Shown here piece by piece: positions 1 to 53,431 of a stretch of DNA of 53,431 nt. The position numbers and the translations under genes were made by a program. The notes beneath the pieces were generated by a model. It saw only the letters and a program-made list of their open reading frames with translations, was not told the DNA's origin and made no database searches. Numbering within the stretch: position 1 is the first letter of the stretch; each line of letters begins with the position of its first letter. Source of the stretch: Candidatus Kuenenia stuttgartensis (GTDB lineage Bacteria; Planctomycetota; Phycisphaerae; Sedimentisphaerales; CAMDDF01); the NCBI GenBank assembly GCA_945890885.1, contig CAMDDF010000001.1, positions 1-53,431 on the forward strand. Reading direction: 5' to 3'.

Positions 1-358
1 TATCGGCTATATTAACTCCTGAATCTATTCTATTATCAAAAATTAAAAAAAATTTTTTAGGGCTATAAGCCCTAATCAAATATTCGTTAGTTTCCTTAAA
101 GGAATGTTTTATATTAAGCAAGCCTACCCCCTGCAACCGCCCCACCGCCCTGCTGACAGTCTTGCGCGACAAATCCAGCCTGTCGGCTATAAATTGGCTG
201 CCAATGACGGCAACCAGCCCAGCCCCCGCGTAGAATGCAATTTGTGCATATACGCGCTTGGCATTGACGGATAAATCGCGTCTTGCCAATATATGGCCGG
301 GTATTACTTCCTGACTTGTTAGTTTTACAATTGCGCACTGCGTTTCCTCTTTCAACAT
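1..358 (-). CDS. winged-helix DNA-binding protein (HTH_36 / replication-initiator-like), C-terminus cut by window edge
   Basis: Hand-translated; absent from the ORF track because no stop lies in the window. ATG at 358-356 with GGAG 8 nt upstream, and the frame stays open to base 1. Translation MLKEETQCAIVKLTSQEVIPGHILARRDLSVNAKRVYAQIAFYAGAGLVAVIGSQFIADRLDLSRKTVSRAVGRLQGVGLLNIKH... shows the 'LS.nAkrVY..l....g....S...IA..L.LSRkTV.RA...L...GLL' wHTH pattern. It replaces the low-complexity 114..338 track ORF, which is in another frame. Confidence 0.45.
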   Translation of the reverse strand, partial: MLKEETQCAIVKLTSQEVIPGHILARRDLSVNAKRVYAQIAFYAGAGLVAVIGSQFIADRLDLSRKTVSRAVGRLQGVGLLNIKHSFKETNEYLIRAYSPKKFFLIFDNRIDSGVNIAD

Positions 359-730
359 AAAGTCTACTCCGTTAGACTTACTCATTGCGGAGCATTACCA
401 GAGGCTATAAGCGCGCACAAAAATCGACTTCACGCAATAATTATTGCTTGAAATTCGATTCCGTTGCTGTTAAAATTTCGCTCAATGGGCATTGTTTTGT
501 ACTCGGTTAAAGTCAAAATTCTGGCAATGCTCTGGTCAAGCGTGTCAACAACACGACTTGGCCATTTTTTTTGTATGAGCTTTTTGAAAAGGGGGTGAAG
601 TGCTAAAGTGATACTGTCGATAATAAGTCTTTAGAGGGCGTTTTCTTTCGTAACTTATTGCAAAATAAGGAGTTATGTGAATATATGTTATGTTTCATTC
701 GAGTAAACCGTGCAAAAGGGCGTATCAAAA

Positions 731-2281
731 TCAAACCTGCGATAGCTTCACTAAGTTTACCGATGCTCTGTCAATAACCCCTATGTTTGCAAGAACCACA
801 GCTATATTGTTTATTGGGTCAGTATGAGCAAAGCACTGTTTCATGTTTTCATTGAGTCTGTCCATCGCACCGTCAAATTTGTACTGGTCGCAATAAAGCA
901 CCGCTGTTTTATAGTGCAGGTTAATAATTTCACTGTCCAGACCATCATTTTCATTTAATATTTCAAAAGCCCTCTCAGGCTTGCCCATTTCAAAACTACA
1001 AATCACAAGTTTCGATTTAGCCCTGAAATGATACGGATTTAGCTGTAAAGTCGTCTCAAATTTGTCGCAGGCCTGCTTAATATCCCCAGCTGCCAGCAAA
1101 ATAAGGCCTGCCTTGTAGTATGCATCCGGATCTTCCGGATTTTTGCCAATATTTTTCTGGTGTTCCAATATCATCTTTTCTATTGAAACTTCGGTATTCA
1201 AACAAGCCTTATTTTTGAGACACACAGCCTGCCCATACAATAATGTCGAGTTCTGCTGAACTGCCGACGCAAGAGATATCGTATCCCGGCAATCGTTGGT
1301 CTGTCTAGCCAGATATTGTCCAGCAGCAAGACCGATATAGGCATCGACAATTTCATCATTAAGCTCAAGGGCGATATTAAACTGTTCAGCTGCCTGACTT
1401 ATATAATTTTCTTTCATGTACAGTGTGCCTAATTTAATGGTCGCCTGTAAATTATTTGGCTGTAATTTGGAGGCCTTTTTCAGACAATTTATGGCATCCA
1501 AGAAATTCCCTGCATAATAATGCAAATCGCTCAATTTTATATAAAGCTCCGGCAATTCACCAAGCTGTTCAAACATGGATTTCATTGCTTCGATTGCCCC
1601 TTCGAGATTGGAATTTTTGATAAGCTCATCTATCTCAGCAAATTCTGAATTATTCTGGAAGTTATCAGGATGCATAGTTATCGCATTATTGAATGCATCT
1701 ATTGCATGTTGGTATTCCTGATTTGCGATATACAAATAACCCAGAATTATATATGACTCAGTATCATCAGGGTATTCATGACAGAGCTGGCGATACTGGT
1801 TTATCGCATCAGTCAGCCTTCCATTTCTAAAATATATCGCCCCAAGCCTTTGCAGAGGCAGTTGAAGATAGCCTTTGAATTTCACGCAATCCTGATAATA
1901 TCTCACCGCCAGATCATCCTTGCCAAGCCTCTCATAACAATGCCCCAGTACATATAACGCCATCGTGTTGTTTGGCTGATGCTGATATATATAATTAAGA
2001 TGCACAATCGTCTGCTGCACTTTATTCCTTTTAAGGCATAACATTGCCTCCGCCATCTCTGCAATCACTGAGCCGGGATTTGCTTCCTTATAATTCTGAA
2101 TTTTCTCATCTGCAAGGTGTAATTTAAGATTGCATACAAGGTCAAGAATTTCATTCATCGGAGTATCCGCAAAGGCCCCATCTTTATTGATAGTCGCCTC
2201 AATCCAGTGCCATATAATTTGTGGCGTATCGATGTTTACCGCCCTGCCGAATATTTCCAGAATTTTACTTATCAAGCTCAA
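731..2281 (-). CDS. tetratricopeptide (TPR) repeat protein
   Basis: 516-aa ORF built of repeated ~34-aa helical-hairpin units (AIDAFNNAITMHPDN, AINCLKKASKLQPNN, ACDKFETTLQLNPYH). Confidence 0.8.
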   Translation of the reverse strand: MSLISKILEIFGRAVNIDTPQIIWHWIEATINKDGAFADTPMNEILDLVCNLKLHLADEKIQNYKEANPGSVIAEMAEAMLCLKRNKVQQTIVHLNYIYQHQPNNTMALYVLGHCYERLGKDDLAVRYYQDCVKFKGYLQLPLQRLGAIYFRNGRLTDAINQYRQLCHEYPDDTESYIILGYLYIANQEYQHAIDAFNNAITMHPDNFQNNSEFAEIDELIKNSNLEGAIEAMKSMFEQLGELPELYIKLSDLHYYAGNFLDAINCLKKASKLQPNNLQATIKLGTLYMKENYISQAAEQFNIALELNDEIVDAYIGLAAGQYLARQTNDCRDTISLASAVQQNSTLLYGQAVCLKNKACLNTEVSIEKMILEHQKNIGKNPEDPDAYYKAGLILLAAGDIKQACDKFETTLQLNPYHFRAKSKLVICSFEMGKPERAFEILNENDGLDSEIINLHYKTAVLYCDQYKFDGAMDRLNENMKQCFAHTDPINNIAVVLANIGVIDRASVNLVKLSQV

Positions 2282-2481
2282 ATCTCCGGTAGCTGCATAA
2301 AAATTAATTATTCTATGCTTTAGGTATCGGTTTTTCGGGTGGACAGCTTAATAGCAACAATTTAGTGATGATGAAAATTTTACAACAATTCCCCAATGAT
2401 TTTGCCGAAAGTATCGATTATGCAGGCCAAAATAGCAAATTTCGGCCCCAACCCCCTGTCAACGTCCCATTTTATGTAAAA

Positions 2482-2940
2482 TTACGCCGAAAATCCCGAT
2501 TCGATTTCGCTAAGATATGCAAGGGTTCTTTCCAGCTTATCGGTCAGATGCTTTAACTTCAGCATCGTCTTAACTCTGGTTGTAAGCTCAAGTCTATTGA
2601 CCGGCTTGCTTATAAAATCGTCAGTGCCTGAGTTAATCGCCCTTTCGATATCGCCAATTTCACTAAGCGCGGTAACCATAATTATCGGTATCATCGCAGT
2701 TTTGGGGTCTTTTTTGAGCCTCCTGCAAACCTCGAAACCGCTAATTTTAGGCATCATGACATCAAGCAAAATCAAGTCAGGCTGGTCGGCACGAACTTTT
2801 TCCAGTGCATCTGCACCATCTACCGCTGTGGATATTTGACAGTCAATATCCTCAAGGTACGCCTGCAACAACTCGAGATTCTGTTCGTTATCATCAACAA
2901 CAAGTATTTTATTGGTCAAATCTACCGTATCTTCAGCCAT
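2482..2940 (-). CDS. single-domain response regulator (CheY-like receiver)
   Basis: ILVVDDNEQNLELL..., phospho-acceptor context DLILLDVMMP, PIIMVTAL and the conserved K in FISKP. Confidence 0.9.
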   Translation of the reverse strand: MAEDTVDLTNKILVVDDNEQNLELLQAYLEDIDCQISTAVDGADALEKVRADQPDLILLDVMMPKISGFEVCRRLKKDPKTAMIPIIMVTALSEIGDIERAINSGTDDFISKPVNRLELTTRVKTMLKLKHLTDKLERTLAYLSEIESGFSA

Positions 2941-3134
2941 TTTAATATTCCAACAATTTCAGGTTTCAAAACCAACATTATATCTTTTAACGTCGCTGGA
3001 GTCCAGTTTTTTTATTTACAAGCTCACTTTTTTAGGACTTGACAATATACCACACCATAATTAAAATGGGCTATATCGTTAATATAGGTAAGCCGAAAAC
3101 GTCATTTTTATGGCAAAAGCGAGGGTATGGTAAA

Positions 3135-3698
3135 ATGAAGGAACTATTTACCACAGGTGAAGCAGCAGATATCTGCAACATCAGTCAACAAACAATTATC
3201 CGGTGTTTCGATTCTGGTAGACTAAAAGGCTTCAGGATTCCGGGTTCTCGATTCAGAAGAGTCCCAAGAGAAAGCCTGATCCAGTTTATGAAGGAAAATA
3301 AAATTCCGCTGGATAATCTCGAAACCGGCAAAAAGAAAATTCTTATCGTCGATGATGATATGGAAATCGTCGAGTTGGTCAAAGATGTCCTTGTCCGCGA
3401 TGGAAGGTTTGACGTTCAGTCAGCATCCAGCGGCTATGATGCCGGCATACTCACCCAGCAATTCAACCCCGATCTTATCCTGCTGGACTACATGCTTCCG
3501 GATGTCAATGGAAATATTGTCTGCCAGACCATCAAAAAAAATCCGAACTTCGCAAACACAAAAATAATAATCGTCAGCGGAGTTATAAATCGAAGTGAAA
3601 TTGACAATCTTTTAAAAGCAGGTGCTGAAGATTTTATTCAAAAGCCATTCAACATTTCGCTTCTTGTCGACAAAATTTCACAATTTTTAAATCTTTAA
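3135..3698 (+). CDS. response regulator with N-terminal excisionase/MerR-type HTH
   Basis: Start moved to the ATG at 3135 (GAGGG upstream). The N-terminus FTTGEAADICNISQQTIIRCFDSGRLKGFRIPGSRFRRVPRESL is an HTH_17-type motif. It is followed by a receiver domain (ILIVDDD..., DLILLDYMLPDVNG, IIIVSG, FIQKP). Confidence 0.85.
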   Translation: MKELFTTGEAADICNISQQTIIRCFDSGRLKGFRIPGSRFRRVPRESLIQFMKENKIPLDNLETGKKKILIVDDDMEIVELVKDVLVRDGRFDVQSASSGYDAGILTQQFNPDLILLDYMLPDVNGNIVCQTIKKNPNFANTKIIIVSGVINRSEIDNLLKAGAEDFIQKPFNISLLVDKISQFLNL

Positions 3699-3734
3699 AA
3701 TTTTCAGCAGCAGTTTTCAACAAAGAGGTATTGG

Positions 3735-5978
3735 ATGATAGAAAATGCAACAAATTCGGCCACCAGCCGGCAGATAGAACTTATTGTTCGTAAAATAAAT
3801 TCGTTATCCACCCTGCCATGTACTTTGGCCGGGATATTACCTCTGCTCAAGGGCTCCAGGTTCGTTGCAAGTCAGCTTATCGATTTCATAGAATCAGACC
3901 CTGCCTTAACAGCAAAAATACTTTCGTTGCTTACCCAGCAGGACTCCAATCAGCCCCAGCAAAATATTTCTATATCGAAGGCCATTGAAAAACTTCCGCC
4001 GGCACTAATTCGTGATGCGATATTCTCCACAAAAATTATGCAGACAACATCAGCCTCCCCTGCTGCCGCATCTTCAGGTGCTACACGCAGAGAGCTTATA
4101 AGATTTTCAATCGCTGTTGCCTGCGCCGCCAAAGAAACCGCAAAGATTCTGCTGGATGAAAATAATCAGGAACTTGCCTTTTCTGCAGGACTGCTTCATA
4201 ACCTTGGCAAACTTGCTATAGAAGAAGCCCTGCCTAAAAGTTTCGACAAAATAGCCTCTGAAGCCCGAATGCTTGGGCAAAGTGATATTTCGGTTGAAAA
4301 AAAATATCTCGGCATCGACCATACTATCATAGGCAAACGTCTTGCTGAAAGATGGAAGCTGCCGACCGAAATAATCTATTCGATCTGGCTTCACCGCAGC
4401 GACCCGGAAGCTATACCAACTGCGGTAGCTGAACATAAAATCGCCACTGTCGTCGCTCTTGCGTATCTCATTGCAAGAAACGCCCAGATAGGTGATTGCG
4501 GCAGTTATGAGCCATATCTTAGTCCGCTTTCTTTCGCAAATGCACTTGATATAACGCCTCAGCAGATCGATCAGATAGGCAAAAATTTAAAATCGCAGGT
4601 TCAGTCCCGTACCGAATTGCTTGGTCTTGATGCCGATCAGCCGGAAATTATGTATTCCCAAGCGGTCTGGGAGCTTGCAAGTCAGCTTGCACAAGACAAC
4701 TCGACTCTTACTGAGCAGAATCTTCAACTGACTGCCAACAATAGCTTCTTCGAGTTCGCCAATAATTTCCTTTCGAATATTACACCCGCAACGGCTCCGC
4801 TGGAAATTGCAAATGATTTCGCCGCGAGATGGCAGAAGTTCTATAACACAGGCCCTGTCTGCGTATATCTCGTCAGAGACAAAAATGAAGACATCGTCGA
4901 TGCCGTCGCGATAGATGTCAAAGGCTCTTCAAATACGATCCTCCTGACATCACAAAGCCAGATACCGCTGGTACCTGATGATATTAAAAATAAATTTAAT
5001 ATAATAGACGCTACCGCCGAAAATTTCGGATGGCTGTTCCAGCAGCTTGATATTCCATTCAATCTCAGTAAAACCAAAGCCCTGCCGATCATCTGTTCCG
5101 GCAAGACTCTGGCAGTCATAATATGGGAATATAAATACCTGCCGCAGGACAGCAAATATCTGGAAACCCTTGCGGGCCCCGCCAACATAGCTGGACCGGT
5201 GATAAGTCTTTCCTATGCCTATGAGAATCAACAGCGTATTGCCGAAGAATTCTCTTCATTATTAAATCGGCTCGGCAACATTAAAGAAAAGCTCTCAAAG
5301 ACGGAAAACCTTGAAGGACTTGCCGAAATGGCCGCTGGTGCCGCACACGAACTTAATAATCCTGTTACAATCGTCAGCGGCAGAATCCAGATGCTTTTGG
5401 CTGACGAGACAGACGAAAATAAAAAACAGACCCTTTTGCAAATGAAAGATAAAATCGAAGAAACTTCGAAAATTATATCCGACCTTATGGAATTTGCCCG
5501 TCCCAAAGAACCGACCCCAAGAGCGGTCAGCCCCGCAGTACTTATAGACTCTGCTGTTGACTTCGCAAGGTCTCAGTTTAATCTTAGCGACATTGATGTG
5601 AAAATAGAAAATATCGAAACGCTGCGGGATATTTATGTCGATTCCGATCAAGCCAAACAGGCCCTTGCCAACCTTATCTGTAATGCTTGCCAGTCATACC
5701 ATAATACCGGCAATCTTGTGAAAATCGTCGGAGCAGAGCAGAACGATTCATTCGTCAGGATACAGGTTATCGACGAAGGCTGCGGCATGGATGCGCAAAC
5801 TCTCGCCAAAGCTGTTCAGCCGTTCTTCTCAGGCCAACCGGCTGGAAGAAAACGCGGGATGGGTCTAGCTCATTCGCAACGGTTGCTGAATATCAATAAA
5901 GCCTCGCTACATATCGCTAGCGAACCAGGCAAAGGAACAATCGTGACAGTCCTGCTGCCATCTGTTAAAATAGTTTGA
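3735..5978 (+). CDS. HDOD-domain sensor histidine kinase
   Basis: N-terminal HDOD-like region (LPTLPCTLAGILPLL, AGLLHNLGKLAIEE, GIDHTIIGKRLAERW). C-terminal HisKA H-box (AAHELNNPVTIV) and HATPase N/G boxes (LANLICNACQS, VIDEGCGM, GMGLAHS). Confidence 0.85.
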   Translation: MIENATNSATSRQIELIVRKINSLSTLPCTLAGILPLLKGSRFVASQLIDFIESDPALTAKILSLLTQQDSNQPQQNISISKAIEKLPPALIRDAIFSTKIMQTTSASPAAASSGATRRELIRFSIAVACAAKETAKILLDENNQELAFSAGLLHNLGKLAIEEALPKSFDKIASEARMLGQSDISVEKKYLGIDHTIIGKRLAERWKLPTEIIYSIWLHRSDPEAIPTAVAEHKIATVVALAYLIARNAQIGDCGSYEPYLSPLSFANALDITPQQIDQIGKNLKSQVQSRTELLGLDADQPEIMYSQAVWELASQLAQDNSTLTEQNLQLTANNSFFEFANNFLSNITPATAPLEIANDFAARWQKFYNTGPVCVYLVRDKNEDIVDAVAIDVKGSSNTILLTSQSQIPLVPDDIKNKFNIIDATAENFGWLFQQLDIPFNLSKTKALPIICSGKTLAVIIWEYKYLPQDSKYLETLAGPANIAGPVISLSYAYENQQRIAEEFSSLLNRLGNIKEKLSKTENLEGLAEMAAGAAHELNNPVTIVSGRIQMLLADETDENKKQTLLQMKDKIEETSKIISDLMEFARPKEPTPRAVSPAVLIDSAVDFARSQFNLSDIDVKIENIETLRDIYVDSDQAKQALANLICNACQSYHNTGNLVKIVGAEQNDSFVRIQVIDEGCGMDAQTLAKAVQPFFSGQPAGRKRGMGLAHSQRLLNINKASLHIASEPGKGTIVTVLLPSVKIV

Positions 5979-5994
5979 TGTAAAGACTAAATTT

Positions 5995-6888
5995 ATGATT
6001 TGCGAAGAACAATTCAAGTGGCAAAATGATAAACTGCTCGTTCTTGCTCCAGCCAAGATAAATCTCTCTTTGCTCATAGGCCCAAAAAGGCCGGACAACT
6101 ACCACGAAGTCCATACAGTTATGGCCAAGATAAATCTCTGTGATGAACTGTATTTCGAGAAAACCAATGAACCTCAAGTTCATCTCGCATGCCTAGGCCA
6201 ATACTCTGTACCTGCCGGCCCCGAAAATATTGTCTATAAAGCTGCAAAATTACTTGGCATCGAACGAGGCCTTAAAATAACGCTGATCAAAAAAATCCCC
6301 GCTGGTGCAGGCCTTGCTGGCGGTTCATCCGATGCCGCTGCCGCACTGATGGGCATAAACAAAATCTGCAATCTTGGGTTAACCCAGCATCGCCTTGCCG
6401 ATCTTGCCGCCTCGCTCGGAAGCGATGTTCCGTTCTTTTTGTCAGGCCCCCTTGCCCTCTGTACTGGACGGGGCGAAAAGATTAGCGAAATTCCGCTAAA
6501 ATTCAATTTTAGTGCTTTACTTGTAACTCCAGACATAAATGTTTCTACTAAAAGCGTTTACGAAAATTTCACCCCCAATATTCCGTTATTTGAGTCTCAA
6601 AAAAATAAAATTAATGAGCATCTTTCAAAAAACAGAATTGATTTAATAGTCAAAATGTGCGCTAATATGCTTGAGTTAAGCTGTTTTAAGCTAAACCCAA
6701 AATTGGCTGATTTAAAAAAGCATATTAAATCGTTAAATATTGGGAAAGTTTGTCTCAGCGGCAGTGGCTCTACTATGTTCGTACTCACCGGTGATAACAG
6801 CAGCTTCTTTGATGGAAACGAACCTGAACAAAAGCTTCAGGATGCGATTGGACATAAAGTTGTGTTAGTCTCCAACAATAGATGGTGA
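5995..6888 (+). CDS. ispE: 4-diphosphocytidyl-2-C-methyl-D-erythritol kinase
   Basis: APAKINLSLLIGPKRPDNYHEV N-terminus and the GHMP-kinase motif IPAGAGLAGGSSDAAAAL. Confidence 0.9.
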   Translation: MICEEQFKWQNDKLLVLAPAKINLSLLIGPKRPDNYHEVHTVMAKINLCDELYFEKTNEPQVHLACLGQYSVPAGPENIVYKAAKLLGIERGLKITLIKKIPAGAGLAGGSSDAAAALMGINKICNLGLTQHRLADLAASLGSDVPFFLSGPLALCTGRGEKISEIPLKFNFSALLVTPDINVSTKSVYENFTPNIPLFESQKNKINEHLSKNRIDLIVKMCANMLELSCFKLNPKLADLKKHIKSLNIGKVCLSGSGSTMFVLTGDNSSFFDGNEPEQKLQDAIGHKVVLVSNNRW

Positions 6889-6909
6889 ACCATTATGTGA
6901 GGTAGAACT

Positions 6910-7350
6910 ATGAAGATCAGCGAAGTCAGGGTAAAACTTGTAAACAACAAGGATGACAGACTCAAGGCATTTTGCTCGATGACAATTGATGACGCATTTG
7001 TTATTCGCGACATCAAAATTATCGAGGGCACAAGCGGGTATTTTGTGGCTATGCCGTCGCGGAAAATGAGTGACCATTGTGAAAAATGCGGCGGAAAAAA
7101 TCACCTCAGGGCAAGGTACTGCAATAATTGCGGCGGACACCTGTCGGAAAACAGGGCAAAAAAAGATATCAAAGGCAGAATGAAACTCCACGCCGACATT
7201 GCACATCCAATAAATGCGGACTGTCGCGAGAGCATTCAGGCCAACATTGTAAAAGCCTTTGAAGAGGAAGTTGAAAAATCCAAGCAACCAGGTTATGTGC
7301 CGATTGAGATGGATGACATTAGCGACGTAGACGACGTGCCTGAAGTTTAA
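6910..7350 (+). CDS. spoVG: SpoVG-family protein with inserted zinc ribbon and acidic tail
   Basis: [52 protein letters not shown] ... DIAHPIN is canonical Spo[21 protein letters not shown] is inserted between the two conserved blocks. It lies next to ispE, as in many bacteria. Confidence 0.9.
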
Positions 7351-7365
7351 AACCTTATCACTGAG

Positions 7366-7665
7366 TTATATTTCCTCGAGCATTCTTTCTAAGGTTGCAT
7401 CAAGGCGATTGTTTATATCGTATTGGCCGGAGCAGATTTGCTGCCGTAAGTCGAGTACTTTTTTTTGCCGAACTTCTGGCATGCAGGCGATCTTTTTTAA
7501 AATCTGTCCAAGGGGAGTACTGTTCATATTTTCTAAGATTTCCTCGGCAAGTAAGTCCTGAGATTCGTCAAGTTCAAAAAAAGACTCAATATCAGCTTCT
7601 TTTTTGGAAAAATGGAGGTTTCCTGAATTTCGGTCAAAATTTCCCATTGTTTTAAATATCTCCAA
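7366..7665 (-). CDS. flgM: anti-sigma-28 factor FlgM-like protein
   Basis: The C-terminus PEVRQKKVLDLRQQICSGQYDINNRLDATLERML matches the FlgM signature (V..iK..I..G.Y.vd...iA..l). Small and acidic. Confidence 0.6.
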   Translation of the reverse strand: MEIFKTMGNFDRNSGNLHFSKKEADIESFFELDESQDLLAEEILENMNSTPLGQILKKIACMPEVRQKKVLDLRQQICSGQYDINNRLDATLERMLEEI

Positions 7666-8030
7666 GTTAAAAGCTTACATCAAATTAGCTATTTTATTGT
7701 TTTTAGAAATTTTTCAAACACAACATGTAGTATGCCAGAGTTTTCAGTTGCAAATCCATCCTCGTCCACAGTAGTGATATCGACTTTGGGGTGCAGTTAA
7801 CTTTAGAAAAGTTTACTTATTTCATAAGTTATTAATCTGTAACATGTTATAATTTCAAGATTTCAGGCAGTGCCTTTTAATAGCTGGTATTGCCGATTAT
7901 ACAGGACGTTGAAAATAAGATTTCTTTAAAAAACTTATTTTTTTATTTAATTCTCAGGCATACAATATATAGTAATGTAACATCCTTGTTATCGCAAAAA
8001 CGGAGCTTGTTTTATGGGGCTTTTTGCAAA

Positions 8031-9881
8031 TCAATACCATGTTGTTGTTTCAAGCCAATCCTGAGCAATTTTAACTATGTCAGAAAGACCGACATGGCCA
8101 TCACGATCAAAATCAGCAGGCAACGGGTTTTCGGTATCTTCAAGCCCGAAATCATTTGCCAGCACAGCGAAATCAGAAAAATCCACGATACCGTCATTGG
8201 TGGCATCGCAAAGCCTGCTCCAGATGGTACGGTTGCTGTAATGTCCCATGCTCGCTTGAGCTGTGCCGCCATAAGCCCCCATATTTATACGAAGATTACC
8301 ACTAAAAGCATTGTCTTCAAACACAAGAGTCTCATTGCCAATACTCATCCCAGGCATACCTGCATCAATGCATCTGCTGTTTGCAGTACCAAAGACTAAT
8401 TGCCCTGTTTCAATATCCCATTGGCCGCCCTTACTTTGGAGGTGGTAATCGCTACCTGCAATATCTGCACTGGAAAGCCACTGATTTGCAAAGACCAATA
8501 AATCAATCTCGTTAACTATACCATCTGCTGGTATCGAAATATCATATTTGTAACCGGCTTCAAAAGATTGCCATTTTGCCGCAAATTCGGCAAAGTCGCG
8601 AAAATCAACCTCGCCGCTAAAATCAAAATCGGCCGTCAAAACCATTGCTGGATTAACAAAACAAGGATCAACGTCAATGTTCCCAATCTGCCAGTCTAAC
8701 GTAGACCCATTCGAAACATATGCGTTCGCCAGTCCACCTTGAACGTCGCAATATGATACTGTAACTTCTGAGGGCCATAATGGATTTAGAAAAAGTGCTA
8801 TTTGAGGGCCCGACAATAATGCAGTATTACCCCATAAAACAGAGTTAATGAGACTCGCATTACTATAATGGCACGCGATTCCTCCTCCACCTCCAAGTTC
8901 ATTCGGATTATATCCGGCATGGTTATTAGCAATTGTACAATTAATGATTGATAAATTAGACGGATTGTCATTCCCACCACAATAAATTCCACCGCCAGAA
9001 ATTGAGGCATAGTTGCCGACAATGATGCAGTTTTTTATTATCATTTTGCTTTCCTCAACACCAATTCCTCCTCCCATATAAGCACCCGTTGAATTCCCAC
9101 TAATCTCGCAATTTAGCACTGTTGGGCTACTTCTAAAACAAGCAATACCAGCACCATACTCTGTGATAGAGTTGTTCGTAATACTACAATTAAAAATTAA
9201 AGGATTACTGTTGTCTTCACAGAAAATTCCACCACCATGAAGTGTACCTGAATTATTTTTAATTGTGCAATTGCTTATTGTTGGACTACTATTTGAGTCA
9301 CAGGCAATTCCTGCTCCAGCATAATTACTGTTATTAGAGATTATTGTACAGTTGGTTATCAAAGGATTGGCGTTGTTGTAGCAAGAAATGCCTCCTCCAT
9401 AACCTCCATGACTCCCCTCTGCTCCATTAAACTCAGCCATGTTATTGCTAACAATACAATTACGAATTGTCGGGCTGCAGTTTTCAACAAAGATACCTCC
9501 ACCCTCATCTACACTGCCATTCTTAATCGTAAGACCATCTAAGATAGAATTACTGTCTTCGCCAGTATGAAAGTAAAATCCCCTGTGAGAATTGAACCAA
9601 CCGCCATTGCAATCAATTATTGTATCATTCGGGTTGCCGGTCGCGCCACGAACGGTTATAGCTTTGCCGAGAAAGTCGATATCGCGATTGCCTGTGCCGG
9701 TGTATGTTCCCGATGAGATTATCACTTCATCGCCGTCGTTGCAGTCGTTGATAGCTGCCTGAATAGTTGCGTATTGACTTGGCACGTTTCTTATCTGTGC
9801 AATCGAAACCGATGTAAAGAACAAGGCGGCTATAAACCAGACCCCAAATATATTTTTCATCATCCACTCCCACTTACTCAA
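8031..9881 (-). CDS. secreted parallel-beta-helix repeat protein with dockerin-like Ca-binding motifs
   Basis: Signal peptide (MMKNIFGVWFIAALFFTSVSIAQI). More than 10 'N(C/S).I..N.a...GGGI' beta-helix turns. Dockerin/EF-hand-like segments DFSGEVDFRDFAEFAAKW, DATNDGIVDFSDFAVLANDFG and DFDRDGHVGLSDIVKIAQDW. Confidence 0.8.
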   Translation of the reverse strand: MSKWEWMMKNIFGVWFIAALFFTSVSIAQIRNVPSQYATIQAAINDCNDGDEVIISSGTYTGTGNRDIDFLGKAITVRGATGNPNDTIIDCNGGWFNSHRGFYFHTGEDSNSILDGLTIKNGSVDEGGGIFVENCSPTIRNCIVSNNMAEFNGAEGSHGGYGGGISCYNNANPLITNCTIISNNSNYAGAGIACDSNSSPTISNCTIKNNSGTLHGGGIFCEDNSNPLIFNCSITNNSITEYGAGIACFRSSPTVLNCEISGNSTGAYMGGGIGVEESKMIIKNCIIVGNYASISGGGIYCGGNDNPSNLSIINCTIANNHAGYNPNELGGGGGIACHYSNASLINSVLWGNTALLSGPQIALFLNPLWPSEVTVSYCDVQGGLANAYVSNGSTLDWQIGNIDVDPCFVNPAMVLTADFDFSGEVDFRDFAEFAAKWQSFEAGYKYDISIPADGIVNEIDLLVFANQWLSSADIAGSDYHLQSKGGQWDIETGQLVFGTANSRCIDAGMPGMSIGNETLVFEDNAFSGNLRINMGAYGGTAQASMGHYSNRTIWSRLCDATNDGIVDFSDFAVLANDFGLEDTENPLPADFDRDGHVGLSDIVKIAQDWLETTTWY

Positions 9882-10046
9882 TCAATAATAAAATAGCATT
9901 AGAAATCTATCCTGAGACAGACCCCATTGATTTTCGATGCATTCTAACGAGTTTTCAGGGAAAACTCAAGCAAAATCGCCTACTTTAACAATAGATTGGA
10001 TGAAAACCGCAAAATAAGTCGACAGGCTGTGATAATCAAACGGAAT

Positions 10047-11393
10047 TTATAGCTGTTTCACGATTAAATCGTATTCGTCTGTACCGATAACTTCAGCGGC
10101 AATGATATCGCCATGCTCAGCCTTAAAATTTTCTATCAGACAAAGGCTATCAATATCGGGCGCCTGGCCGAAATACCGCCCTGAAGCAAAGCCCTCTTCG
10201 CCAATAGCATCGACAATTACTTTAAGCTTTTGGCCTATATGGCCTTTGGCTTTTTCAAACGCGATAGACTGCTGGGCAAGCATTATCTGGTCAACACGGC
10301 TATGCTTAATCTCGTCCGCTATCTGGTTGGGCATATTTGACGCAGGAGTGTTTTTCTCCGGGCAATATGCAAAACAGCCGAGCATATCGAACTTGGCCCA
10401 CTTGATAAATTCGACAAGCTCATTAAATTGCACTTCGGTTTCGCCTGGGAAGCCAGTGATAACTGTTGTTCTGATTACGACATCTGGCATTGCTTTGCGA
10501 AGTTTTTCAATTACACTAACAGTTTTTTCCTTAGTGTCTGTCCGCTTCATCGCCTTTAGAATATCGTTGTTGATGTGTTGAATGGGAATATCAACATAAT
10601 TCAGTATTTTGTCGCTTGATGCGATTTTCTCTATCAGTTCATCATCGACGTTCGCTGGGTAAAGGTACATTATCCGCAGCCAGCAAAGGCCCGGCAGTTT
10701 TTCAAGTTCCTCAAGCAGCCTGACCAGCCCATTTTTAAGTCCGATGTCCTTGCCGTAGTTGCAACTATCCTGGGCGATAAGTATCAGCTCTTTTACCCCG
10801 CTTGAAACAAGTTCGCTGGCTTCTTTTAGGATCATATCCATAGGCTTGCTTCTGAAATTGCCGCGAATATCAGGAATAGTGCAAAAGCTGCATCTTCTGG
10901 AGCATCCTTCGCTAATGCGTAGAAATGCGTAATGGCTTGGGGTAATCAGGAGCCTTTGGCTGTCGTCGTTGATGAAATTATTTGACCCGCCAATATGTAT
11001 CTGCCTGCCTGGCTTTTTAAAGAGATTCTCGATAATCTCGGCTATTTTATCTCTGTGCGCCAGCCCGACAATGGCATCAATCGTTTTCACCTCGTCAAAA
11101 AGGTTTGTGCCTTCCCTCTGAACAAGGCATCCAGCAGCAACAATCTTTCTATCAGGCAACTTTTTCTTCCATTTAGCGGCATCGGTCAGCGCATCGATGG
11201 CTTCCTGTCTGGCCGGGGCAATAAAACCGCAGGTATTTATTACCATCACATCAGCATTTTCAATATCTTCAGTGATAAGCATCCCGTGATTTACAATCGA
11301 GGCGAGCATTTTTTCGCTGTCAACCATGTTTTTGGGACAACCAAGAGCCACAAAGCCCACAGTGATCGGAGTATTCTGTTGTTTCTTTTTCAT
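10047..11393 (-). CDS. rimO: ribosomal protein S12 methylthiotransferase
   Basis: VGFVALGCPKNMVDSEKM N-terminus, radical-SAM CSRRCSFC motif and a C-terminal TRAM domain. Confidence 0.9.
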   Translation of the reverse strand: MKKKQQNTPITVGFVALGCPKNMVDSEKMLASIVNHGMLITEDIENADVMVINTCGFIAPARQEAIDALTDAAKWKKKLPDRKIVAAGCLVQREGTNLFDEVKTIDAIVGLAHRDKIAEIIENLFKKPGRQIHIGGSNNFINDDSQRLLITPSHYAFLRISEGCSRRCSFCTIPDIRGNFRSKPMDMILKEASELVSSGVKELILIAQDSCNYGKDIGLKNGLVRLLEELEKLPGLCWLRIMYLYPANVDDELIEKIASSDKILNYVDIPIQHINNDILKAMKRTDTKEKTVSVIEKLRKAMPDVVIRTTVITGFPGETEVQFNELVEFIKWAKFDMLGCFAYCPEKNTPASNMPNQIADEIKHSRVDQIMLAQQSIAFEKAKGHIGQKLKVIVDAIGEEGFASGRYFGQAPDIDSLCLIENFKAEHGDIIAAEVIGTDEYDLIVKQL

Positions 11394-11536
11394 AGGTTTG
11401 CCATATTATCAGAAAAAAATATATTGTCCTTGAATTTTTGGAATAATTCGACTATTTTTACAGAAAATATTTAGCCTATGCCGAAATACAGTTGTCGATA
11501 ATAAATATTCCCTATATTAAATTTGTCATTCTTATA

Positions 11537-13480
11537 ATGCATAGAAAATTTTTATCTAAAAAAGCATACATCCTGTGGGGACTTTTCGCGATTTCGTTGC
11601 TACTTTACCCTGGGTGCGGCAATTTCTTTTCGAGAAAACCAACCGAAATTGAAACACGTGAAATACTCAAGGAACTTGAAACCGTAAAAAACAACCCCTT
11701 TGTCGCCAACCCTATGCCAGACTTATACAAAAGCGAGCCTGAGGTTGTTCAGGTAAGCGATGGCTATAGAATCTTCTATTTTGCGAAGCAACTTGACCCA
11801 AACGACCTTTCGAAAATATTGAAAGAGCAGACAAACTATAATATATCTATCAATCAGGCCACAAACCAGATGATAGTTCAATGCCCGGACGAAGAACAAA
11901 CCAAAAAAGTACTTGAATTCCTGAAACTAACTGATGTACCGCCAATTCAGATCAATATTGACTGCATCGTTCTGGAGCGATTCGCTGATGTTACAATGGA
12001 CTGGGAAACAACTCTCCTCGTAGAAAACTTCCTCGGCGAAAAAGTAACACTGGGTGAGGGTAAATATCCTAACGCAGCCTTTCCTGGTGCCGCACTACGA
12101 GAAAGTCGAAGATCAGAATTTGGTCTGGATGTCGGATATTGGAAAAATAAGGGGGTTGCCGGCCATCAGTTCAGAGCTGCCGTGGATATGCTTATATCAC
12201 GCGGGTACCTTAAAATACTGATGAATCCTGTGCTTGAAACAGTCAACGGGAAAACAGCAACAATAATTTCAAAAGAATTCGCCCCTATCGAAAAAATCAT
12301 TCAAACCGCAGGCACCGAACCTTACAGCCTGACGGATTATACATGGGTACAGGATACACTCACAGTAACCCCGCATGTGTATGCTGACGGCTCTATCGGA
12401 CTTGAAACCGAAATAAAAATCGGATCAAGATCAAAACCTGAAGGTGTGGTACAGCAATCTATTATTACTGAACGATCAACGAACGTAGCGGAAAACCGTA
12501 TCAGACCCGGCGACAGCTTAGTGATAGGTGGGATCAGAAAATCAGAGCAGCGGTCTGTAATTCGCGGAGTCCCGTTCTTTGAAGATATCCCGATAATAGG
12601 TGTGCTGTTCTCAAGCAAAGATTACGAAGAAAAAGGTACGGAAATAATATTTATTCTTACTCCAAGCATTTCGAGCAGCGGCATCAAAAATGCCACAATG
12701 ACAGATGATATACGCAGAAAATTCAAAAGCCCAGAACTTGATCCTGGCGTTCAGTCTTTCCTGACTGACCCATTCTCCGGCGGAATATACACCGAACACG
12801 TCGAACAAAAGGCAAAAGAGGCCGAATATCAGCGACTCACCGCTGAAATACAAAAATCACGCGCCGAAGAGGAGATAGGTCTGTTGCAGGAAGAGCTTCT
12901 CTCTGCTTCTGAAAAAGCAAAACTTGAGCAGCAAAGTGCTCAAAAAGCAACATTGGCGGCACAGGAGTCCCTTCGAAAAGCTAATGAATCAACCGAACAG
13001 ATGAAACTTGAACTGCAAAATGTGCAAAAAGCTCTTCAGGAAGGCCAAGCTACAAAAGCACAGGCTGAGCAGGCGTTAAAAGACCTTCAATCAGCAGAGG
13101 CTGTCCGAAGGCAGGCTGAAGCTACCGCTCAGGAGGCACAGCAGCGGGAAGCAGCAGCTACAAAAGCACAGGTTGAGCAGACACAAAAAGACCTTCAGGA
13201 AGCTGAAGCAGCTCGAAAAAAGGCCGAGCAGGAACTAAAAGATTTCCAGTCGGCAGAAGTTATCCGAAAGCAGGCCGAAAAAGATGTTCAGGAAGCTAAA
13301 CAGCGGGAAGCTGATGCTGTCCGAAAACAGGCTGAAGCTGAGCAGGCACTAAAAGACCTTCAGGCCGCTGAAGCAGCAAGAGTACAGGCTGAAAAGGATG
13401 CTCAAGAAGCACAGCAGCGGGCAGCGGAAGAAGTTCAAACACAACCGCAGGAAAATGCCGCGGATCCAAATAAAATTTAA
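11537..13480 (+). CDS. secretin-family outer-membrane channel lipoprotein with long C-terminal coiled-coil repeat tail
   Basis: Start moved to the ATG at 11537 (lipoprotein-type signal ...LLLYPGC). NolW-like N-domain (QMIVQCPDEEQTKKVLEFLKLTDVPP). Secretin core (GGIRKSEQRSVIRGVPFFEDIPIIGVLFS...IIFILTPSI). The last ~190 aa are E/A/Q/K-rich repeats. Confidence 0.8.
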   Translation: MHRKFLSKKAYILWGLFAISLLLYPGCGNFFSRKPTEIETREILKELETVKNNPFVANPMPDLYKSEPEVVQVSDGYRIFYFAKQLDPNDLSKILKEQTNYNISINQATNQMIVQCPDEEQTKKVLEFLKLTDVPPIQINIDCIVLERFADVTMDWETTLLVENFLGEKVTLGEGKYPNAAFPGAALRESRRSEFGLDVGYWKNKGVAGHQFRAAVDMLISRGYLKILMNPVLETVNGKTATIISKEFAPIEKIIQTAGTEPYSLTDYTWVQDTLTVTPHVYADGSIGLETEIKIGSRSKPEGVVQQSIITERSTNVAENRIRPGDSLVIGGIRKSEQRSVIRGVPFFEDIPIIGVLFSSKDYEEKGTEIIFILTPSISSSGIKNATMTDDIRRKFKSPELDPGVQSFLTDPFSGGIYTEHVEQKAKEAEYQRLTAEIQKSRAEEEIGLLQEELLSASEKAKLEQQSAQKATLAAQESLRKANESTEQMKLELQNVQKALQEGQATKAQAEQALKDLQSAEAVRRQAEATAQEAQQREAAATKAQVEQTQKDLQEAEAARKKAEQELKDFQSAEVIRKQAEKDVQEAKQREADAVRKQAEAEQALKDLQAAEAARVQAEKDAQEAQQRAAEEVQTQPQENAADPNKI

Positions 13481-13580
13481 AGCTGGGCTTGATTTTTTCC
13501 CGCTTATCTTGTTAAATATTCTTCTAGATGTGTATAGTTAGGTAACCGTGCAACAGCACTGCAAAGAAAGGAAATTATAT

Positions 13581-13694
13581 ATGTTTAATATACTTGGCTT
13601 TTTTCAGTTTGGTCAGCTTGGGTTTTGGCTACTGATTTTGTCGCTGATATCTGTAATTACGTTCTATGTACTGGACAAAAAAATCGAAGATTAA
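13581..13694 (+). CDS. possible 37-aa single-TM peptide
   Basis: Hand-found: AAGGAAA 7 nt upstream of the ATG. MFNILGFFQFGQLGFWLLILSLISVITFYVLDKKIED. Below the track size cut-off; overlaps the convergent gene end by 4 nt. Confidence 0.25.
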   Translation: MFNILGFFQFGQLGFWLLILSLISVITFYVLDKKIED

Positions 13695-14356
13695 TCGCCC
13701 TGTTCCCTGCTGTGAGGCAAACAATCCAGCGGACAGCCCTGACATTTTGGACGGGGTTTGCAGAAGTCTTTGCCCACACAAACAAACAACGCATGAAACT
13801 CGTTAAAAAGTTTTGTATTGAGTTTTAGGTTGCGTTCGAAAAGGTCTTTCATCTGGTCATATTCGCAGTATTCGTCTATCAGGTAATGACGCGACAATAC
13901 TCGGAAGGTATAAGTGTCGATAACAAAAACAGGCCTTTCAAAAGCATAGAGCAAAATTGAATCTGCGGTCTCCCTGCCGATTCCCTTGATGGATAAAAGT
14001 TTCTCACGCAGCAAATCCGTCGAGACGTTTTCCACAAGACGCAAATCGCCGCGATACTCAGCAAAGAGCCAATTCACAAAATTTTTCAGCCGAGCCGCCT
14101 TGATATTATAATAGCCGGCAGGTCTGATTAGCTCGGCAATAAAATCGGTGTGCATCGCATTGAGTTTATCAAAGTCCAGACAACGGGCAGCGTTGAGATT
14201 GGCAATAGCTTTTTCGACATTTTTCCAGCTTGTGTTTTGCGTCAGTATCGCACCGATAATTATTTCGGTAGTACTTTGCCCCGGCCACCAACCCTGCGGG
14301 CCAAAGCGTTCAAGGAGCAATTGATACATCTGCATAAGCTTATCGGAAGTCATCAT
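13691..14356 (-). CDS. endonuclease III-like HhH-GPD DNA glycosylase family protein
   Basis: HhH motif LLSIKGIGRETADSILLYAF and a C-terminal 4Fe-4S cluster loop CKPRPKCQGCPLDC. Confidence 0.8.
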   Translation of the reverse strand: MMTSDKLMQMYQLLLERFGPQGWWPGQSTTEIIIGAILTQNTSWKNVEKAIANLNAARCLDFDKLNAMHTDFIAELIRPAGYYNIKAARLKNFVNWLFAEYRGDLRLVENVSTDLLREKLLSIKGIGRETADSILLYAFERPVFVIDTYTFRVLSRHYLIDEYCEYDQMKDLFERNLKLNTKLFNEFHALFVCVGKDFCKPRPKCQGCPLDCLPHSREQGD

Positions 14357-14381
14357 CTAAGGCGTTATCCTGTTACTAACT

Positions 14382-14825
14382 CTAACTGTGGTGATGATGC
14401 GGCTGTGTTTCCGCGTCGAGACTTACGAGGTTGACCTTGCCAAGCTTGACACCTTTTAAGCTGACAATCTGGTCGGCCATCTTTTTGATTTCACTAATCT
14501 GCCCTTTAAACGTGATAACCTCCAGACAGTTGTGATGATCAATATGGATATGCATACTCGAAACAGTGGAAAAAAAATGACTATGCTGAAGCGAGGTAAG
14601 TTTCTCAGCGACACCGCTGGAGTGATGGTCATAAACGACGCAAACCGCCGCCACGCCCGATGCGTCCGGCTCGGCAAGATGCTTTTGCGAGAGTTTTTCG
14701 CGAATCATATCACGTATCGCTTCGGAGCGGTTTTGATAGCCGAGCTCTGCGATAAGTTTGTCAAATTGCACCAGAAGTTCGCTTTCTAGTGAAACTCCTA
14801 TACGTTCAATGTTCGCCATAACCAA
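14382..14825 (-). CDS. nikR: nickel-responsive transcriptional regulator NikR
   Basis: Ribbon-helix-helix N-terminus (ERIGVSLESELLVQFDKLIAELGYQNRSEAIRDMIR). His-rich ACT-like C-domain (VVYDHH..., HIHIDHHNCLEV) and a HHHH tail. Confidence 0.85.
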   Translation of the reverse strand: MVMANIERIGVSLESELLVQFDKLIAELGYQNRSEAIRDMIREKLSQKHLAEPDASGVAAVCVVYDHHSSGVAEKLTSLQHSHFFSTVSSMHIHIDHHNCLEVITFKGQISEIKKMADQIVSLKGVKLGKVNLVSLDAETQPHHHHS

Positions 14826-14840
14826 GCCTTCCCTGAAAAT

Positions 14841-15176
14841 CTATTTCAACGGCACAACACAAAATACATAGCTCAGCGGCTCTTGGCCGGTATTCTTTAT
14901 ATTATGGTCGGTTCTTGGCGGCATATACAGGACTTTGCCGACGCCGACTTCGATGGGCTGCTGATTTTCAACTTCGGCAATGCCGGCACCTGTCAAAAAC
15001 ACAAGCATCTCTTCCTTGTCCTCGGTGTTATGCAGACCGCACTCCTGACCAGGACGAAGAAAAACCCTGCCGGAATGCATCCCGCAGGTCAAAAGTTGGC
15101 CGTCTTTCTTAAATAACGACTGATAATGGCCTGTATCGTGCAATTCAACTGAGAAGGCTTGCTTCTTTTCTGACAT
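14841..15176 (-). CDS. cupin-domain protein
   Basis: 111 aa with cupin motifs G.ECGLHNTEDKEEMLVFLTG and YMPPRTDHNIKNTG. Confidence 0.75.
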   Translation of the reverse strand: MSEKKQAFSVELHDTGHYQSLFKKDGQLLTCGMHSGRVFLRPGQECGLHNTEDKEEMLVFLTGAGIAEVENQQPIEVGVGKVLYMPPRTDHNIKNTGQEPLSYVFCVVPLK

Positions 15177-15318
15177 ATTATATCTCCGTAAAAGTTTTCA
15201 CCATTTTAAAGTTTTGGCCGATTTTAGCAAGAAAAGATTGGAATTTTAATACGATTTTGATATTCTTATGCGCATAGGCCGTTAAAATATAGAAGTTATT
15301 TAACCGAAAGGTTTAGAA

Positions 15319-16356
15319 ATGCATATGGCCAATGAGCTTTTATCTGTACCTGTGGCATTGACAACATCTGCCGTGGCTGCCGCTGGACTTGGATATATCT
15401 GCCGAAAAGCGACCAAAATCGTAAACTCCGAAAATCTTGCTTTGATGGGACTATTGGGAGCGTTCGTATTTGCGGGCCAGATGATCAATTTCCAACTGCC
15501 GCTTATGCCCGGCACCAGCGGCCATCTAGTCGGTGCGGTACTGCTTGCAATAGCACTTGGGCCGCATCTGGCTACGATAGTGCTGTCTTCGGTTGTAATC
15601 ATACAGTGCCTGATTTTTCAGGATGGCGGACTGCTGGCACTGGGTTGCAACATAATCAACATGGCATTGGTGCCCTGCTTTCTTGGGTATTATATTTACA
15701 GCTTGATTATCGGAAAAAATCTTCAGGCTGGGCGGATATACGCCGCAAGTATTATCGCCGCAATTTTGGCTATGCTGGCTGGTGCTGCGATGGTTCCGGT
15801 TGAGGCGTTTCTTTCAGGGGTTCTTGTTGTACCGTTTAAAACATTTTTTATAACGATGATGGGTGTACACCTTTTAGTTGGAATCGTCGAAGGAGTTATT
15901 ACCGCAGCGGTGCTGATTTACCTGACACAGTCAAGGCCGGACCTTACAGTAATAAGTTGCAATTGCAAACCGAGAATTTCGAAATCGGTTTTTTATTCTC
16001 TGACAATAATAATAGTCGTCGCAACAGCTGCCGGACTTTCCCTTATGGCAAGTGAAAACCCGGATGGACTTGAATGGAGCTATCTTGAAAGACCCGATCA
16101 GCCGGAGTTTGCCCCGATGATAGCAAACGAGAATAAAGTAATTTCCGCAGTTGATGAATTTCAGGCCAGATATACCCTTGCCCCTGATTACAGCAAGCGG
16201 CAGGCCTCAATAGGCACAATTGCCGGTGAGGATATAGAAGTTTCGCAAGCGTCCGCAGGCTGGACAAGTTTTGCCGGCGTTGCAGGTTCTGCTTTGACAA
16301 TGTTTCTTATATGGCTCATTGCCGCTTTGCTGAGAAGAAAACCACAGGCGGTGTAA
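15319..16356 (+). CDS. cbiM: ECF-type nickel/cobalt transporter substrate-capture component (CbiM/NikM fused to a PDGLE/NikN-like segment)
   Basis: N-terminal MHMANE.., GTSGHLVGAVLLAIALGP and LIFQDGGLLALGCNIINMA are CbiM motifs. The C-terminal part contains ENPDGLEW (PDGLE motif). It is divergent from nikR. Confidence 0.85.
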   Translation: MHMANELLSVPVALTTSAVAAAGLGYICRKATKIVNSENLALMGLLGAFVFAGQMINFQLPLMPGTSGHLVGAVLLAIALGPHLATIVLSSVVIIQCLIFQDGGLLALGCNIINMALVPCFLGYYIYSLIIGKNLQAGRIYAASIIAAILAMLAGAAMVPVEAFLSGVLVVPFKTFFITMMGVHLLVGIVEGVITAAVLIYLTQSRPDLTVISCNCKPRISKSVFYSLTIIIVVATAAGLSLMASENPDGLEWSYLERPDQPEFAPMIANENKVISAVDEFQARYTLAPDYSKRQASIGTIAGEDIEVSQASAGWTSFAGVAGSALTMFLIWLIAALLRRKPQAV

Positions 16357-17130
16357 ATGCATCATGCGCATATAGATAAATTCGCGTATCAGGATTCGGC
16401 GATTCACAGGCTCGATGCCCGCATTAAATTTATAGCGGCTGTCGCGTACAGCCTTGTGGTTATATCCCTGCCGAAGACTTCGCTGTCGTTGGTGTTGTGT
16501 TCGTTGGTAGGCCCATTTGCTGTGCTGGTCATTGCAGAGATTCCGCTTAAATTTATTCTAAGGCAGATGATAATTGTAAGCCCGTTTATCGTTATGCTTG
16601 CACTGACGAGTATTTTCTATGACAGAACCGAAGTCGTCAAGCCGTTTGGCCCATTTAAAATTACAACCACCGTTGGCGTACTCCGATGCATAAGTATAGT
16701 TTTAAAATTCGCCGTTACAATCACTACATTGATGGCATTGATATGCACCACGAAATTCAATCTCCTTTTGACTGCTATGAATAAACTTGGAATGCCAAGG
16801 CTTTTAACCATCGAACTTGGGCTTCTGTACCGGTACATCTTCGTGCTGATAGATAAAGCCCAGCACATCCTCCGCGCAAGGGCAATAAGAAAGTTGCGAA
16901 ACCTTGGATTCAAAAGAGAGCTTAAAATCAGCGGTGCTATGGCGGGAAGTCTTTTCCTGTCGAGCCTTGAAACTTCTTCGAGAGTAAATATGGCGATGGA
17001 TGCCAGAGGATTCGATGGCCAATTTCGCTGCATTTCACAATTGAAAATCGGACGGGGTGATTATGTATTCATCACGGCTTTCGTTTCATATTTAATCGGA
17101 CTATATTTCATAGGGACGTTTCTGGTATGA
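16357..17130 (+). CDS. cbiQ: ECF transporter transmembrane (T) component CbiQ/NikQ
   Basis: Polytopic membrane protein, LDARIKF start region, and the R-rich coupling motif ARAIRKL. The start codon abuts the cbiM stop. Confidence 0.85.
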   Translation: MHHAHIDKFAYQDSAIHRLDARIKFIAAVAYSLVVISLPKTSLSLVLCSLVGPFAVLVIAEIPLKFILRQMIIVSPFIVMLALTSIFYDRTEVVKPFGPFKITTTVGVLRCISIVLKFAVTITTLMALICTTKFNLLLTAMNKLGMPRLLTIELGLLYRYIFVLIDKAQHILRARAIRKLRNLGFKRELKISGAMAGSLFLSSLETSSRVNMAMDARGFDGQFRCISQLKIGRGDYVFITAFVSYLIGLYFIGTFLV

Positions 17131-17852
17131 CAACTGCGATAAAAATTGAAAATTTCTCACATAAATATCCCGATGGCACAGACAGCCTGGAAAATATAAA
17201 CCTTGAAATTAAAAAAGGTGAAAAGGTCGGCTTCATCGGCCCAAACGGCGCAGGTAAATCATCCCTGCTTCTTGCCCTTGCAGGATTCCTGAAAGGCACC
17301 GGCAAAATTTCGATTAATGGCATCGAGCTTAACAAGGGCAATATCAAAAACATCCGACAGATAATGGGCATCGTAATGCAGAACCCTGACGATCAGCTTT
17401 TTATGCCGACGCTCTTTGAGGATATCGCATTTGGCCCGATGAATATGGGGCTTGACATAGATGAGGTTAAGCATCGCGTTCAACATGCACTTGAAACCGT
17501 TGGGCTTGCAAAGATGGGCGAAAAGGAGCCGCATCATCTTTCAGCGGGTCAGAAAAGAGCCGCCGCGATTGCAACCATTCTTTCGATGAGCCCGGAAATT
17601 ATTGTTATGGATGAGCCGGAAGCAAACCTTGATCCCGGCGCAAGAAGAAACCTTGTGTCGCTGATAGAGAAGATGAACCAGACGATTATTATCGCAACAT
17701 GCAATATGGATTTCGCAGCCAGCCTTTGCGAAAAGGTTTTCCTGCTCAATAACAAAAAAGTTATCGCAAGCGGCCCTGCACGCGAAATCATGGCTGATGA
17801 AAAACTGATGCTCGATAACAGCCTTGAAGTCCCGCGAAACATTTTGGTTTAA
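17127..17852 (+). CDS. cbiO: ECF transporter ATPase CbiO/NikO
   Basis: Walker A GPNGAGKSS, signature LSAGQKR and Walker B IIVMDEP. 4-nt overlap with cbiQ. Confidence 0.9.
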   Translation: MTTAIKIENFSHKYPDGTDSLENINLEIKKGEKVGFIGPNGAGKSSLLLALAGFLKGTGKISINGIELNKGNIKNIRQIMGIVMQNPDDQLFMPTLFEDIAFGPMNMGLDIDEVKHRVQHALETVGLAKMGEKEPHHLSAGQKRAAAIATILSMSPEIIVMDEPEANLDPGARRNLVSLIEKMNQTIIIATCNMDFAASLCEKVFLLNNKKVIASGPAREIMADEKLMLDNSLEVPRNILV

Positions 17853-18046
17853 AACTGGCTTTTACAACGAATTACACAAATTTCCTCGAATTCTTTTTAA
17901 CACAGATTAACACTGATTTTTCTATTTTAAAAAAGATGGGGAAATGCTATAATCCTCTTCCGTGTTGGAATATCTTTCGCCCCATTGGGGGCTTGATTAG
18001 GATTAAAAATTTTAAAGTTTACACTTTTTTATGTCTGGGTGCCAAA

Positions 18047-19042
18047 ATGAGCAAAATTCCATTGGCTAAAAAAAAACAATACTGCTATCCGAAGCTTTCT
18101 ATTGCCGCATTAATTTTATCAGCAGCTTCTTTTCCCTTTTTTGGGATGCCCTTGCCTTATGCTATTGGTGCCGGTTTTGCAGGTATGATTAGATTTTTGC
18201 AAAAACCTCAAAAACAGGTTAGCGTCTTCCTATTTTGTTTTGTCGCAATGCTTTTGCCATTATTGATCAATTATTATATGGTAGGCTTTCAATCTTTTTT
18301 TAGTATTTTCAACCTAATTGTCTGTTTGGTATTTGTATTGTTGTTTTTTTGTCTTTCAGCTCCAGGGGAATCTCTAATTTCAGATATATTAATAGCAATT
18401 GTGGCTGGAATTCCGATATTAAAGTATCTATGGTTTTTAGTTGGCACTACCGTCCTTAAAGATGACATGACATGGCGAGTCTTCATGATTGCATATAGAA
18501 TGGGCTTGTCTTTTTTTATTCCCATAACAGTTCTTTTTTTGATAATCAGAATTATAAAACGGTTTTCTTTTGTTAGAGAAACCGTCATTCGTATTATTTT
18601 AATTTTAACAATCCCAGCAATGTTAACTCTATTTTCAAAAGAAAACAAATTAACAGATCGAGAGACCTTTTTGGATGGTTTTGCAAAATCTGTCAAAGAT
18701 GAAGTTGATTTTGTTTCTATTCAGAGTTGGTTGAATACGCAACAAATACCAGAAAAAGACCCGAACTCACAAGAAGATGGTCTTGTTTTGGTGCAACCTG
18801 AAAATCAACCTGATTGCATTAAGATATTATCTAATGGCGGGGAAATTGGTATAAGGTATGATTGGAATAAGAAGCAGTTTTATATAGGCAAAAAGAGGGA
18901 AATCTTGTTTCTTTTTTGTTTTTACTGGGGCCTATATATATCTTCAGATGTCTGTGAAAAACCAGATTGGGTGGATGGCAAAAATGGCGAATATTTATTT
19001 ATAACTCCATCAGTTTTTGTATGGTGCAAGTACTCAGGGTAA
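18047..19042 (+). CDS. hypothetical polytopic membrane protein with C-terminal soluble domain
   Basis: Start moved to the ATG at 18047. About 6 hydrophobic helices followed by ~120 soluble residues. No recognisable motif. Confidence 0.6.
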   Translation: MSKIPLAKKKQYCYPKLSIAALILSAASFPFFGMPLPYAIGAGFAGMIRFLQKPQKQVSVFLFCFVAMLLPLLINYYMVGFQSFFSIFNLIVCLVFVLLFFCLSAPGESLISDILIAIVAGIPILKYLWFLVGTTVLKDDMTWRVFMIAYRMGLSFFIPITVLFLIIRIIKRFSFVRETVIRIILILTIPAMLTLFSKENKLTDRETFLDGFAKSVKDEVDFVSIQSWLNTQQIPEKDPNSQEDGLVLVQPENQPDCIKILSNGGEIGIRYDWNKKQFYIGKKREILFLFCFYWGLYISSDVCEKPDWVDGKNGEYLFITPSVFVWCKYSG

Positions 19043-19217
19043 ATAGTTTTCTTCTATGGTAATATTTGCTTTTTCGGAGATTAACTGTAACTGAAAGTTT
19101 TGGCTACCTGCACGCCCTACTGCTTACCAAATCATAAAACTTGATTATTGCCCAGATAGCTGTAAAATATATAGTTTGTGTCAAAACTATAAGATGAAAG
19201 AGAAAGTGTATTAGATT

Positions 19218-20516
19218 ATGGGCCTGCTATCGGCACTGATCACAGGAAATAACGGAAACGAAATTTTTCGATCCCTGAAATACAGAAATTTCAGACTGTT
19301 CTTCATAGGACAGAGTCTGTCGCTGATAGGTACATGGATGCAAAGGCTGGCTATGAGCTGGCTGGTATATCGAACCACTCATTCGGCAGTAATGCTCGGA
19401 GTCGTCGCGTTTGTGGGGCAGATACCGTCCATATTGCTGACACCTGCGGCTGGAGTGGCCGCTGACAGATACAATAAGCATAAAATGCTGGTCATAACGC
19501 AGATACTGGCGATGATTCAGGCGGTTATACTGACTGCTGCCGTGCTCACAAATACTGCCAGCATCTCACATCTGATAATTCTGAGCATTATTCTGGGCGT
19601 AGTAGATGCTTTCGATATGCCGATAAGACAGGCATTCGTAATGGAAATGATAGAGAAAAAACACGATATCGGCAATGCCGTTGCGCTCAACTCATCAATG
19701 GTAAATATCGCCAAACTCGTTGGGCCGTCAGTTGCGGGGATCATTATCGCTGCCGTCGGCGAAGGCATGTGCTTTGCTTTGAATGCGGTAAGTTATATGG
19801 TGGTTATCGGCACCCTGCTGATGATGAAAATAAATACGACAGAGGTTAAAGCTGTACATTTGAAAGTATGGCATCAGCTTGTGGAAGGATTTAAGTATAC
19901 TTTCGGATTTCCTCCGGTGAAAAATCTAATCGCTCTTCTGGCACTGGTCAGCCTGATGGGTATGCCGTATATGGTCGTTCTTCCGGTTTTCGCAAAGGAT
20001 ATCCTGCATGGTGGGGCACAAATGCTCGGGCTTCTTACCGGCGCATCCGGCATAGGGGCACTGGCAGGTGCGGTATTTCTGGCGACAAGAAAAACCGTGC
20101 TGGGGCTGGGCAAGGTTATCGTGGTATCTGTGGCACTGTTTGGGGCGGCTCTCATTTGCTTTGCTCTGTCCGAGACGGTGTGGCTGTCTATAGTATTTAT
20201 GTTCCTGGCTGGGCTGGGAACGATGGTGCAAATGGCGGCGTGCAATACGATCCTGCAAACGATGGTCGAGGATAATATGAGGGGACGGGTTATGAGCTTC
20301 TATACGATGGCTTTTACAGGTACGATGCCGTTTGGGAGCCTGATTGCGGGCGTGCTGGTGGAAAAGATAGGTGCGGCAGATACCCTGATAATTGGTGGGA
20401 GTTTCTGCATTACAGGAGCGATTATCTTTTATAGAAAATTGCCGGCATTGAAAAAGCTGGTTCATCCGATATATGTGCAAAAGGGAATTATCCCCAGCCC
20501 CCCGCCGATGCAGTGA
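19218..20516 (+). CDS. MFS transporter (EntS/MFS_3-like)
   Basis: 12-TM pattern, FRLFFIGQSLSLIGTWMQ N-terminus and a GVAADRYNK loop, typical of this MFS subgroup. Confidence 0.85.
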   Translation: MGLLSALITGNNGNEIFRSLKYRNFRLFFIGQSLSLIGTWMQRLAMSWLVYRTTHSAVMLGVVAFVGQIPSILLTPAAGVAADRYNKHKMLVITQILAMIQAVILTAAVLTNTASISHLIILSIILGVVDAFDMPIRQAFVMEMIEKKHDIGNAVALNSSMVNIAKLVGPSVAGIIIAAVGEGMCFALNAVSYMVVIGTLLMMKINTTEVKAVHLKVWHQLVEGFKYTFGFPPVKNLIALLALVSLMGMPYMVVLPVFAKDILHGGAQMLGLLTGASGIGALAGAVFLATRKTVLGLGKVIVVSVALFGAALICFALSETVWLSIVFMFLAGLGTMVQMAACNTILQTMVEDNMRGRVMSFYTMAFTGTMPFGSLIAGVLVEKIGAADTLIIGGSFCITGAIIFYRKLPALKKLVHPIYVQKGIIPSPPPMQ

Positions 20517-20848
20517 AATGCTTTATATGCTATATTTACTTTACAACGAATTACACGGTTTTTTTGCTTTAAGCTCCCTACCTTTATAAGGTGGGTTGTT
20601 TGCAAGGACGTGGTAGTTGTTCCCTCAACTAAAAACTCAGCACTAACGACTAAAGACTAGCCGGTTGTCATCCCGAGCGAGCAAAGCGACTAGGGATCTC
20701 GGTTCCTTTTAATTTCTTACTTCTCACTTCAGTCTTCTAATTCCCCATCTCTGCGATATTGCTTTCTTTGCCGGTTCCTCTTTTGTTTACCGCCACGACG
20801 TATTCGATATTAATCTTTGCAGGCTGATCGGTTAAAATCAATTCAAAA

Positions 20849-20945
20849 GATGACTTAACCTTTGTCTATGCGGGACTAATGATGATAGTTCAGCAGGGTA
20901 CGAAAACCTGCAAAATATGGGGAAATGCGCCCGGCAGGACTCGAA
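20849..20945. repeat. attL: imperfect direct repeat with a 20-nt exact core (displaced tRNA-Arg 3' end)
   Basis: 20926-20945 TGCGCCCGGCAGGACTCGAA is identical to 47850-47869. 20849-20925 resembles 47772-47849 (1 indel, ~12 mismatches). Confidence 0.8.
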
Positions 20946-21123
20946 TTTAAATTCGCAAAGTACCGCTAATAAAGAACTTAGCGAAAGTGCTAAAAGTGAG
21001 AGGGTGCAGAATACGGTGCATAATCTGCAAATTTGCTCCGAATTACAACAAGTCATAACCGCTTGGCCTGAACTACCGGAGCATATCAAGGCTGCAATCA
21101 AATCATTGATACAAACTGCATAA
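20917..21123 (+). pseudogene. detached integrase 3' tail reading through the attL core
   Basis: The ORF MGKCARQDSNLNSQ...RVQNTVHNLQ...AWPELPEHIKAAIKSLIQTA crosses the att core in the same frame as the integrase (KCARQDSNL in both). A 20-nt block at 21001-21020 is identical to 47705-47724, inside the integrase. Confidence 0.5.
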
Positions 21124-21170
21124 AAAGTGGCTGAAGCAATCTAAGTACCGATTATCAATTAATCGTGCTG

Positions 21171-21368
21171 CTATGTCTCTTTTTCTGTCTGCTCAGGCTT
21201 CTTACAGGATTTTTTCATTATTTCCTCGCAACAGCACGTTCCCACCAGTGCCTTGATTACCAATAGTACTCCCAAAATGGTCAACACCATTCTTGCCCAG
21301 GAAGCATCCACCCAAGCAAAGACAATCACCAAAACCGCCAATACAACTCCACACCAACATTTGGACAT
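21171..21368 (-). CDS. small Cys-rich two-TM membrane protein
   Basis: MSKCWCGVVLAVLVIVFAWVD...MVLTILGVLLVIKALVGTCCCEE has two hydrophobic helices and a charged tail. No family recognised. Confidence 0.5.
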   Translation of the reverse strand: MSKCWCGVVLAVLVIVFAWVDASWARMVLTILGVLLVIKALVGTCCCEEIMKKSCKKPEQTEKET

Positions 21369-21481
21369 TTTTATCTCCTTTCAATCAAGTGTAAATTTGT
21401 ACGATATAAGTATTATCGGCTGAACCGAACCCAATACAGAAGGGAAAATGAAATCATTGGTATAAACCGCATAATAGCGGT

Positions 21482-21590
21482 TGTAGGGAAATTTCAAGCC
21501 CTACCTTATGCAGGGTGCTGTTTTATACCGGTCGAGAGCCGTTCGTCGATTCTAAGGGCTCAAAGTGGTCATTTAACCGGGGTTTGAGAG
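21482..21590. repeat. island intergenic repeat family 1, copy A
   Basis: Shares the exact block CGTTCGTCGATT (21540-21551 = 39175-39186) and ~65-70% identity over ~60 nt with copy C. Ends 15 nt from the orf160 stop. Confidence 0.6.
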
Positions 21591-21604
21591 ATTCTGTGTG
21601 GTGG

Positions 21605-22087
21605 TTACTGGCGTGGGCGTGCCGAAGTATCTACTAAACTCTCTATGTCTATTCGCAAATTAGCGAACCACTCTGTGCCGATGGTGCGGGGATATGGTCG
21701 GATCTGTTGCAAAACACAAGTTTCACCACGTTCAATGGCCTGCTGGTATGCTGAAACTTCCCTTTTAATAGCAGGGTCTTTCAAGTCGCAAGCATAGCCA
21801 CCTCGACGGACATGGGCGATGAACGCCTGCCATGCTGAATGCCGCCAGAATCGCTTGTGTAATTTGTCTCGGTGACAATTTCGACATAAAGCAAATAATG
21901 CTGGTTCTGTCCATATGTAAGGCTCGCCATAATCTTCATCATGATATTCAACGGCCACATCCGGGTCGCCGCATAACGCACACGGCCCTGTTGCTGGGGA
22001 CAATGTTCCCTTTGACATCAGACGCTTCGAAACTTGGAGTTTTTTGTTTCTCTCTATAGGACTATAACCGTTATACCAATTGAGCAT
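21605..22087 (-). CDS. hypothetical Cys/His (HNH-like zinc-finger) protein downstream of hsdR
   Basis: CALCG...EYHDEDY...LCRNCHRDKLHKRF. Same strand as hsdR, 113 nt downstream. Confidence 0.6.
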   Translation of the reverse strand: MLNWYNGYSPIERNKKLQVSKRLMSKGTLSPATGPCALCGDPDVAVEYHDEDYGEPYIWTEPALFALCRNCHRDKLHKRFWRHSAWQAFIAHVRRGGYACDLKDPAIKREVSAYQQAIERGETCVLQQIRPYPRTIGTEWFANLRIDIESLVDTSARPRQ

Positions 22088-22200
22088 ACTAAAAACCTCT
22101 CTGAAAGACGGGACTAATGAATGGGGCAGAGCATTATAGTTTTATACAAATCACCTATTTTTAAGCATATTTGTCATTGGCCTCGCTTTTTTATTCTGAT

Positions 22201-24600
22201 TTATGCCACAGCCTGTTGCTGATAAAGATATTTCTGGAATCCTGAGAACACCTTGCCAATCTCATCCGGTTTGCCCAGATCGGCTACGGCATCGGCAATG
22301 GAGTTGTGATACTTGAGCTGCAACAATGGCGTTAGTTTGTCTTGGTCAAGCTCCTCTACACCTACACTGACATAGTGTGACAGAACAAAATCGAGAAAGA
22401 CCTGCTGTTTGCTGTTAAAATGCGTGCTTATATCGACCTTGGCTTTAGCGGCACGTTCTTCACGGGTCAGCGGCATAAGGGCGTAGGCCACATGTGCCAG
22501 CACGTCGAAGATGTCGCTCTTTTCTGCATCGACGATCCTTTGCATTTCTGTAAGCTGGTCTTTGCCGAACCCTTTATCGGCCAGTCCATCCAGCAGCTTC
22601 TTTCGCGTTTCCGGTATGCTCCACAAGGTTCGAAGCTCCTCTTCATTCCTAAAGAACTCCGGCAGCTTACCGAAAAGCAGTTCCATAAACTGTTGTGCCG
22701 ACATCGGTGTCCCATCTGGATGCCAGAAGCTCGTTACCATCATGTGCTGGATAGTCCGTTCCTTGCCGTCAGCAAGTTTAACCTTCGCTCGCGTCCTCTT
22801 CTTGCACACGCAATTCAGCTTTCCGCAAACCGGACACGGCTCTTTCGGACATTCACACGGGCTCTTCCCGCAAATGGGACATGGTTGCGGAGGTGTTTTT
22901 TCACATTCGCATGGTTGGCAACCGCACTTAGAACACGTCTTTGACTCTTCCGGTTCTATTGGCTCTCCATCCCACTCAGGATCGCTGAAATGATGGTGCG
23001 CCTGCACAAAGTCATATATTGTAAAGTAATCCTTGCCATCATATAGTCGCGTGCCACGGCCAATGATTTGTTTGAACTCAATCATCGAATTGATAGGACG
23101 CATCAGCACAATGTTGCGAATATTGCGGGCATCCACACCGGTTGAGAGTTTCTGCGATGTAGTGAGGATAGTTGGGATAGTTTTCTCGTTGTCCTGGAAG
23201 TCGCGTAGGTGCTGCTCCCCCAGCGCTCCGTCGTTGGCTGTAACTCGCTGGCAGTAGTTTGGGTCTTTGATGGTCTTCATCTGATTGATGAGGTCACGCA
23301 CGGCCAGCGCATGGTCTTGCGTAGCACAAAAAACCAGCGTCTTCTCGTTCTGGTTGATTTGCTCCATGAAAATCTTCACACGGTGTGCTTCACGTTCCTT
23401 AATTTCGATAATCTTATTGAAGTCGGTTTCCGTGTATAATTTCCCGGTTTCAATCTCACCTTCAATCAGTTTGTCATCTGGTGTATAAACGTAGTCATCG
23501 AGCGTAGTGGAAATCTGCTTAATCTTAAACGGAGTGAGAAAGCCGTCATTGATGCCTTCCTTGAGCGAGTAGATATACACCGGCTCGCCGAAGTAGGCGT
23601 ATGTGTCCACGTTGTCCCTTCTTTTAGGAGTAGCGGTCATACCGAGTTGCACGGCAGGGGCAAAGTAGTCAAGGATACCACGCCAGTTGCTTTCGTTATT
23701 TGCTCCGCCGCGATGGCACTCATCAATAACAATGAAATCGAAAAATTCTGGCGGGTACTCGCCGAAATAAGGTGATGGGTTACCATCCTTTGGCGGGCCG
23801 CTCATAAATGTCTGGAAGATTGTGAAGAACAGACTGCCATTTTTTGGCACCTTGCCCTTTTTGCGAATGTCATCTGGCTCAATTCTTACCATCGCATCCT
23901 CGGGAAAAGCCGAGAAAGCGTTATATGCTTGGTTGGCCAGAATATTTCGGTCTGCAAGAAACAGGATACGTGGTCTGCGTGATGGTTCGCCGCTCAGGTT
24001 CCAGCGGCTATGAAACAACTTCCACGCAACTTGAAAGGCTATAAAAGTCTTGCCTGTGCCGGTGGCCAGCGTAAGAAGGATGCGTTGTTGTTCTACAGCA
24101 ATGGCCTCCATTACCCGTTCGACGGCGATGTCCTGATAGTATCTGCTTGGATGCGATCCACCCTTGTCCTCAAATGGCACGGTGGCGAAACGATCACGCC
24201 ATGCGTTAGCTTCGGCAAAGGTAATCGCCCAGAGTTCATCTGGTGTGGGATAACATTGCATTTCATTTTCTTTGCCCGTCTGCATATCGACGCCGTAGAT
24301 GCTCTGACCATTGGTGGCATAGGCAAATCGCACAGCTATCTTCGTTGCATAGTCCTTGGCCTGTCCCACGCCTTCAGTAAGTGGCTTGTCCCACGCCTTG
24401 GCTTCGACGACGGCCATTTTGGTGTTGCGATAGACCAGCACATAATCGGCAATAAGCGGTTTACCTCTTCGACCGAGTCCTTCGATGCGGCCCAGTGTGA
24501 TAGGATATTCACGCAAGATTCTGCTGCCATCAATTACTCCCCACCCCGCGGCTTTCAGTGCAGGGTCGATATATTCTGCTCTTGTTTCAGCTTCGTTCAT
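22201..24600 (-). CDS. hsdR: type I restriction enzyme R subunit (EcoEI-like C-terminal domain)
   Basis: MNEAETRAEYIDPALKAAGWG N-terminal nuclease domain, helicase motif I ATGTGKT, motif II DECHRGG, motif VI QIIGRGTR, and a C-terminal EcoEI_R_C-like region (DQLTEMQRIVDAEKSDIFDVLAHVAY). Confidence 0.95.
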   Translation of the reverse strand: MNEAETRAEYIDPALKAAGWGVIDGSRILREYPITLGRIEGLGRRGKPLIADYVLVYRNTKMAVVEAKAWDKPLTEGVGQAKDYATKIAVRFAYATNGQSIYGVDMQTGKENEMQCYPTPDELWAITFAEANAWRDRFATVPFEDKGGSHPSRYYQDIAVERVMEAIAVEQQRILLTLATGTGKTFIAFQVAWKLFHSRWNLSGEPSRRPRILFLADRNILANQAYNAFSAFPEDAMVRIEPDDIRKKGKVPKNGSLFFTIFQTFMSGPPKDGNPSPYFGEYPPEFFDFIVIDECHRGGANNESNWRGILDYFAPAVQLGMTATPKRRDNVDTYAYFGEPVYIYSLKEGINDGFLTPFKIKQISTTLDDYVYTPDDKLIEGEIETGKLYTETDFNKIIEIKEREAHRVKIFMEQINQNEKTLVFCATQDHALAVRDLINQMKTIKDPNYCQRVTANDGALGEQHLRDFQDNEKTIPTILTTSQKLSTGVDARNIRNIVLMRPINSMIEFKQIIGRGTRLYDGKDYFTIYDFVQAHHHFSDPEWDGEPIEPEESKTCSKCGCQPCECEKTPPQPCPICGKSPCECPKEPCPVCGKLNCVCKKRTRAKVKLADGKERTIQHMMVTSFWHPDGTPMSAQQFMELLFGKLPEFFRNEEELRTLWSIPETRKKLLDGLADKGFGKDQLTEMQRIVDAEKSDIFDVLAHVAYALMPLTREERAAKAKVDISTHFNSKQQVFLDFVLSHYVSVGVEELDQDKLTPLLQLKYHNSIADAVADLGKPDEIGKVFSGFQKYLYQQQAVA

Positions 24601-24608
24601 ATTTTTCC

Positions 24609-27011
24609 TTAGTCCTTGGTTAGAAACTTGATTGTCTCGGCAGCATCGGGAAATTGTTCAATAAGCTCCGGCTTATCCATAAAATGATAAGAGATAAACC
24701 GTGCTCCATCTCGCTCCAAACGATTAAAGAAATAGCAAGCATTCTTAGCTGATGGAGGTGAGGATCCGACTTGAATAAGAGGAATAAGTTTGAGTGCACG
24801 ATCTGAACCTTTCTTTGCCAGGTATAGTCTCTCGACATCAAGGCAAATCGACATTGTCCTTGATTCTTTCAGGAACTCACTGTTACTGCTCATCAAAATA
24901 GAAATCTCATTATCATAAACACCATTGCGATGGCGGCTATGAAGAGAATGAATCAATTGAGTCTCAGCCCATGTATCAGCAACTGCCTCACGAAACTTTT
25001 GCACTTCACCAAGGAGTTGTTCATTACGCATTTTTGCGTCTTCTTGTCCGACCACACCACCGTGACCGCCCCAGTCATTTCGCATTTTATTTGTTGTTGA
25101 AATGATCGTTGCCAGGTCCTTGCGGCTGAGAGCTTGGGGCAACGAAAGAGAGGGGTCAGCAAAAATATCTGCGCAAAGCGACCTGTCATTCTTCGCGTTA
25201 TCAGTTTTCTTTCCATCCTCAGAAAGCAACTTTCTTGTCTGCTTAACTAAATAATCTACCACCACCCTCCATGTCCCAAACGTTGCCCGTTGAAAACTCA
25301 GGTTTTGTGACTGCATTATTTCTTTAAGTTTATGTTTGTGCGATTCAAAAAAAGCGTCGTTAGAACTGAAAGCACTCAATAGAATGATGCCAATAAACTG
25401 CGTCGTTCCTTCAAAAAAATGTAAGAGGTGTTCATATTTTGTCTTAAAGTCCTGACTTGGTGCAGCCTGCCATGCACGAAGAATTGATGCGAGGGGAAAT
25501 GGAAGGCTTTCAATCCATTGTTCGAGACTTTCTATGGTGTGTAGTTTAATTCCGCCTGCCAGCCTTCCTGCCAGATAGCCGATCTGTTGGTCCACATTTG
25601 ACGCAGTTTTTGGGCTGGCCCAAAGCTCACGACTAAGTTCTGTAAGTTCATTTTGAAGAGCCTTTACCGTATTTTGCTCAGCAGTAATTTTCCCCTCAAT
25701 AGCCACCATTTCTCGCTGTGTTGACAGGTCAGGCACAAATATATTCATACCTCTTAATCTTAGCTTATTGAGCTTTGGAATCAAACCTGTCTTACTTTGG
25801 TCCATCTGCTGCTTTCCAAACTCAGAGTTGAGGAATCGAGTGACAAAGCGAGCGTTTGAACGGGCTGGATCAATTACAGCTTGAGCGTAATTTTGTGGCT
25901 TTAATTTAAAATCTTCACATGATTCTACAACATCACTATTACCTATAAGCGGAATAAAAATTGCATTTTCAAATGGCTCAAAAGCAAAACTGTCACCTTG
26001 CTGTCCTAAATTTATCGCTGTTGCAAGTTCTTCAAATTTTACTGATAATGCACCAAAACGCTTTTCTGCAAGTGCAAAGGCCTCCGCTACCCTAATTTCT
26101 GAGACACCTTTAAATGTCTCGGTAGAAACTAATTGGCCAAGTTCCAATGAGACGCCCTTACATTTTTTGCGTAAATTTCCTATAATCTGGTGGTTTTTGT
26201 TTGAGTCTGCGGATAACTGTGCCACAAACATTTGTGTTGATGGATTTCGTCGAACGATTATCAAGTAAGATGGAATGTTCGTATATGGCGCAAATGTCCC
26301 TGATGGAAGTGCCAAAGCTGCCTCAATCCCGAGGCCAATTTCGCTGAACTTATGAAAAACAGAACGAGGCGAAAAGAAAGAAGGTGTAACGACGAACAAG
26401 CCAACACCCAACGAACTCAAATGCCGCGAGGCAGCAACCAAAATAATGTTTCCTAAATCGTCACCCAATTCTATTTCTCCTCCCAGCGGGAGAGGATATA
26501 TTAAGGGGTAATCTGACTTTGCATTCATCGGCAGAATGCTTGCAATTACATCTAGTTCCATGTTTGCCACGTCAAGTGATTGCAGGGGAGCACCACATTG
26601 CCAATCCGCATCAGGTACTAGCATTTTTCCAAGAGCTGCTTCACCTTGGTTTGGCGTGAGAGCAATCGCTTTGTTCGCCTTGAAAGACTTGCACAAAATC
26701 CCAAGAAGGAATCCAGATCCAGCCCAAGGGTCACAGATTGTTTTTGGTGCAACGCCCTCAATAACTAATGAAAACACTTCAGTAAGCCATTGTGGAATAT
26801 GACAAAACATTCCCCCAGAACGACCTAATCTTGTTGCCATAAGAAGACCTAAAGCAGTCAAATCTGTGGCAGAAAACTGTACATTTTTATCTTTAAGAAG
26901 ATTAGCGAGCTCCTCAGGTCCTCTAAAATCAAAACCTCTGATTTTATCTATTACATTCCAAGCTTTCTCATTTATTAAGGGGCTTTCGTTTTTTTTCATG
27001 GTTAATCTCAC
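24609..27011 (-). CDS. 800-aa R-M-embedded protein: degenerate N6-MTase fold + HsdS-like TRD/coiled coil + C-terminal Rx5H (HEPN-like) domain
   Basis: 4-nt overlap with the hsdS stop and an 8-nt gap to the hsdR start. AdoMet motif I ICDPWAGSGFLLG (aa 92-104) and ALALPSGTFAPYTNIPSYLIIVRR are present, but the NPP[FY] position reads SILPMNAK. aa ~340-465 IFIPLIG...IFVPDLSTQREMVAIEGKITAEQNTVKALQNELTEL resembles half of an HsdS. aa 644-650 read RNDWGGH. Confidence 0.8.
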   Translation of the reverse strand: MRLTMKKNESPLINEKAWNVIDKIRGFDFRGPEELANLLKDKNVQFSATDLTALGLLMATRLGRSGGMFCHIPQWLTEVFSLVIEGVAPKTICDPWAGSGFLLGILCKSFKANKAIALTPNQGEAALGKMLVPDADWQCGAPLQSLDVANMELDVIASILPMNAKSDYPLIYPLPLGGEIELGDDLGNIILVAASRHLSSLGVGLFVVTPSFFSPRSVFHKFSEIGLGIEAALALPSGTFAPYTNIPSYLIIVRRNPSTQMFVAQLSADSNKNHQIIGNLRKKCKGVSLELGQLVSTETFKGVSEIRVAEAFALAEKRFGALSVKFEELATAINLGQQGDSFAFEPFENAIFIPLIGNSDVVESCEDFKLKPQNYAQAVIDPARSNARFVTRFLNSEFGKQQMDQSKTGLIPKLNKLRLRGMNIFVPDLSTQREMVAIEGKITAEQNTVKALQNELTELSRELWASPKTASNVDQQIGYLAGRLAGGIKLHTIESLEQWIESLPFPLASILRAWQAAPSQDFKTKYEHLLHFFEGTTQFIGIILLSAFSSNDAFFESHKHKLKEIMQSQNLSFQRATFGTWRVVVDYLVKQTRKLLSEDGKKTDNAKNDRSLCADIFADPSLSLPQALSRKDLATIISTTNKMRNDWGGHGGVVGQEDAKMRNEQLLGEVQKFREAVADTWAETQLIHSLHSRHRNGVYDNEISILMSSNSEFLKESRTMSICLDVERLYLAKKGSDRALKLIPLIQVGSSPPSAKNACYFFNRLERDGARFISYHFMDKPELIEQFPDAAETIKFLTKD

Positions 27012-28192
27012 AATTCTCCATTAAAGGCTTGGTGCAATAATGATTTCTTCAATGCATCTAACGCAGCGAGCTTCTTTTGGTAGATGGATTCGAGGCTTTG
27101 GGTTTCGGCGGCGAGTTCTTTAATTGTATCAACGGTCGTTTGCTGGTCAGCCAGAGATGGCAAAGCAATCGGGTACGGTTCGAGTGTTTCTTTGGTCAGC
27201 CCAATCTGGCCTGCAGCACGTTCTGAATGATAAATTATGTATTGCAGTATTGTGGAGTGCTTTAGAAAATAGAATAGAAAGTCCTTGGAGAGTTTTGATT
27301 CGTCTGGCACAGCCTTCATTAAAGCGACGTTGTATGCACCTTCCAATCCGCGTAGAATCTGAAAAAGTGGAGGTCCGTATCGTCCGATCATCACGTCATC
27401 AATATTGCAAAATCTCTTGGCCAGAGAACGAGGAATATAGACCAAATGTTTGTCGCTCTTGTAATCCCGAATTTGGATCAAGCGGATATTGTTGGGCGAG
27501 TGTGTCTTAGTGAAGACGGACTTGGGTGGTTGAGACCCGCCAACGAAGTTGCACACGTCACCGAGTGTTGTCTCTACCCATCCATCGCCGCGTTTAGTAA
27601 AGACGGAGTTGAGGTGGCTTTCGAAGATGGCACGGGCGTTTTGCAAATTCTTTTCGGCGTTGGCTTTGACGGTGGCGATACCCTCAAACGCTTCATCGAG
27701 AATCCCGACAATCCGCTGCTGCTCGGAAAGTGATTTCGGATAACTAATCTGAACTATCGAAATATCCTGCTGGTTGACGCTTGCCTGGTTAACTGACTGC
27801 TTGCACACACCACGCCAATAACCGCTCTGGAAGAGATACTTCATCGCGTGATTCAAATAGGCCGATGTCACCACGTCTTTGGGACGCATGAGCAACAGAT
27901 TCACACCATGGTAAACCGGTTCGTCGCTATTAAATGCAGCAGTTTTTCCAACGTGAACTGCGCTATTGATGTGACTGAAGAGTATGTCGCCATCTTGCAG
28001 GCGATACCGCTCCTTATCGCGCTCGCTCAATTCGGCATAGCCAACTCTTCCAAAATCGAAACTTGCATCCGAAATACTCTCAATGCGAGAAATCTTGTCA
28101 CCCTTGCCGCTCTTGTTTTGTTTGCAGTTAACGCCATTCCGAAGAACGGCCAAAACTTCACCCAATGTGCTTTTATGCCATCCATTCTTCAT
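27008..28192 (-). CDS. hsdS: type I R-M specificity subunit
   Basis: Two TRDs, each opening W..(S/T)LGEV/LGDV. Central conserved helix LSEQQRIVGILDEAFEGI and C-terminal LPSLADQQTTVDTIKEL...LKKSLLHQAF. Confidence 0.9.
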   Translation of the reverse strand: MKNGWHKSTLGEVLAVLRNGVNCKQNKSGKGDKISRIESISDASFDFGRVGYAELSERDKERYRLQDGDILFSHINSAVHVGKTAAFNSDEPVYHGVNLLLMRPKDVVTSAYLNHAMKYLFQSGYWRGVCKQSVNQASVNQQDISIVQISYPKSLSEQQRIVGILDEAFEGIATVKANAEKNLQNARAIFESHLNSVFTKRGDGWVETTLGDVCNFVGGSQPPKSVFTKTHSPNNIRLIQIRDYKSDKHLVYIPRSLAKRFCNIDDVMIGRYGPPLFQILRGLEGAYNVALMKAVPDESKLSKDFLFYFLKHSTILQYIIYHSERAAGQIGLTKETLEPYPIALPSLADQQTTVDTIKELAAETQSLESIYQKKLAALDALKKSLLHQAFNGEL

Positions 28193-29643
28193 AGCAGCGC
28201 CCGTATGTTCACCAACACTTCTGCACTTTCAGCATCCAGTTCGGCAATCTCGTCAATAATATCCAGCGGGCTAAGGTGGGTAATTTCCTCGCCACCATTC
28301 GGATTTTTACTCGATAGCTCGAAGGTTGTCTGATTAATGGTTTTGGCATCTACGCTCCAGCTCTTTGGTGAATCAGCGAAGGTTTTTTGCAACTCAATAA
28401 ATTCAGCAAGGTCGGCATCATTGAGCGAGTTGGTCTTGCCCATGTTACGGCCGGGATCAAGCTGGTAGTACCATGTTTTACGAGTTTTACTGCCTTTCTC
28501 AAAGAACAGTACCACGGTTTTCACACCTGCCCCCTGAAAGGTACCGCCGGGGCAGTCGAGCACGGTGTGCAGGTTGCAGCTTTCTAGAAGAAGTTTTCTT
28601 AAACTCACAGAGGCATTGTCAGTGTTGGAAAGGAAAGTGTTTTTGATAACCACGCCGCCGCGGCCGCCAGCCTTTAGCATCTTGATAAAGTGCTGGAGAA
28701 ACAAGAACGCCGTCTCGCCAGTACGGATGGGGAAATTTTGTTGTACTTCCTTGCGTTCCTTGCCGCCAAATGGTGGATTAGCAAGAATCACGTCGTAGCG
28801 GTCCTTTTCCTGAACGTCAGCAAGGTTCTCGGTGAGCGTGTTAGTATGCAGTATGTTCGGTGCTTCTATGCCATGCAATATCATATTCATAATCGCAATG
28901 ACGTAGGCAAGCGACTTCTTCTCCTTGCCGTAGAAGGTGCTGGTCTGGAGTGTGGTGAGGTCTTTGGTGGTGAGCTTCTTGCCCTTGGCCGTCAGATACT
29001 CGAACGCCTCGCACAAAAAGCCTGCCGAGCCAACTGCTCCATCGTAGATTTTTTCGCCTATGCGTGGCTGAACCACCTTTACGATTGCGCGGATAAGCGG
29101 GCGCGGGGTGTAATACTCGCCGCCATTGCGCCCGGCGTTGCCCATGTTCTTAATCTTGGCTTCATAGAGGTGCGAAAGCTCATGCTTTTCAGTCTGGGAG
29201 CCAAAGCGGAGTTCGTCAATGTGGTCAATAATCTCTCGCAGATTGTAGCCGCTCTGAATTCGGTTTTTGATTTCCCCGAATATCTCCCCGATTTTGTATT
29301 CGATGGTGTTTGGCCCGCTTGCTTTCTGTTTAAAGCTGTGCAGGTAGGGGAAGAGCTTCTGATTGACGAAGTCGCGGAGGTCGTCGCCGGTCAGGGCGTT
29401 AAGATCGGGCTTACCGTCCTTGCCCTTTGGCGCGGCCCATGTTTCCCAGCGGTATGGTTTATCGAGGATTTGTGTGTATTTCTTTCCCTCCATCTGAGCC
29501 ACCATAACCTTGTCGTGCTCTAGTGCATCGAGGTATTTCAGGAAGAGCATCCAGGATGTCTGCTCCGTGTAGTCCAGTTCGCTGGTGCAACCGGCATCTT
29601 TCCAGAGAACGTCGTCAATATTTTTGAAAGCTTGTTCGAACAT
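28189..29643 (-). CDS. hsdM: type I R-M DNA methyltransferase subunit
   Basis: Start moved to the ATG at 29643 (MFEQAFKNIDDVLW...), downstream of a predicted promoter. HsdM_N region, motif I YDGAVGSAGFL and catalytic ILANPPFGG. Confidence 0.95.
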   Translation of the reverse strand: MFEQAFKNIDDVLWKDAGCTSELDYTEQTSWMLFLKYLDALEHDKVMVAQMEGKKYTQILDKPYRWETWAAPKGKDGKPDLNALTGDDLRDFVNQKLFPYLHSFKQKASGPNTIEYKIGEIFGEIKNRIQSGYNLREIIDHIDELRFGSQTEKHELSHLYEAKIKNMGNAGRNGGEYYTPRPLIRAIVKVVQPRIGEKIYDGAVGSAGFLCEAFEYLTAKGKKLTTKDLTTLQTSTFYGKEKKSLAYVIAIMNMILHGIEAPNILHTNTLTENLADVQEKDRYDVILANPPFGGKERKEVQQNFPIRTGETAFLFLQHFIKMLKAGGRGGVVIKNTFLSNTDNASVSLRKLLLESCNLHTVLDCPGGTFQGAGVKTVVLFFEKGSKTRKTWYYQLDPGRNMGKTNSLNDADLAEFIELQKTFADSPKSWSVDAKTINQTTFELSSKNPNGGEEITHLSPLDIIDEIAELDAESAEVLVNIRALL

Positions 29644-29716
29644 GGGTACCTTATCCCTTAATATATTTTCTCTGTTATTTCCAGATAATATGCGAATCTC
29701 TATAGATATTTCGGAC

Positions 29717-29745
29717 ATTCTAACCAATCAAAGAGTCAAAAGCAA
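29717..29745 (-). promoter_or_regulatory. putative sigma70-type promoter of the hsdM operon
   Basis: Minus strand reads TTGCTT - 17 nt - TAGAAT, about 70 nt upstream of the 29643 ATG and downstream of the track's longer start. Confidence 0.45.
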
Positions 29746-29840
29746 ACCTCTTGTTTGTCCGCCTTATGTTCATAATGTGTACCATTTGTCATTAATACGA
29801 CCCGTATGTCATAAGTGCTTATAATAAAACAACTTAGATA

Positions 29841-29869
29841 TTGACAGCAAGATTGGTTTGTGTGATAAT
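29841..29869 (+). promoter_or_regulatory. near-consensus sigma70 promoter (extended -10), divergent from hsdM
   Basis: TTGACA (29841-46) - 17 nt - TGtGATAAT (29861-69). Confidence 0.55.
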
Positions 29870-29875
29870 ATTGGC

Positions 29876-30200
29876 ACGTTACAGAAAATCTGTTCTGTCG
29901 TGCTATGCCGACGATGGCCTGAGGGCAGCATAGCAGCATAAGGTCGGCGGCGTAATAGCTGACCATCCGGTTTAAGACGATAGGAGTTAATCCTACCTAT
30001 CGCAGGGCATAAAAACCCTTGCTCGATAAGGAACACGAAGCAGAGCAGTGAAGGACGCTCATAATGGTGCAATGTTCCTTTACCTGAACAGCCACACGCG
30101 ACGGCGACAAGCTGATAAAGGTATCCTATACGCTTAGGATACCATTGCGCCTCCGCTCTAGCTCAAAGCTGTTCCTCCGGCGCTGCCGCTAATACTACCT
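29876..30200 (+). ncRNA. candidate structured RNA / long structured leader (class unknown)
   Basis: Begins just downstream of the promoter. No ORF of 60 aa or more on this strand. Perfect stem-loops at 29881-29893, 29901-29935 (8 bp), 29978-30002 (7 bp), 30030-30078 (6 bp) and 30120-30143 (8 bp). The 3' end is undetermined. Confidence 0.3.
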
Positions 30201-30347
30201 ATGATAACTATCACTAAATCTAAACTTAGTCATAACAAGAAGCCACGTTGGTGGCTTAAGGGATACTCTCAGGAACAATCCCGCATAAAAGCCAAACAGT
30301 ACGAGAAACTGAGAGAAGAGATTGCCCGGTTCAAACAATCTCAGTAA
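30201..30347 (+). CDS. possible 48-aa basic peptide
   Basis: Hand-found: MITITKSKLSHNKKPRWWLKGYSQEQSRIKAKQYEKLREEIARFKQSQ. No convincing SD, so it may be non-coding. Confidence 0.2.
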   Translation: MITITKSKLSHNKKPRWWLKGYSQEQSRIKAKQYEKLREEIARFKQSQ

Positions 30348-30404
30348 TCTATAAATCATTTTTCCGTCATCCTCATATTCTCTGTAAAATCATTTGGGCA
30401 GATG

Positions 30405-30592
30405 GACTAATTTGGGATACCAAGGGGGGAAATTTGACCATCGCGGGTCCCAAAGGATTTTGTCCTGATGGCAATCCAACCAAACCCTCGTTAAATAGGG
30501 GTTTTAGAGATTTTTAAGCCTTTAAAACTTTAACCCTACCAAAGTACCTATTTCCGGTTATCGTTGATTTTATGAGCTTAAACCCCTCATGG
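30405..30592. repeat. island intergenic repeat family 1, copy B (mosaic, partly inverted)
   Basis: 30556-30592 is direct to copy C (TCGTTGATTTTATGAGCTTAAAC vs TCGTCGATTTTAGCGGCTTAAAC). 30405-30455 matches the reverse complement of 39053-39100. Confidence 0.5.
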
Positions 30593-30936
30593 TGCCAGTG
30601 TCCACAGAAAGCCTGATGCTGTACCGTAATAATAACCGGCTATACAACAATTCTGGACAACCGCAGATCATTTACATTTGTACGGAATAACCATAACTAA
30701 ATATAAACCGACCCACCATCCTCAGGTACACCCCCTTTATACACTCAAAAACCCTTTAATCCATAAATAACTGCATTTCCGTGTATATCACGCAGTTTTT
30801 ATCAAGCATATAAGATAGCACGATAGTCGTTAATCGTATGTGCATACTCCTAAAGCCTTTTTTGTGCTTCATTGCTGTGCCAGCATTTCATTAATCTTAA
30901 GTCATACAGGTCTATTTGCTATGGGTAATCATATAC

Positions 30937-30985
30937 TAAGGTACTTATATACGGTGTGTGTTGGGTTCTGCTGGCTTTAATAAAA
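30937..30985. repeat. island intergenic repeat family 2, copy 1
   Basis: TAAGGTACTTATATACGGTGTGTGTTGGGTTCTGCTGGCTTTAA vs 32603-32651 TAAGATACTTCTATATGGTGTGTGTTGGGCTCTACCGGCTTTAA (6 mismatches). Lies 3' of the thioesterase gene. Confidence 0.6.
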
Positions 30986-31020
30986 TTTAAGCCACTTGCT
31001 CATCATTGCGCAAAGATGGA

Positions 31021-31524
31021 TTAGTGTTTGATTTTCTTTAGCAAATCCTTCCTGGTTTGGACACGCAGCTTGGCATTTTCGTAGCGTCGTTTTTCATCGG
31101 CCGTTTGCGGTAATATAGGCGGCACCGGGCAGGGATGTTTATCTTTATCAATTGCGACAAAAGTCAGATGAGCCGTCGTAGCTCTAACCTGTTTACCGTC
31201 GTAAGGGTTTTCGCAAATTACCTGGACACCGACTTCCATTGAAGTATGGCCGACGTAATTAACAGCGGCCCTCAGTACAACATGGTCACCGATGTGAATC
31301 GGCTCTCTAAAAGATATTGAATCGATGCTTGCTGTTACAACCTCTTTGCCACTGTGCCTTTGCGCGGACATTGACGCGACCATATCTATCCAGGACATAA
31401 TCGTCCCGCCGAAAGCTGTTCCGCAGGGGTTAGCCTGATTGGGCATCAACAGATACCTGCTCTCAACGGCACTATCGGATGGTTTTTTACCTTCCATATT
31501 TTTTGCCATTTCTAAAAACCGCAA
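31021..31524 (-). CDS. acyl-CoA thioesterase (hotdog fold)
   Basis: MPNQANPCGTAFGGTIMSWIDMVASMSAQRHSG...VTASIDSISFREPIHIGD is typical of YciA/Acot-type thioesterases. Confidence 0.85.
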   Translation of the reverse strand: MRFLEMAKNMEGKKPSDSAVESRYLLMPNQANPCGTAFGGTIMSWIDMVASMSAQRHSGKEVVTASIDSISFREPIHIGDHVVLRAAVNYVGHTSMEVGVQVICENPYDGKQVRATTAHLTFVAIDKDKHPCPVPPILPQTADEKRRYENAKLRVQTRKDLLKKIKH

Positions 31525-31664
31525 AATTTCTTATAGTGTAAACAAACATAATACTACCTCTATCTTCAAATTATTTTTTGCCATTTTAGCAATTGCAAGG
31601 GCTTTACCTCCAACAAGACTCTTGCGGGTATCATCAATGTGCGATAATCTCAAAACAAAATCTC

Positions 31665-32114
31665 TCATTTGAGATGGACCTCTGTGACATTTTGAAATCT
31701 TTCAACGACATAAAAAGATTTAACATAAATACATAAAAAAGCACATGAATTAGAGCACAAAAATGACTCTAATTGTGGATGTTTCCTAAGATAAAGCATC
31801 ATCAAATTACTGTTATTGTTTTTTCGGATCTGTCGGACAGAACCGACCGCAGTGACTCCCATCGCTTTTCTGAAATCCGTCGCTTTGTTAGACCGGTTAT
31901 CGATAAAGAAGGATACACTTGAATTTGACATTATATTTTCAAATTTTCGTGTGGCCTTTGGTGTGGCAAAAACAATGTGTCGCATATCATCAGAGCACGC
32001 AAAGGCAATCAAGCTTGTGTAGGGTATCTTTTTTTGCTGGGTAGCCAATACACCAAGTTTCTGCGAGCTGAAAAGCTCCTTCAGTTTGTTTTCAAGCGAG
32101 GGTTTGGTTTCCAA
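31665..32114 (-). CDS. pyridoxamine 5'-phosphate oxidase-like FMN-binding split-barrel protein
   Basis: LGVLATQQKKIPYTSLIAFACSDDMRHIVFATPKATRKFENIMSNSSVSFFIDNR pattern. Confidence 0.7.
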   Translation of the reverse strand: METKPSLENKLKELFSSQKLGVLATQQKKIPYTSLIAFACSDDMRHIVFATPKATRKFENIMSNSSVSFFIDNRSNKATDFRKAMGVTAVGSVRQIRKNNNSNLMMLYLRKHPQLESFLCSNSCAFLCIYVKSFYVVERFQNVTEVHLK

Positions 32115-32148
32115 TTGATGTCTCCTGTTTAAAGGTGGAGCTTCCAGC

Positions 32149-32352
32149 TTATAATTTCATGGGCATACAAAGACTTTTCTCCAAGTGGGCGGTACGTCCA
32201 CAGAAATGACATTTGTATCTCGGTTCATCAACTAAGTCCTTGTATTCTTCCTGATTATCAACATGGTAGCCGTAAGATACAAAATAACATAGATGTTGGG
32301 TGTGGTCGTCGCTTTTACATTCCTGGTTGTCTTTTGGATGTTCTAAGGCCAT
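32149..32352 (-). CDS. small Cys/His-containing hypothetical protein
   Basis: 67 aa, contains KCHFCGRTAHLEKSLC. 34 nt downstream of the previous gene on the same strand. Confidence 0.4.
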   Translation of the reverse strand: MALEHPKDNQECKSDDHTQHLCYFVSYGYHVDNQEEYKDLVDEPRYKCHFCGRTAHLEKSLCMPMKL

Positions 32353-32602
32353 AATTTTCTCCTTTCAAAATTGCAAATTCATTTCTTGTCATATTTTTAT
32401 GGAGGATATTATTGAAGTTCTTCAAGTATTATCTCATACAATACCAATCTCTCCATATTGTTTTCAAATGCTGAATTTTCATTAAGTCTATTTTCCATTC
32501 TATTCCAAGGTATATCAACTGGGATTTCCCATATAACCCTGTATAAGTTCTATACTACCAAATCAATATCAAATGTGCTACTTTAATATGCGAAATGCGG
32601 GT

Positions 32603-32651
32603 TAAGATACTTCTATATGGTGTGTGTTGGGCTCTACCGGCTTTAACCAAT
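32603..32651. repeat. island intergenic repeat family 2, copy 2
   Basis: See 30937-30985. Lies 3' of the 1117-aa exoprotein gene. Confidence 0.6.
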
Positions 32652-32808
32652 AATTCATACCCTGATTCATACCTGATTCAGCTCGCCAGAATGTTCTTAA
32701 AAACACTATTAAGCATACTACTTCCACCTCTGCTTCCAGCAACTGCACCACAACGAGGCCGAGCAGTAACGCGGTGTTGGTTCCGGGGATATTTACAAGC
32801 GTTAGCAC

Positions 32809-35800
32809 TTATCTACTTTGGCTAAGACTCTCTATCTCCGGAAGGGTTATTGCTCTGTTATAGATACGGACTTCGTCAATCAATCCCTTGAAACCGTGAA
32901 TGCCCATTCGACCACCAATGTTCAGAGGCATATCATTTGTGCCAATATTGATAACTCCTGAACCTGATGCGATGAGTTCACCATCGACATACAGAGAACT
33001 CGTTGTTCCATCATAAGTCCCAACTATATTATGCCATTGACCTAAGGTTAATGCATAGTTGCTATTTGAAACAGTTATATCGTTGCCACCCGGAATTCCA
33101 TCGGTCAGGATAAATCTCGGGTAAGTGCCAAAATGTCCCAAATCCAAATCAAACAGTTCCCAAGGGTCAGTATCTGCCGTATCGTACGGTTTAATAACCA
33201 GTTTAGGCCAATTCGTGCTGTACTGAGTCATATAAACCCAGACGGAAATAGTGATTTCGTTCGTTATATCCAGAGAGGTAGAATCAGGAACTGAGACATA
33301 ATCATCGGTTCCATCGAAGCTTAATTCTCCATTACCAGTCCAGACAGTACCGTTCATCAATGTTCCATGGTTGCCATAGGTGGAAGAATCATATACCTGA
33401 TTCCCGCCTGTTCCGTTGAAGTCCCAATACCCAACAAGGTCTTGGTCCCAACAGAAAGACCAGTTTTCAGCCAGTATTGTAAAATCAATAAAATCAACGC
33501 GATTATTTAAGTCCATATCTTCCGCTAGCAGGACATCCTGAATCAGCCATTTTTCAATTAACAGCAACAAATCCTCCACGCCCACACAACCATTACGACT
33601 AATATCAGCAATATTGCCGACAAGAACAGGAGACATACTCGCCTGTGGTGTGCCACCGTAAGCGCCAATGTTAATTCGTCCACCATGTGGCCACAGTTCA
33701 TTCTTCCAGTTTGTATCAGTTGAATCCCCTGCATCAATACAAGGACTGGTTATAGCATCATGTATCCATGACTGACTATTTGGGTCCCACCGTCCAACCT
33801 CCGATTTCAGGTGAAAATCATTACTATCCAAATCAACAAAACACGGGTCTAAGTTGATGTTGCCTATACCTGACCAACCACCTTGAATATCACAATAACT
33901 TGCATTAGAGTCATAAATTTGGTCGGTGGTATTCCCCCATATGATACAATTTTTTATTATTCCGTTGCATTTATATATACCACTACCTTCACTCCCGTAA
34001 TCGTTATTATATGCTTCGTTGCCATAAATTACACAATTTGTAATTGTGCCGTTACAATGTGCAAGACCTCCACCTCGTGATGGCTGCTCGGCATCACTAT
34101 CGTTTACTGACTTGTTATTTACAATAATACAATTTATAATATTGCCATCGCAATAAGCAAGACCTCCCCCCATAACAGGTACAACATCCAAACTACCGGT
34201 GTCATTAATATTATTTCTAATAACACAAGAGACTATATCTGCCGAAGACCTTGATATACCCGCTCCATCACCCCAGTTTGAATAATTGCCTTCTATTAAA
34301 CAATTTTCAATAAGACCACTGCAGTTACTTATGGCTCCTCCATGGCCTTCCCATGGAATTTTGTTGTTTCTGATTATAGAGTTACTAATAACTCCGTCAC
34401 ATCCGTATATCGCTGCTCCGGAATCTTCTGCCACATTTTCAATAAATATACAATTATCAATTAGGGTATTGGAATTATCACCATAAAATCCACCACCAAA
34501 AGACTCAGGTGACTCAGACGCTCTATTATTTAAAATTGAACAATTTTTAACAATAGCATTGCTATCTTCACAGTAGATACCTCCACCGATATAAGCCGAA
34601 TTATTACCTATTATACAATTATTTATTGTAATGCCGCTATGTAAGATGTAGATACCTCCACCATTCCAATTATAACCTTCGGTGATAGTGAATCCTTCAA
34701 TTAACACATCATTTGTGTCAGTAATTTTAACGACAGAGTCTGTATAGCCACCATAAATGATTGTAGCCGCAACCACGCTTGGATTGTTAGGGTCAGTAGA
34801 GGTCAGTTCGATATTTTTACTATTAATGCTTACATTTTCAAAATACGTACCCTGCATCACAATTATCTTTGTGCCACTAGAGGAGACATTAACACCATCT
34901 TGAATATGTTGATACGGATGGGTTTGCGTTCCATCCCACGGTCCGCCTGTGTTGTCGTCGTCCACATAGACAACCGCTAAAATTGGCATAAATGATACTT
35001 CAATGGTATGGTTTTTTTGGATATTTTTTAAGTTAAAGGTATTCAAACCAAACTGCGCAACGGTTCCATCCAGCATCCATTTGTCTACTGTATAGTCCGG
35101 TTCTGGTGTGGCGACGAACAGTTGCTCCTCGCCAACATTCTTTATAATGTCGCCATTAGGATCAATCGTACCATTAGGACCAGCTGAAGCTGTTACTGTA
35201 GATGGTTTGGTGATAAGCATGATAGTTGCTGTTTCGCCATATCTGTGAATTATTGTTGACCAGCTTGTTCCATCGTACCACTTACCTGTCAAAACGCCAT
35301 GGCCCAATATCTTTCTACTGTCACCATCCCATGAAAGTCCAGTACCCAGAACAAACTCATAACCATTAAGAATAACATTACTGGAATCCACAACACGAAG
35401 TTCATTGATGTTTCCCCCAGAGATATTTACAGTACTAGTTTCTGCTGCATAGAGGTGGTTGCTTATGGTGCCGCCTGAGATGTTCATGATACTGGAATTC
35501 CATGACTGGAGTTCGCCAACGCTGCCGCCAGAGATTTCTAAGGTGCAGCTATTGAAGTCTTGGACAGTATCCACATTGCCACCTGAGATATTTGCAGTGC
35601 TGGTGTCATATAGTCTAAGGTAACGAATGGTGCCTCCGGATACATTTGTGGTACAGGTATCGTGGGAATCGAGGTAGTTGCTTATGGTGCCGCCAGAGAT
35701 GTTCATGATACTGGAATTCCATGACTGAGGTCGTACCAAGTTGCCACCTGAGATGTTCACAGTGCTGGTGTTGTAGGAGTAGAGGAAGCTGATGCTGCCG

Positions 35801-36162
35801 TTTGAGACATTCGCGGTGCTGTTGTCGTAGTGGCGGAGCCAGTAAATGTTACCGCCAGAAACATTCACATCGCTGTTGTTACGTGCATTGAAGTAGTTGC
35901 TGATGGAGCCACCTGAAATATTTAGATGTGCATTATTATTACTTTGAATAGCAACCGGTGAACCTCTAAGATTTGCACCTTCCAATACATTGACCGTGGT
36001 TGGATTTCCTGATGTAGCCAAATCAACATAAACAGATGTCGAGATTTCAGTTGCTAGATTCCAAGTGCCGCCATCCTGTAGGTACATATCAGCAAATCCA
36101 TGCCCCGTCATCATCACAAATATTGCAACCGCCAAATAAGTGGTTATTTTTGCATTTCCCAT
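32809..36162 (-). CDS. large secreted protein: NxSGG repeat region + parallel beta-helix + dockerin-like motif + C-terminal LamG/ConA-like domain
   Basis: Start moved to the ATG at 36162 (GGAGAG upstream; signal MGNAKITTYLAVAIFVMMTGHGFA). About 10 copies of a ~20-aa 'S..N(I/V)SGG.I' repeat. Beta-helix turns (NN.a..GGGIY). LamG-like end (LSFDGTDDYVSVPDS...WHNIVGTYDG...LYVDGELI...IDEVRIYNRA). Confidence 0.85.
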   Translation of the reverse strand: MGNAKITTYLAVAIFVMMTGHGFADMYLQDGGTWNLATEISTSVYVDLATSGNPTTVNVLEGANLRGSPVAIQSNNNAHLNISGGSISNYFNARNNSDVNVSGGNIYWLRHYDNSTANVSNGSISFLYSYNTSTVNISGGNLVRPQSWNSSIMNISGGTISNYLDSHDTCTTNVSGGTIRYLRLYDTSTANISGGNVDTVQDFNSCTLEISGGSVGELQSWNSSIMNISGGTISNHLYAAETSTVNISGGNINELRVVDSSNVILNGYEFVLGTGLSWDGDSRKILGHGVLTGKWYDGTSWSTIIHRYGETATIMLITKPSTVTASAGPNGTIDPNGDIIKNVGEEQLFVATPEPDYTVDKWMLDGTVAQFGLNTFNLKNIQKNHTIEVSFMPILAVVYVDDDNTGGPWDGTQTHPYQHIQDGVNVSSSGTKIIVMQGTYFENVSINSKNIELTSTDPNNPSVVAATIIYGGYTDSVVKITDTNDVLIEGFTITEGYNWNGGGIYILHSGITINNCIIGNNSAYIGGGIYCEDSNAIVKNCSILNNRASESPESFGGGFYGDNSNTLIDNCIFIENVAEDSGAAIYGCDGVISNSIIRNNKIPWEGHGGAISNCSGLIENCLIEGNYSNWGDGAGISRSSADIVSCVIRNNINDTGSLDVVPVMGGGLAYCDGNIINCIIVNNKSVNDSDAEQPSRGGGLAHCNGTITNCVIYGNEAYNNDYGSEGSGIYKCNGIIKNCIIWGNTTDQIYDSNASYCDIQGGWSGIGNINLDPCFVDLDSNDFHLKSEVGRWDPNSQSWIHDAITSPCIDAGDSTDTNWKNELWPHGGRINIGAYGGTPQASMSPVLVGNIADISRNGCVGVEDLLLLIEKWLIQDVLLAEDMDLNNRVDFIDFTILAENWSFCWDQDLVGYWDFNGTGGNQVYDSSTYGNHGTLMNGTVWTGNGELSFDGTDDYVSVPDSTSLDITNEITISVWVYMTQYSTNWPKLVIKPYDTADTDPWELFDLDLGHFGTYPRFILTDGIPGGNDITVSNSNYALTLGQWHNIVGTYDGTTSSLYVDGELIASGSGVINIGTNDMPLNIGGRMGIHGFKGLIDEVRIYNRAITLPEIESLSQSR

Positions 36163-36908
36163 TCTTCTCTCCTTTTTCCAAAATTTAGCCCGTACCCACA
36201 AAACACCCAAATCATATCAACAATATTCTACAATGTCAATCGTGGTAAATACGGGACACGGACAGAAAGTTGGTTGCTATGAGACTATGGCTTTATTTTA
36301 TTTTGGTAATTAGCGCGGATATACTCCTCATCAGAAAGCACACTGCTGCCAGTTCTGGTGTTCAGACTAGCAGAAAACTGGCTGTGAGCCCGTACGGGCG
36401 TTCATTACCGGACCCCAGCAAAGTGCCTCTTCAGGGTTATCTCAAGCCCAGCGATTACTGTGACTATTTAAAGGCCATCCTGTAAGGTAATCGTATCTCC
36501 ATATCCGGATTATGCTAAACAATGGATTGTATTCTGTATAACTCATATCCTTATCTGAAATCAGTTATTTTCAGAATTCCCCAAAAAAATCCGACCTCTG
36601 ACAATAAATTTCCTGAAAAGCCCAATTCCCACCAACTTATTTTTAACTATAAAAAAGACGGCTGATGGAACCAACCGGCGGTAAAAATACAACAAAACCC
36701 CAAATAAAAAAGGACCTCCACTATTATAACACACATACGGCACAATAACCTGAAATCCATAATGTTTTCCAGCCAGCCAAGCTGCGAGGCTGATATATGG
36801 TACCTTAGAAAGGGGTACCCCCTCTAAAGGGGATTAGCATTTAACGTTTCGACTGTATGTTCTTATGTTCACTAACTTACATTAATTTTTTTATGAAAGG
36901 GTATCACA

Positions 36909-37106
36909 ATGCGATACACATTTGACACAGAAGAAGTGAAGAACATTACATTGGGACAGGTTGGCACATTTGCTGGACGTACACCAGTTTATGCAGTGAA
37001 AGCCACAGCAGGTTTACTTGGCTTTGCCGTTAAGGCCGTTGGCCTGTTGGCAGGCGGATTGGCTCAGGTGGCTGATGCCACCGCAAAGAGTCTCGACAAG
37101 AAGTAA
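36909..37106 (+). CDS. small hypothetical protein (Gly/Ala-rich hydrophobic C-half)
   Basis: 65 aa with AAGGG upstream, followed directly by an intrinsic terminator. Confidence 0.5.
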   Translation: MRYTFDTEEVKNITLGQVGTFAGRTPVYAVKATAGLLGFAVKAVGLLAGGLAQVADATAKSLDKK

Positions 37107-37108
37107 TG

Positions 37109-37132
37109 GAAGGGCTAAATGCCCTTTCTTTT
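37109..37132 (+). terminator. rho-independent terminator
   Basis: AAGGGC-taaat-GCCCTT followed by TCTTTTT. Confidence 0.55.
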
Positions 37133-37168
37133 TGGGGACAATAACATTCACTTATCTAGGAGAATATT

Positions 37169-37327
37169 ATGGACAACAAAAACAGCGTCAATGCGCCTTC
37201 ACTCAAACAGCTCAAAGAATGGCTCATAGATGGTATCTGTGAAGCCACCGACGGTTGTACAGTCGAGCCAGATGGTGTTTGTGAGCACGGCTGCAACTCT
37301 TGGCTTATCGAACTTGGTCTGATCTGA
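37169..37327 (+). CDS. 52-aa Cys-rich small protein
   Basis: Hand-found (below the track cut-off). AGGAG 5 nt upstream. MDNKNSVNAPSLKQLKEWLIDGICEATDGCTVEPDGVCEHGCNSWLIELGLI. Confidence 0.55.
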   Translation: MDNKNSVNAPSLKQLKEWLIDGICEATDGCTVEPDGVCEHGCNSWLIELGLI

Positions 37328-37370
37328 TCAAACCTTTTGTAAACCATTAAAAATGAAAGGAGCGCGAAAA

Positions 37371-37646
37371 ATGAAACAAGAATCTCATAAGATTGACGAT
37401 GTGATAGAATTCTGTCAGCGGCATTCTCTAAACAGCGTCATGATTGGCAAATGGATCTGGGTAAAATTTACCCGCAAGCCCGCTGAAAACATGCGAACAC
37501 TACTAAAGGAGTTTGGATTCTGCTGGAGTAAACGCAGAGGTATGTGGGCACACAATTGCGGACATCCAAGTCAGCCAGGCAAGCAGGCACCGTGGCGTAA
37601 GTACCAATGCAGTGATGTATCAGGTTCGGTGGAACTGGACGATTAA
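37371..37646 (+). CDS. small mobile-element protein, paralogue 1
   Basis: Start moved to 37371 (AGGAG 9 nt upstream; aligns with its paralogue). MKQESHKIDDVIEFCQRHSL..IGKWIWVKFTRKP....LLKEFGFCWSKRRGMWAHNCGHPS. Confidence 0.7.
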   Translation: MKQESHKIDDVIEFCQRHSLNSVMIGKWIWVKFTRKPAENMRTLLKEFGFCWSKRRGMWAHNCGHPSQPGKQAPWRKYQCSDVSGSVELDD

Positions 37647-37664
37647 GCATGGATGCTATCACAG

Positions 37665-37709
37665 AAGGCTCTGGGAAGGTGTAATAAGCCATCTCAGGGC
37701 CTTTTTTTT
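37665..37709 (+). terminator. rho-independent terminator
   Basis: 12-bp stem AAGGCTCTGGGA / TCTCAGGGCCTT (two G-U pairs) followed by T8. Confidence 0.6.
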
Positions 37710-37833
37710 GTTCCAGAATCGACAAACTCCCATTACCCCGTCAGATATACCCCTTCCAGTGAAACACCGCTTAAAAAAGCTGAAAAGGCATTCCGTGAGC
37801 ATTTAAACAATAACACTATGCAGGAGAAATATT

Positions 37834-38115
37834 ATGAAACAGGAGAAATTAAATAGCATTGAAGAGGTGCTGCAGTTTTGCAGGGATAACAACCTTCCGG
37901 CAAGAGTGGTGGGTAAATGGGTATGGCTGAAGTTTCCGCTTAGGCCATATGCGTCTGTACGGGAGGAACTAGAGCAGGCCGGCTTTAGATGGTCAAATCG
38001 CCGCAAGCAATTCCATCACAACTGCGGATACCCGTCAGAACCTGCCAGAGATTACGAACCATGGGACCGCTATGGAACCAGGACACTTGAAGAGGCAATT
38101 CCAACTAACCGTTAA
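37834..38115 (+). CDS. small mobile-element protein, paralogue 2
   Basis: MKQEKLNSIEEVLQFCRDNNL..VGKWVWLKFPLRP....ELEQAGFRWSNRRKQFHHNCGYPS is colinear with the 37371 gene. Confidence 0.7.
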   Translation: MKQEKLNSIEEVLQFCRDNNLPARVVGKWVWLKFPLRPYASVREELEQAGFRWSNRRKQFHHNCGYPSEPARDYEPWDRYGTRTLEEAIPTNR

Positions 38116-38151
38116 TCAAAAAAACAATAACATTATTTCAGGAGAACTATT

Positions 38152-38469
38152 ATGAAACTTATGACAAATGAAATCGAAGCAACGCTTAAACCACTTTATC
38201 ACTATGAGAATTCAGGTGAAAAGCCTGTAGCGGTTCTGAAGTACTTTGACCCAACCGGAAGCTGGTCGTGGTATGCAGCCGAAGGACAGAAGCAGGAGGA
38301 CGGCGACTGGCTGTTCTGGGGTGCCGTGGACGGCTTTGAATTCGAGTACGGGTATTTTACCCTCAATGAGCTTCAACACGCCAAGGACGGATGTAGGGGG
38401 ATGCAGGCGCTTCCCATAGAGCGGGACCTGCACTTTAATCCTACGCTGCTTAGTGAGCTTAGCCGTTAA
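38152..38469 (+). CDS. DUF2958-like protein
   Basis: LKPLYHYENSGEKPVAVLKYFDPTGSWSWYAAEG....DWLFWGAVDGFEFEYGYFTLNEL.......PIERDLHFNP matches my recollection of the DUF2958 signature common on plasmids and ICEs. Confidence 0.75.
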   Translation: MKLMTNEIEATLKPLYHYENSGEKPVAVLKYFDPTGSWSWYAAEGQKQEDGDWLFWGAVDGFEFEYGYFTLNELQHAKDGCRGMQALPIERDLHFNPTLLSELSR

Positions 38470-38497
38470 TCAGCAATCTAACAATAACAATCAAATG

Positions 38498-38524
38498 GAG
38501 CTCGGGAAACCGGGCTCTTTTTTT
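38498..38524 (+). terminator. rho-independent terminator / attenuator between small genes
   Basis: GAGCTCGG-gaaa-CCGGGCTC (one mismatch) followed by T7. Confidence 0.5.
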
Positions 38525-38536
38525 AAGGAGAATGCT

Positions 38537-38980
38537 ATGACAGTTTTACAGACACTCCACGCAAGGTTAGAATCAGTTGCATACAAGGTTACGGACAATT
38601 TCTGCTACAGCTGCTACAAGGTCGTAAAGGGCGACCATTGCCCAACCTGTCACAGTGATGACTTTATGAGGCATTTAAGCGGCGTGGGTGTAGAATACGG
38701 CACTGAGTGGGTCATTGAGCATTTAATCAGAGAGCATTGCCAGCCTGTTGATGGTGATGCTCTGTATGAGGAGATTCTAAATGAACGCTATGAACCGGTA
38801 AAAATAGACTGCAGCCGGTGGGATGCTGGTTATGTTATGAAGGAACTTGACCCTGCGGCATTCAGCTGCGGTGTAAGCGACTATCTTTCAGACGATGATA
38901 CATTTACCGAATTTTATGGTGAATATTATCTTTTAAGCGATATTGAGCATATGCTTGATAAACTCGAAGCTGCTGATTAA
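38537..38980 (+). CDS. 147-aa zinc-ribbon protein with acidic C-terminus
   Basis: Start moved to 38537 (AAGGAG 7 nt upstream, after the terminator). CYSCYKVVKGDHCPTCH; the C-terminal part is D/E/Y-rich. Confidence 0.65.
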   Translation: MTVLQTLHARLESVAYKVTDNFCYSCYKVVKGDHCPTCHSDDFMRHLSGVGVEYGTEWVIEHLIREHCQPVDGDALYEEILNERYEPVKIDCSRWDAGYVMKELDPAAFSCGVSDYLSDDDTFTEFYGEYYLLSDIEHMLDKLEAAD

Positions 38981-38986
38981 TCTTTC

Positions 38987-39017
38987 AAGGGAGGCCGCAA
39001 CTGGCTTCCCTTTTTTT
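38987..39017 (+). terminator. rho-independent terminator closing the small-gene module
   Basis: AAGGGAGGCC-gcaact-GGCTTCCCTT (one mismatch) followed by T-run. Confidence 0.6.
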
Positions 39018-39052
39018 GCGCGCACAAAGGGGGATAATAGTGAAAACACGTT

Positions 39053-39232
39053 TGGGACCCCATAGCCTCAAATTTTTCCCCCTGCACCCTAAATTTAAAG
39101 CCTATGCCCAACCGGTTTTAATCCGAAATTAAAGGGGTTTAGTCTATTAGGGTACTTTGGCTAGGGTCAGGCAACGTTCGTCGATTTTAGCGGCTTAAAC
39201 TATCCATTTTACTGGGGTTTTTCTCAATTATT
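39053..39232. repeat. island intergenic repeat family 1, copy C
   Basis: See copies A and B. Ends 19 nt from the stop of the NERD-helicase gene. Confidence 0.6.
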
Positions 39233-39250
39233 GTTACTTATATATACCTA

Positions 39251-41194
39251 TTAGTCATATTGAATCCATTCTATATCTGATGGAAACTTGTTATGTAGTT
39301 CCACTAAGGTTTTTCCCACAAATGAAGAACGATCGGATATATGAATTACAAGCGTGTCAATCGCTCTGGTCAGGGGAATCATTAACCACTTTTTAGCGTA
39401 ATCTAACGCAGCTTCCTCCTCATTAAAATACATATCCTCCTCTCTCTGCTCTTTAGTAATTTCAGGATTAGACCTCTTATACTCGAAGAACTCATCTAAA
39501 CCAAAATTCACGACAACCCACCCTTCTAATCCACGGCAGGACTCATACTGTACAATACGAAATTGATCTAAGCTTGTTGGAAAATCATCTCTCATTTTTG
39601 GGTCGACACCATCCCAAACTTGCAAGTTCCAATCTCTATATCGTTGAGCTATAGTAGATTCACGCCGACCATTTGCAGTTACAACCCAGCTGGGCGGTAC
39701 ACAGAGCAACATGTCCACTGGCCTGTTTCCATCATCTTTGGAGGTTGCGATAATACGTTTATGAAACTTTTCAGAAAAGGCATTTCCTTCAATCACAATT
39801 ACTTTTCCACCGTGCGATTCATGAACTGGTTCTAAGTTCCAATTATCAAATTCTATTTGTTCTGCAAAGTGGCCTACAGTTTCACATAACATCGATTTCA
39901 GCCTCAGGCTTTTAGTTAATGGTACTATTTGCGTTTCATTTTTATCAATATTTTTTCGCCAGTCAATTCGAGATACTCCACGAACGAATTGATCTACGCC
40001 GTCAGCAATTATTATTTTTTTATGCCCGTATGTCTTGTAGAGGAAATCTCTTTCTGTCTCCGGCCAATCTTGAGATTCATCAATTAGAATCAAATCCCAA
40101 GATAAAAGCCTACTATATGTCGCTTTAGCCGTTTTGAAGTCATTGTCAGAAAGCGCTCCCTCATTTAAAAACTTTAAAGCCTGTTCTTTGTATTCCTCAT
40201 ATTTTGAAAGAAAATCTTCCTGTCCATGCGTTATTATTTCCAGTGCAATTAGCCACTCATACATGAAGCTATGTATAGTTTTTACCGCAATACTTTTATC
40301 ACCAACAGCATCCTTTACCCCAAGCAGAGTAAGTAACCTTCTCATATCTGCTACCAACGCCTTATTATATGTGAGAATTAGCACGCGAAAACCTTGTTCA
40401 TTGTATGTTTGATGTGCAATTTGGATTAGACGTACCGTTTTACCTGTTCCGCCGCGACCTTTATATATGAGTAGTTGCTTTCCTATTTTTGATGCATACT
40501 GTTGCTGGTTTCGGTCTAAAATGGTCTTTGTAATGACTTCTAATCGTTTTCTACCAATTTTTGAGGTTTCAAGTCGTTTAGAGAAGATACTACAAATTTC
40601 ATCAAACCATACACGGGCGGAAAATGTTTTTACAACTTCATTTTCGTCACTTCCTTTTAACATCGCTATTGCATCTATAAACCTTTGCCATGTCAAATCA
40701 GAACCTAATATGTTTGTATCTAATTTTGGTAAGTCTGTATTGGGTACCTTTCTAAGCCATATCAGATTGTTAATCCATGGAGGTTTTCCATTTTTAGAGT
40801 TACGTTTAATATATTTTCTAACAGATTGCTTTTGCCCCTCACTTTGGCTGGTTACATTGTGCTTTTCACCATTATATTCTACTAAAATATTTGGTCCCTC
40901 GAATGTAACTTTTTCTGGCGGATGACCCTTGACTTCTATAGCGAGGCAGAATGAATGAATTAGTTTATTGTTGGACGCCTTAAACATTTTTTCTCTTGGT
41001 CGATAGTCGGCATAAAAAACTAACAAATCAATATCTTGGGGATTTTGGCCGAAACATTGCACAGAAGAAAATATCTCTAAGATAATATCTTTTGATTCTT
41101 CGAGTCCAGGATATGCTCGAGATGCGAGCCGTCCTAATTGTTCCGCCGCCTCCGCTTCATTACTGTTATCACCAAGAGTGTGAAGTTTCAGCAT
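39251..41194 (-). CDS. NERD-type PD-(D/E)xK nuclease domain fused to UvrD/DUF2075-like SF1 helicase (Nhi-like)
   Basis: N-terminus: E..(AEAAEQLG), DIDLLVF (aa 55-61), AIEVKG (aa 85-90), then QSEGQKQSVRKYI, which is the NERD layout. Helicase: Walker A GRGGTGKT (aa 246-253), LILIDESQDW, IIADGVDQ, SCRGLEGWVVV and PLTRAIDTLVI. Confidence 0.85.
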   Translation of the reverse strand: MLKLHTLGDNSNEAEAAEQLGRLASRAYPGLEESKDIILEIFSSVQCFGQNPQDIDLLVFYADYRPREKMFKASNNKLIHSFCLAIEVKGHPPEKVTFEGPNILVEYNGEKHNVTSQSEGQKQSVRKYIKRNSKNGKPPWINNLIWLRKVPNTDLPKLDTNILGSDLTWQRFIDAIAMLKGSDENEVVKTFSARVWFDEICSIFSKRLETSKIGRKRLEVITKTILDRNQQQYASKIGKQLLIYKGRGGTGKTVRLIQIAHQTYNEQGFRVLILTYNKALVADMRRLLTLLGVKDAVGDKSIAVKTIHSFMYEWLIALEIITHGQEDFLSKYEEYKEQALKFLNEGALSDNDFKTAKATYSRLLSWDLILIDESQDWPETERDFLYKTYGHKKIIIADGVDQFVRGVSRIDWRKNIDKNETQIVPLTKSLRLKSMLCETVGHFAEQIEFDNWNLEPVHESHGGKVIVIEGNAFSEKFHKRIIATSKDDGNRPVDMLLCVPPSWVVTANGRRESTIAQRYRDWNLQVWDGVDPKMRDDFPTSLDQFRIVQYESCRGLEGWVVVNFGLDEFFEYKRSNPEITKEQREEDMYFNEEEAALDYAKKWLMIPLTRAIDTLVIHISDRSSFVGKTLVELHNKFPSDIEWIQYD

Positions 41195-41246
41195 GTATCA
41201 CTCACTTTCATTTCGTCGTAAGATATGTTCTTGATAAATTAAATGA

Positions 41247-42269
41247 TTATATTGATTCAATTTTTACAACCAGTTTCTTTAAGTATTCACCATTTTTACG
41301 CATATCTTCCTGTAAACCAGCTTTTCGTGAAATACCTCTCAGGAAAACTCTTGTGCCGATGCTTGACCCTAAAGCAACAAATGGTGCCAGCGGTGGTATC
41401 AGGCCCATACAGATACCTTCGGCAATATATCCTACAGAGACAGAAGTAACTGTCATTCCGGTTGATTTAATGGTGTCTTTGATAGCAGCTTCAATAGATT
41501 TCTTTTTAAAAGCAAACATAAACGCATTTATTGCACCGTGTAATGCCCCAGAAGACAATGTTACGCCAAGAGCGTTACTAAAAAAGCCTTCCCATGCCGT
41601 TTCATTTATTTCATCTCTGATAATATGGCCAGCTTCCTCGGCTGTCATTGGAACTTCGTGCAGTTGTATTCCGTATTCTGTGTCAACGCCTTGGCTTTTT
41701 AATTCTTCATAAATATTGCTGCTAACAGCATAATCAATATGCTCCACATACTGACCATCATATAATATCTCGTGATTGGCCATCTTTTCCGCATTTTTTT
41801 GAATGGCATCAATAACACTTTCAGAACTCTGATACATTTTAACCTGAATAAACTTTCCATCGTCTGTTATCAGGTCAAAACCCTCCTGGGAGCCGCTTTC
41901 AGCTAATCTAATGCCAGCCCCGAACGATTGTTGGAACTTTAACTCACCTAATGCTCCTTTGAGCTTATTAACCATTCCTTCTGTGGAAGCACCACCTTTT
42001 TCAATCATCGCACGAAAATAGTTTATCGCTTCATACTGTGTATCTACCTTGTCTCCCATCAAAGCAGTTAAAGCCTCTCTGACTTCATTTGAGACCGGAG
42101 CATCATTTAGCCTGCCCTCGCTCAACAAATCAGCCAGTGTGAGTCCAGCCGTAATCTCAACACCTAACAAGTCATCAGCCCGCTGCCTTTTAACGGACTG
42201 CTTGAGCAAATCAGCCATTTTGCCGACAACTCCGTTATTGTATTTGCTTTTAAATTCCTCGATAGTCAT
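41247..42269 (-). CDS. PD-(D/E)xK (Mrr/NERD-like) core protein with two C-terminal Gly/Ala-rich hydrophobic helices
   Basis: GALGELKF (E109)...EGFDLITDDGKFIQVK (D132, Q142-x-K144). Hydrophobic segments at aa ~226-254 and ~271-306 (GMTVTSVSVGYIAEGICMGLIPPLAPFVALGSSIG). Confidence 0.7.
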   Translation of the reverse strand: MTIEEFKSKYNNGVVGKMADLLKQSVKRQRADDLLGVEITAGLTLADLLSEGRLNDAPVSNEVREALTALMGDKVDTQYEAINYFRAMIEKGGASTEGMVNKLKGALGELKFQQSFGAGIRLAESGSQEGFDLITDDGKFIQVKMYQSSESVIDAIQKNAEKMANHEILYDGQYVEHIDYAVSSNIYEELKSQGVDTEYGIQLHEVPMTAEEAGHIIRDEINETAWEGFFSNALGVTLSSGALHGAINAFMFAFKKKSIEAAIKDTIKSTGMTVTSVSVGYIAEGICMGLIPPLAPFVALGSSIGTRVFLRGISRKAGLQEDMRKNGEYLKKLVVKIESI

Positions 42270-42273
42270 TGAA

Positions 42274-42621
42274 TTAATCCGCCTTATTTAACCTCTGCTC
42301 CAAGACTTCGATTCTTTGCAATGCTTCTTCAAGTTTGGTTGCCAGCAAATCGTTGTAGCACTTCTGTAAATCTATAATTTTGGTTAATTCCTCCAAAGCC
42401 TTCTCGCCAGTGAAGGTTTTCTTGCTGTTATTAACTTTATTTCCCACTTTTATGGCTTGTTCCGTAATGCCTTTTTTATCACAAAACTGCTTAGTCCTAT
42501 CCATAGCAGTTTTTGTTGTAGGATGATTCATAATAGTTCCGGTTGCCGATTTAACCTGTTCAGTAACGTTTTTTAATTGTTCTTGACCCTTACTGAAAAT
42601 GCTTTGGAATTTATTGTTCAT
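42274..42621 (-). CDS. 115-aa predicted coiled-coil protein
   Basis: ATG at 42621 (the track uses TTG at 42627). K/E/Q/L-rich heptad-like sequence. The stop is 4 nt before the ATG of the 340-aa gene, suggesting translational coupling. Confidence 0.6.
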   Translation of the reverse strand: MNNKFQSIFSKGQEQLKNVTEQVKSATGTIMNHPTTKTAMDRTKQFCDKKGITEQAIKVGNKVNNSKKTFTGEKALEELTKIIDLQKCYNDLLATKLEEALQRIEVLEQRLNKAD

Positions 42622-42669
42622 ATCCAAATCCTATAAAAACCCGTATTGGCAATCGCAAATTTTAGTCTG

Positions 42670-43545
42670 TCAGAGTTTTACTCTTCTCAACACAAGACCA
42701 CCTAAGCCCAATAACAGAAGCGTTGTCGGTTCGGGGATTGAGGCAACACGGAACCCGACAGCACGGTGCTCGAAGTCTGGGGTGACGACGTCGTCCCGGT
42801 AGGACAACGCGAGGCCGTAGTTGTCGTAGTAGTACGACCCACCGCGAAGACCGCGACCGGAATCGGACAAATAGTTTCCACTGTTCCACGGACTTTCCGT
42901 CCATTCCATTACATTGCCCATCATGTTATACGTATTGTTGAGTTCTTTGACACCGCTGGTGGCATTCCATGGTTCATTCCCAACAGAAGAACTGTAGTTC
43001 CATTTCGTAGGGTTCGGCAAACCTTCAATAAGGTCACCAGTTGATGCGTTAGACCATGTCTGGATGTTTGTGCCGTTCCAGTAGGCCGCCTTGACCCATT
43101 CATCTTCGGTCGGCAGGAAGTAAATCGCGTTGCTATTGCGGTAGGGATTGGAAGCATCGTAGCCAGTATCAGTCACATCCCACACACTAAAAGTACTGCT
43201 GCTAAACTTATACGCCGCCGGGTTCCCAGTGCTGGTGTTTAAATAGTTGACAAACTGAGCCGCCTCAAACCAGCTTACGCTATTGCTTGGAACGTCAGCT
43301 CCTGTCCAGTAGATATTGCTATTGGAAGCAAACTTGGCAAACTGGGCATTGCTGACCTCGTAGGTACCCATGCGGTAGTCACTGTTGACGATTCCGTAAC
43401 CACTGGTTGGGTTTGTACTGCCTGAAATCGGCACAAAGTCGATGGTGAATTGATTCTCCCCGCTACCAAAGATGTCAGCCAAAGCAATATTTGCTACTAC
43501 CAAAACACATAAAAACATTACCACAAAAATTGATTTAGTTCCCAC
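42670..43545 (-). CDS. secreted FGE-sulfatase (SUMF1-like) domain protein with PEP-CTERM anchor
   Basis: Signal peptide, W/Y/N-rich FGE-type domain ending RGGSYYYDN...AVGFRVASI, then PEPTTLLLLGLGGLVLRR (PEP-CTERM). Confidence 0.85.
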   Translation of the reverse strand: MGTKSIFVVMFLCVLVVANIALADIFGSGENQFTIDFVPISGSTNPTSGYGIVNSDYRMGTYEVSNAQFAKFASNSNIYWTGADVPSNSVSWFEAAQFVNYLNTSTGNPAAYKFSSSTFSVWDVTDTGYDASNPYRNSNAIYFLPTEDEWVKAAYWNGTNIQTWSNASTGDLIEGLPNPTKWNYSSSVGNEPWNATSGVKELNNTYNMMGNVMEWTESPWNSGNYLSDSGRGLRGGSYYYDNYGLALSYRDDVVTPDFEHRAVGFRVASIPEPTTLLLLGLGGLVLRRVKL

Positions 43546-43918
43546 TGTTCATTACCTCCCTAAAACTCGTTAATATTTTTCCGCCCATAAAAAAAGGGCA
43601 CCGCTACATCGTGCTCGTTCAAGGTCAGCCAAGACCCAATCGTAACACGCAAGCAATGCCCCATACGGGGCACTGTCTTTCGCGCGCTTACGATTTCGAA
43701 ATTTTGGCTGTTTTGAACGAAACGCATCAAAAGTTCAGTGAACTTTCAAATATTAAATTGTCGGGATAATTGTACTACTCTTTGTCCAGTAATCAAAGTA
43801 AAAACTGCCAAAGAGTGAATATCTTTGCAAATGGCTCTTTTTCGGGTAAAATAATACCAACTGTTCTGGCTCAAATTGGGGCCAATTAATCGTGTTTATA
43901 TTGAAAAATCGAAGAAAT

Positions 43919-44668
43919 ATGACAGATAACAATGGAAATTTTCTATCTAGGGATTTTAAATGCTATTTAAATATGTCCGCTGAACTTTTTGACTGGGATA
44001 AAGCTTTTACTACAGAAGAAATAGGGAACATTGATTTTCCCGCCAATAATTTAGATGAATTAGCAGACCTTATTGAGAAGGCTGATTCTTGCATAAGGCG
44101 GGATTGTAAGTGGAGCGAAACGAGTGTTTCCGGTAAAATTGTTCATCTTCAAGGTTATTCAAATTACACAGAGGATACCCTGACTTGTGTACAAGCTTGC
44201 ATCTTGTCCGCCAAGAAATTACGTCCAGAGTTAGAAAAGGTAATGGGGGAAGATGGGGCAAAGAACATTTATCAGCAATTGCAGCTTACGCTACGTTTTG
44301 TAGTTGAAGAAAACAAGGCTTTCCTATATGTGCCAGAGAGGTATAGTCCCCCTGAAAGAGATTACTCAGGTGCTACTCAAATCGCAAATAATTTAAAATT
44401 ATTAATGGGAGAAATAGAAAAGCATACACCTAATAGTGTTCCAATAGATGATAAAGAATTTTCAATTTTGGTAGAACTTAATGGTCGACCACCTAACGTA
44501 ACATTATCACAGGTAGAGATTGGAGCAGCTACAGACATACCACAAGGCACAATTAAAGATAAGCTACCAAGGCTTGAAGATATTGGCCTTGTACATCGAC
44601 CGTTGGGTAAAAGAAAAGGCTATCAGATAACTTCTAAAGGCAAACAAGTCGCCCAGAGAAATAAATAG
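43919..44668 (+). CDS. hypothetical protein with C-terminal winged-helix (MarR-like) DNA-binding domain
   Basis: The C-terminus LSQVEIGAATDIPQGTIKDKLPRLEDIGLVHRPLGKRKGYQITSKG is wHTH-like. Divergent from the 43545 operon. The start is uncertain (GTG at 43892 or ATG at 43919). Confidence 0.6.
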   Translation: MTDNNGNFLSRDFKCYLNMSAELFDWDKAFTTEEIGNIDFPANNLDELADLIEKADSCIRRDCKWSETSVSGKIVHLQGYSNYTEDTLTCVQACILSAKKLRPELEKVMGEDGAKNIYQQLQLTLRFVVEENKAFLYVPERYSPPERDYSGATQIANNLKLLMGEIEKHTPNSVPIDDKEFSILVELNGRPPNVTLSQVEIGAATDIPQGTIKDKLPRLEDIGLVHRPLGKRKGYQITSKGKQVAQRNK

Positions 44669-44779
44669 CTCCACTATTATTCACTTATATTCACACCTTA
44701 TTCACGCCAAGCATTTCCATTATTTGCTCTAATAGGCCTTGAAAATTAAGAATTATTAACTTTTTTCAAGGAGCAAAAA

Positions 44780-45034
44780 ATGGCAAAAAAACAAACACAG
44801 GTAAGTATTCAAGCAAATTCTCTCCTGACGGCTCAGGAACTGGCCGAGATGCTTGGCTTATGCAAGCGACAAATTTTTCGCTTGAACAGTATCGGCAAGA
44901 TTCCCAAACCTGTCCGTATTGGTGGTTCTGTTCGCTGGCGTCGCTCGGATATTGAACTTTGGCTGGAACTGGGCTGTCCTGAGAGAGGAACATTCGAGGC
45001 AATGAAGGAAGGGGACAAAAATGGACAGCGATAA
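44780..45034 (+). CDS. AlpA/excisionase-family HTH protein
   Basis: LLTAQELAEMLGLCKRQIFRLNSIGKIPKPVRIGGSVRWRRSDIELWL (HTH_17 pattern). Confidence 0.8.
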   Translation: MAKKQTQVSIQANSLLTAQELAEMLGLCKRQIFRLNSIGKIPKPVRIGGSVRWRRSDIELWLELGCPERGTFEAMKEGDKNGQR

Positions 45035-45215
45035 ATTGAACACCCGCCTTGTTAGGCCAAAAGATGCGGCAGCATACTTGGCTATTTGTGAACGTAAACT
45101 CTGGGAATTATCAAAGGATGATATCATTCCTGTTGTTCGGCTGGGGCGTGCAACTCGTTATGATTTAGCAGACTTGGACAGCTTCATCAGCAAAGCTAAG
45201 GGGGTGCATCAATGA
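45021..45215 (+). CDS. second excisionase-family HTH protein
   Basis: LVRPKDAAAYLAICERKLWELSKDDIIPVVRLGRATRYDLADLDSFI. Overlaps the previous gene by 14 nt. Confidence 0.75.
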   Translation: MDSDKLNTRLVRPKDAAAYLAICERKLWELSKDDIIPVVRLGRATRYDLADLDSFISKAKGVHQ

Positions 45216-45466
45216 CCGACAAACAAAGGCAGTGGATGTTAAAAATACCCCAAATATATCAGGCTAACTTTAAAACCGCTATTGATGGCAAAAGCAAATC
45301 GGCTGCGGTAAAAGCTAAATGTCTGGATTGTTCTTGCTGGCAGAGAACCGAAATTGCGAATTGTTCGGTTGATATCTGCCCGCTATGGTTATATCGTCCC
45401 TACAGAAAGGCCGAGAATCTGAAAAACCCCCAAAAATACGGTACTTTAGAAAAGAAAAAGGATTAA
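45212..45466 (+). CDS. small Cys-rich mobile-element protein
   Basis: KAKCLDCSCWQRTEIANCSVDICPLWLYRPYR. 4-nt overlap with the upstream gene. Confidence 0.6.
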   Translation: MTDKQRQWMLKIPQIYQANFKTAIDGKSKSAAVKAKCLDCSCWQRTEIANCSVDICPLWLYRPYRKAENLKNPQKYGTLEKKKD

Positions 45467-45478
45467 TGGTGCTTTGGT

Positions 45479-45952
45479 ATGGGTAAGGACAAGAAATCTT
45501 CTCAAATATACTTTCCCAGACAGTTGTTAGAGTCCAGAGCATTTATAGCATTGAAAACCGCGACAGCTCACAAAGTTTTGGTAATATTCTTTGCCAAGCG
45601 ACAATTCAGTAAGGTTGGCAGGAAGGGTAAAGAGCAATGGCAAATTACCAACAATGGTGAAATTGAGTTTACGTACCCTGAAGCTACAGCAAAACTAGGT
45701 ATAACCGGTGGGACTTTTACAAATGCCATTGATGAGCTTAGAGAAAAGGGTTTTATTGATATTACCGAATACGGAGGCGGTTTGAATAAATCAAGAAATC
45801 TGTATGCAATATCAGAGCGATGGATGCTATACGGAACGCCGGAGTATAAGCAGCCAAAGCCAAGGCCAAACCCCGCTACAAACAAAGGTTTTCAAAATGG
45901 AAATCAACTTGGCAGAAACTGCATAAGAAAAAAAATAACTGTTGCCTGCTAA
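45479..45952 (+). CDS. wHTH protein (replication/regulatory-like)
   Basis: FPRQLLESRAFIALKTATAHKVLVIFFAK...TYPEATAKLGITGGTFTNAIDELREKGFIDI. The stop lies inside the first iteron. Confidence 0.6.
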   Translation: MGKDKKSSQIYFPRQLLESRAFIALKTATAHKVLVIFFAKRQFSKVGRKGKEQWQITNNGEIEFTYPEATAKLGITGGTFTNAIDELREKGFIDITEYGGGLNKSRNLYAISERWMLYGTPEYKQPKPRPNPATNKGFQNGNQLGRNCIRKKITVAC

Positions 45953-46117
45953 CATTGCTCAACTGTTGCGGGCTAACATAGCTTATTGTTTGTGGCTTTG
46001 CTTATGTTAGCGGTTTAACATAGGCCTGTATGGCTGAAATTCTTTTAAAACTTTATATCGACAATGTTTAGCGTTTCAAATTACCTATTTTAAGGCAATG
46101 TTAGCGTATAACATATT
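45939..46117. repeat. iteron field: at least 6 copies of GCTAACAT / ATGTTAGC
   Basis: Direct copies at 45948-55 and 45972-79, inside a 22-nt duplication AACTGTTGC(C/G)(T/G)GCTAACAT(T/A)GC. Inverted copies at 46004-11 and 46098-46105. Degenerate copies at about 46014-21, 46064-72 and 46108-14. Confidence 0.65.
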
Positions 46118-46303
46118 ACTATAGATTACCAGTATGTGCAGCGCGGTAGTAAGGGCCACGTAATCAAAGTTAAAACTTTTATCAGGTACTTCCTGGTAGT
46201 TATTAAATAATGAGGTGAACAACCGGACGTAATACTGGAATGTTAGTTAAGGTAATTTAAGTTTTTTAAAATACAACTTGCAATTCCGCAAGTAAGGGTT
46301 AAA

Positions 46304-46510
46304 ATGACATTTATGATTGCTGAAATATTAAGAAAACATATCGAGGATGCGGGCAAAAGCCGCTATCAAATATCACACGAAACCGGTCTGAATGAATCTA
46401 TCCTTTGCAGGCTTATGCAGGGGACGGGTATTTCTGACACAAATGCAGACATTCTTTGTGAATATTTCGGGCTTGAATTAAAGCCTAAACAACAATCAAA
46501 AAAGAGGTGA
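46304..46510 (+). CDS. XRE-type HTH protein
   Basis: SRYQISHETGLNESILCRLMQG is a helix-turn-helix. Lies immediately upstream of the integrase (4-nt gap). Confidence 0.7.
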   Translation: MTFMIAEILRKHIEDAGKSRYQISHETGLNESILCRLMQGTGISDTNADILCEYFGLELKPKQQSKKR

Positions 46511-46514
46511 TATT

Positions 46515-47888
46515 ATGGCAAGTGTTATCAAACAAAAGACCGCTAAAGGCATAAGGCATTTTATTCAGCTTAGTTCTGGTGAAAACGAGGCAAGGCCGAA
46601 AATAGCCTTAGGCAAGGTTAACAAAAGGCAGGCCGATACTGCCAAGGTAAACATTGAAAATATTGTAAAGTGCAAAGATACCGGGGCGGTTGCATCTCCA
46701 GCAGTGCAGGAATGGCTTGACGACATATCTGATGGACTCCGCAAGCGGTTGGAAACGCTGAACATAATCGAGCCGAGAAACGGCGGCCAAAGCCATACGG
46801 CTGTAGAATGGACAAAGCTGTATATTGACAGCCGCCCCGATGTAAAGGAAATTACACGTGTGAAATTGCAAAACACCGCTAATAAGTTATCAGCATTTTT
46901 CAAGGGACAGGATATAAGCAGTATAACCATTCAGCAGGCTAAGGATTTTCGGGTATATCTGCAAAATGTTGTGGGGCTTGCTGAAAACTCTATCAGGCGG
47001 CAGATTGGCATTTCAAGGCAGTTTTTCAATGCCGCTATGAATACAGGGCTTATCAGCAAAAATCCGTTTATGGGTCAGCCTGTAACGGTGAGGGCTAATT
47101 CATCGCGGTTTTATTACATAACTCAGGAAATGGCATTAAAAGTCCTTGATGCCTGCCCTGATGTGCAATGGCGGTTAATCTTTGGCTTGGCAAGGTGGGG
47201 AGGTTTACGCTGTCCCAGCGAAGTCCTAAGGCTAACTTGGCAGGATGTGGACTTTGAGCATAACCGCTTTACTGTTCACGCCAGCAAAACGGAACACTAT
47301 GCCGATGGCGGTATTAGGGCAGTCCCGATGTTTCCAGAGTTAAGGCCGTTGTTTCAAGATGCTTTTGATAAAGCAAAAGAGGGGGATGTTTATTGCATAA
47401 CCCGCTACCGTGATGGCTCTACAAATTTGCGGACTCAAATGTACAAGATTATTGCCAGAGCCGGACTTGAGCCTTGGCCTAAGCTATTCCAGAACCTTAG
47501 AAGTACCAGAGAAACCGAGCTATTCAAAATGACAAATGGCAATGTCAAGGCGGTATGCTCTTGGATTGGAAATAGTCCATCGGTTGCTATGGCACACTAT
47601 GCACAGGTAACCGAAGCTGACTTGCAGGAAGCGGCTAAAATGACGCTGTTGAATGATGCCGAAAAAATAATGCAAATTGCCCAAACAAAAGCCGAACAAA
47701 AAAGGGTGCAGAATACGGTGCAGAGTACTGCAGAATCGGCTTGCATAGAGTTGCGTGAAAGCAATTTAAATGATGACTTAAACCTTTGTCTATGCGGGAC
47801 TAATGATAATAACTCAGCAGGGTGCGAAAACCTGCAAAAACCCCAAAAGTGCGCCCGGCAGGACTCGAACCTGCGGCCTACAGTTTAG
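46515..47888 (+). CDS. int: tyrosine recombinase / phage-type integrase
   Basis: SAM-like core-binding region, catalytic ARWGGLRCPSEVLRLTW (R), FQNLRSTRETEL (H/K-x-x-R) and WIGNSPSVAMAHY (H...Y). The last 39 nt overlap the tRNA-Arg gene. Confidence 0.95.
   Translation: MASVIKQKTAKGIRHFIQLSSGENEARPKIALGKVNKRQADTAKVNIENIVKCKDTGAVASPAVQEWLDDISDGLRKRLETLNIIEPRNGGQSHTAVEWTKLYIDSRPDVKEITRVKLQNTANKLSAFFKGQDISSITIQQAKDFRVYLQNVVGLAENSIRRQIGISRQFFNAAMNTGLISKNPFMGQPVTVRANSSRFYYITQEMALKVLDACPDVQWRLIFGLARWGGLRCPSEVLRLTWQDVDFEHNRFTVHASKTEHYADGGIRAVPMFPELRPLFQDAFDKAKEGDVYCITRYRDGSTNLRTQMYKIIARAGLEPWPKLFQNLRSTRETELFKMTNGNVKAVCSWIGNSPSVAMAHYAQVTEADLQEAAKMTLLNDAEKIMQIAQTKAEQKRVQNTVQSTAESACIELRESNLNDDLNLCLCGTNDNNSAGCENLQKPQKCARQDSNLRPTV
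47772..47869. repeat. attR: direct repeat partner (integrase 3' end + tRNA 3' end)
   Basis: See attL. The exact core is 47850-47869. Confidence 0.8.
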
Positions 47889-47923
47889 GAAACTGTCGCT
47901 CTATCCACCTGAGCTACGGGCGC
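47850..47923 (-). tRNA. tRNA-Arg (anticodon CCU)
   Basis: Folded by hand, 74 nt: acceptor GCGCCCG/CGGGCGC + A; D arm GCUC-AGGUGGAUA-GAGC; anticodon arm ACAGU-UUCCUAA-ACUGU; variable AGGCC; T arm GCAGG-UUCGAGU-CCUGC. No encoded CCA. Confidence 0.95.
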
Positions 47924-48406
47924 AAAAATTGCTAAAATTAGGTACTATAATGCTTATTGCAAGATAATAAATAATTCCAAAACAGAAATATAAACCATAT
48001 CAAAGAGCAAAATAAAAACATCGCGATACTCGTTGCGGCAAATTTTCACTAACATTACATAAAACAGGCCGGTATTGCAAGGAAATTAGGGGTAAAATTA
48101 ACTGCTTTGGCAAAGACAAAAACAGGCCCCTTTCAGAAATGCCTTAACCGCTACTGTTTGGCTTGGTTTTCTGTTTTATAAACAGCCCTTGAAACCGCAC
48201 TGATTTCACTGCAAAAGAAGAATCATTGATAAATGCAATCGCTAAAGCTCTTTAAGCAGTTACCGCCACACTACAGCTACAATAGTCAAGTTAATATAAT
48301 TGTTAATCCTGAATTGTTTATCGGACATTATGCCCATTATCAAGACAAAATAAAACTACAACTATCAAAACCAGTTAAAGCCACCCTAGAGCATTTTAAT
48401 ATGCCA

Positions 48407-49015
48407 TTAATTCTGTTTTTGTGACTCATTCAGATACTCTCCCATACTTATTACTATGGTATTCAACACCCCTTCATCAATTTTTCGGCCAAGCAAATTA
48501 ACCATTTCCGGCACATTTTCAAATTTAATGCTCCGTTTTTTCGACTCCTGCTCAAGCTGTATTTCGCCAAGCTCCAGGCTTGCACGTATCTGCCCAATTG
48601 GCAAATCATATAATAAACCGAGCTGTTGGGTCGTCATCATTTCCACATTATACAAAATCACCAGCTGCCGATGAAAGCCATCAAGGGTATTTAATGCATC
48701 TGCAATTTCAAAGAGCTCTACATCGTCAAAAAGCTCTCCTTCATACAAATTATCAATGACGACCTGGTTGCATTGCACGCTTTTGCCGACCGAATCAAGC
48801 ATAGCATCGACAGCAACACCGATTTTAATATCGCTATCGTTACAAATAACCTTATGAAGACACCCCAGCGTATAGCAGCCTATATAGGCCAGTTCGTTTT
48901 TACCCCTGCAATGGCAACATCCGCTGATTAAAATATAACGCAGATAACACTTGATTATTTGTTTGAAATTTTCAACATCCGCCAAATTGCCAAATTCATA
49001 GCCGCTTCCACTCAT
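48407..49015 (-). CDS. hypothetical protein, possibly a divergent sigma-70 region-4-like regulator
   Basis: LNTLDGFHRQLVILYNVEMMTTQQLGLLYDLPIGQIRASLELG resembles sigma region 4 / LuxR-type HTH. The rest is unassigned. Confidence 0.4.
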   Translation of the reverse strand: MSGSGYEFGNLADVENFKQIIKCYLRYILISGCCHCRGKNELAYIGCYTLGCLHKVICNDSDIKIGVAVDAMLDSVGKSVQCNQVVIDNLYEGELFDDVELFEIADALNTLDGFHRQLVILYNVEMMTTQQLGLLYDLPIGQIRASLELGEIQLEQESKKRSIKFENVPEMVNLLGRKIDEGVLNTIVISMGEYLNESQKQN

Positions 49016-49101
49016 TTTTTGCCCCTGTCAAAAAATTTCGCTGCCTATTTGCACATTAATAGGTATAATACCAACAGTTTCTATAAAATAAAACACAAAA
49101 A

Positions 49102-50076
49102 TTAAAATGTTTTACCTATCAATACCGAAATTATCAGGAACCCCCCAAATGCCAGATGCAGTTTGGCTGTCGCCGCATCAAGCCCCACGCTCATCTCAGG
49201 CCTGTCAGCCTGTGCCTTTTTAACAGCCATGATATTTTGCACCGCCAAAGGTGCAGTTATCAGCACAATAAAACCAACGGCTGATAAAATTTTCAAAACC
49301 ACCAGTGCCGCCACTGATATATATGCGCCAAGCAAAAGAAAATTGTAAACCATCTTAGCCCGCTCAAACCCAAGCATTATCACCACTGTTTTAATACCAG
49401 CCTCGATATCGTGGTTAATATCTCGCAGATTATTTGCCCACAGTATCGCCGAAACTAAAAAACCAATCGGAAGCGAAACATAAAAAACATTCCATGCAAA
49501 ACCGCCAGCCAGAGTGAAATAAGAACCAATCACCATCAATGGCCCCATCAGGATAAACACCATCACATCCCCAAGCCCGATATATTTATACCCCGGCAGG
49601 ACTGTATATAGCACACCGCCCAGAAATCCAACGCCGCCGATAACCAGCATCCACCAGCCGCGAATATATATCAAAGCCAGCCCAAGCGAAATCCCAACAA
49701 TAAAGGCTATCGCCCCTGCCCGCAAAACCGCCGACGGGCTCAACAATCCATCAGGCAGAACCCTGCTTCCGCCCAAACTGTAATCTTTATCGACCCCCTT
49801 TTTGTAATCAGCATAATCATTGAGAAGATTCGTTCCCGCGTGAAACAACAGCGAACACAAAATCACGATTGGCAGCAATCCCCATCGAAACTCTCCGCCT
49901 GCTGAATACGCCATCGCCGCCCCCAGCAGCACAGGCACCATCGATGCGGTGTATGAAAAAAGCCTGCACGCCTGAAGCCATATCTTGAATTTACTCAACG
50001 ACCCTCTTTTTATAAACTTTGGAATCAAGAGTTTTCTGCCACGGTGTCCAGTTGTCATCGGTCTGGTCATTTTCAA
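49102..50076 (-). CDS. menA: UbiA-family prenyltransferase, MenA-like (1,4-dihydroxy-2-naphthoate polyprenyltransferase)
   Basis: About 8 TM helices, NLLNDYADYKKGVD motif and a second Asp-rich region NNLRDINHD. The start is uncertain (overlaps the upstream gene). Confidence 0.8.
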   Translation of the reverse strand: MKMTRPMTTGHRGRKLLIPKFIKRGSLSKFKIWLQACRLFSYTASMVPVLLGAAMAYSAGGEFRWGLLPIVILCSLLFHAGTNLLNDYADYKKGVDKDYSLGGSRVLPDGLLSPSAVLRAGAIAFIVGISLGLALIYIRGWWMLVIGGVGFLGGVLYTVLPGYKYIGLGDVMVFILMGPLMVIGSYFTLAGGFAWNVFYVSLPIGFLVSAILWANNLRDINHDIEAGIKTVVIMLGFERAKMVYNFLLLGAYISVAALVVLKILSAVGFIVLITAPLAVQNIMAVKKAQADRPEMSVGLDAATAKLHLAFGGFLIISVLIGKTF

Positions 50077-50959
50077 TCAGCCCGTTCACCTGGTTAAGTT
50101 TTGCGTCAATATTATCGATATAGCTGACCATAAAAGCTTCAGCCGTAGCTGGAATTTTTGGTGAGCCGAATTCATACTGCCCGTGATGTGAAAGAATAAT
50201 ATGCAGCAGAGCATCGACTATTTCGATGCTCACAGGCTTTCCCTCAGCCGCGAGTTTATTGGCCTTTTCACTGACCATAACCGCGCTCTTGGTAATATGC
50301 CCCACAAGCTGGCCGCTGTCGGTATATGAAAATGCCATCGCGTATGCAAGCTCTTCGGTCTTGCCTATATCGTGCAGGAATATTCCCGCTATAACCAAAT
50401 CCTGCTGAATCTGCGGATACAGCGGAAACAGCCTTATCGCCGCTTCGAGCATATTGGATGTATGTTCCAAAAGGCCGCCGAGATAACCATGATGAACGCT
50501 CATCGCCGCTGGCGCCTTGCAGAATTTTTTCATCAGTTCCGCATCGTTCAAAAACTGCCGTATCAGATTCCGCAACCCCTCGTTTTTTATCTTTTCAAGA
50601 TTGGCGGTGAGGCCATCGAACATTTCCTTGACATTTTTGGTTGTACGTGCAAGATAATCATCAAGGCTTACATTATTCGCTGTTACAACGCTTATCTGGT
50701 TGATAACTAATTGAAGCGCATTTTGATATACCTCGCTTTTGCCCTGAATCCTTACGAATCCCTCTTTAGGCAGCGAATTGTAAACATTCTCGCTTGCGTT
50801 CCACATCCGTCCGTTAAGTTTGCCGGTTCTGTCGCCAACAAACATCGCTATATACAAATCACCTCGCGTCGTGCTGCGCAATACCGGCTGGGTTATCATA
50901 AAAATATCATCTATTGTTTCACCCGGGGCAATATCACTAACGAACTTATGCGCCATCAT
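49991..50959 (-). CDS. OB-fold + HD-domain 3'-5' exoribonuclease YhaM-like protein
   Basis: Start moved to 50959/50956 because a terminator hairpin lies inside the longer track ORF. OB-fold N-terminus; HD motifs FLHDIGK and ILSHHGQYEFGSP. Confidence 0.8.
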   Translation of the reverse strand: MMAHKFVSDIAPGETIDDIFMITQPVLRSTTRGDLYIAMFVGDRTGKLNGRMWNASENVYNSLPKEGFVRIQGKSEVYQNALQLVINQISVVTANNVSLDDYLARTTKNVKEMFDGLTANLEKIKNEGLRNLIRQFLNDAELMKKFCKAPAAMSVHHGYLGGLLEHTSNMLEAAIRLFPLYPQIQQDLVIAGIFLHDIGKTEELAYAMAFSYTDSGQLVGHITKSAVMVSEKANKLAAEGKPVSIEIVDALLHIILSHHGQYEFGSPKIPATAEAFMVSYIDNIDAKLNQVNGLIENDQTDDNWTPWQKTLDSKVYKKRVVE

Positions 50960-50978
50960 TTCTCCAAATCTACTACAT

Positions 50979-51009
50979 AAATAAACACCCCTCCTGCAAG
51001 GGAGGGGTG
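50979..51009 (-). terminator. rho-independent terminator after mltA
   Basis: Minus strand reads CACCCCTCC-cttgca-GGAGGGGTG followed by TTTATTT. Confidence 0.6.
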
Positions 51010-51050
51010 GTGTTTCTCTAATCAAAAACTCAACATTAATAATTCAAAAC

Positions 51051-52253
51051 TTATTTTTTCAGGAACAGATAGTAAAGTCTGCCTTCCTGATATGTGTGCC
51101 CTGCCAAAGAGCCTGCTTTATCGCCGACACCCATATAAACATCGCATCTGCCAGCCGCACGAATGGCACCGCCAGTATCCTGATCCATCGCAAATCCGGT
51201 ATACGGCATTTCCTGTATCTGACCGCCAACTTCCTTAGGCAGACTCGTTACCATAAATGCCAGACCTGCACGAGGATAAATCTCTTTATCCGTCGCGATA
51301 GTTCTTCTTGCTATTACAGGCTCATTGATACTGCCCCTTGGCATACCTTCGTCAAATCTGAAGAATACAAACCTGGGATTCAAATTGACATACTGATCCA
51401 CAAGACTCGGATTCTTCTTGAAAAAATCAATCATTGCCTGAAGCGATAGGCCATCTTTGCCGACTTTGCCATCCTCGATGAGCTTCTTGCCGATGCTGAC
51501 ATACTCGTGTCCGTTGTTGCCGCCATAACCGGCAGTAACAAGTTTTCCATCAGGCATTCTCAATCTGGCTGAACCCTGAACCTGGGCAATATAAACCTCA
51601 AAGGGGTCGCTGAACCATACAAGCTCGGTGCCCTTTAACATTCCGCTTTTTTCAATCACAGCCCTGTCAGGGTATTTGACTGTTGTCCCATTGGCAAGTT
51701 TCCTGCCCAGAATCTCTCCTGTCTTTTCATCACTTACCAGGTCAGCAGGTCTCTTGTAAAGAGGATACCTGAACTTGGCTGTCTTTGTCGTTGAGGCATC
51801 GAATATCGGCGTATAATACCCTGTGAACAAAACCGTACCGCGATAATCCCAGCCTACCGATGTATAAACATCAAATTTTTCACGAATTATCGTATTCATC
51901 TCCGAAGGCGACTTGCCGGAATCAAGAAGTTCTACAAACGACTCGATCGACGCAACCACTTCTTCGTGCGTAATATCCCCGTAAGGATAGAACATCTGGC
52001 TTGACGGCTTGGAAAGATAATCGAGGCTGTTCATTGCCGCCTCCTGAAGATTCACTGTATCAGCCAATCCCAGCGTAAAATCGGGTATTTCCGCTGGGTT
52101 GGTTATCTTAACCAGCGCAAGCGCACCTTCTGGTAGAGGCCTGGCATAATCAGGAGCGACAACTTCCTCTATTTCCTCGACCTTTTTACAGCCTGTCGGC
52201 AAAAGTACAAGAGACGTAAGCAACATCAACAACAATACAAATCTAGCGTTCAT
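51051..52253 (-). CDS. mltA: membrane-bound lytic murein transglycosylase A-like lipoprotein
   Basis: Lipobox LPTGC, an MltA-specific domain and a 3D domain (DTGGAIRAAGRCDVYMGVG). Confidence 0.85.
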   Translation of the reverse strand: MNARFVLLLMLLTSLVLLPTGCKKVEEIEEVVAPDYARPLPEGALALVKITNPAEIPDFTLGLADTVNLQEAAMNSLDYLSKPSSQMFYPYGDITHEEVVASIESFVELLDSGKSPSEMNTIIREKFDVYTSVGWDYRGTVLFTGYYTPIFDASTTKTAKFRYPLYKRPADLVSDEKTGEILGRKLANGTTVKYPDRAVIEKSGMLKGTELVWFSDPFEVYIAQVQGSARLRMPDGKLVTAGYGGNNGHEYVSIGKKLIEDGKVGKDGLSLQAMIDFFKKNPSLVDQYVNLNPRFVFFRFDEGMPRGSINEPVIARRTIATDKEIYPRAGLAFMVTSLPKEVGGQIQEMPYTGFAMDQDTGGAIRAAGRCDVYMGVGDKAGSLAGHTYQEGRLYYLFLKK

Positions 52254-52584
52254 ATTTTCTCCATAAAAGTTATATTTTCAAACATCCTTTTCGTAAAACC
52301 TACGAGAGTTTATTGTTTTTATCGGCAAACGTCAATTCTTTTCAACTTCTATTAACAAAAGCTTTTAAAAAAATAGTTAAATTTATCGAAAAAATATACA
52401 AATTAGACGACCCCAAAGGGGCCTATTTTGCTTATTTCTTGCATTTTACCGAGAAACAGCATCTTTATATTACCCATTTTAAAAAATAAGAAAAAAATAA
52501 AAAAAATGAAACTTTTGACCTTGCCGATTCGTCTATTTATACGTAAACAATAACAATAACGCTCTTTTTCATCACCCTCCTCCG

Positions 52585-52620
52585 AACGGCTGATTTTAAC
52601 AGATCAGCCGTTTTTTTTTT
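52585..52620 (+). terminator. strong plus-strand rho-independent terminator with no annotated plus-strand gene
   Basis: 10-bp perfect stem AACGGCTGAT / ATCAGCCGTT, 8-nt loop, then T10. Confidence 0.6.
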
Positions 52621-52638
52621 ATCCACAATGCCCCCACC

Positions 52639-53424
52639 CTAAAGCTGACTTTTCATCTGCTCAAGTTTTGTCGCTTGCTTGAGGATATTTTTTTCACGGC
52701 GACTAAGGCTGGCTATTCCGCTTTTTGCAACTTTATCAAGTACCGCATCAACTTCCTCGTGAAGAACACGAATATCTTCCACCTTTTTTCGGGGCCAGGG
52801 TATCCTGACACCATCCGACAGCCGATAACGCATCCAGAACACATATATCGCACCAGCAGCCATACCGGCAAGATGGGCCGCATCGCCGCCAGCATTGTCG
52901 CCGCCAGCTATAAGATTCGCTAAATAGATAACCGTAAATATTATTGAGGCAATTCTAATCGGAACAGGAAAAACGATAATAAACACTACAAACTGCGGGA
53001 AAAGTATCGCACAGGCCGCAAGCATTCCAAGTATTGCACCGGAAGCGCCTACCAGCACCATAAAACCATTCCCCAGCAAACCTGCATAACAAAGGAACTG
53101 AAAAAATATTCCGCCAACTGCCCCGCAGGACAGATAAAATTTTGCAAATTTGGCGGTACCCCAGCTTCTTTCAAGGACAGGGCCAAGAAAAAACAGACCA
53201 AGCATATTAAAAAGGATGTGCATCATTCCTTCGTGCAAAAACTGATAGCTGATGTACCGCCACACCTGCCAGCTATAGTTCAGCGACCCCTTGGTACCGA
53301 GTACGGCAAACCACTCCGCAAAAAACTGGCCTATCCGCGGTATAGAGCTAAGCACAAACACCGCCAGATTAATTATCAATAGCCATTTTACCGCTGGCGT
53401 TAAAGGAGGAAACCCAAACCGCAT
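52639..53424 (-). CDS. rhomboid-family intramembrane serine protease
   Basis: HEGMMHILFNM, catalytic GASGAILG and HLAGM, with 6-7 TM helices. Confidence 0.85.
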   Translation of the reverse strand: MRFGFPPLTPAVKWLLIINLAVFVLSSIPRIGQFFAEWFAVLGTKGSLNYSWQVWRYISYQFLHEGMMHILFNMLGLFFLGPVLERSWGTAKFAKFYLSCGAVGGIFFQFLCYAGLLGNGFMVLVGASGAILGMLAACAILFPQFVVFIIVFPVPIRIASIIFTVIYLANLIAGGDNAGGDAAHLAGMAAGAIYVFWMRYRLSDGVRIPWPRKKVEDIRVLHEEVDAVLDKVAKSGIASLSRREKNILKQATKLEQMKSQL

Positions 53425-53431
53425 ATGTCCG

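Follow-up and report, generated by a model that had tools for sequence, protein, structure and literature searches.

Why should a type I restriction-modification (R-M) operon carry, between the genes for its specificity and restriction subunits, a reading frame for a further protein of 800 residues? Type I R-M systems rank with the most common defences of bacteria, and DNA mimics are a routine means by which phages inactivate them. To our knowledge, few 'anti-anti-restriction' backups have been described, namely PrrC, PARIS, some retrons and Ronin, and those that have been characterised are mostly enterobacterial. The window analysed here, the whole stretch of 53,431 nucleotides from Candidatus Kuenenia stuttgartensis, contains such a reading frame, orf800, in the position in which other operons encode PrrC.

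Organisation of the operon

The gene order given in the earlier note, hsdM-hsdS-orf800-hsdR followed by orf160, all on the minus strand, was reproduced when the open reading frames were recomputed and searched against Pfam. hsdM (28189-29643) encodes the type I methyltransferase subunit of 484 aa, the length of the public gene call, with matches to HsdM_N and N6_Mtase (E 3.6e-60) and an intact NPPF; its longest open reading frame, 28189-29727, reaches a TTG at 29727. The specificity subunit of 394 aa encoded by hsdS (27008-28192) matches Methylase_S in two stretches (E 5e-22) and is hypervariable, with 33% identity between related operons, and hsdR (22201-24600) encodes a restriction/translocase subunit of 799 aa with an EcoEI-type C-terminus (ResIII, E 1.4e-35; EcoEI_R_C, E 5.3e-33). 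Between the latter two, orf800 spans 24609-27011, as judged from the ORF list and its translation, the start-codon context and homologues, and yields 800 aa when read from a GTG. It is a real gene, since many full-length homologues were found: a word-index search returned 332 matches, the best 120 of which are full length at 58-71% identity.

The genes are closely packed. hsdM and hsdS overlap by 4 nt and 8 nt separate the orf800 stop codon from the ATG of hsdR, both as first described, and an AAGGA overlaps the stop codon ahead of this ATG. A second 4-nt overlap, claimed between orf800 and hsdS, holds if the GTG at 27011 is used, but is lost with the more likely start, the ATG at 26999 (M5). 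This leaves an 8-nt gap and is preferred because it gives the 796 aa of the public call and agrees with the N-termini of homologues. The coupling between hsdS and orf800 is tight whichever start is used. The strings quoted from the translation, ICDPWAGSGFLLG (residues 92-104), SILPMNAK (158-165), ALALPSGTFAPYTNIPSYLIIVRR, IFVPDLSTQREMVAIEGKI and MRNDWGGHGG, all lie at the residues claimed for them. As a further member of the system, orf160 (21605-22087, from the ORF list) was rejected, since related loci do not conserve it downstream of hsdR.

A degenerate methylase and a conserved recognition domain

The full-length AF2 model of orf800 is mediocre (pLDDT 66.8) and informative for the N-terminal modules only. 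Residues 1-85 (26757-27011) form a helical region by AF2 secondary structure, the least conserved of the protein (19% pairwise identity); in one relative, P0226, a bona fide HsdM_N stands at this position. Residues 86-300 (26112-26756) adopt a degenerate gamma-class N6-adenine methyltransferase fold, which bears out the AdoMet-methyltransferase fold read from the sequence alone. The best Foldseek match of the N-terminal modules is 7eew_A (E 1.1e-10), and further matches include 5ybb_A, an HsdM, and 2adm_A (E 1.2e-6 each), with M.TaqI, CamA and M.BseCI among the proteins matched; the PADLOC mad2 MTase model matches at E 4.3e-5, and Pfam N6_Mtase at 14.7 bits, under its cut-off of 20.4. Of the structures matched, the entry 7eew, an M-S fusion methyltransferase of V. 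vulnificus YJ016 solved with Ocr, fits the first ~490 residues best, and it combines, as orf800 does, a methylase and a single recognition domain per chain. Unlike orf800, however, it is active as a methylase and lacks a C-terminal effector domain, and the two share 15% sequence identity.

What remains of the catalytic machinery? The AdoMet-binding motif I (residues 92-104, 26700-26738) is kept in the clade of orf800, and D94, P95 and G100 are conserved in 110, 108 and 109 of 120 sequences, respectively; in a Bacteroidota clade the motif is lost (DPWLTPS). The acid of motif II is present in just 17 of 120 relatives. At motif IV (residues 158-165, 26517-26540), I159-L160-P161-M162 replaces NPPF, and a whole-protein scan found no [NDS]PP[FYW] anywhere in orf800. 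The degeneration first noticed in this one sequence proved nearly family-wide: in 62 of the 70 locus-encoded proteins compared, a non-polar residue stands at the position of the catalytic N/D, and among 120 sequences this position is held by C (27), I (13), V (12), S (11), A (10), F (10) and N (8). The loss of motif IV, joined in some clades by that of the AdoMet loop, therefore argues for a binding or sensing scaffold and not an enzyme. An AdoMet-level sensor was rejected as the main idea, given the rarity of the motif II acid and the loss of motif I in one clade. Relatives with an intact N6_Mtase and NPPF (P0170, P0195 and Streptomyces WP_327425440) reveal, as far as sequences can tell, the methylase ancestry of the family.

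The methylase fold is followed by one half of an HsdS, as the earlier note had it. Residues 326-428 (25728-26036) form a single target-recognition-like domain of HsdS type, with PADLOC Specificity_I matching residues 356-461 (E 1.2e-7) and more than 20 further S models matching as well. An HsdS-like PxLxxQ motif and a helical hairpin, or coiled coil, occupy residues 429-491 (25539-25727; AF2 helices 429-465 and 467-491), with 97% or more conservation of P427 and Q432. Whereas HsdS has two hypervariable recognition domains, orf800 has one, and it is conserved: its pairwise identity of 35% across the family is among the highest of the orf800 domains, and in a comparison of operons whose HsdS proteins share 33% identity, the identity of this domain is 68%. 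An alternative variable specificity subunit was rejected on this conservation and on the lack of co-variation with HsdS. Taken for itself, the conserved recognition domain would equally suit a protein that binds a single, fixed feature of a nucleic acid.

A C-terminal domain with an invariant R-N..H motif

The last ~310 residues were modelled by AF2 with very high confidence (pLDDT 93.7, pTM 0.93). The domain comprises an all-alpha subdomain with a candidate HEPN-like active site (residues 492-683, 24963-25538), which with about nine helices is bigger than the canonical four-helix HEPN, and a beta-rich subdomain without family match (residues 684-800, 24612-24962; AF2 strands at local residues 193-294). 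The motif R644-N645-D-W-G-G-H650, of Rx5H type, lies at 25062-25082, where the earlier note had placed it, and the conservation of its R/H pair, on which the proposal of a nuclease hinged, is far above chance. Among 120 relatives with a mean identity of 31%, R644 and H650 are invariant (120/120 each), and N645 and G652 are each found in 119. The spacing is either Rx5H or Rx4H, the Rx4H variants including RNRRAH, RNDKAH and RNYHAH. As Rx4-6H with a polar residue (N, D or H) straight after the R is the defining motif of HEPN proteins (PMC3710099), orf800, with an R, then an N and Rx4H/Rx5H spacing, falls within this definition. Outside the motif, conservation stands at 97% or above for W499, P506, E534, S546, W581 and R593, and F713, P744, A758-C759-Y760-F761 and S774-Y775-H776 are conserved residues of the beta-rich lobe. 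E534 (98%) lies in the first long helix within FFEAxAEF, unlike the usual Ex3[KR] of HEPN domains.

Does the domain adopt a HEPN fold? The one proposed in the earlier note was not recovered: with the C-domain model, Foldseek found no significant neighbour in the PDB (best E 0.034, no HEPN among the top 50) or among the viral structures of BFVD, and the HEPN profile matches are all below threshold. In the 45 members scanned, no HEPN Pfam family attains its curated cut-off; HEPN_Swt1 reaches at best 15.9 bits against 27.5 (E 0.017; five of 45 members), Abi_2 15.2 against 25.6 (one of 45) and CARF_HEPN an E of 0.012 (one of 45). The alignments of these three cover the R..H motif, and the remaining sub-threshold matches are to scattered, unrelated families. 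By hhalign, the helical lobe matched DUF3644 and HepT with a probability of <1%, the templates being thin, built from neighbour genes and too shallow to decide, and a local HMM of the lobe found no relative outside the family among the 3471 ORFs of the fetched loci. We thus regard the domain as a candidate, unproven member of the HEPN superfamily, possibly of the Abi2/Swt1 clade.

Distribution and genomic context of the family

An exhaustive profile search returned 2292 clusters at 50% identity, and the family, taken below E 1e-30, comprises 866 such clusters. Its members occur in nearly all bacterial phyla and in a few archaeal MAGs, and cultured carriers include Legionella resiliens, Mesobacillus maritimus, Sinobaca qinghaiensis, Chryseobacterium and Pedobacter. 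A scan of 2.9 million viral contigs yielded a single relative; the family is therefore not phage-borne. There is no Pfam, NCBIfam or PADLOC model for it, and searches of Pfam, NCBIfam and PDB sequences with the whole of orf800 and with both halves gave no match above threshold. A literature search found no account of an architecture of pseudo-methylase, recognition domain and HEPN-like domain, in line with the earlier statement that no described family with such a fusion is known.

Genomic context was counted in an unbiased genome scan that covered 48 genomic loci with full flanks. Type I hsd genes are present in 30 of these, and 19 loci have them as immediate same-strand neighbours, with the orf800 homologue (X) beside S or R; the order S-X-R occurs in six. 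The arrangement hsdM-hsdS-X-hsdR is repeated in unrelated phyla, and the partners belong to two HsdR families, the EcoEI type of ~790 aa and REase_I of ~1000 aa. The association with type I R-M at the hsdS/hsdR slot, surmised from a single locus, is thus strong and recurrent. In a comparison of seven operons, X is 69% identical, HsdM 78%, HsdR 71% and HsdS 33%; judged by these identities, orf800 is co-inherited with the type I system, its divergence being close to that of HsdM and HsdR.

In the remaining 18 of the 48 loci, no hsd gene lies within about 10 kb. Among them is L023, a close relative with 62% identity; in L007, with 75% identity, no hsd gene was seen, its upstream coverage being only 3 kb. 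Neighbours of the solitary copies include Gabija, PDC-M26A and PDC-S01 at three loci checked. As close relatives are among the loci without hsd genes nearby, orf800 must be able to hold itself in check.

Proposed function and alternatives

What, then, may be the role of orf800? Most likely it is a built-in backup 'suicide' effector of antiviral defence. Tentatively, we take it to be a sensor-effector that is self-contained and co-inherited with the type I R-M system, and prefer this reading over an obligate docking to Hsd proteins because 18 of 48 copies have no hsd gene in their flank. The sensor would be the first ~490 residues, probably derived from a fusion of HsdM with half of an HsdS. 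This part retains the methylase fold together with a single recognition domain and the coiled coil of HsdS, and has lost the catalytic motif IV, in some clades the AdoMet loop as well; as a scaffold it may resemble in shape the surface with which a type I methylase binds DNA. The effector would be the last ~310 residues, a new two-lobed domain whose helical lobe carries the motif R-N-x(3-4)-H-G-G and which we infer to be a metal-independent RNase; its activation would stop translation, leading to abortive infection or dormancy, once the restriction arm fails. The trigger may be occupation of the DNA groove of the pseudo-methylase, or displacement from it. Anti-restriction proteins of the DNA-mimic type, such as Ocr and ArdA, could provide it by a decoy logic like that of Ronin, and the signal would pass via the coiled coil to the paired C-terminal domains of a putative homodimer. 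More specifically, the family might act as single-chain 'decoy-guards', in which a dead HsdM-HsdS mimic offers a fake type I groove that, when filled by Ocr or ArdA, fires a HEPN-like RNase domain of new fold; in this full form the proposal is doubtful.

A strict guard of the PrrC type would have orf800 replace or join HsdM or HsdS in HsdM2S1R2, where it is held latent until an inhibitor attacks the complex. Its place in the PrrC slot between hsdS and hsdR, its divergence at the rate of HsdM and HsdR, and its subunit-like modules, which could use the HsdM-HsdS and HsdM-HsdR interfaces, all speak for such a role. However, in the solitary copies silencing cannot depend on Hsd proteins, and the hsdS/hsdR slot is elsewhere occupied by unrelated cargo (GmrSD, Fic/DOC, DUF3644, DUF4268), so that position alone is no sign of a complex. 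We therefore consider this guard unlikely. The same judgement applies to a nuclease directed by nucleic acid, in which the pseudo-methylase and the fixed recognition domain read a constant feature of DNA or RNA, be it a fixed sequence or, in the manner of type IV enzymes, a modified base that is flipped into the inactive catalytic pocket, and the C-domain cuts DNA or RNA there or nearby. The recognition domain is indeed conserved as in fixed-specificity methylases, hydrophobic residues stand in place of the catalytic N/D, type IV enzymes (GmrSD) are found in the same operon slot, and the solitary NPPF-intact versions resemble single-chain methylase-plus-effector enzymes; yet the invariant motif is of a kind typical of HEPN RNases, and no known DNase motif or fold was found with Pfam or Foldseek.

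Could orf800 instead assist or regulate the type I enzyme without catalysis of its own, be it in assembly, in restriction alleviation or as an alternative scaffold, with a structural or ligand-binding R..H pair? The pseudo-enzyme N-terminus and a C-domain without structural match to a nuclease would fit such a role, but E534, S546, R593, R644, N645 and H650 form a (near-)invariant polar cluster at 31% identity that resembles an active site, C759, Y760, S774, Y775 and H776 are likewise (near-)invariant and polar, and for the solitary copies in defence islands there is no neighbouring type I enzyme that they could regulate, all of which renders this alternative improbable. A second active methyltransferase-specificity fusion serving as an extra modification enzyme, which the methylase fold, the presence of motif I and the distant NPPF relatives might suggest, is most improbable and was rejected on the degenerate motif IV, ILPM in orf800, with the motif II acid mostly missing, Pfam N6_Mtase below threshold and the conserved 310-residue C-domain left unexplained.

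Relation to known systems

How does the self-contained sensor-effector that we favour compare with characterised proteins? In the EcoprrI type Ic locus, the gene for PrrC lies between hsdS and hsdR, the slot also taken by orf800, and PrrC and RloC share with it a C-terminal Rx4-6H motif and a presumed role as RNA-targeting second-line backup to restriction. While these proteins have an N-terminal ABC-ATPase, orf800 has a pseudo-methylase and a recognition domain and matches no ATPase family. There is no sequence similarity between them, and the C-domain of orf800, with ~310 aa, has an extra beta lobe and a HEPN fold that is a candidate only. About a third of the orf800 family is not R-M linked, and in this it is RloC-like rather than PrrC-like.

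The 2013 HEPN census counts at least 16 HEPN clades within R-M operons, and it states that the fusion partners of R-M-linked HEPN domains do not include methylases. The Abi2/AbiD/AbiF and Swt1-like HEPN proteins of R-M/DUF499 (Hma/BREX-related) systems are R-M-embedded like orf800, and Abi2/Swt1 is the sole clade with recurrent profile matches over its motif region, at scores below the curated cut-offs. Their HEPN domains are fused to ATPases, helicases and REases, whereas the partner in orf800 is a pseudo-methylase.

Ronin, which consists of a decoy HsdMS and the 61-aa toxin RonA, still functions with a mutated methylase active site. The idea common to both, which for orf800 is our inference, is the use of type I methylase and specificity parts as an anti-restriction sensor and not for methylation. 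In Ronin, HsdM and HsdS are separate and apparently intact, the toxin is a small membrane protein and hsdR is usually absent; in orf800, by contrast, a single chain would unite sensor and effector, the methylase is inactive by nature, and a complete hsdMSR usually accompanies the gene. The orf800 locus itself contains hsdR and no small TM gene.

The use of a pseudo-methylase and a recognition domain as sensor represents a domain logic uncatalogued for R-M-linked HEPN proteins. If confirmed, orf800 would give annotation pipelines a new defence gene to include and would be a clear example of an enzyme exapted as a sensor, with NPPF-intact relatives still extant; it would also offer a confidently modelled C-terminal domain without structural neighbour that is worth solving. 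Should the decoy-guard reading prove true, the family would be the first in which a sensor derived from a methylase is joined to a HEPN effector, and would offer a general answer, across phyla, to how type I systems punish anti-restriction.

The operon of orf800

The five open reading frames reported in the earlier note are present on the reverse strand at the positions claimed for them: hsdM (28189-29643), hsdS (27008-28192), orf800 (24609-27011), hsdR (22201-24600) and orf160 (21605-22087). Public gene calls for this metagenome contig (ENA ERZ27280308, k141_2633201) give 484 aa for HsdM, 394 aa for HsdS, 796 aa for orf800 and 799 aa for HsdR. HsdM matches Pfam HsdM_N and N6_Mtase (E 3.6e-60) and, on inspection of its sequence, retains NPPF; HsdS matches Methylase_S (E 5e-22), and HsdR both ResIII (E 1.4e-35) and EcoEI_R_C (E 5.3e-33). 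While the 4-nt overlap of hsdM with hsdS is as claimed, the like overlap of hsdS with orf800 disappears if ATG 26999 is the start: the GTG at 27011 does overlap the hsdS stop codon, but the ATG, 12 nt downstream, agrees with the public call and with the N-termini of homologues. A probable start at ATG 26999 rather than GTG 27011 is the sole correction to the earlier note, whose quoted peptide strings all occur at the residue numbers claimed. The orf800 stop is followed after 8 nt by the hsdR ATG, with AAGGA overlapping the stop codon. Promoter- and terminator-like sites within the operon do not exceed their frequency in shuffled sequence, which is consistent with a single transcription unit.

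The operon, at 0.465-0.479 GC (21000-30000), forms a compositional island, its flanks having 0.38-0.42 (17-20 kb and 30-36 kb); this suggests that the four-gene unit was acquired horizontally. The ~1.3 kb upstream of hsdM (29728-31020), whose sole ORF of 87 aa belongs to no family and which has no Rfam match, may have a promoter or regulatory role, or be what is left of a decayed gene. The product of orf160, 3' of hsdR, is Cys/His-rich (CxxC ... CxxCH) and matches no Pfam, PADLOC or NCBIfam family; as it is not kept downstream of hsdR in the related operons compared, it probably lies outside the system. Elsewhere, the stretch of lowest GC in the neighbourhood (0.384) holds a 368-aa ORF without a Pfam family (17936-19042, forward strand), with a CbiMQO transporter on one side and an MFS_3 gene on the other.

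The pseudo-methylase and the recognition-like domain

The N-terminal two thirds of orf800 is predicted, from sequence and model, to be a dead HsdM-HsdS(half) fusion. In the full-length AF2 model, which is mediocre overall (pLDDT 66.8) with residues ~100-470 at 70-90, the top Foldseek match in the PDB is the 'intact MTase' of V. vulnificus (7eew_A, E 1.1e-10), an M-S fusion whose solved structure includes the DNA mimic Ocr, followed by HsdM (5ybb_A), M.TaqI, CamA and M.BseCI. All are gamma-class N6-adenine methylases, several of them single chains that include a recognition domain, in support of the methyltransferase fold proposed for this region. Residues 56-269 also match the PADLOC MTase model mad2 (E 4.3e-5), which denotes the N6-methylase of the MADS system and nothing more.

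An alignment of orf800 with 119 full-length relatives (mean identity 31.5%) bears out the degeneracy read earlier in motif IV. Motif I is largely kept (D94 in 110, P95 in 108 and G100 in 109 of the 120 proteins), the motif II acid survives in 17 only, and the N/D of NPPF is replaced by C, I, V, S, A or F in the majority; orf800 itself reads ILPM. The clade of the window combines DPWAGSG with ILPM, and a mostly solitary Bacteroidota clade has lost the glycine loop too (DPWLTPS plus FPPF). A few clades retain DPxCGxG, with NPPF, DPPL or EPPF; two relatives of 965-981 aa (P0170 and P0195) fuse a genuine, NPPF-bearing N6_Mtase (E 1e-48 to 1e-51) to the recognition and C-terminal domains of the orf800 type, and another, P0226, retains HsdM_N. 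The existence of such relatives argues for descent from an active M-S fusion in which catalysis was lost repeatedly. A solitary 943-aa gene annotated 'N-6 DNA methylase' on a linear Streptomyces plasmid (sp. NBC_00055, NZ_CP108260.1; L086:7507-10338), with a Pycsar effector gene a few kb away, encodes a protein that aligns with orf800 over its recognition and C-terminal domains (27.5% identity, E 1e-42); likened to P0170 and P0195 by annotation and size, it may stand for the ancestral form, in which catalysis was still active.

The single HsdS-like half assigned to orf800 is recovered by PADLOC type I specificity models over residues 356-461 (best E 1.2e-7). Across the family, mean pairwise identity is 19% in the N-terminal helices, 24% in the coiled coil and 28% in the methylase core, and reaches 35% in the recognition-like domain, 35.5% in the helical lobe of the C-terminal domain and 35% in its beta lobe. 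Among seven closely related operons, HsdM is 78% identical, HsdR 71%, orf800 69% and its recognition-like domain 68%, against 33% for HsdS, and this domain has no meaningful similarity to the HsdS of its own operon. Being conserved and dissimilar to that HsdS, it is not an alternative specificity subunit, and its sequence points to a constant binding target.

The C-terminal domain

The most conserved positions of orf800 in the 120-protein alignment lie in the C-terminal domain. R644 and H650, whose conservation had been left for checking, are invariant (both 120/120) at 31.5% mean identity, and N645 and G652 each occur in 119; they are joined by W499, P506, E534, S546, W581, R593, F713 and the runs A758-C759-Y760-F761 and S774-Y775-H776. 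The segment R644-H650 (nt 25062-25082) has five residues between R and H, as in the majority of members; others have four (RNRRAH, RNDKAH, RNYHAH, RNDSSH). HEPN RNases are defined at sequence level by an Rx4-6H motif in which N follows the R (PMC3710099).

Modelled alone with 36 diverged sequences, residues 492-800 yield a confident structure (pLDDT 93.7, pTM 0.93) of two lobes, the first all-alpha with about nine helices, the second beta-rich (residues 684-785) with a terminal helix. R644 and N645 are placed at a helix end and H650 in the following loop, before a long helix. The HEPN-like fold expected by the earlier note was not recovered: Foldseek finds no significant match in the PDB (best E 0.034, probability 0.16) and none in BFVD, and a profile search of PDB sequences finds none either, so that at the sensitivity of these searches the modelled domain appears to be without a known structural neighbour. 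Per-sequence Pfam scans nevertheless give sub-threshold matches across the motif to HEPN_Swt1 in two of 36 members and in three of nine Rx4H members (E 0.017-0.16, profile positions 44-112 of 115), and to Abi_2 in one of these nine (E 0.027, positions 131-181 of 184); PADLOC adds one sub-threshold CARF_HEPN match (E 0.012). The remaining sub-threshold Pfam matches are scattered over unrelated families, of which only Peptidase_M61 recurs (3/36). Since the Pfam E-value counts the false matches expected over all 24,736 models, a chance origin of the recurrent HEPN-clade matches is very unlikely; allowing for the kinship of the queries, we estimate the probability of repeated matches to two models of one HEPN clade at <1e-3.

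Distribution and genomic context

A word-indexed search returned 332 matches, of which the best 120 are full length (~790 aa, 58-71% identity); where sources name them it is nearly always as 'hypothetical protein', and Pfam assigns a domain to none of them. When 1.84 billion cluster representatives were searched exhaustively with a profile, 2292 clusters matched at E <= 1e-3 and 866 at <= 1e-30, the majority of the best 150 being full length. The orf800 query has no at-threshold match in Pfam or NCBIfam and none among PDB sequences. A scan limited to a single genome from each species gave 79 loci, in phyla that include Planctomycetota, Verrucomicrobiota, Acidobacteriota, Cyanobacteria, Bacteroidota, Bacillota, Chloroflexota and Proteobacteria, as well as two archaeal MAGs; among the cultured carriers are Legionella resiliens, Mesobacillus maritimus, Sinobaca qinghaiensis, and strains of Chryseobacterium and Pedobacter. 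A scan of 2.9 million viral contigs yielded a single relative.

Direct look-up placed each of three divergent homologues in an operon of the order hsdM-hsdS-X-hsdR, X being the family member. In the scan, with neighbours classed by phmmer and BLAST clustering, 48 loci had an upstream flank of at least 3.5 kb and a downstream flank of at least 3 kb, and type I genes flank the family in 30 of them: directly adjacent as S-X-R (6), S-X (5), X-R (4) or R-X (4), and near but non-adjacent in 11. The other 18 have no hsd gene in the flank, among them a close relative at 62% identity (L023); at L007 (75%), whose upstream flank covers only 3 kb, no hsd gene is seen either. The association with type I R-M is thus far beyond chance, yet not obligate. 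Partner HsdRs belong to at least two families, one of ~790 aa with EcoEI_R_C and one of ~1000 aa, with a PADLOC REase_I match in the one example scanned. Neighbours of the three solitary loci checked include Gabija GajA/GajB (L080), PDC-M26A (L041) and PDC-S01 (L050). The hsdS/hsdR slot of related operons also holds GmrSD (type IV restriction), Fic/DOC, DUF3644 (a HEPN family) and DUF4268, and is therefore a general cargo site; such cargo occurs at L010, L019, L034, L040, L042, L043, L056, L081 and others, sometimes alongside an orf800-family protein.

Several loci stand apart. Pedobacter sp. UYP30 (L063) has two 766-aa paralogues on the same strand (3882-6182 and 7907-10207) flanking a 490-aa gene, with no hsd genes near. 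In a Gemmatimonadales MAG (L083:6521-10924), HsdR-like sequence and a full-length family protein share a 1467-aa ORF, either a true fusion or a frameshift or assembly artefact. DUF5655 appears to be a shared accessory module: in the relative P0151 it lies N-terminal to the family C-domain, and in a related operon it forms the C-terminus of a GmrSD protein (L042:14430-16574). At two Nitrospira loci (L003/L004:4678-5366), an MNT/HepT pair (NTP_transf_2 plus HepT-like HEPN toxin-antitoxin) lies directly upstream of hsdM.

Discussion

What might orf800 do? It combines a pseudo-methylase derived from HsdM-HsdS and a fixed recognition module with a new C-terminal domain whose candidate active site is invariant; it is co-inherited with type I R-M, and defence genes adjoin the solitary copies of its family that were checked. 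We tentatively favour, at somewhat less than even odds, an autonomous sensor-effector that is the usual companion of type I systems. The N-terminal module would present a groove resembling that of a type I methylase, the coiled coil would mediate dimerisation as in half-S fusions, and the C-terminal domains would form an RNase that is off by default; it would be switched on when a DNA mimic binds or DNA is no longer bound, and growth would then be arrested. This picture draws by analogy on PrrC, which occupies the same slot between hsdS and hsdR, is kept latent by EcoprrI and is freed by Stp; on Ronin, where HsdMS serves as a decoy for Ocr and ArdA and methylase catalysis is not needed; and on the Ocr-bound methylase that is the best structural match of the N-terminal module.

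Obligate docking in the Hsd complex, the guard envisaged by the earlier note, would share the slot of PrrC, but 18 of the 48 full-flank loci are without an hsd gene in the flank, and we consider it unlikely; as the association is not obligate, the autonomous sensor-effector is preferred over an obligate Hsd subunit. With a constant binding target predicted, orf800 might instead directly read a fixed or modified feature of nucleic acid, to which we give a similarly low probability. That it is a non-catalytic regulator, given the invariant candidate active site, seems improbable.

The literature already describes HEPN backups linked to R-M, in at least 16 clades, so the principle is established. 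In a 2013 census, R-M-associated HEPN domains are fused to REases, helicases and ATPases, not to methylases, and a 2026 survey of BREX-related systems describes HEPN fused to DUF499 ATPases and nothing resembling orf800. With no model in Pfam, PADLOC or NCBIfam and no description in the literature searched, the earlier claim that this architecture belongs to no described family holds: the architecture is new, the principle known. Abundant and single-chain, with a structurally novel putative effector domain, the orf800 family is an attractive subject for experiments.

Follow-up and report, generated by a model that had tools for sequence, protein, structure and literature searches.

A conserved orf115-orf340 gene pair and a gene of a Druantia-associated nuclease-helicase family, probably separate modules, side by side on one mobile element

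Nuclease-helicase immunity (Nhi) is a single-gene defence system of staphylococci, while Hachiman pairs the nuclease HamA with the helicase HamB, and Gabija consists of GajA and GajB. In SNIPE, a single gene encodes an N-terminal transmembrane helix, a DUF4041 domain and a GIY-YIG nuclease; the protein is membrane-bound and cuts phage DNA during injection (bioRxiv 10.1101/2025.11.03.685801). The three-gene cluster described here, orf115, orf340 and orf647, had been annotated from the sequence as a candidate undescribed defence system, and indeed it matches no named system in PADLOC, Pfam, NCBIfam or PHROGs.

The genes are co-oriented on the minus strand of the window (the whole stretch of DNA analysed, 53,431 nt), as first annotated, with 4 nt between the orf115 stop and the orf340 ATG and 52 nt between orf340 and orf647 (Table 1). 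An independent gene caller run on the source contig reproduced genes of 115, 340 and 647 aa. For orf115 there is an alternative upstream TTG start at 42627. The cluster lies within a 26.9-kb island bounded by two direct repeats, which carries both modules discussed below together with a type I R-M operon, placing that operon in the same island, as had been proposed. The further cargo includes an integrase, AlpA-type regulators and DUF2958. The island is a mobile element integrated at tRNA-Arg. The R-M operon and the cluster also end in a common repeat, as previously noticed; it is 46 nt long and occurs in two copies only, the other (21540-21585, downstream of the R-M operon) being 78% identical. 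This repeat showed no stable fold and was absent from related loci.

Table 1. Positions of the genes, domains and repeats in the window.
Feature	Position	Strand	Description
Left direct repeat copy	20857..20945		93-96% identical to right copy; spacing 26,924 bp
Type I R-M operon	22201-29727		
46-nt repeat	39175..39220		31 nt downstream of orf647 stop
orf647	39251..41194	minus	647-aa PD-(D/E)xK-type nuclease/SF1 helicase fusion (supported from sequence); from ORF list
orf647 helicase region (aa 220-647)	39251..40537	minus	Invariant columns in alignment; SF1-type Pfam matches
orf647 N-terminal domain (aa 1-200)	40595..41194	minus	Nuclease signature D54/D56 ... E87-x-K89
orf340	41247..42269	minus	340 aa; N-terminal helical bundle, predicted restriction-endonuclease-like core, three long C-terminal helices
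orf340 uncharged Gly/Ala/Ser-rich segments (aa 229-254, 270-290, 291-309)	41343..41585	minus	Flanked by Lys/Arg-rich linkers
orf340 nuclease-fold core (aa 93-209)	41643..41993	minus	Conservation and AlphaFold topology
orf115	42274..42621	minus	Small helical partner of orf340; ATG at 42621
orf115 conserved C-terminal helix	42277..42414	minus	Alignment A5, 8 loci
Tyrosine integrase	46515-47888		
Right copy of 89-bp direct repeat	47781..47869		Overlaps tRNA-Arg(CCT) 3' end, adjoins tyrosine integrase
tRNA-Arg(CCT)	47849-47923	minus	

An orf115 homologue was found directly upstream of every orf340 homologue, giving a strict pair in 12/12 distinct loci, and the junctions across loci are 4-nt gaps or start/stop overlaps. 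Neighbour clustering identified orf115 as the sole gene common to the orf340 neighbourhoods (11/11 loci; L109 is one more locus). Judged by this arrangement, orf115-orf340 is a translationally coupled two-gene unit. The description of orf115 as a small helical protein is supported, and its C-terminus is heptad-patterned. The conserved C-terminal helix has the invariant pattern G-x13-Q-x3-ND-x-LA-x2-L-x2-AL-x-RI-x2-LE, in which Y/F precedes ND and the hydrophobic residues are heptad-spaced. Through this coiled-coil helix orf115 would bind orf340 and keep it under control, in the manner of an antitoxin or adaptor.

A full HMMER scan yielded an orf340 family of 191 clusters at 50% identity, almost all 340-370 aa in length, without a match in Pfam, NCBIfam, PADLOC or PHROG; orf340 and orf115 themselves gave zero PADLOC matches at E≤1. 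G105, E109, F112 and D132 never vary across 55 diverse homologues, and conservation of Q142, V143 and K144 reaches 90% or more. The AlphaFold2 model (pLDDT 89.4, pTM 0.72) has a canonical alpha-beta-beta-beta-alpha-beta core whose motif residues fall where expected, in the order helix with E109, beta1, beta2 from D132, beta3 with Q142-V-K144, helix, beta4, helix and beta5. Q takes the place of the usual acidic residue of the (D/E)xK motif. The best Foldseek neighbours in two libraries were Mrr, ERCC4/FANCM, MUS81, YaeQ, Can2, MspJI and BglII-type nucleases, none of them significant (best E = 0.05 in BFVD and 0.29 in PDB). Conservation (E109, D132, Q142-x-K144) and model agree with the nuclease-fold core first proposed for orf340, and the predicted structure supports a restriction-endonuclease-like fold. 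We infer that orf340 may be an active nuclease of this fold, using E109, D132 and Q142-x-K144.

The Gly/Ala/Ser-rich hydrophobic segments reported downstream of this core are present, but as three helices and not as the two long ones from which a membrane anchor had been deduced, and their hydrophobicity is modest. The Kyte-Doolittle peak is 1.72, and the best 19-mer has a position-independent Hessa-scale sum of +4.9 kcal/mol (family median +3.4 kcal/mol; soluble helicase control +8.0). The low peak and the positive sums make membrane insertion only marginal, and it is rendered uncertain also by a three-span topology that would place a Lys-rich loop outside the cell. These C-terminal segments stay hydrophobic across the family, 41 of the 55 homologues reaching a Kyte-Doolittle peak of 1.6 or more. 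They are candidates for a membrane hairpin or a buried hydrophobic hairpin, and the chances that orf340 associates with the membrane appear about even; if it does, the Gly/Ala-rich hairpin would anchor it to, or insert into, the inner membrane.

The same segments bear on an alternative that we regard as unlikely, namely that orf115-orf340 targets the membrane and not DNA. The nuclease-fold domain would then be a nucleic-acid sensor or degenerate, and the Gly/Ala-rich 40-residue hairpin (aa 270-309) would insert on activation and kill the infected cell, like a colicin-type pore former or holin, with orf115 keeping orf340 soluble. A conserved hydrophobic hairpin with Lys/Arg-rich flanks would fit such a role, the marginal hydrophobicity suits switchable insertion better than a constitutive span, and a small overlapping upstream gene is an antitoxin-like layout. 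Weak holin matches in BFVD cover the C-terminal helices, but at E>1 they are not significant, and the invariance of E109 and D132 in the 55 homologues, with K144 at least 90% conserved, argues for retained catalysis in orf340.

Elsewhere the pair neighbours type I R-M, a PARIS-like gene pair and GmrSD-like genes; loci L005, L101 and L109 have defence-type neighbours, and at L004 the neighbourhood is housekeeping. One close relative of the pair, which clusters at 90% identity with P0122 (86% identity to orf340), is flanked by a type I R-M operon on one side and a PARIS-like pair (AAA_15/AAA_21 plus DUF4435) on the other, with the helicase absent, and another has an unrelated 180-aa ORF after it and no helicase. 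We found no orf115-orf340 homologues in viral contigs or plasmids. A defence role for the pair is plausible by guilt by association across the ∼12 loci, and we give about equal weight to orf115-orf340 being or not being a defence or toxin-antitoxin-like module. Its most likely role would be that of an anti-phage, abortive-infection or toxin-antitoxin-like module, and this conserved, unnamed pair may be a new defence module. It seems improbable that the pair instead serves the mobile element as an accessory envelope or DNA-processing pair, for example in DNA uptake, entry exclusion or element maintenance. The integrase, AlpA-type regulators and DUF2958 of the integrative element would suit this, as would the one homologous pair among housekeeping genes and the failure to find homologues in viral contigs or plasmids. 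However, several independent loci lie beside R-M, PARIS-like, GmrSD-like and other nuclease genes, and a patchy distribution with varied neighbours is typical of defence cargo.

orf647 had been described as a NERD-type nuclease fused to an SF1 helicase. The fusion holds, but the NERD assignment does not: Pfam NERD gave no orf647 match at E≤1 and matched 0/37 family members at E≤0.01, and no nuclease family model matched the N-terminal domain. In a 37-sequence alignment of the family (A3) the nuclease residues D56, E87 and K89 never vary, with D54 conserved to at least 90%. K252, E87 and K89 had been correctly singled out, whereas D57 was off by one, the conserved aspartates being D54 and D56. 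The helicase motifs are Walker A GRGGTGKT (K252), Walker B DESQD (D372/E373), DGVDQ (Q402), CRGLEGW (R554) and TRAID (R610). Invariant in the same alignment are G246 and G249-T253 of Walker A, D372 and E373 of Walker B, and Q402, R405, R554 and R610, arginine-finger residues included. Pfam UvrD-helicase matched orf647 with 25.1 bits (cut-off 23), SF1-type matches span residues 221-395, and AAA_19, AAA_30 and SLFN-g3 helicase were matched by 20-33 of the 37 members. At the level of sequence, a PD-(D/E)xK-type nuclease fused to an SF1 helicase is supported. Such a protein would use ATP to translocate on or unwind foreign or replicating DNA, as in Nhi-type enzymes, and cleavage by its N-terminal nuclease would be coupled to the helicase motor. 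There is a good chance that orf647 is a defence gene.

The orf647 family is large and unnamed (367 homologues). A protein of ∼1850 aa adjoins the helicase in 47/86 loci and was identified by PADLOC as DruE (E=0), alongside DruD (5e-127), DruA (E=0), DruB/DruC, DruF and DruL. When only the 60 genome loci with enough flank were judged, DruE of Druantia types I and II/IV was adjacent in 45 (75%) and the remaining 15 were solo, as is the window copy. In type I loci the helicase gene is internal to the operon, flanked by druE and druA; in type IV-like loci it precedes druF-druL-druE; and on plasmid NZ_CP123587 its start codon overlaps the stop of the DruE2 gene by 4 nt. In a neighbour-joining tree the type I and type IV clades are coherent, and the window's clade mixes solo and DruE-linked members. 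Solo copies were seen near BREX genes, near HEPN/AbiU2, HNH and T5orf172 genes, and near ThsB-TIR, SLATT, TIR and HNH genes. The family mainly accompanies Druantia operons of types I and II/IV, and solo copies occur also in defence islands.

This association raises the possibility, to our minds a minor one, that orf647 is an orphaned Druantia accessory gene, without autonomous function or dependent on a Druantia core elsewhere. The DruE linkage of three quarters of the judged loci and the position inside type I operons favour it, and the 53-kb window lacks any DruE-sized ORF. On the other side, orf647 is full-length with every invariant residue intact, the gene plainly stands alone in 15 genome loci, and solo members of the window's own clade lie within other defence islands. 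The intact gene and these solo copies suggest selection for a stand-alone role.

To assess co-occurrence we used tblastn with all three proteins against every fetched locus. The helicase was detected in 96 loci and orf340 in 18, and they occurred together only in the window's own contig. Neither orf340 nor orf115 was detected by tblastn in the other helicase loci (0/95), and the helicase was found in none of the other orf340 loci, including those with relatives ∼86% identical to orf340. The annotated three-gene unit, with its helicase-nuclease working with a membrane partner and an adaptor, is not borne out: the adjacency is unique to this contig, orf647 homologues in the 60 judged loci are solo or have DruE next to them, and the recurrent partners of the helicase are Druantia genes. 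A single defence system of three components, in which the helicase-nuclease would be sensor or effector, orf340 the membrane-tethered partner and orf115 the coiled-coil adaptor, is very unlikely on these grounds, even though the genes are co-oriented with short gaps, the orf340-orf647 gap shows no terminator-like site, so that the genes may be co-transcribed here and could have a local functional link, and module recombination does occur in defence systems. Taken together, we conclude that the cluster most probably consists of two independent modules, orf647 and orf115-orf340. It would be juxtaposed cargo, two unrelated modules side by side on one mobile element.

Compared with known systems, orf647 is linked to Druantia types I, II and IV by the DruE neighbours of its homologues, although the window contains no Druantia gene and the helicase is not among the named components (DruA-H, L, M) in PADLOC or the Druantia literature searched. 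It has the same plan as Nhi, AbiO and 'NERD+UvrD', an N-terminal nuclease-type domain and an SF1/UvrD-like helicase in a polypeptide of ∼600 aa, and solo members of its family likewise lie in defence islands. PADLOC gave orf647 weak, partial matches only, to GajB, C3a187, Nhi and AbiO. Those to Nhi (8e-07), AbiO (4e-06) and C3a187 (2e-07) cover 92-176 residues of the helicase part only, at 24-28 bits; none of these three models picks up the N-terminal domain, and unlike Nhi the family is mostly embedded in Druantia operons. GajB gives the best E-value (6.5e-08), over only 128 residues around the P-loop. Hachiman and Gabija share with the cluster the combination of a nuclease and a helicase, but neither orf340 nor orf115 matches HamA or GajA, the PADLOC matches of orf647 include no HamB model, and the comparative data uncouple the nuclease-fold gene from the helicase gene here.

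The orf340 core follows the alpha-beta-beta-beta-alpha-beta order of Mrr/type IV restriction-endonuclease-like and ERCC4-type nucleases, placing E in helix 1, D where beta2 begins and QxK in beta3, but no significant match or sequence profile links the families, and its N-terminal helical bundle and C-terminal hydrophobic helices have no counterpart there. From SNIPE it differs by its PD-(D/E)xK-type core, its marginally hydrophobic C-terminal helices and its obligatory small partner, and a profile search found neither DUF4041 nor GIY-YIG in orf340. The likeness to SNIPE would lie in a nuclease domain that is cytoplasmic but tethered to the inner membrane; if orf340 is held there in the same way, its sequestration could prevent self-cleavage, and injected DNA would be the target.

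Three co-oriented genes, orf115, orf340 and orf647, lie on the minus strand of the window, with gaps of 4 nt between orf115 and orf340 and 52 nt between orf340 and orf647. The ORFs proposed in the first-pass annotation were recovered at the same positions, and gene calling on the source metagenome contig gives the same lengths of 115, 340 and 647 aa. As conserved homologues exist for all three, we regard them as real genes.

Coordinates of the genes and repeats discussed in the text
Feature	Position	Strand	Remark
orf647	39251-41194	minus	ORF call, 647 aa
orf340	41247-42269	minus	ORF call, 340 aa
orf115	42274-42621	minus	ORF call, 115 aa; ATG start; TTG upstream at 42627
FGE-sulfatase-domain gene	42670-43545	minus	signal-like N-terminus, PEP-CTERM anchor
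tRNA-Arg(CCT)	47849-47923	minus	
Tyrosine integrase	46515-47888		adjoins tRNA-Arg(CCT)
89-bp direct repeat	20857-20945 and 47781-47869		93-96% identical, 26,924 bp apart; includes tRNA 3' end
hsdM	28189-29727		type I R-M operon
hsdS	27008-28192		type I R-M operon
800-aa ORF	24609-27011	minus	inside type I R-M operon, between hsdS and hsdR
hsdR	22201-24600		type I R-M operon
46-nt repeat	21540-21585 and 39175-39220		78% identical; downstream of R-M operon and of orf647, respectively
Paralogous small ORFs	37353-37646 and 37834-38115	plus	97 and 93 aa

The three genes had been proposed to form a single defence system, a model that would fall if orf647 homologues turned out usually to occur alone or beside unrelated neighbours. 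This is what the comparison of neighbourhoods revealed. In a tblastn survey with the three proteins, the helicase (orf647 or a homologue) was present in 96 of 113 loci and orf340 in 18, and the two were found together solely on the window's own contig; elsewhere, helicase homologues lack the orf115-orf340 pair. Neighbour clustering around orf340 homologues returned orf115 in 11/11 loci, and no other gene was common to these loci. One homologous pair with 86% identity (locus L008) lacks the helicase, and the ORF that comes next, of 180 aa, is unrelated. P0282, the orf340 homologue of locus L109, clusters with the L008 protein at 90% identity and also belongs to a pair without helicase. Because helicase and pair co-occur nowhere else in these loci, the three-gene model is not supported, and orf647 and orf115-orf340 are two independently inherited units. 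A profile-profile comparison of the nuclease-type domains of the two families (A4 against A3) detected no relationship. No terminator-like site was detected between orf340 and orf647, so the three genes may be co-transcribed in the window; promoter-like sites there are at chance level. A functional link peculiar to the window is conceivable and finds no support in the comparison. Adjacency within a defence island is not to be taken as evidence for a common system.

The 89-bp direct repeats bound a 26.9-kb integrated island that holds the three genes together with the type I R-M operon. Besides the integrase gene, two AlpA/HTH_17 genes and one DUF2958 gene lie beside the tRNA gene. The integrase ORF extends into the 89-bp repeat and the opposite-strand tRNA, and the G+C content of the island is heterogeneous (0.36-0.49). 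The R-M operon reported close to the three genes is indeed present within the island with hsdM, hsdS and hsdR, and so is the intergenic repeat said to follow both: it is 46 nt long, occurs in two copies only, lacks a stable predicted fold and has no copy in related loci. The 800-aa ORF of the operon has no Pfam match at 1e-5, no PDB relative and only weak partial PADLOC matches to 'Specificity_I'; possibly an accessory or defence gene has been inserted here into the operon. Two paralogous small ORFs share the pattern GKW(I/V)W(V/L)KF ... GF.WS.RR ... H.CG.PS.P, adjoin DUF2958 as well as a zinc-ribbon ORF, and probably belong to a mobile element. The FGE-sulfatase-domain gene lies upstream of orf115 in the same orientation, its end 43 nt away. 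As it is missing from every other orf115/orf340 locus, we place it outside the module.

The orf647 family was aligned from 37 sequences (alignment A3) with 39-66% identity to the query. D56, E87 and K89 of the N-terminal domain are invariant, as are G246 and G249-T253 of Walker A, D372/E373 of Walker B, the motif III glutamine Q402, R405, R554 and R610, which include the motif V/VI arginines. The SF1 (UvrD/RecD-like) motif set is thereby complete across the family, and since the catalytic-type columns are invariant, the reading of orf647 as a nuclease fused to an SF1 helicase stands. The more specific NERD label does not: Pfam NERD (PF08378) matches neither orf647 (E<=1) nor any of the 37 homologues (E<=0.01), the N-terminus carries only a generic D...ExK signature, and conservation falls on the aspartates D54 and D56 instead of the proposed D57. 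Pfam matches to orf647 are marginal (UvrD-helicase, 25.1 bits at a cut-off of 23; AAA_19, 24.4 bits at a cut-off of 25.1) and include AAA_30 and the SLFN-g3 helicase. Among the 37 family members 30-33 match UvrD-helicase, AAA_19 or SLFN-g3 helicase. Pfam returned no UvrD_C-type match for the second RecA domain, and neither the single sequence nor the family profile has a relative in the PDB. When all three proteins were compared with PADLOC, Pfam, NCBIfam and PHROGs, no named system was matched, in agreement with the first reading; orf340 and orf115 gave no match at all, and orf647 gave weak, P-loop-centred ones. The partial PADLOC matches of orf647 are to GajB (6.5e-08), C3a187 'NERD+UvrD' (2.3e-07), Nhi (8e-07) and AbiO (4.2e-06). 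We regard orf647 as a new and so far unnamed nuclease-helicase.

A search with orf647 gave 367 database matches, and 189 stretches were confirmed in species-representative genomes from many phyla. Neighbour clustering placed a protein of ~1850 aa next to the helicase in 47 of 86 loci, and PADLOC identifies this protein as DruE (E=0), the very large helicase of the multi-gene defence system Druantia. Where the flank of a genome locus was sufficient to judge (60 loci), 45 helicases were Druantia-linked and 15 clearly solo. Canonical type I loci (Pseudomonas, L014) read DruB-DruC-DruD-DruE1 followed by the helicase, and type IV/II-like loci read [helicase][DruF-like][DruL4][DruE4/2]. On plasmid NZ_CP123587 the order is DruF2-DruE2-helicase, and the helicase start overlaps the DruE2 gene by 4 nt. 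In type I-like loci of alphaproteobacteria a 954-aa protein, DruD, DruE1 and the helicase are followed by a convergent DruA and an MzaB-like ATPase, so that the helicase lies between druE and druA. Loci L014, L031, L038, L043, L108 and ~40 others exemplify the Druantia companion, with the helicase at ~10001-11950 in most genome loci.

The 954-aa protein (L038:406-3300; equivalent in 24 loci) replaces DruB/DruC upstream of DruD and has no PADLOC or Pfam match, and the gene that follows DruA in these loci encodes an MzaB-like HATPase and is convergent. This arrangement may be an unclassified Druantia subtype. At L014 (Pseudomonas sp. CR1201) the orf647 homologue that follows Druantia type I is itself followed, after ~2.6 kb, by a second and different, Nhi/AbiO-like helicase (14589-16442, minus strand; PADLOC: PDC-S41 2.6e-15, AbiO 2.5e-12, Nhi 1.9e-11).

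In a neighbour-joining tree the type I and type IV clades are coherent, and the window protein falls in a mixed clade. Relatives there that follow DruE include those of L001 (P. aeruginosa), L012 and L014. Solo relatives lie beside BREX (L010), beside HEPN/AbiU2, HNH and T5orf172 genes (L011), and, in Pseudohongiella, beside ThsB-TIR, SLATT, TIR and HNH genes. The window contains no DruE-sized ORF (the largest, of LamG type, has 1133 aa), and its orf647 is thus a solo copy; PADLOC detected only type I R-M components among the large ORFs of the window. In the Druantia/YprA literature examined we found no mention of the helicase as a component of Druantia, and a literature search by accession number of the Pseudomonas homologues gave no match. 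The association of the orf647 family with Druantia thus appears to be previously undescribed in the accessible literature.

DruE of types I and II is reported to contain only inactivated Vsr nuclease domains (Bell et al., PMC12458937), and Druantia III is noted to be without an apparent nuclease module (10.64898/2026.05.12.722862). Because D..ExK is intact in the orf647 family while the nuclease of type I and II DruE is reportedly inactivated, an orf647-type neighbour is a candidate Druantia effector, and we put this forward as a hypothesis. The protein would couple an ATP-driven SF1 motor to a PD-(D/E)xK nuclease and degrade foreign or replicating DNA, acting either autonomously, in the manner of Nhi, or beside Druantia.

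Word-indexed search yielded only 10 relatives of orf340. With an exhaustive HMMER scan the family grew to 191 clusters (50% identity), of which 86 score E<=1e-30; almost all are 340-370 aa long. A word-indexed profile search with alignment A4 added one homologue, a metagenome scan with alignment A2 gave only 8 loci, and no relatives were found in viral contigs or plasmids. The family is not covered by Pfam, NCBIfam, PADLOC or PHROG families. In 55 diverse members, four positions never vary (G105, E109, F112 and D132) and three more, Q142, V143 and K144, show conservation of at least 90%. An AlphaFold model from 10 sequences was unusable (pLDDT 53), and we used the 55-sequence alignment from the HMMER scan instead, which gave an AlphaFold2 model with pLDDT 89.4 and pTM 0.72. 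In this model residues 1-116 form an N-terminal helical bundle. The core opens with helix 93-116, on which E109 lies, and continues with three strands, the second at 133-135 just after D132 and the third at 140-144 with Q142-x-K144; a helix, a strand, a further helix and a last strand complete it. Three long helices (210-253, 259-290 and 292-339) form the C-terminus. Both the residues and the alpha-beta-beta-beta-alpha-beta order expected of the PD-(D/E)xK superfamily are thus present in the prediction, which supports the PD-(D/E)xK-like core first proposed from the sequence.

Foldseek returned no significant match to the model (best E = 0.29 in the PDB and 0.05 in BFVD). The top neighbours in both databases (E=0.05-0.5) are restriction-endonuclease-fold proteins, among them Mrr-domain proteins, the ERCC4 domains of FANCM/FAAP24 and ERCC1, MUS81, YaeQ, Can2, MspJI and BglII. 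Pfam matches are weak (DUF6998, 0.0045; NOV_C, 3.6e-4 in 2/55 family members), and no PDB relative was found with either the single sequence or the family profile. A restriction-endonuclease-like fold of the orf340 core is well supported by the model, and we infer that the protein is catalytically active.

Whether orf340 reaches the membrane is less clear. Three uncharged Gly/Ala/Ser-rich segments (229-254, 270-290 and 291-309) are joined by Lys/Arg-rich linkers. The 19-residue Kyte-Doolittle peak is 1.72 for orf340 and at least 1.6 in 41/55 homologues. A simple Hessa-scale sum of the best 19-mer is +4.9 kcal/mol for orf340, with a family median of +3.4 and a value of +8.0 for the soluble helicase family. 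A Lys-rich loop sits between segments 1 and 2, and a three-span topology would place it outside the cell. Since these indicators are mixed, membrane association is no more than plausible; residues 270-309 would most likely form an in-in hairpin that turns at the conserved Gly-Pro, or else the insertion would be switchable.

Each orf340 homologue examined has an orf115 homologue directly upstream, separated from it by 4 nt or overlapping it by 4-14 nt, and the two genes are translationally coupled. A small upstream gene coupled to a larger one is also the layout of a type II toxin-antitoxin-like pair, in which the small protein would neutralise the larger, toxic one by binding it directly. The C-terminal helix of orf115 shows the invariant pattern G-x13-Q-x3-ND-x-LA-x2-L-x2-AL-x-RI-x2-LE (Y/F before ND), and its hydrophobic residues recur at heptad spacing, in keeping with the earlier view of orf115 as a helical coiled-coil candidate. 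At L109 (1-12094) the pair comes last in a string HsdR ... HsdS ... HsdM - pair and faces a PARIS-like pair of AAA_15/AAA_21 (378 aa) and DUF4435 (243 aa) genes. The L005 pair lies among DUF2779 and NucS-like nucleases and a T5orf172-ResIII/Eco57I-type enzyme, the L101 pair among GmrSD_C and ParB_N genes, and the L004 pair in a housekeeping neighbourhood. The type I R-M operon of L109 also contains several small ORFs that carry no annotation. We see in orf115-orf340 a conserved module of two genes that lacks annotation and has neighbours typical of defence islands.

For the function of the pair we consider two readings, both of which involve the hydrophobic segments of orf340. In the main rival, the pair would be a membrane-disrupting abortive-infection effector, the nuclease fold serving as a sensor. 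In the reading that we prefer, orf340 would be an active nuclease tethered to, or inserted in, the membrane via its hydrophobic hairpin, and orf115 would bind through its invariant helix and thereby gate it. Clean mutational targets are the hairpin, the C-terminal helix of orf115 and the residues E109, D132 and K144. Joined into one proposal, orf115-orf340 would be an unrecognised anti-phage system in which a Gly/Ala-rich hairpin holds a coiled-coil-gated nuclease at the inner membrane, or switchably inserts it there, and the orf647 family would supply the missing active nuclease of Druantia I/II/IV. We consider this full combination rather unlikely, with a clear upside if either the membrane-nuclease or the Druantia-effector reading is true. 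Should the pair prove to serve in defence, ~190 clusters unannotated in Pfam, NCBIfam, PADLOC and PHROGs would join the few nucleases whose presumed site of action is the membrane. Candidate defence pairs resembling orf115-orf340 are numerous, and on our analysis this one is best described as a new variation on a tethered-nuclease or toxin-antitoxin-like defence theme. For the helicase, the question is no longer one of a three-gene system but whether it works autonomously as an Nhi-like enzyme, serves Druantia as an effector, or does both, and a neighbour of the orf647 type with an intact nuclease motif offers a concrete lead on Druantia.

Among known systems, orf647 resembles Nhi in that its family includes solo copies within defence islands. 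The PADLOC match to Nhi (PDLC02372; E=8e-07, 26 bits) is confined to residues 353-444 against 251-342 of the 470 model positions, and orf647 is not of the Nhi family over most of its length. Druantia requires DruE, a YprA-family helicase of ~1800-2000 aa, which the window lacks. ZwsA (a NERD RNase) and CoCoNuT CnuH were rejected for their different architectures. The partner genes of Hachiman and Gabija are missing beside the helicase: orf340 and orf115 have no PADLOC match at E<=1, and Pfam detected neither DUF1837 (HamA) nor Toprim (GajA). The closest functional precedent that our comparison suggests for the pair, and the sole characterised one found here, is SNIPE. This GIY-YIG nuclease is bound to the membrane, cuts the DNA of phages as it is injected, and combines an N-terminal transmembrane helix, DUF4041 and GIY-YIG in one protein (10.1101/2025.11.03.685801). 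Pfam detected no DUF4041, GIY-YIG or T5orf172 match in orf340 or its family, and SNIPE and orf340 are unrelated in fold, topology and gene number. Read as a tethered nuclease and its gate, the pair would be a mechanistic parallel to SNIPE built of unrelated parts.
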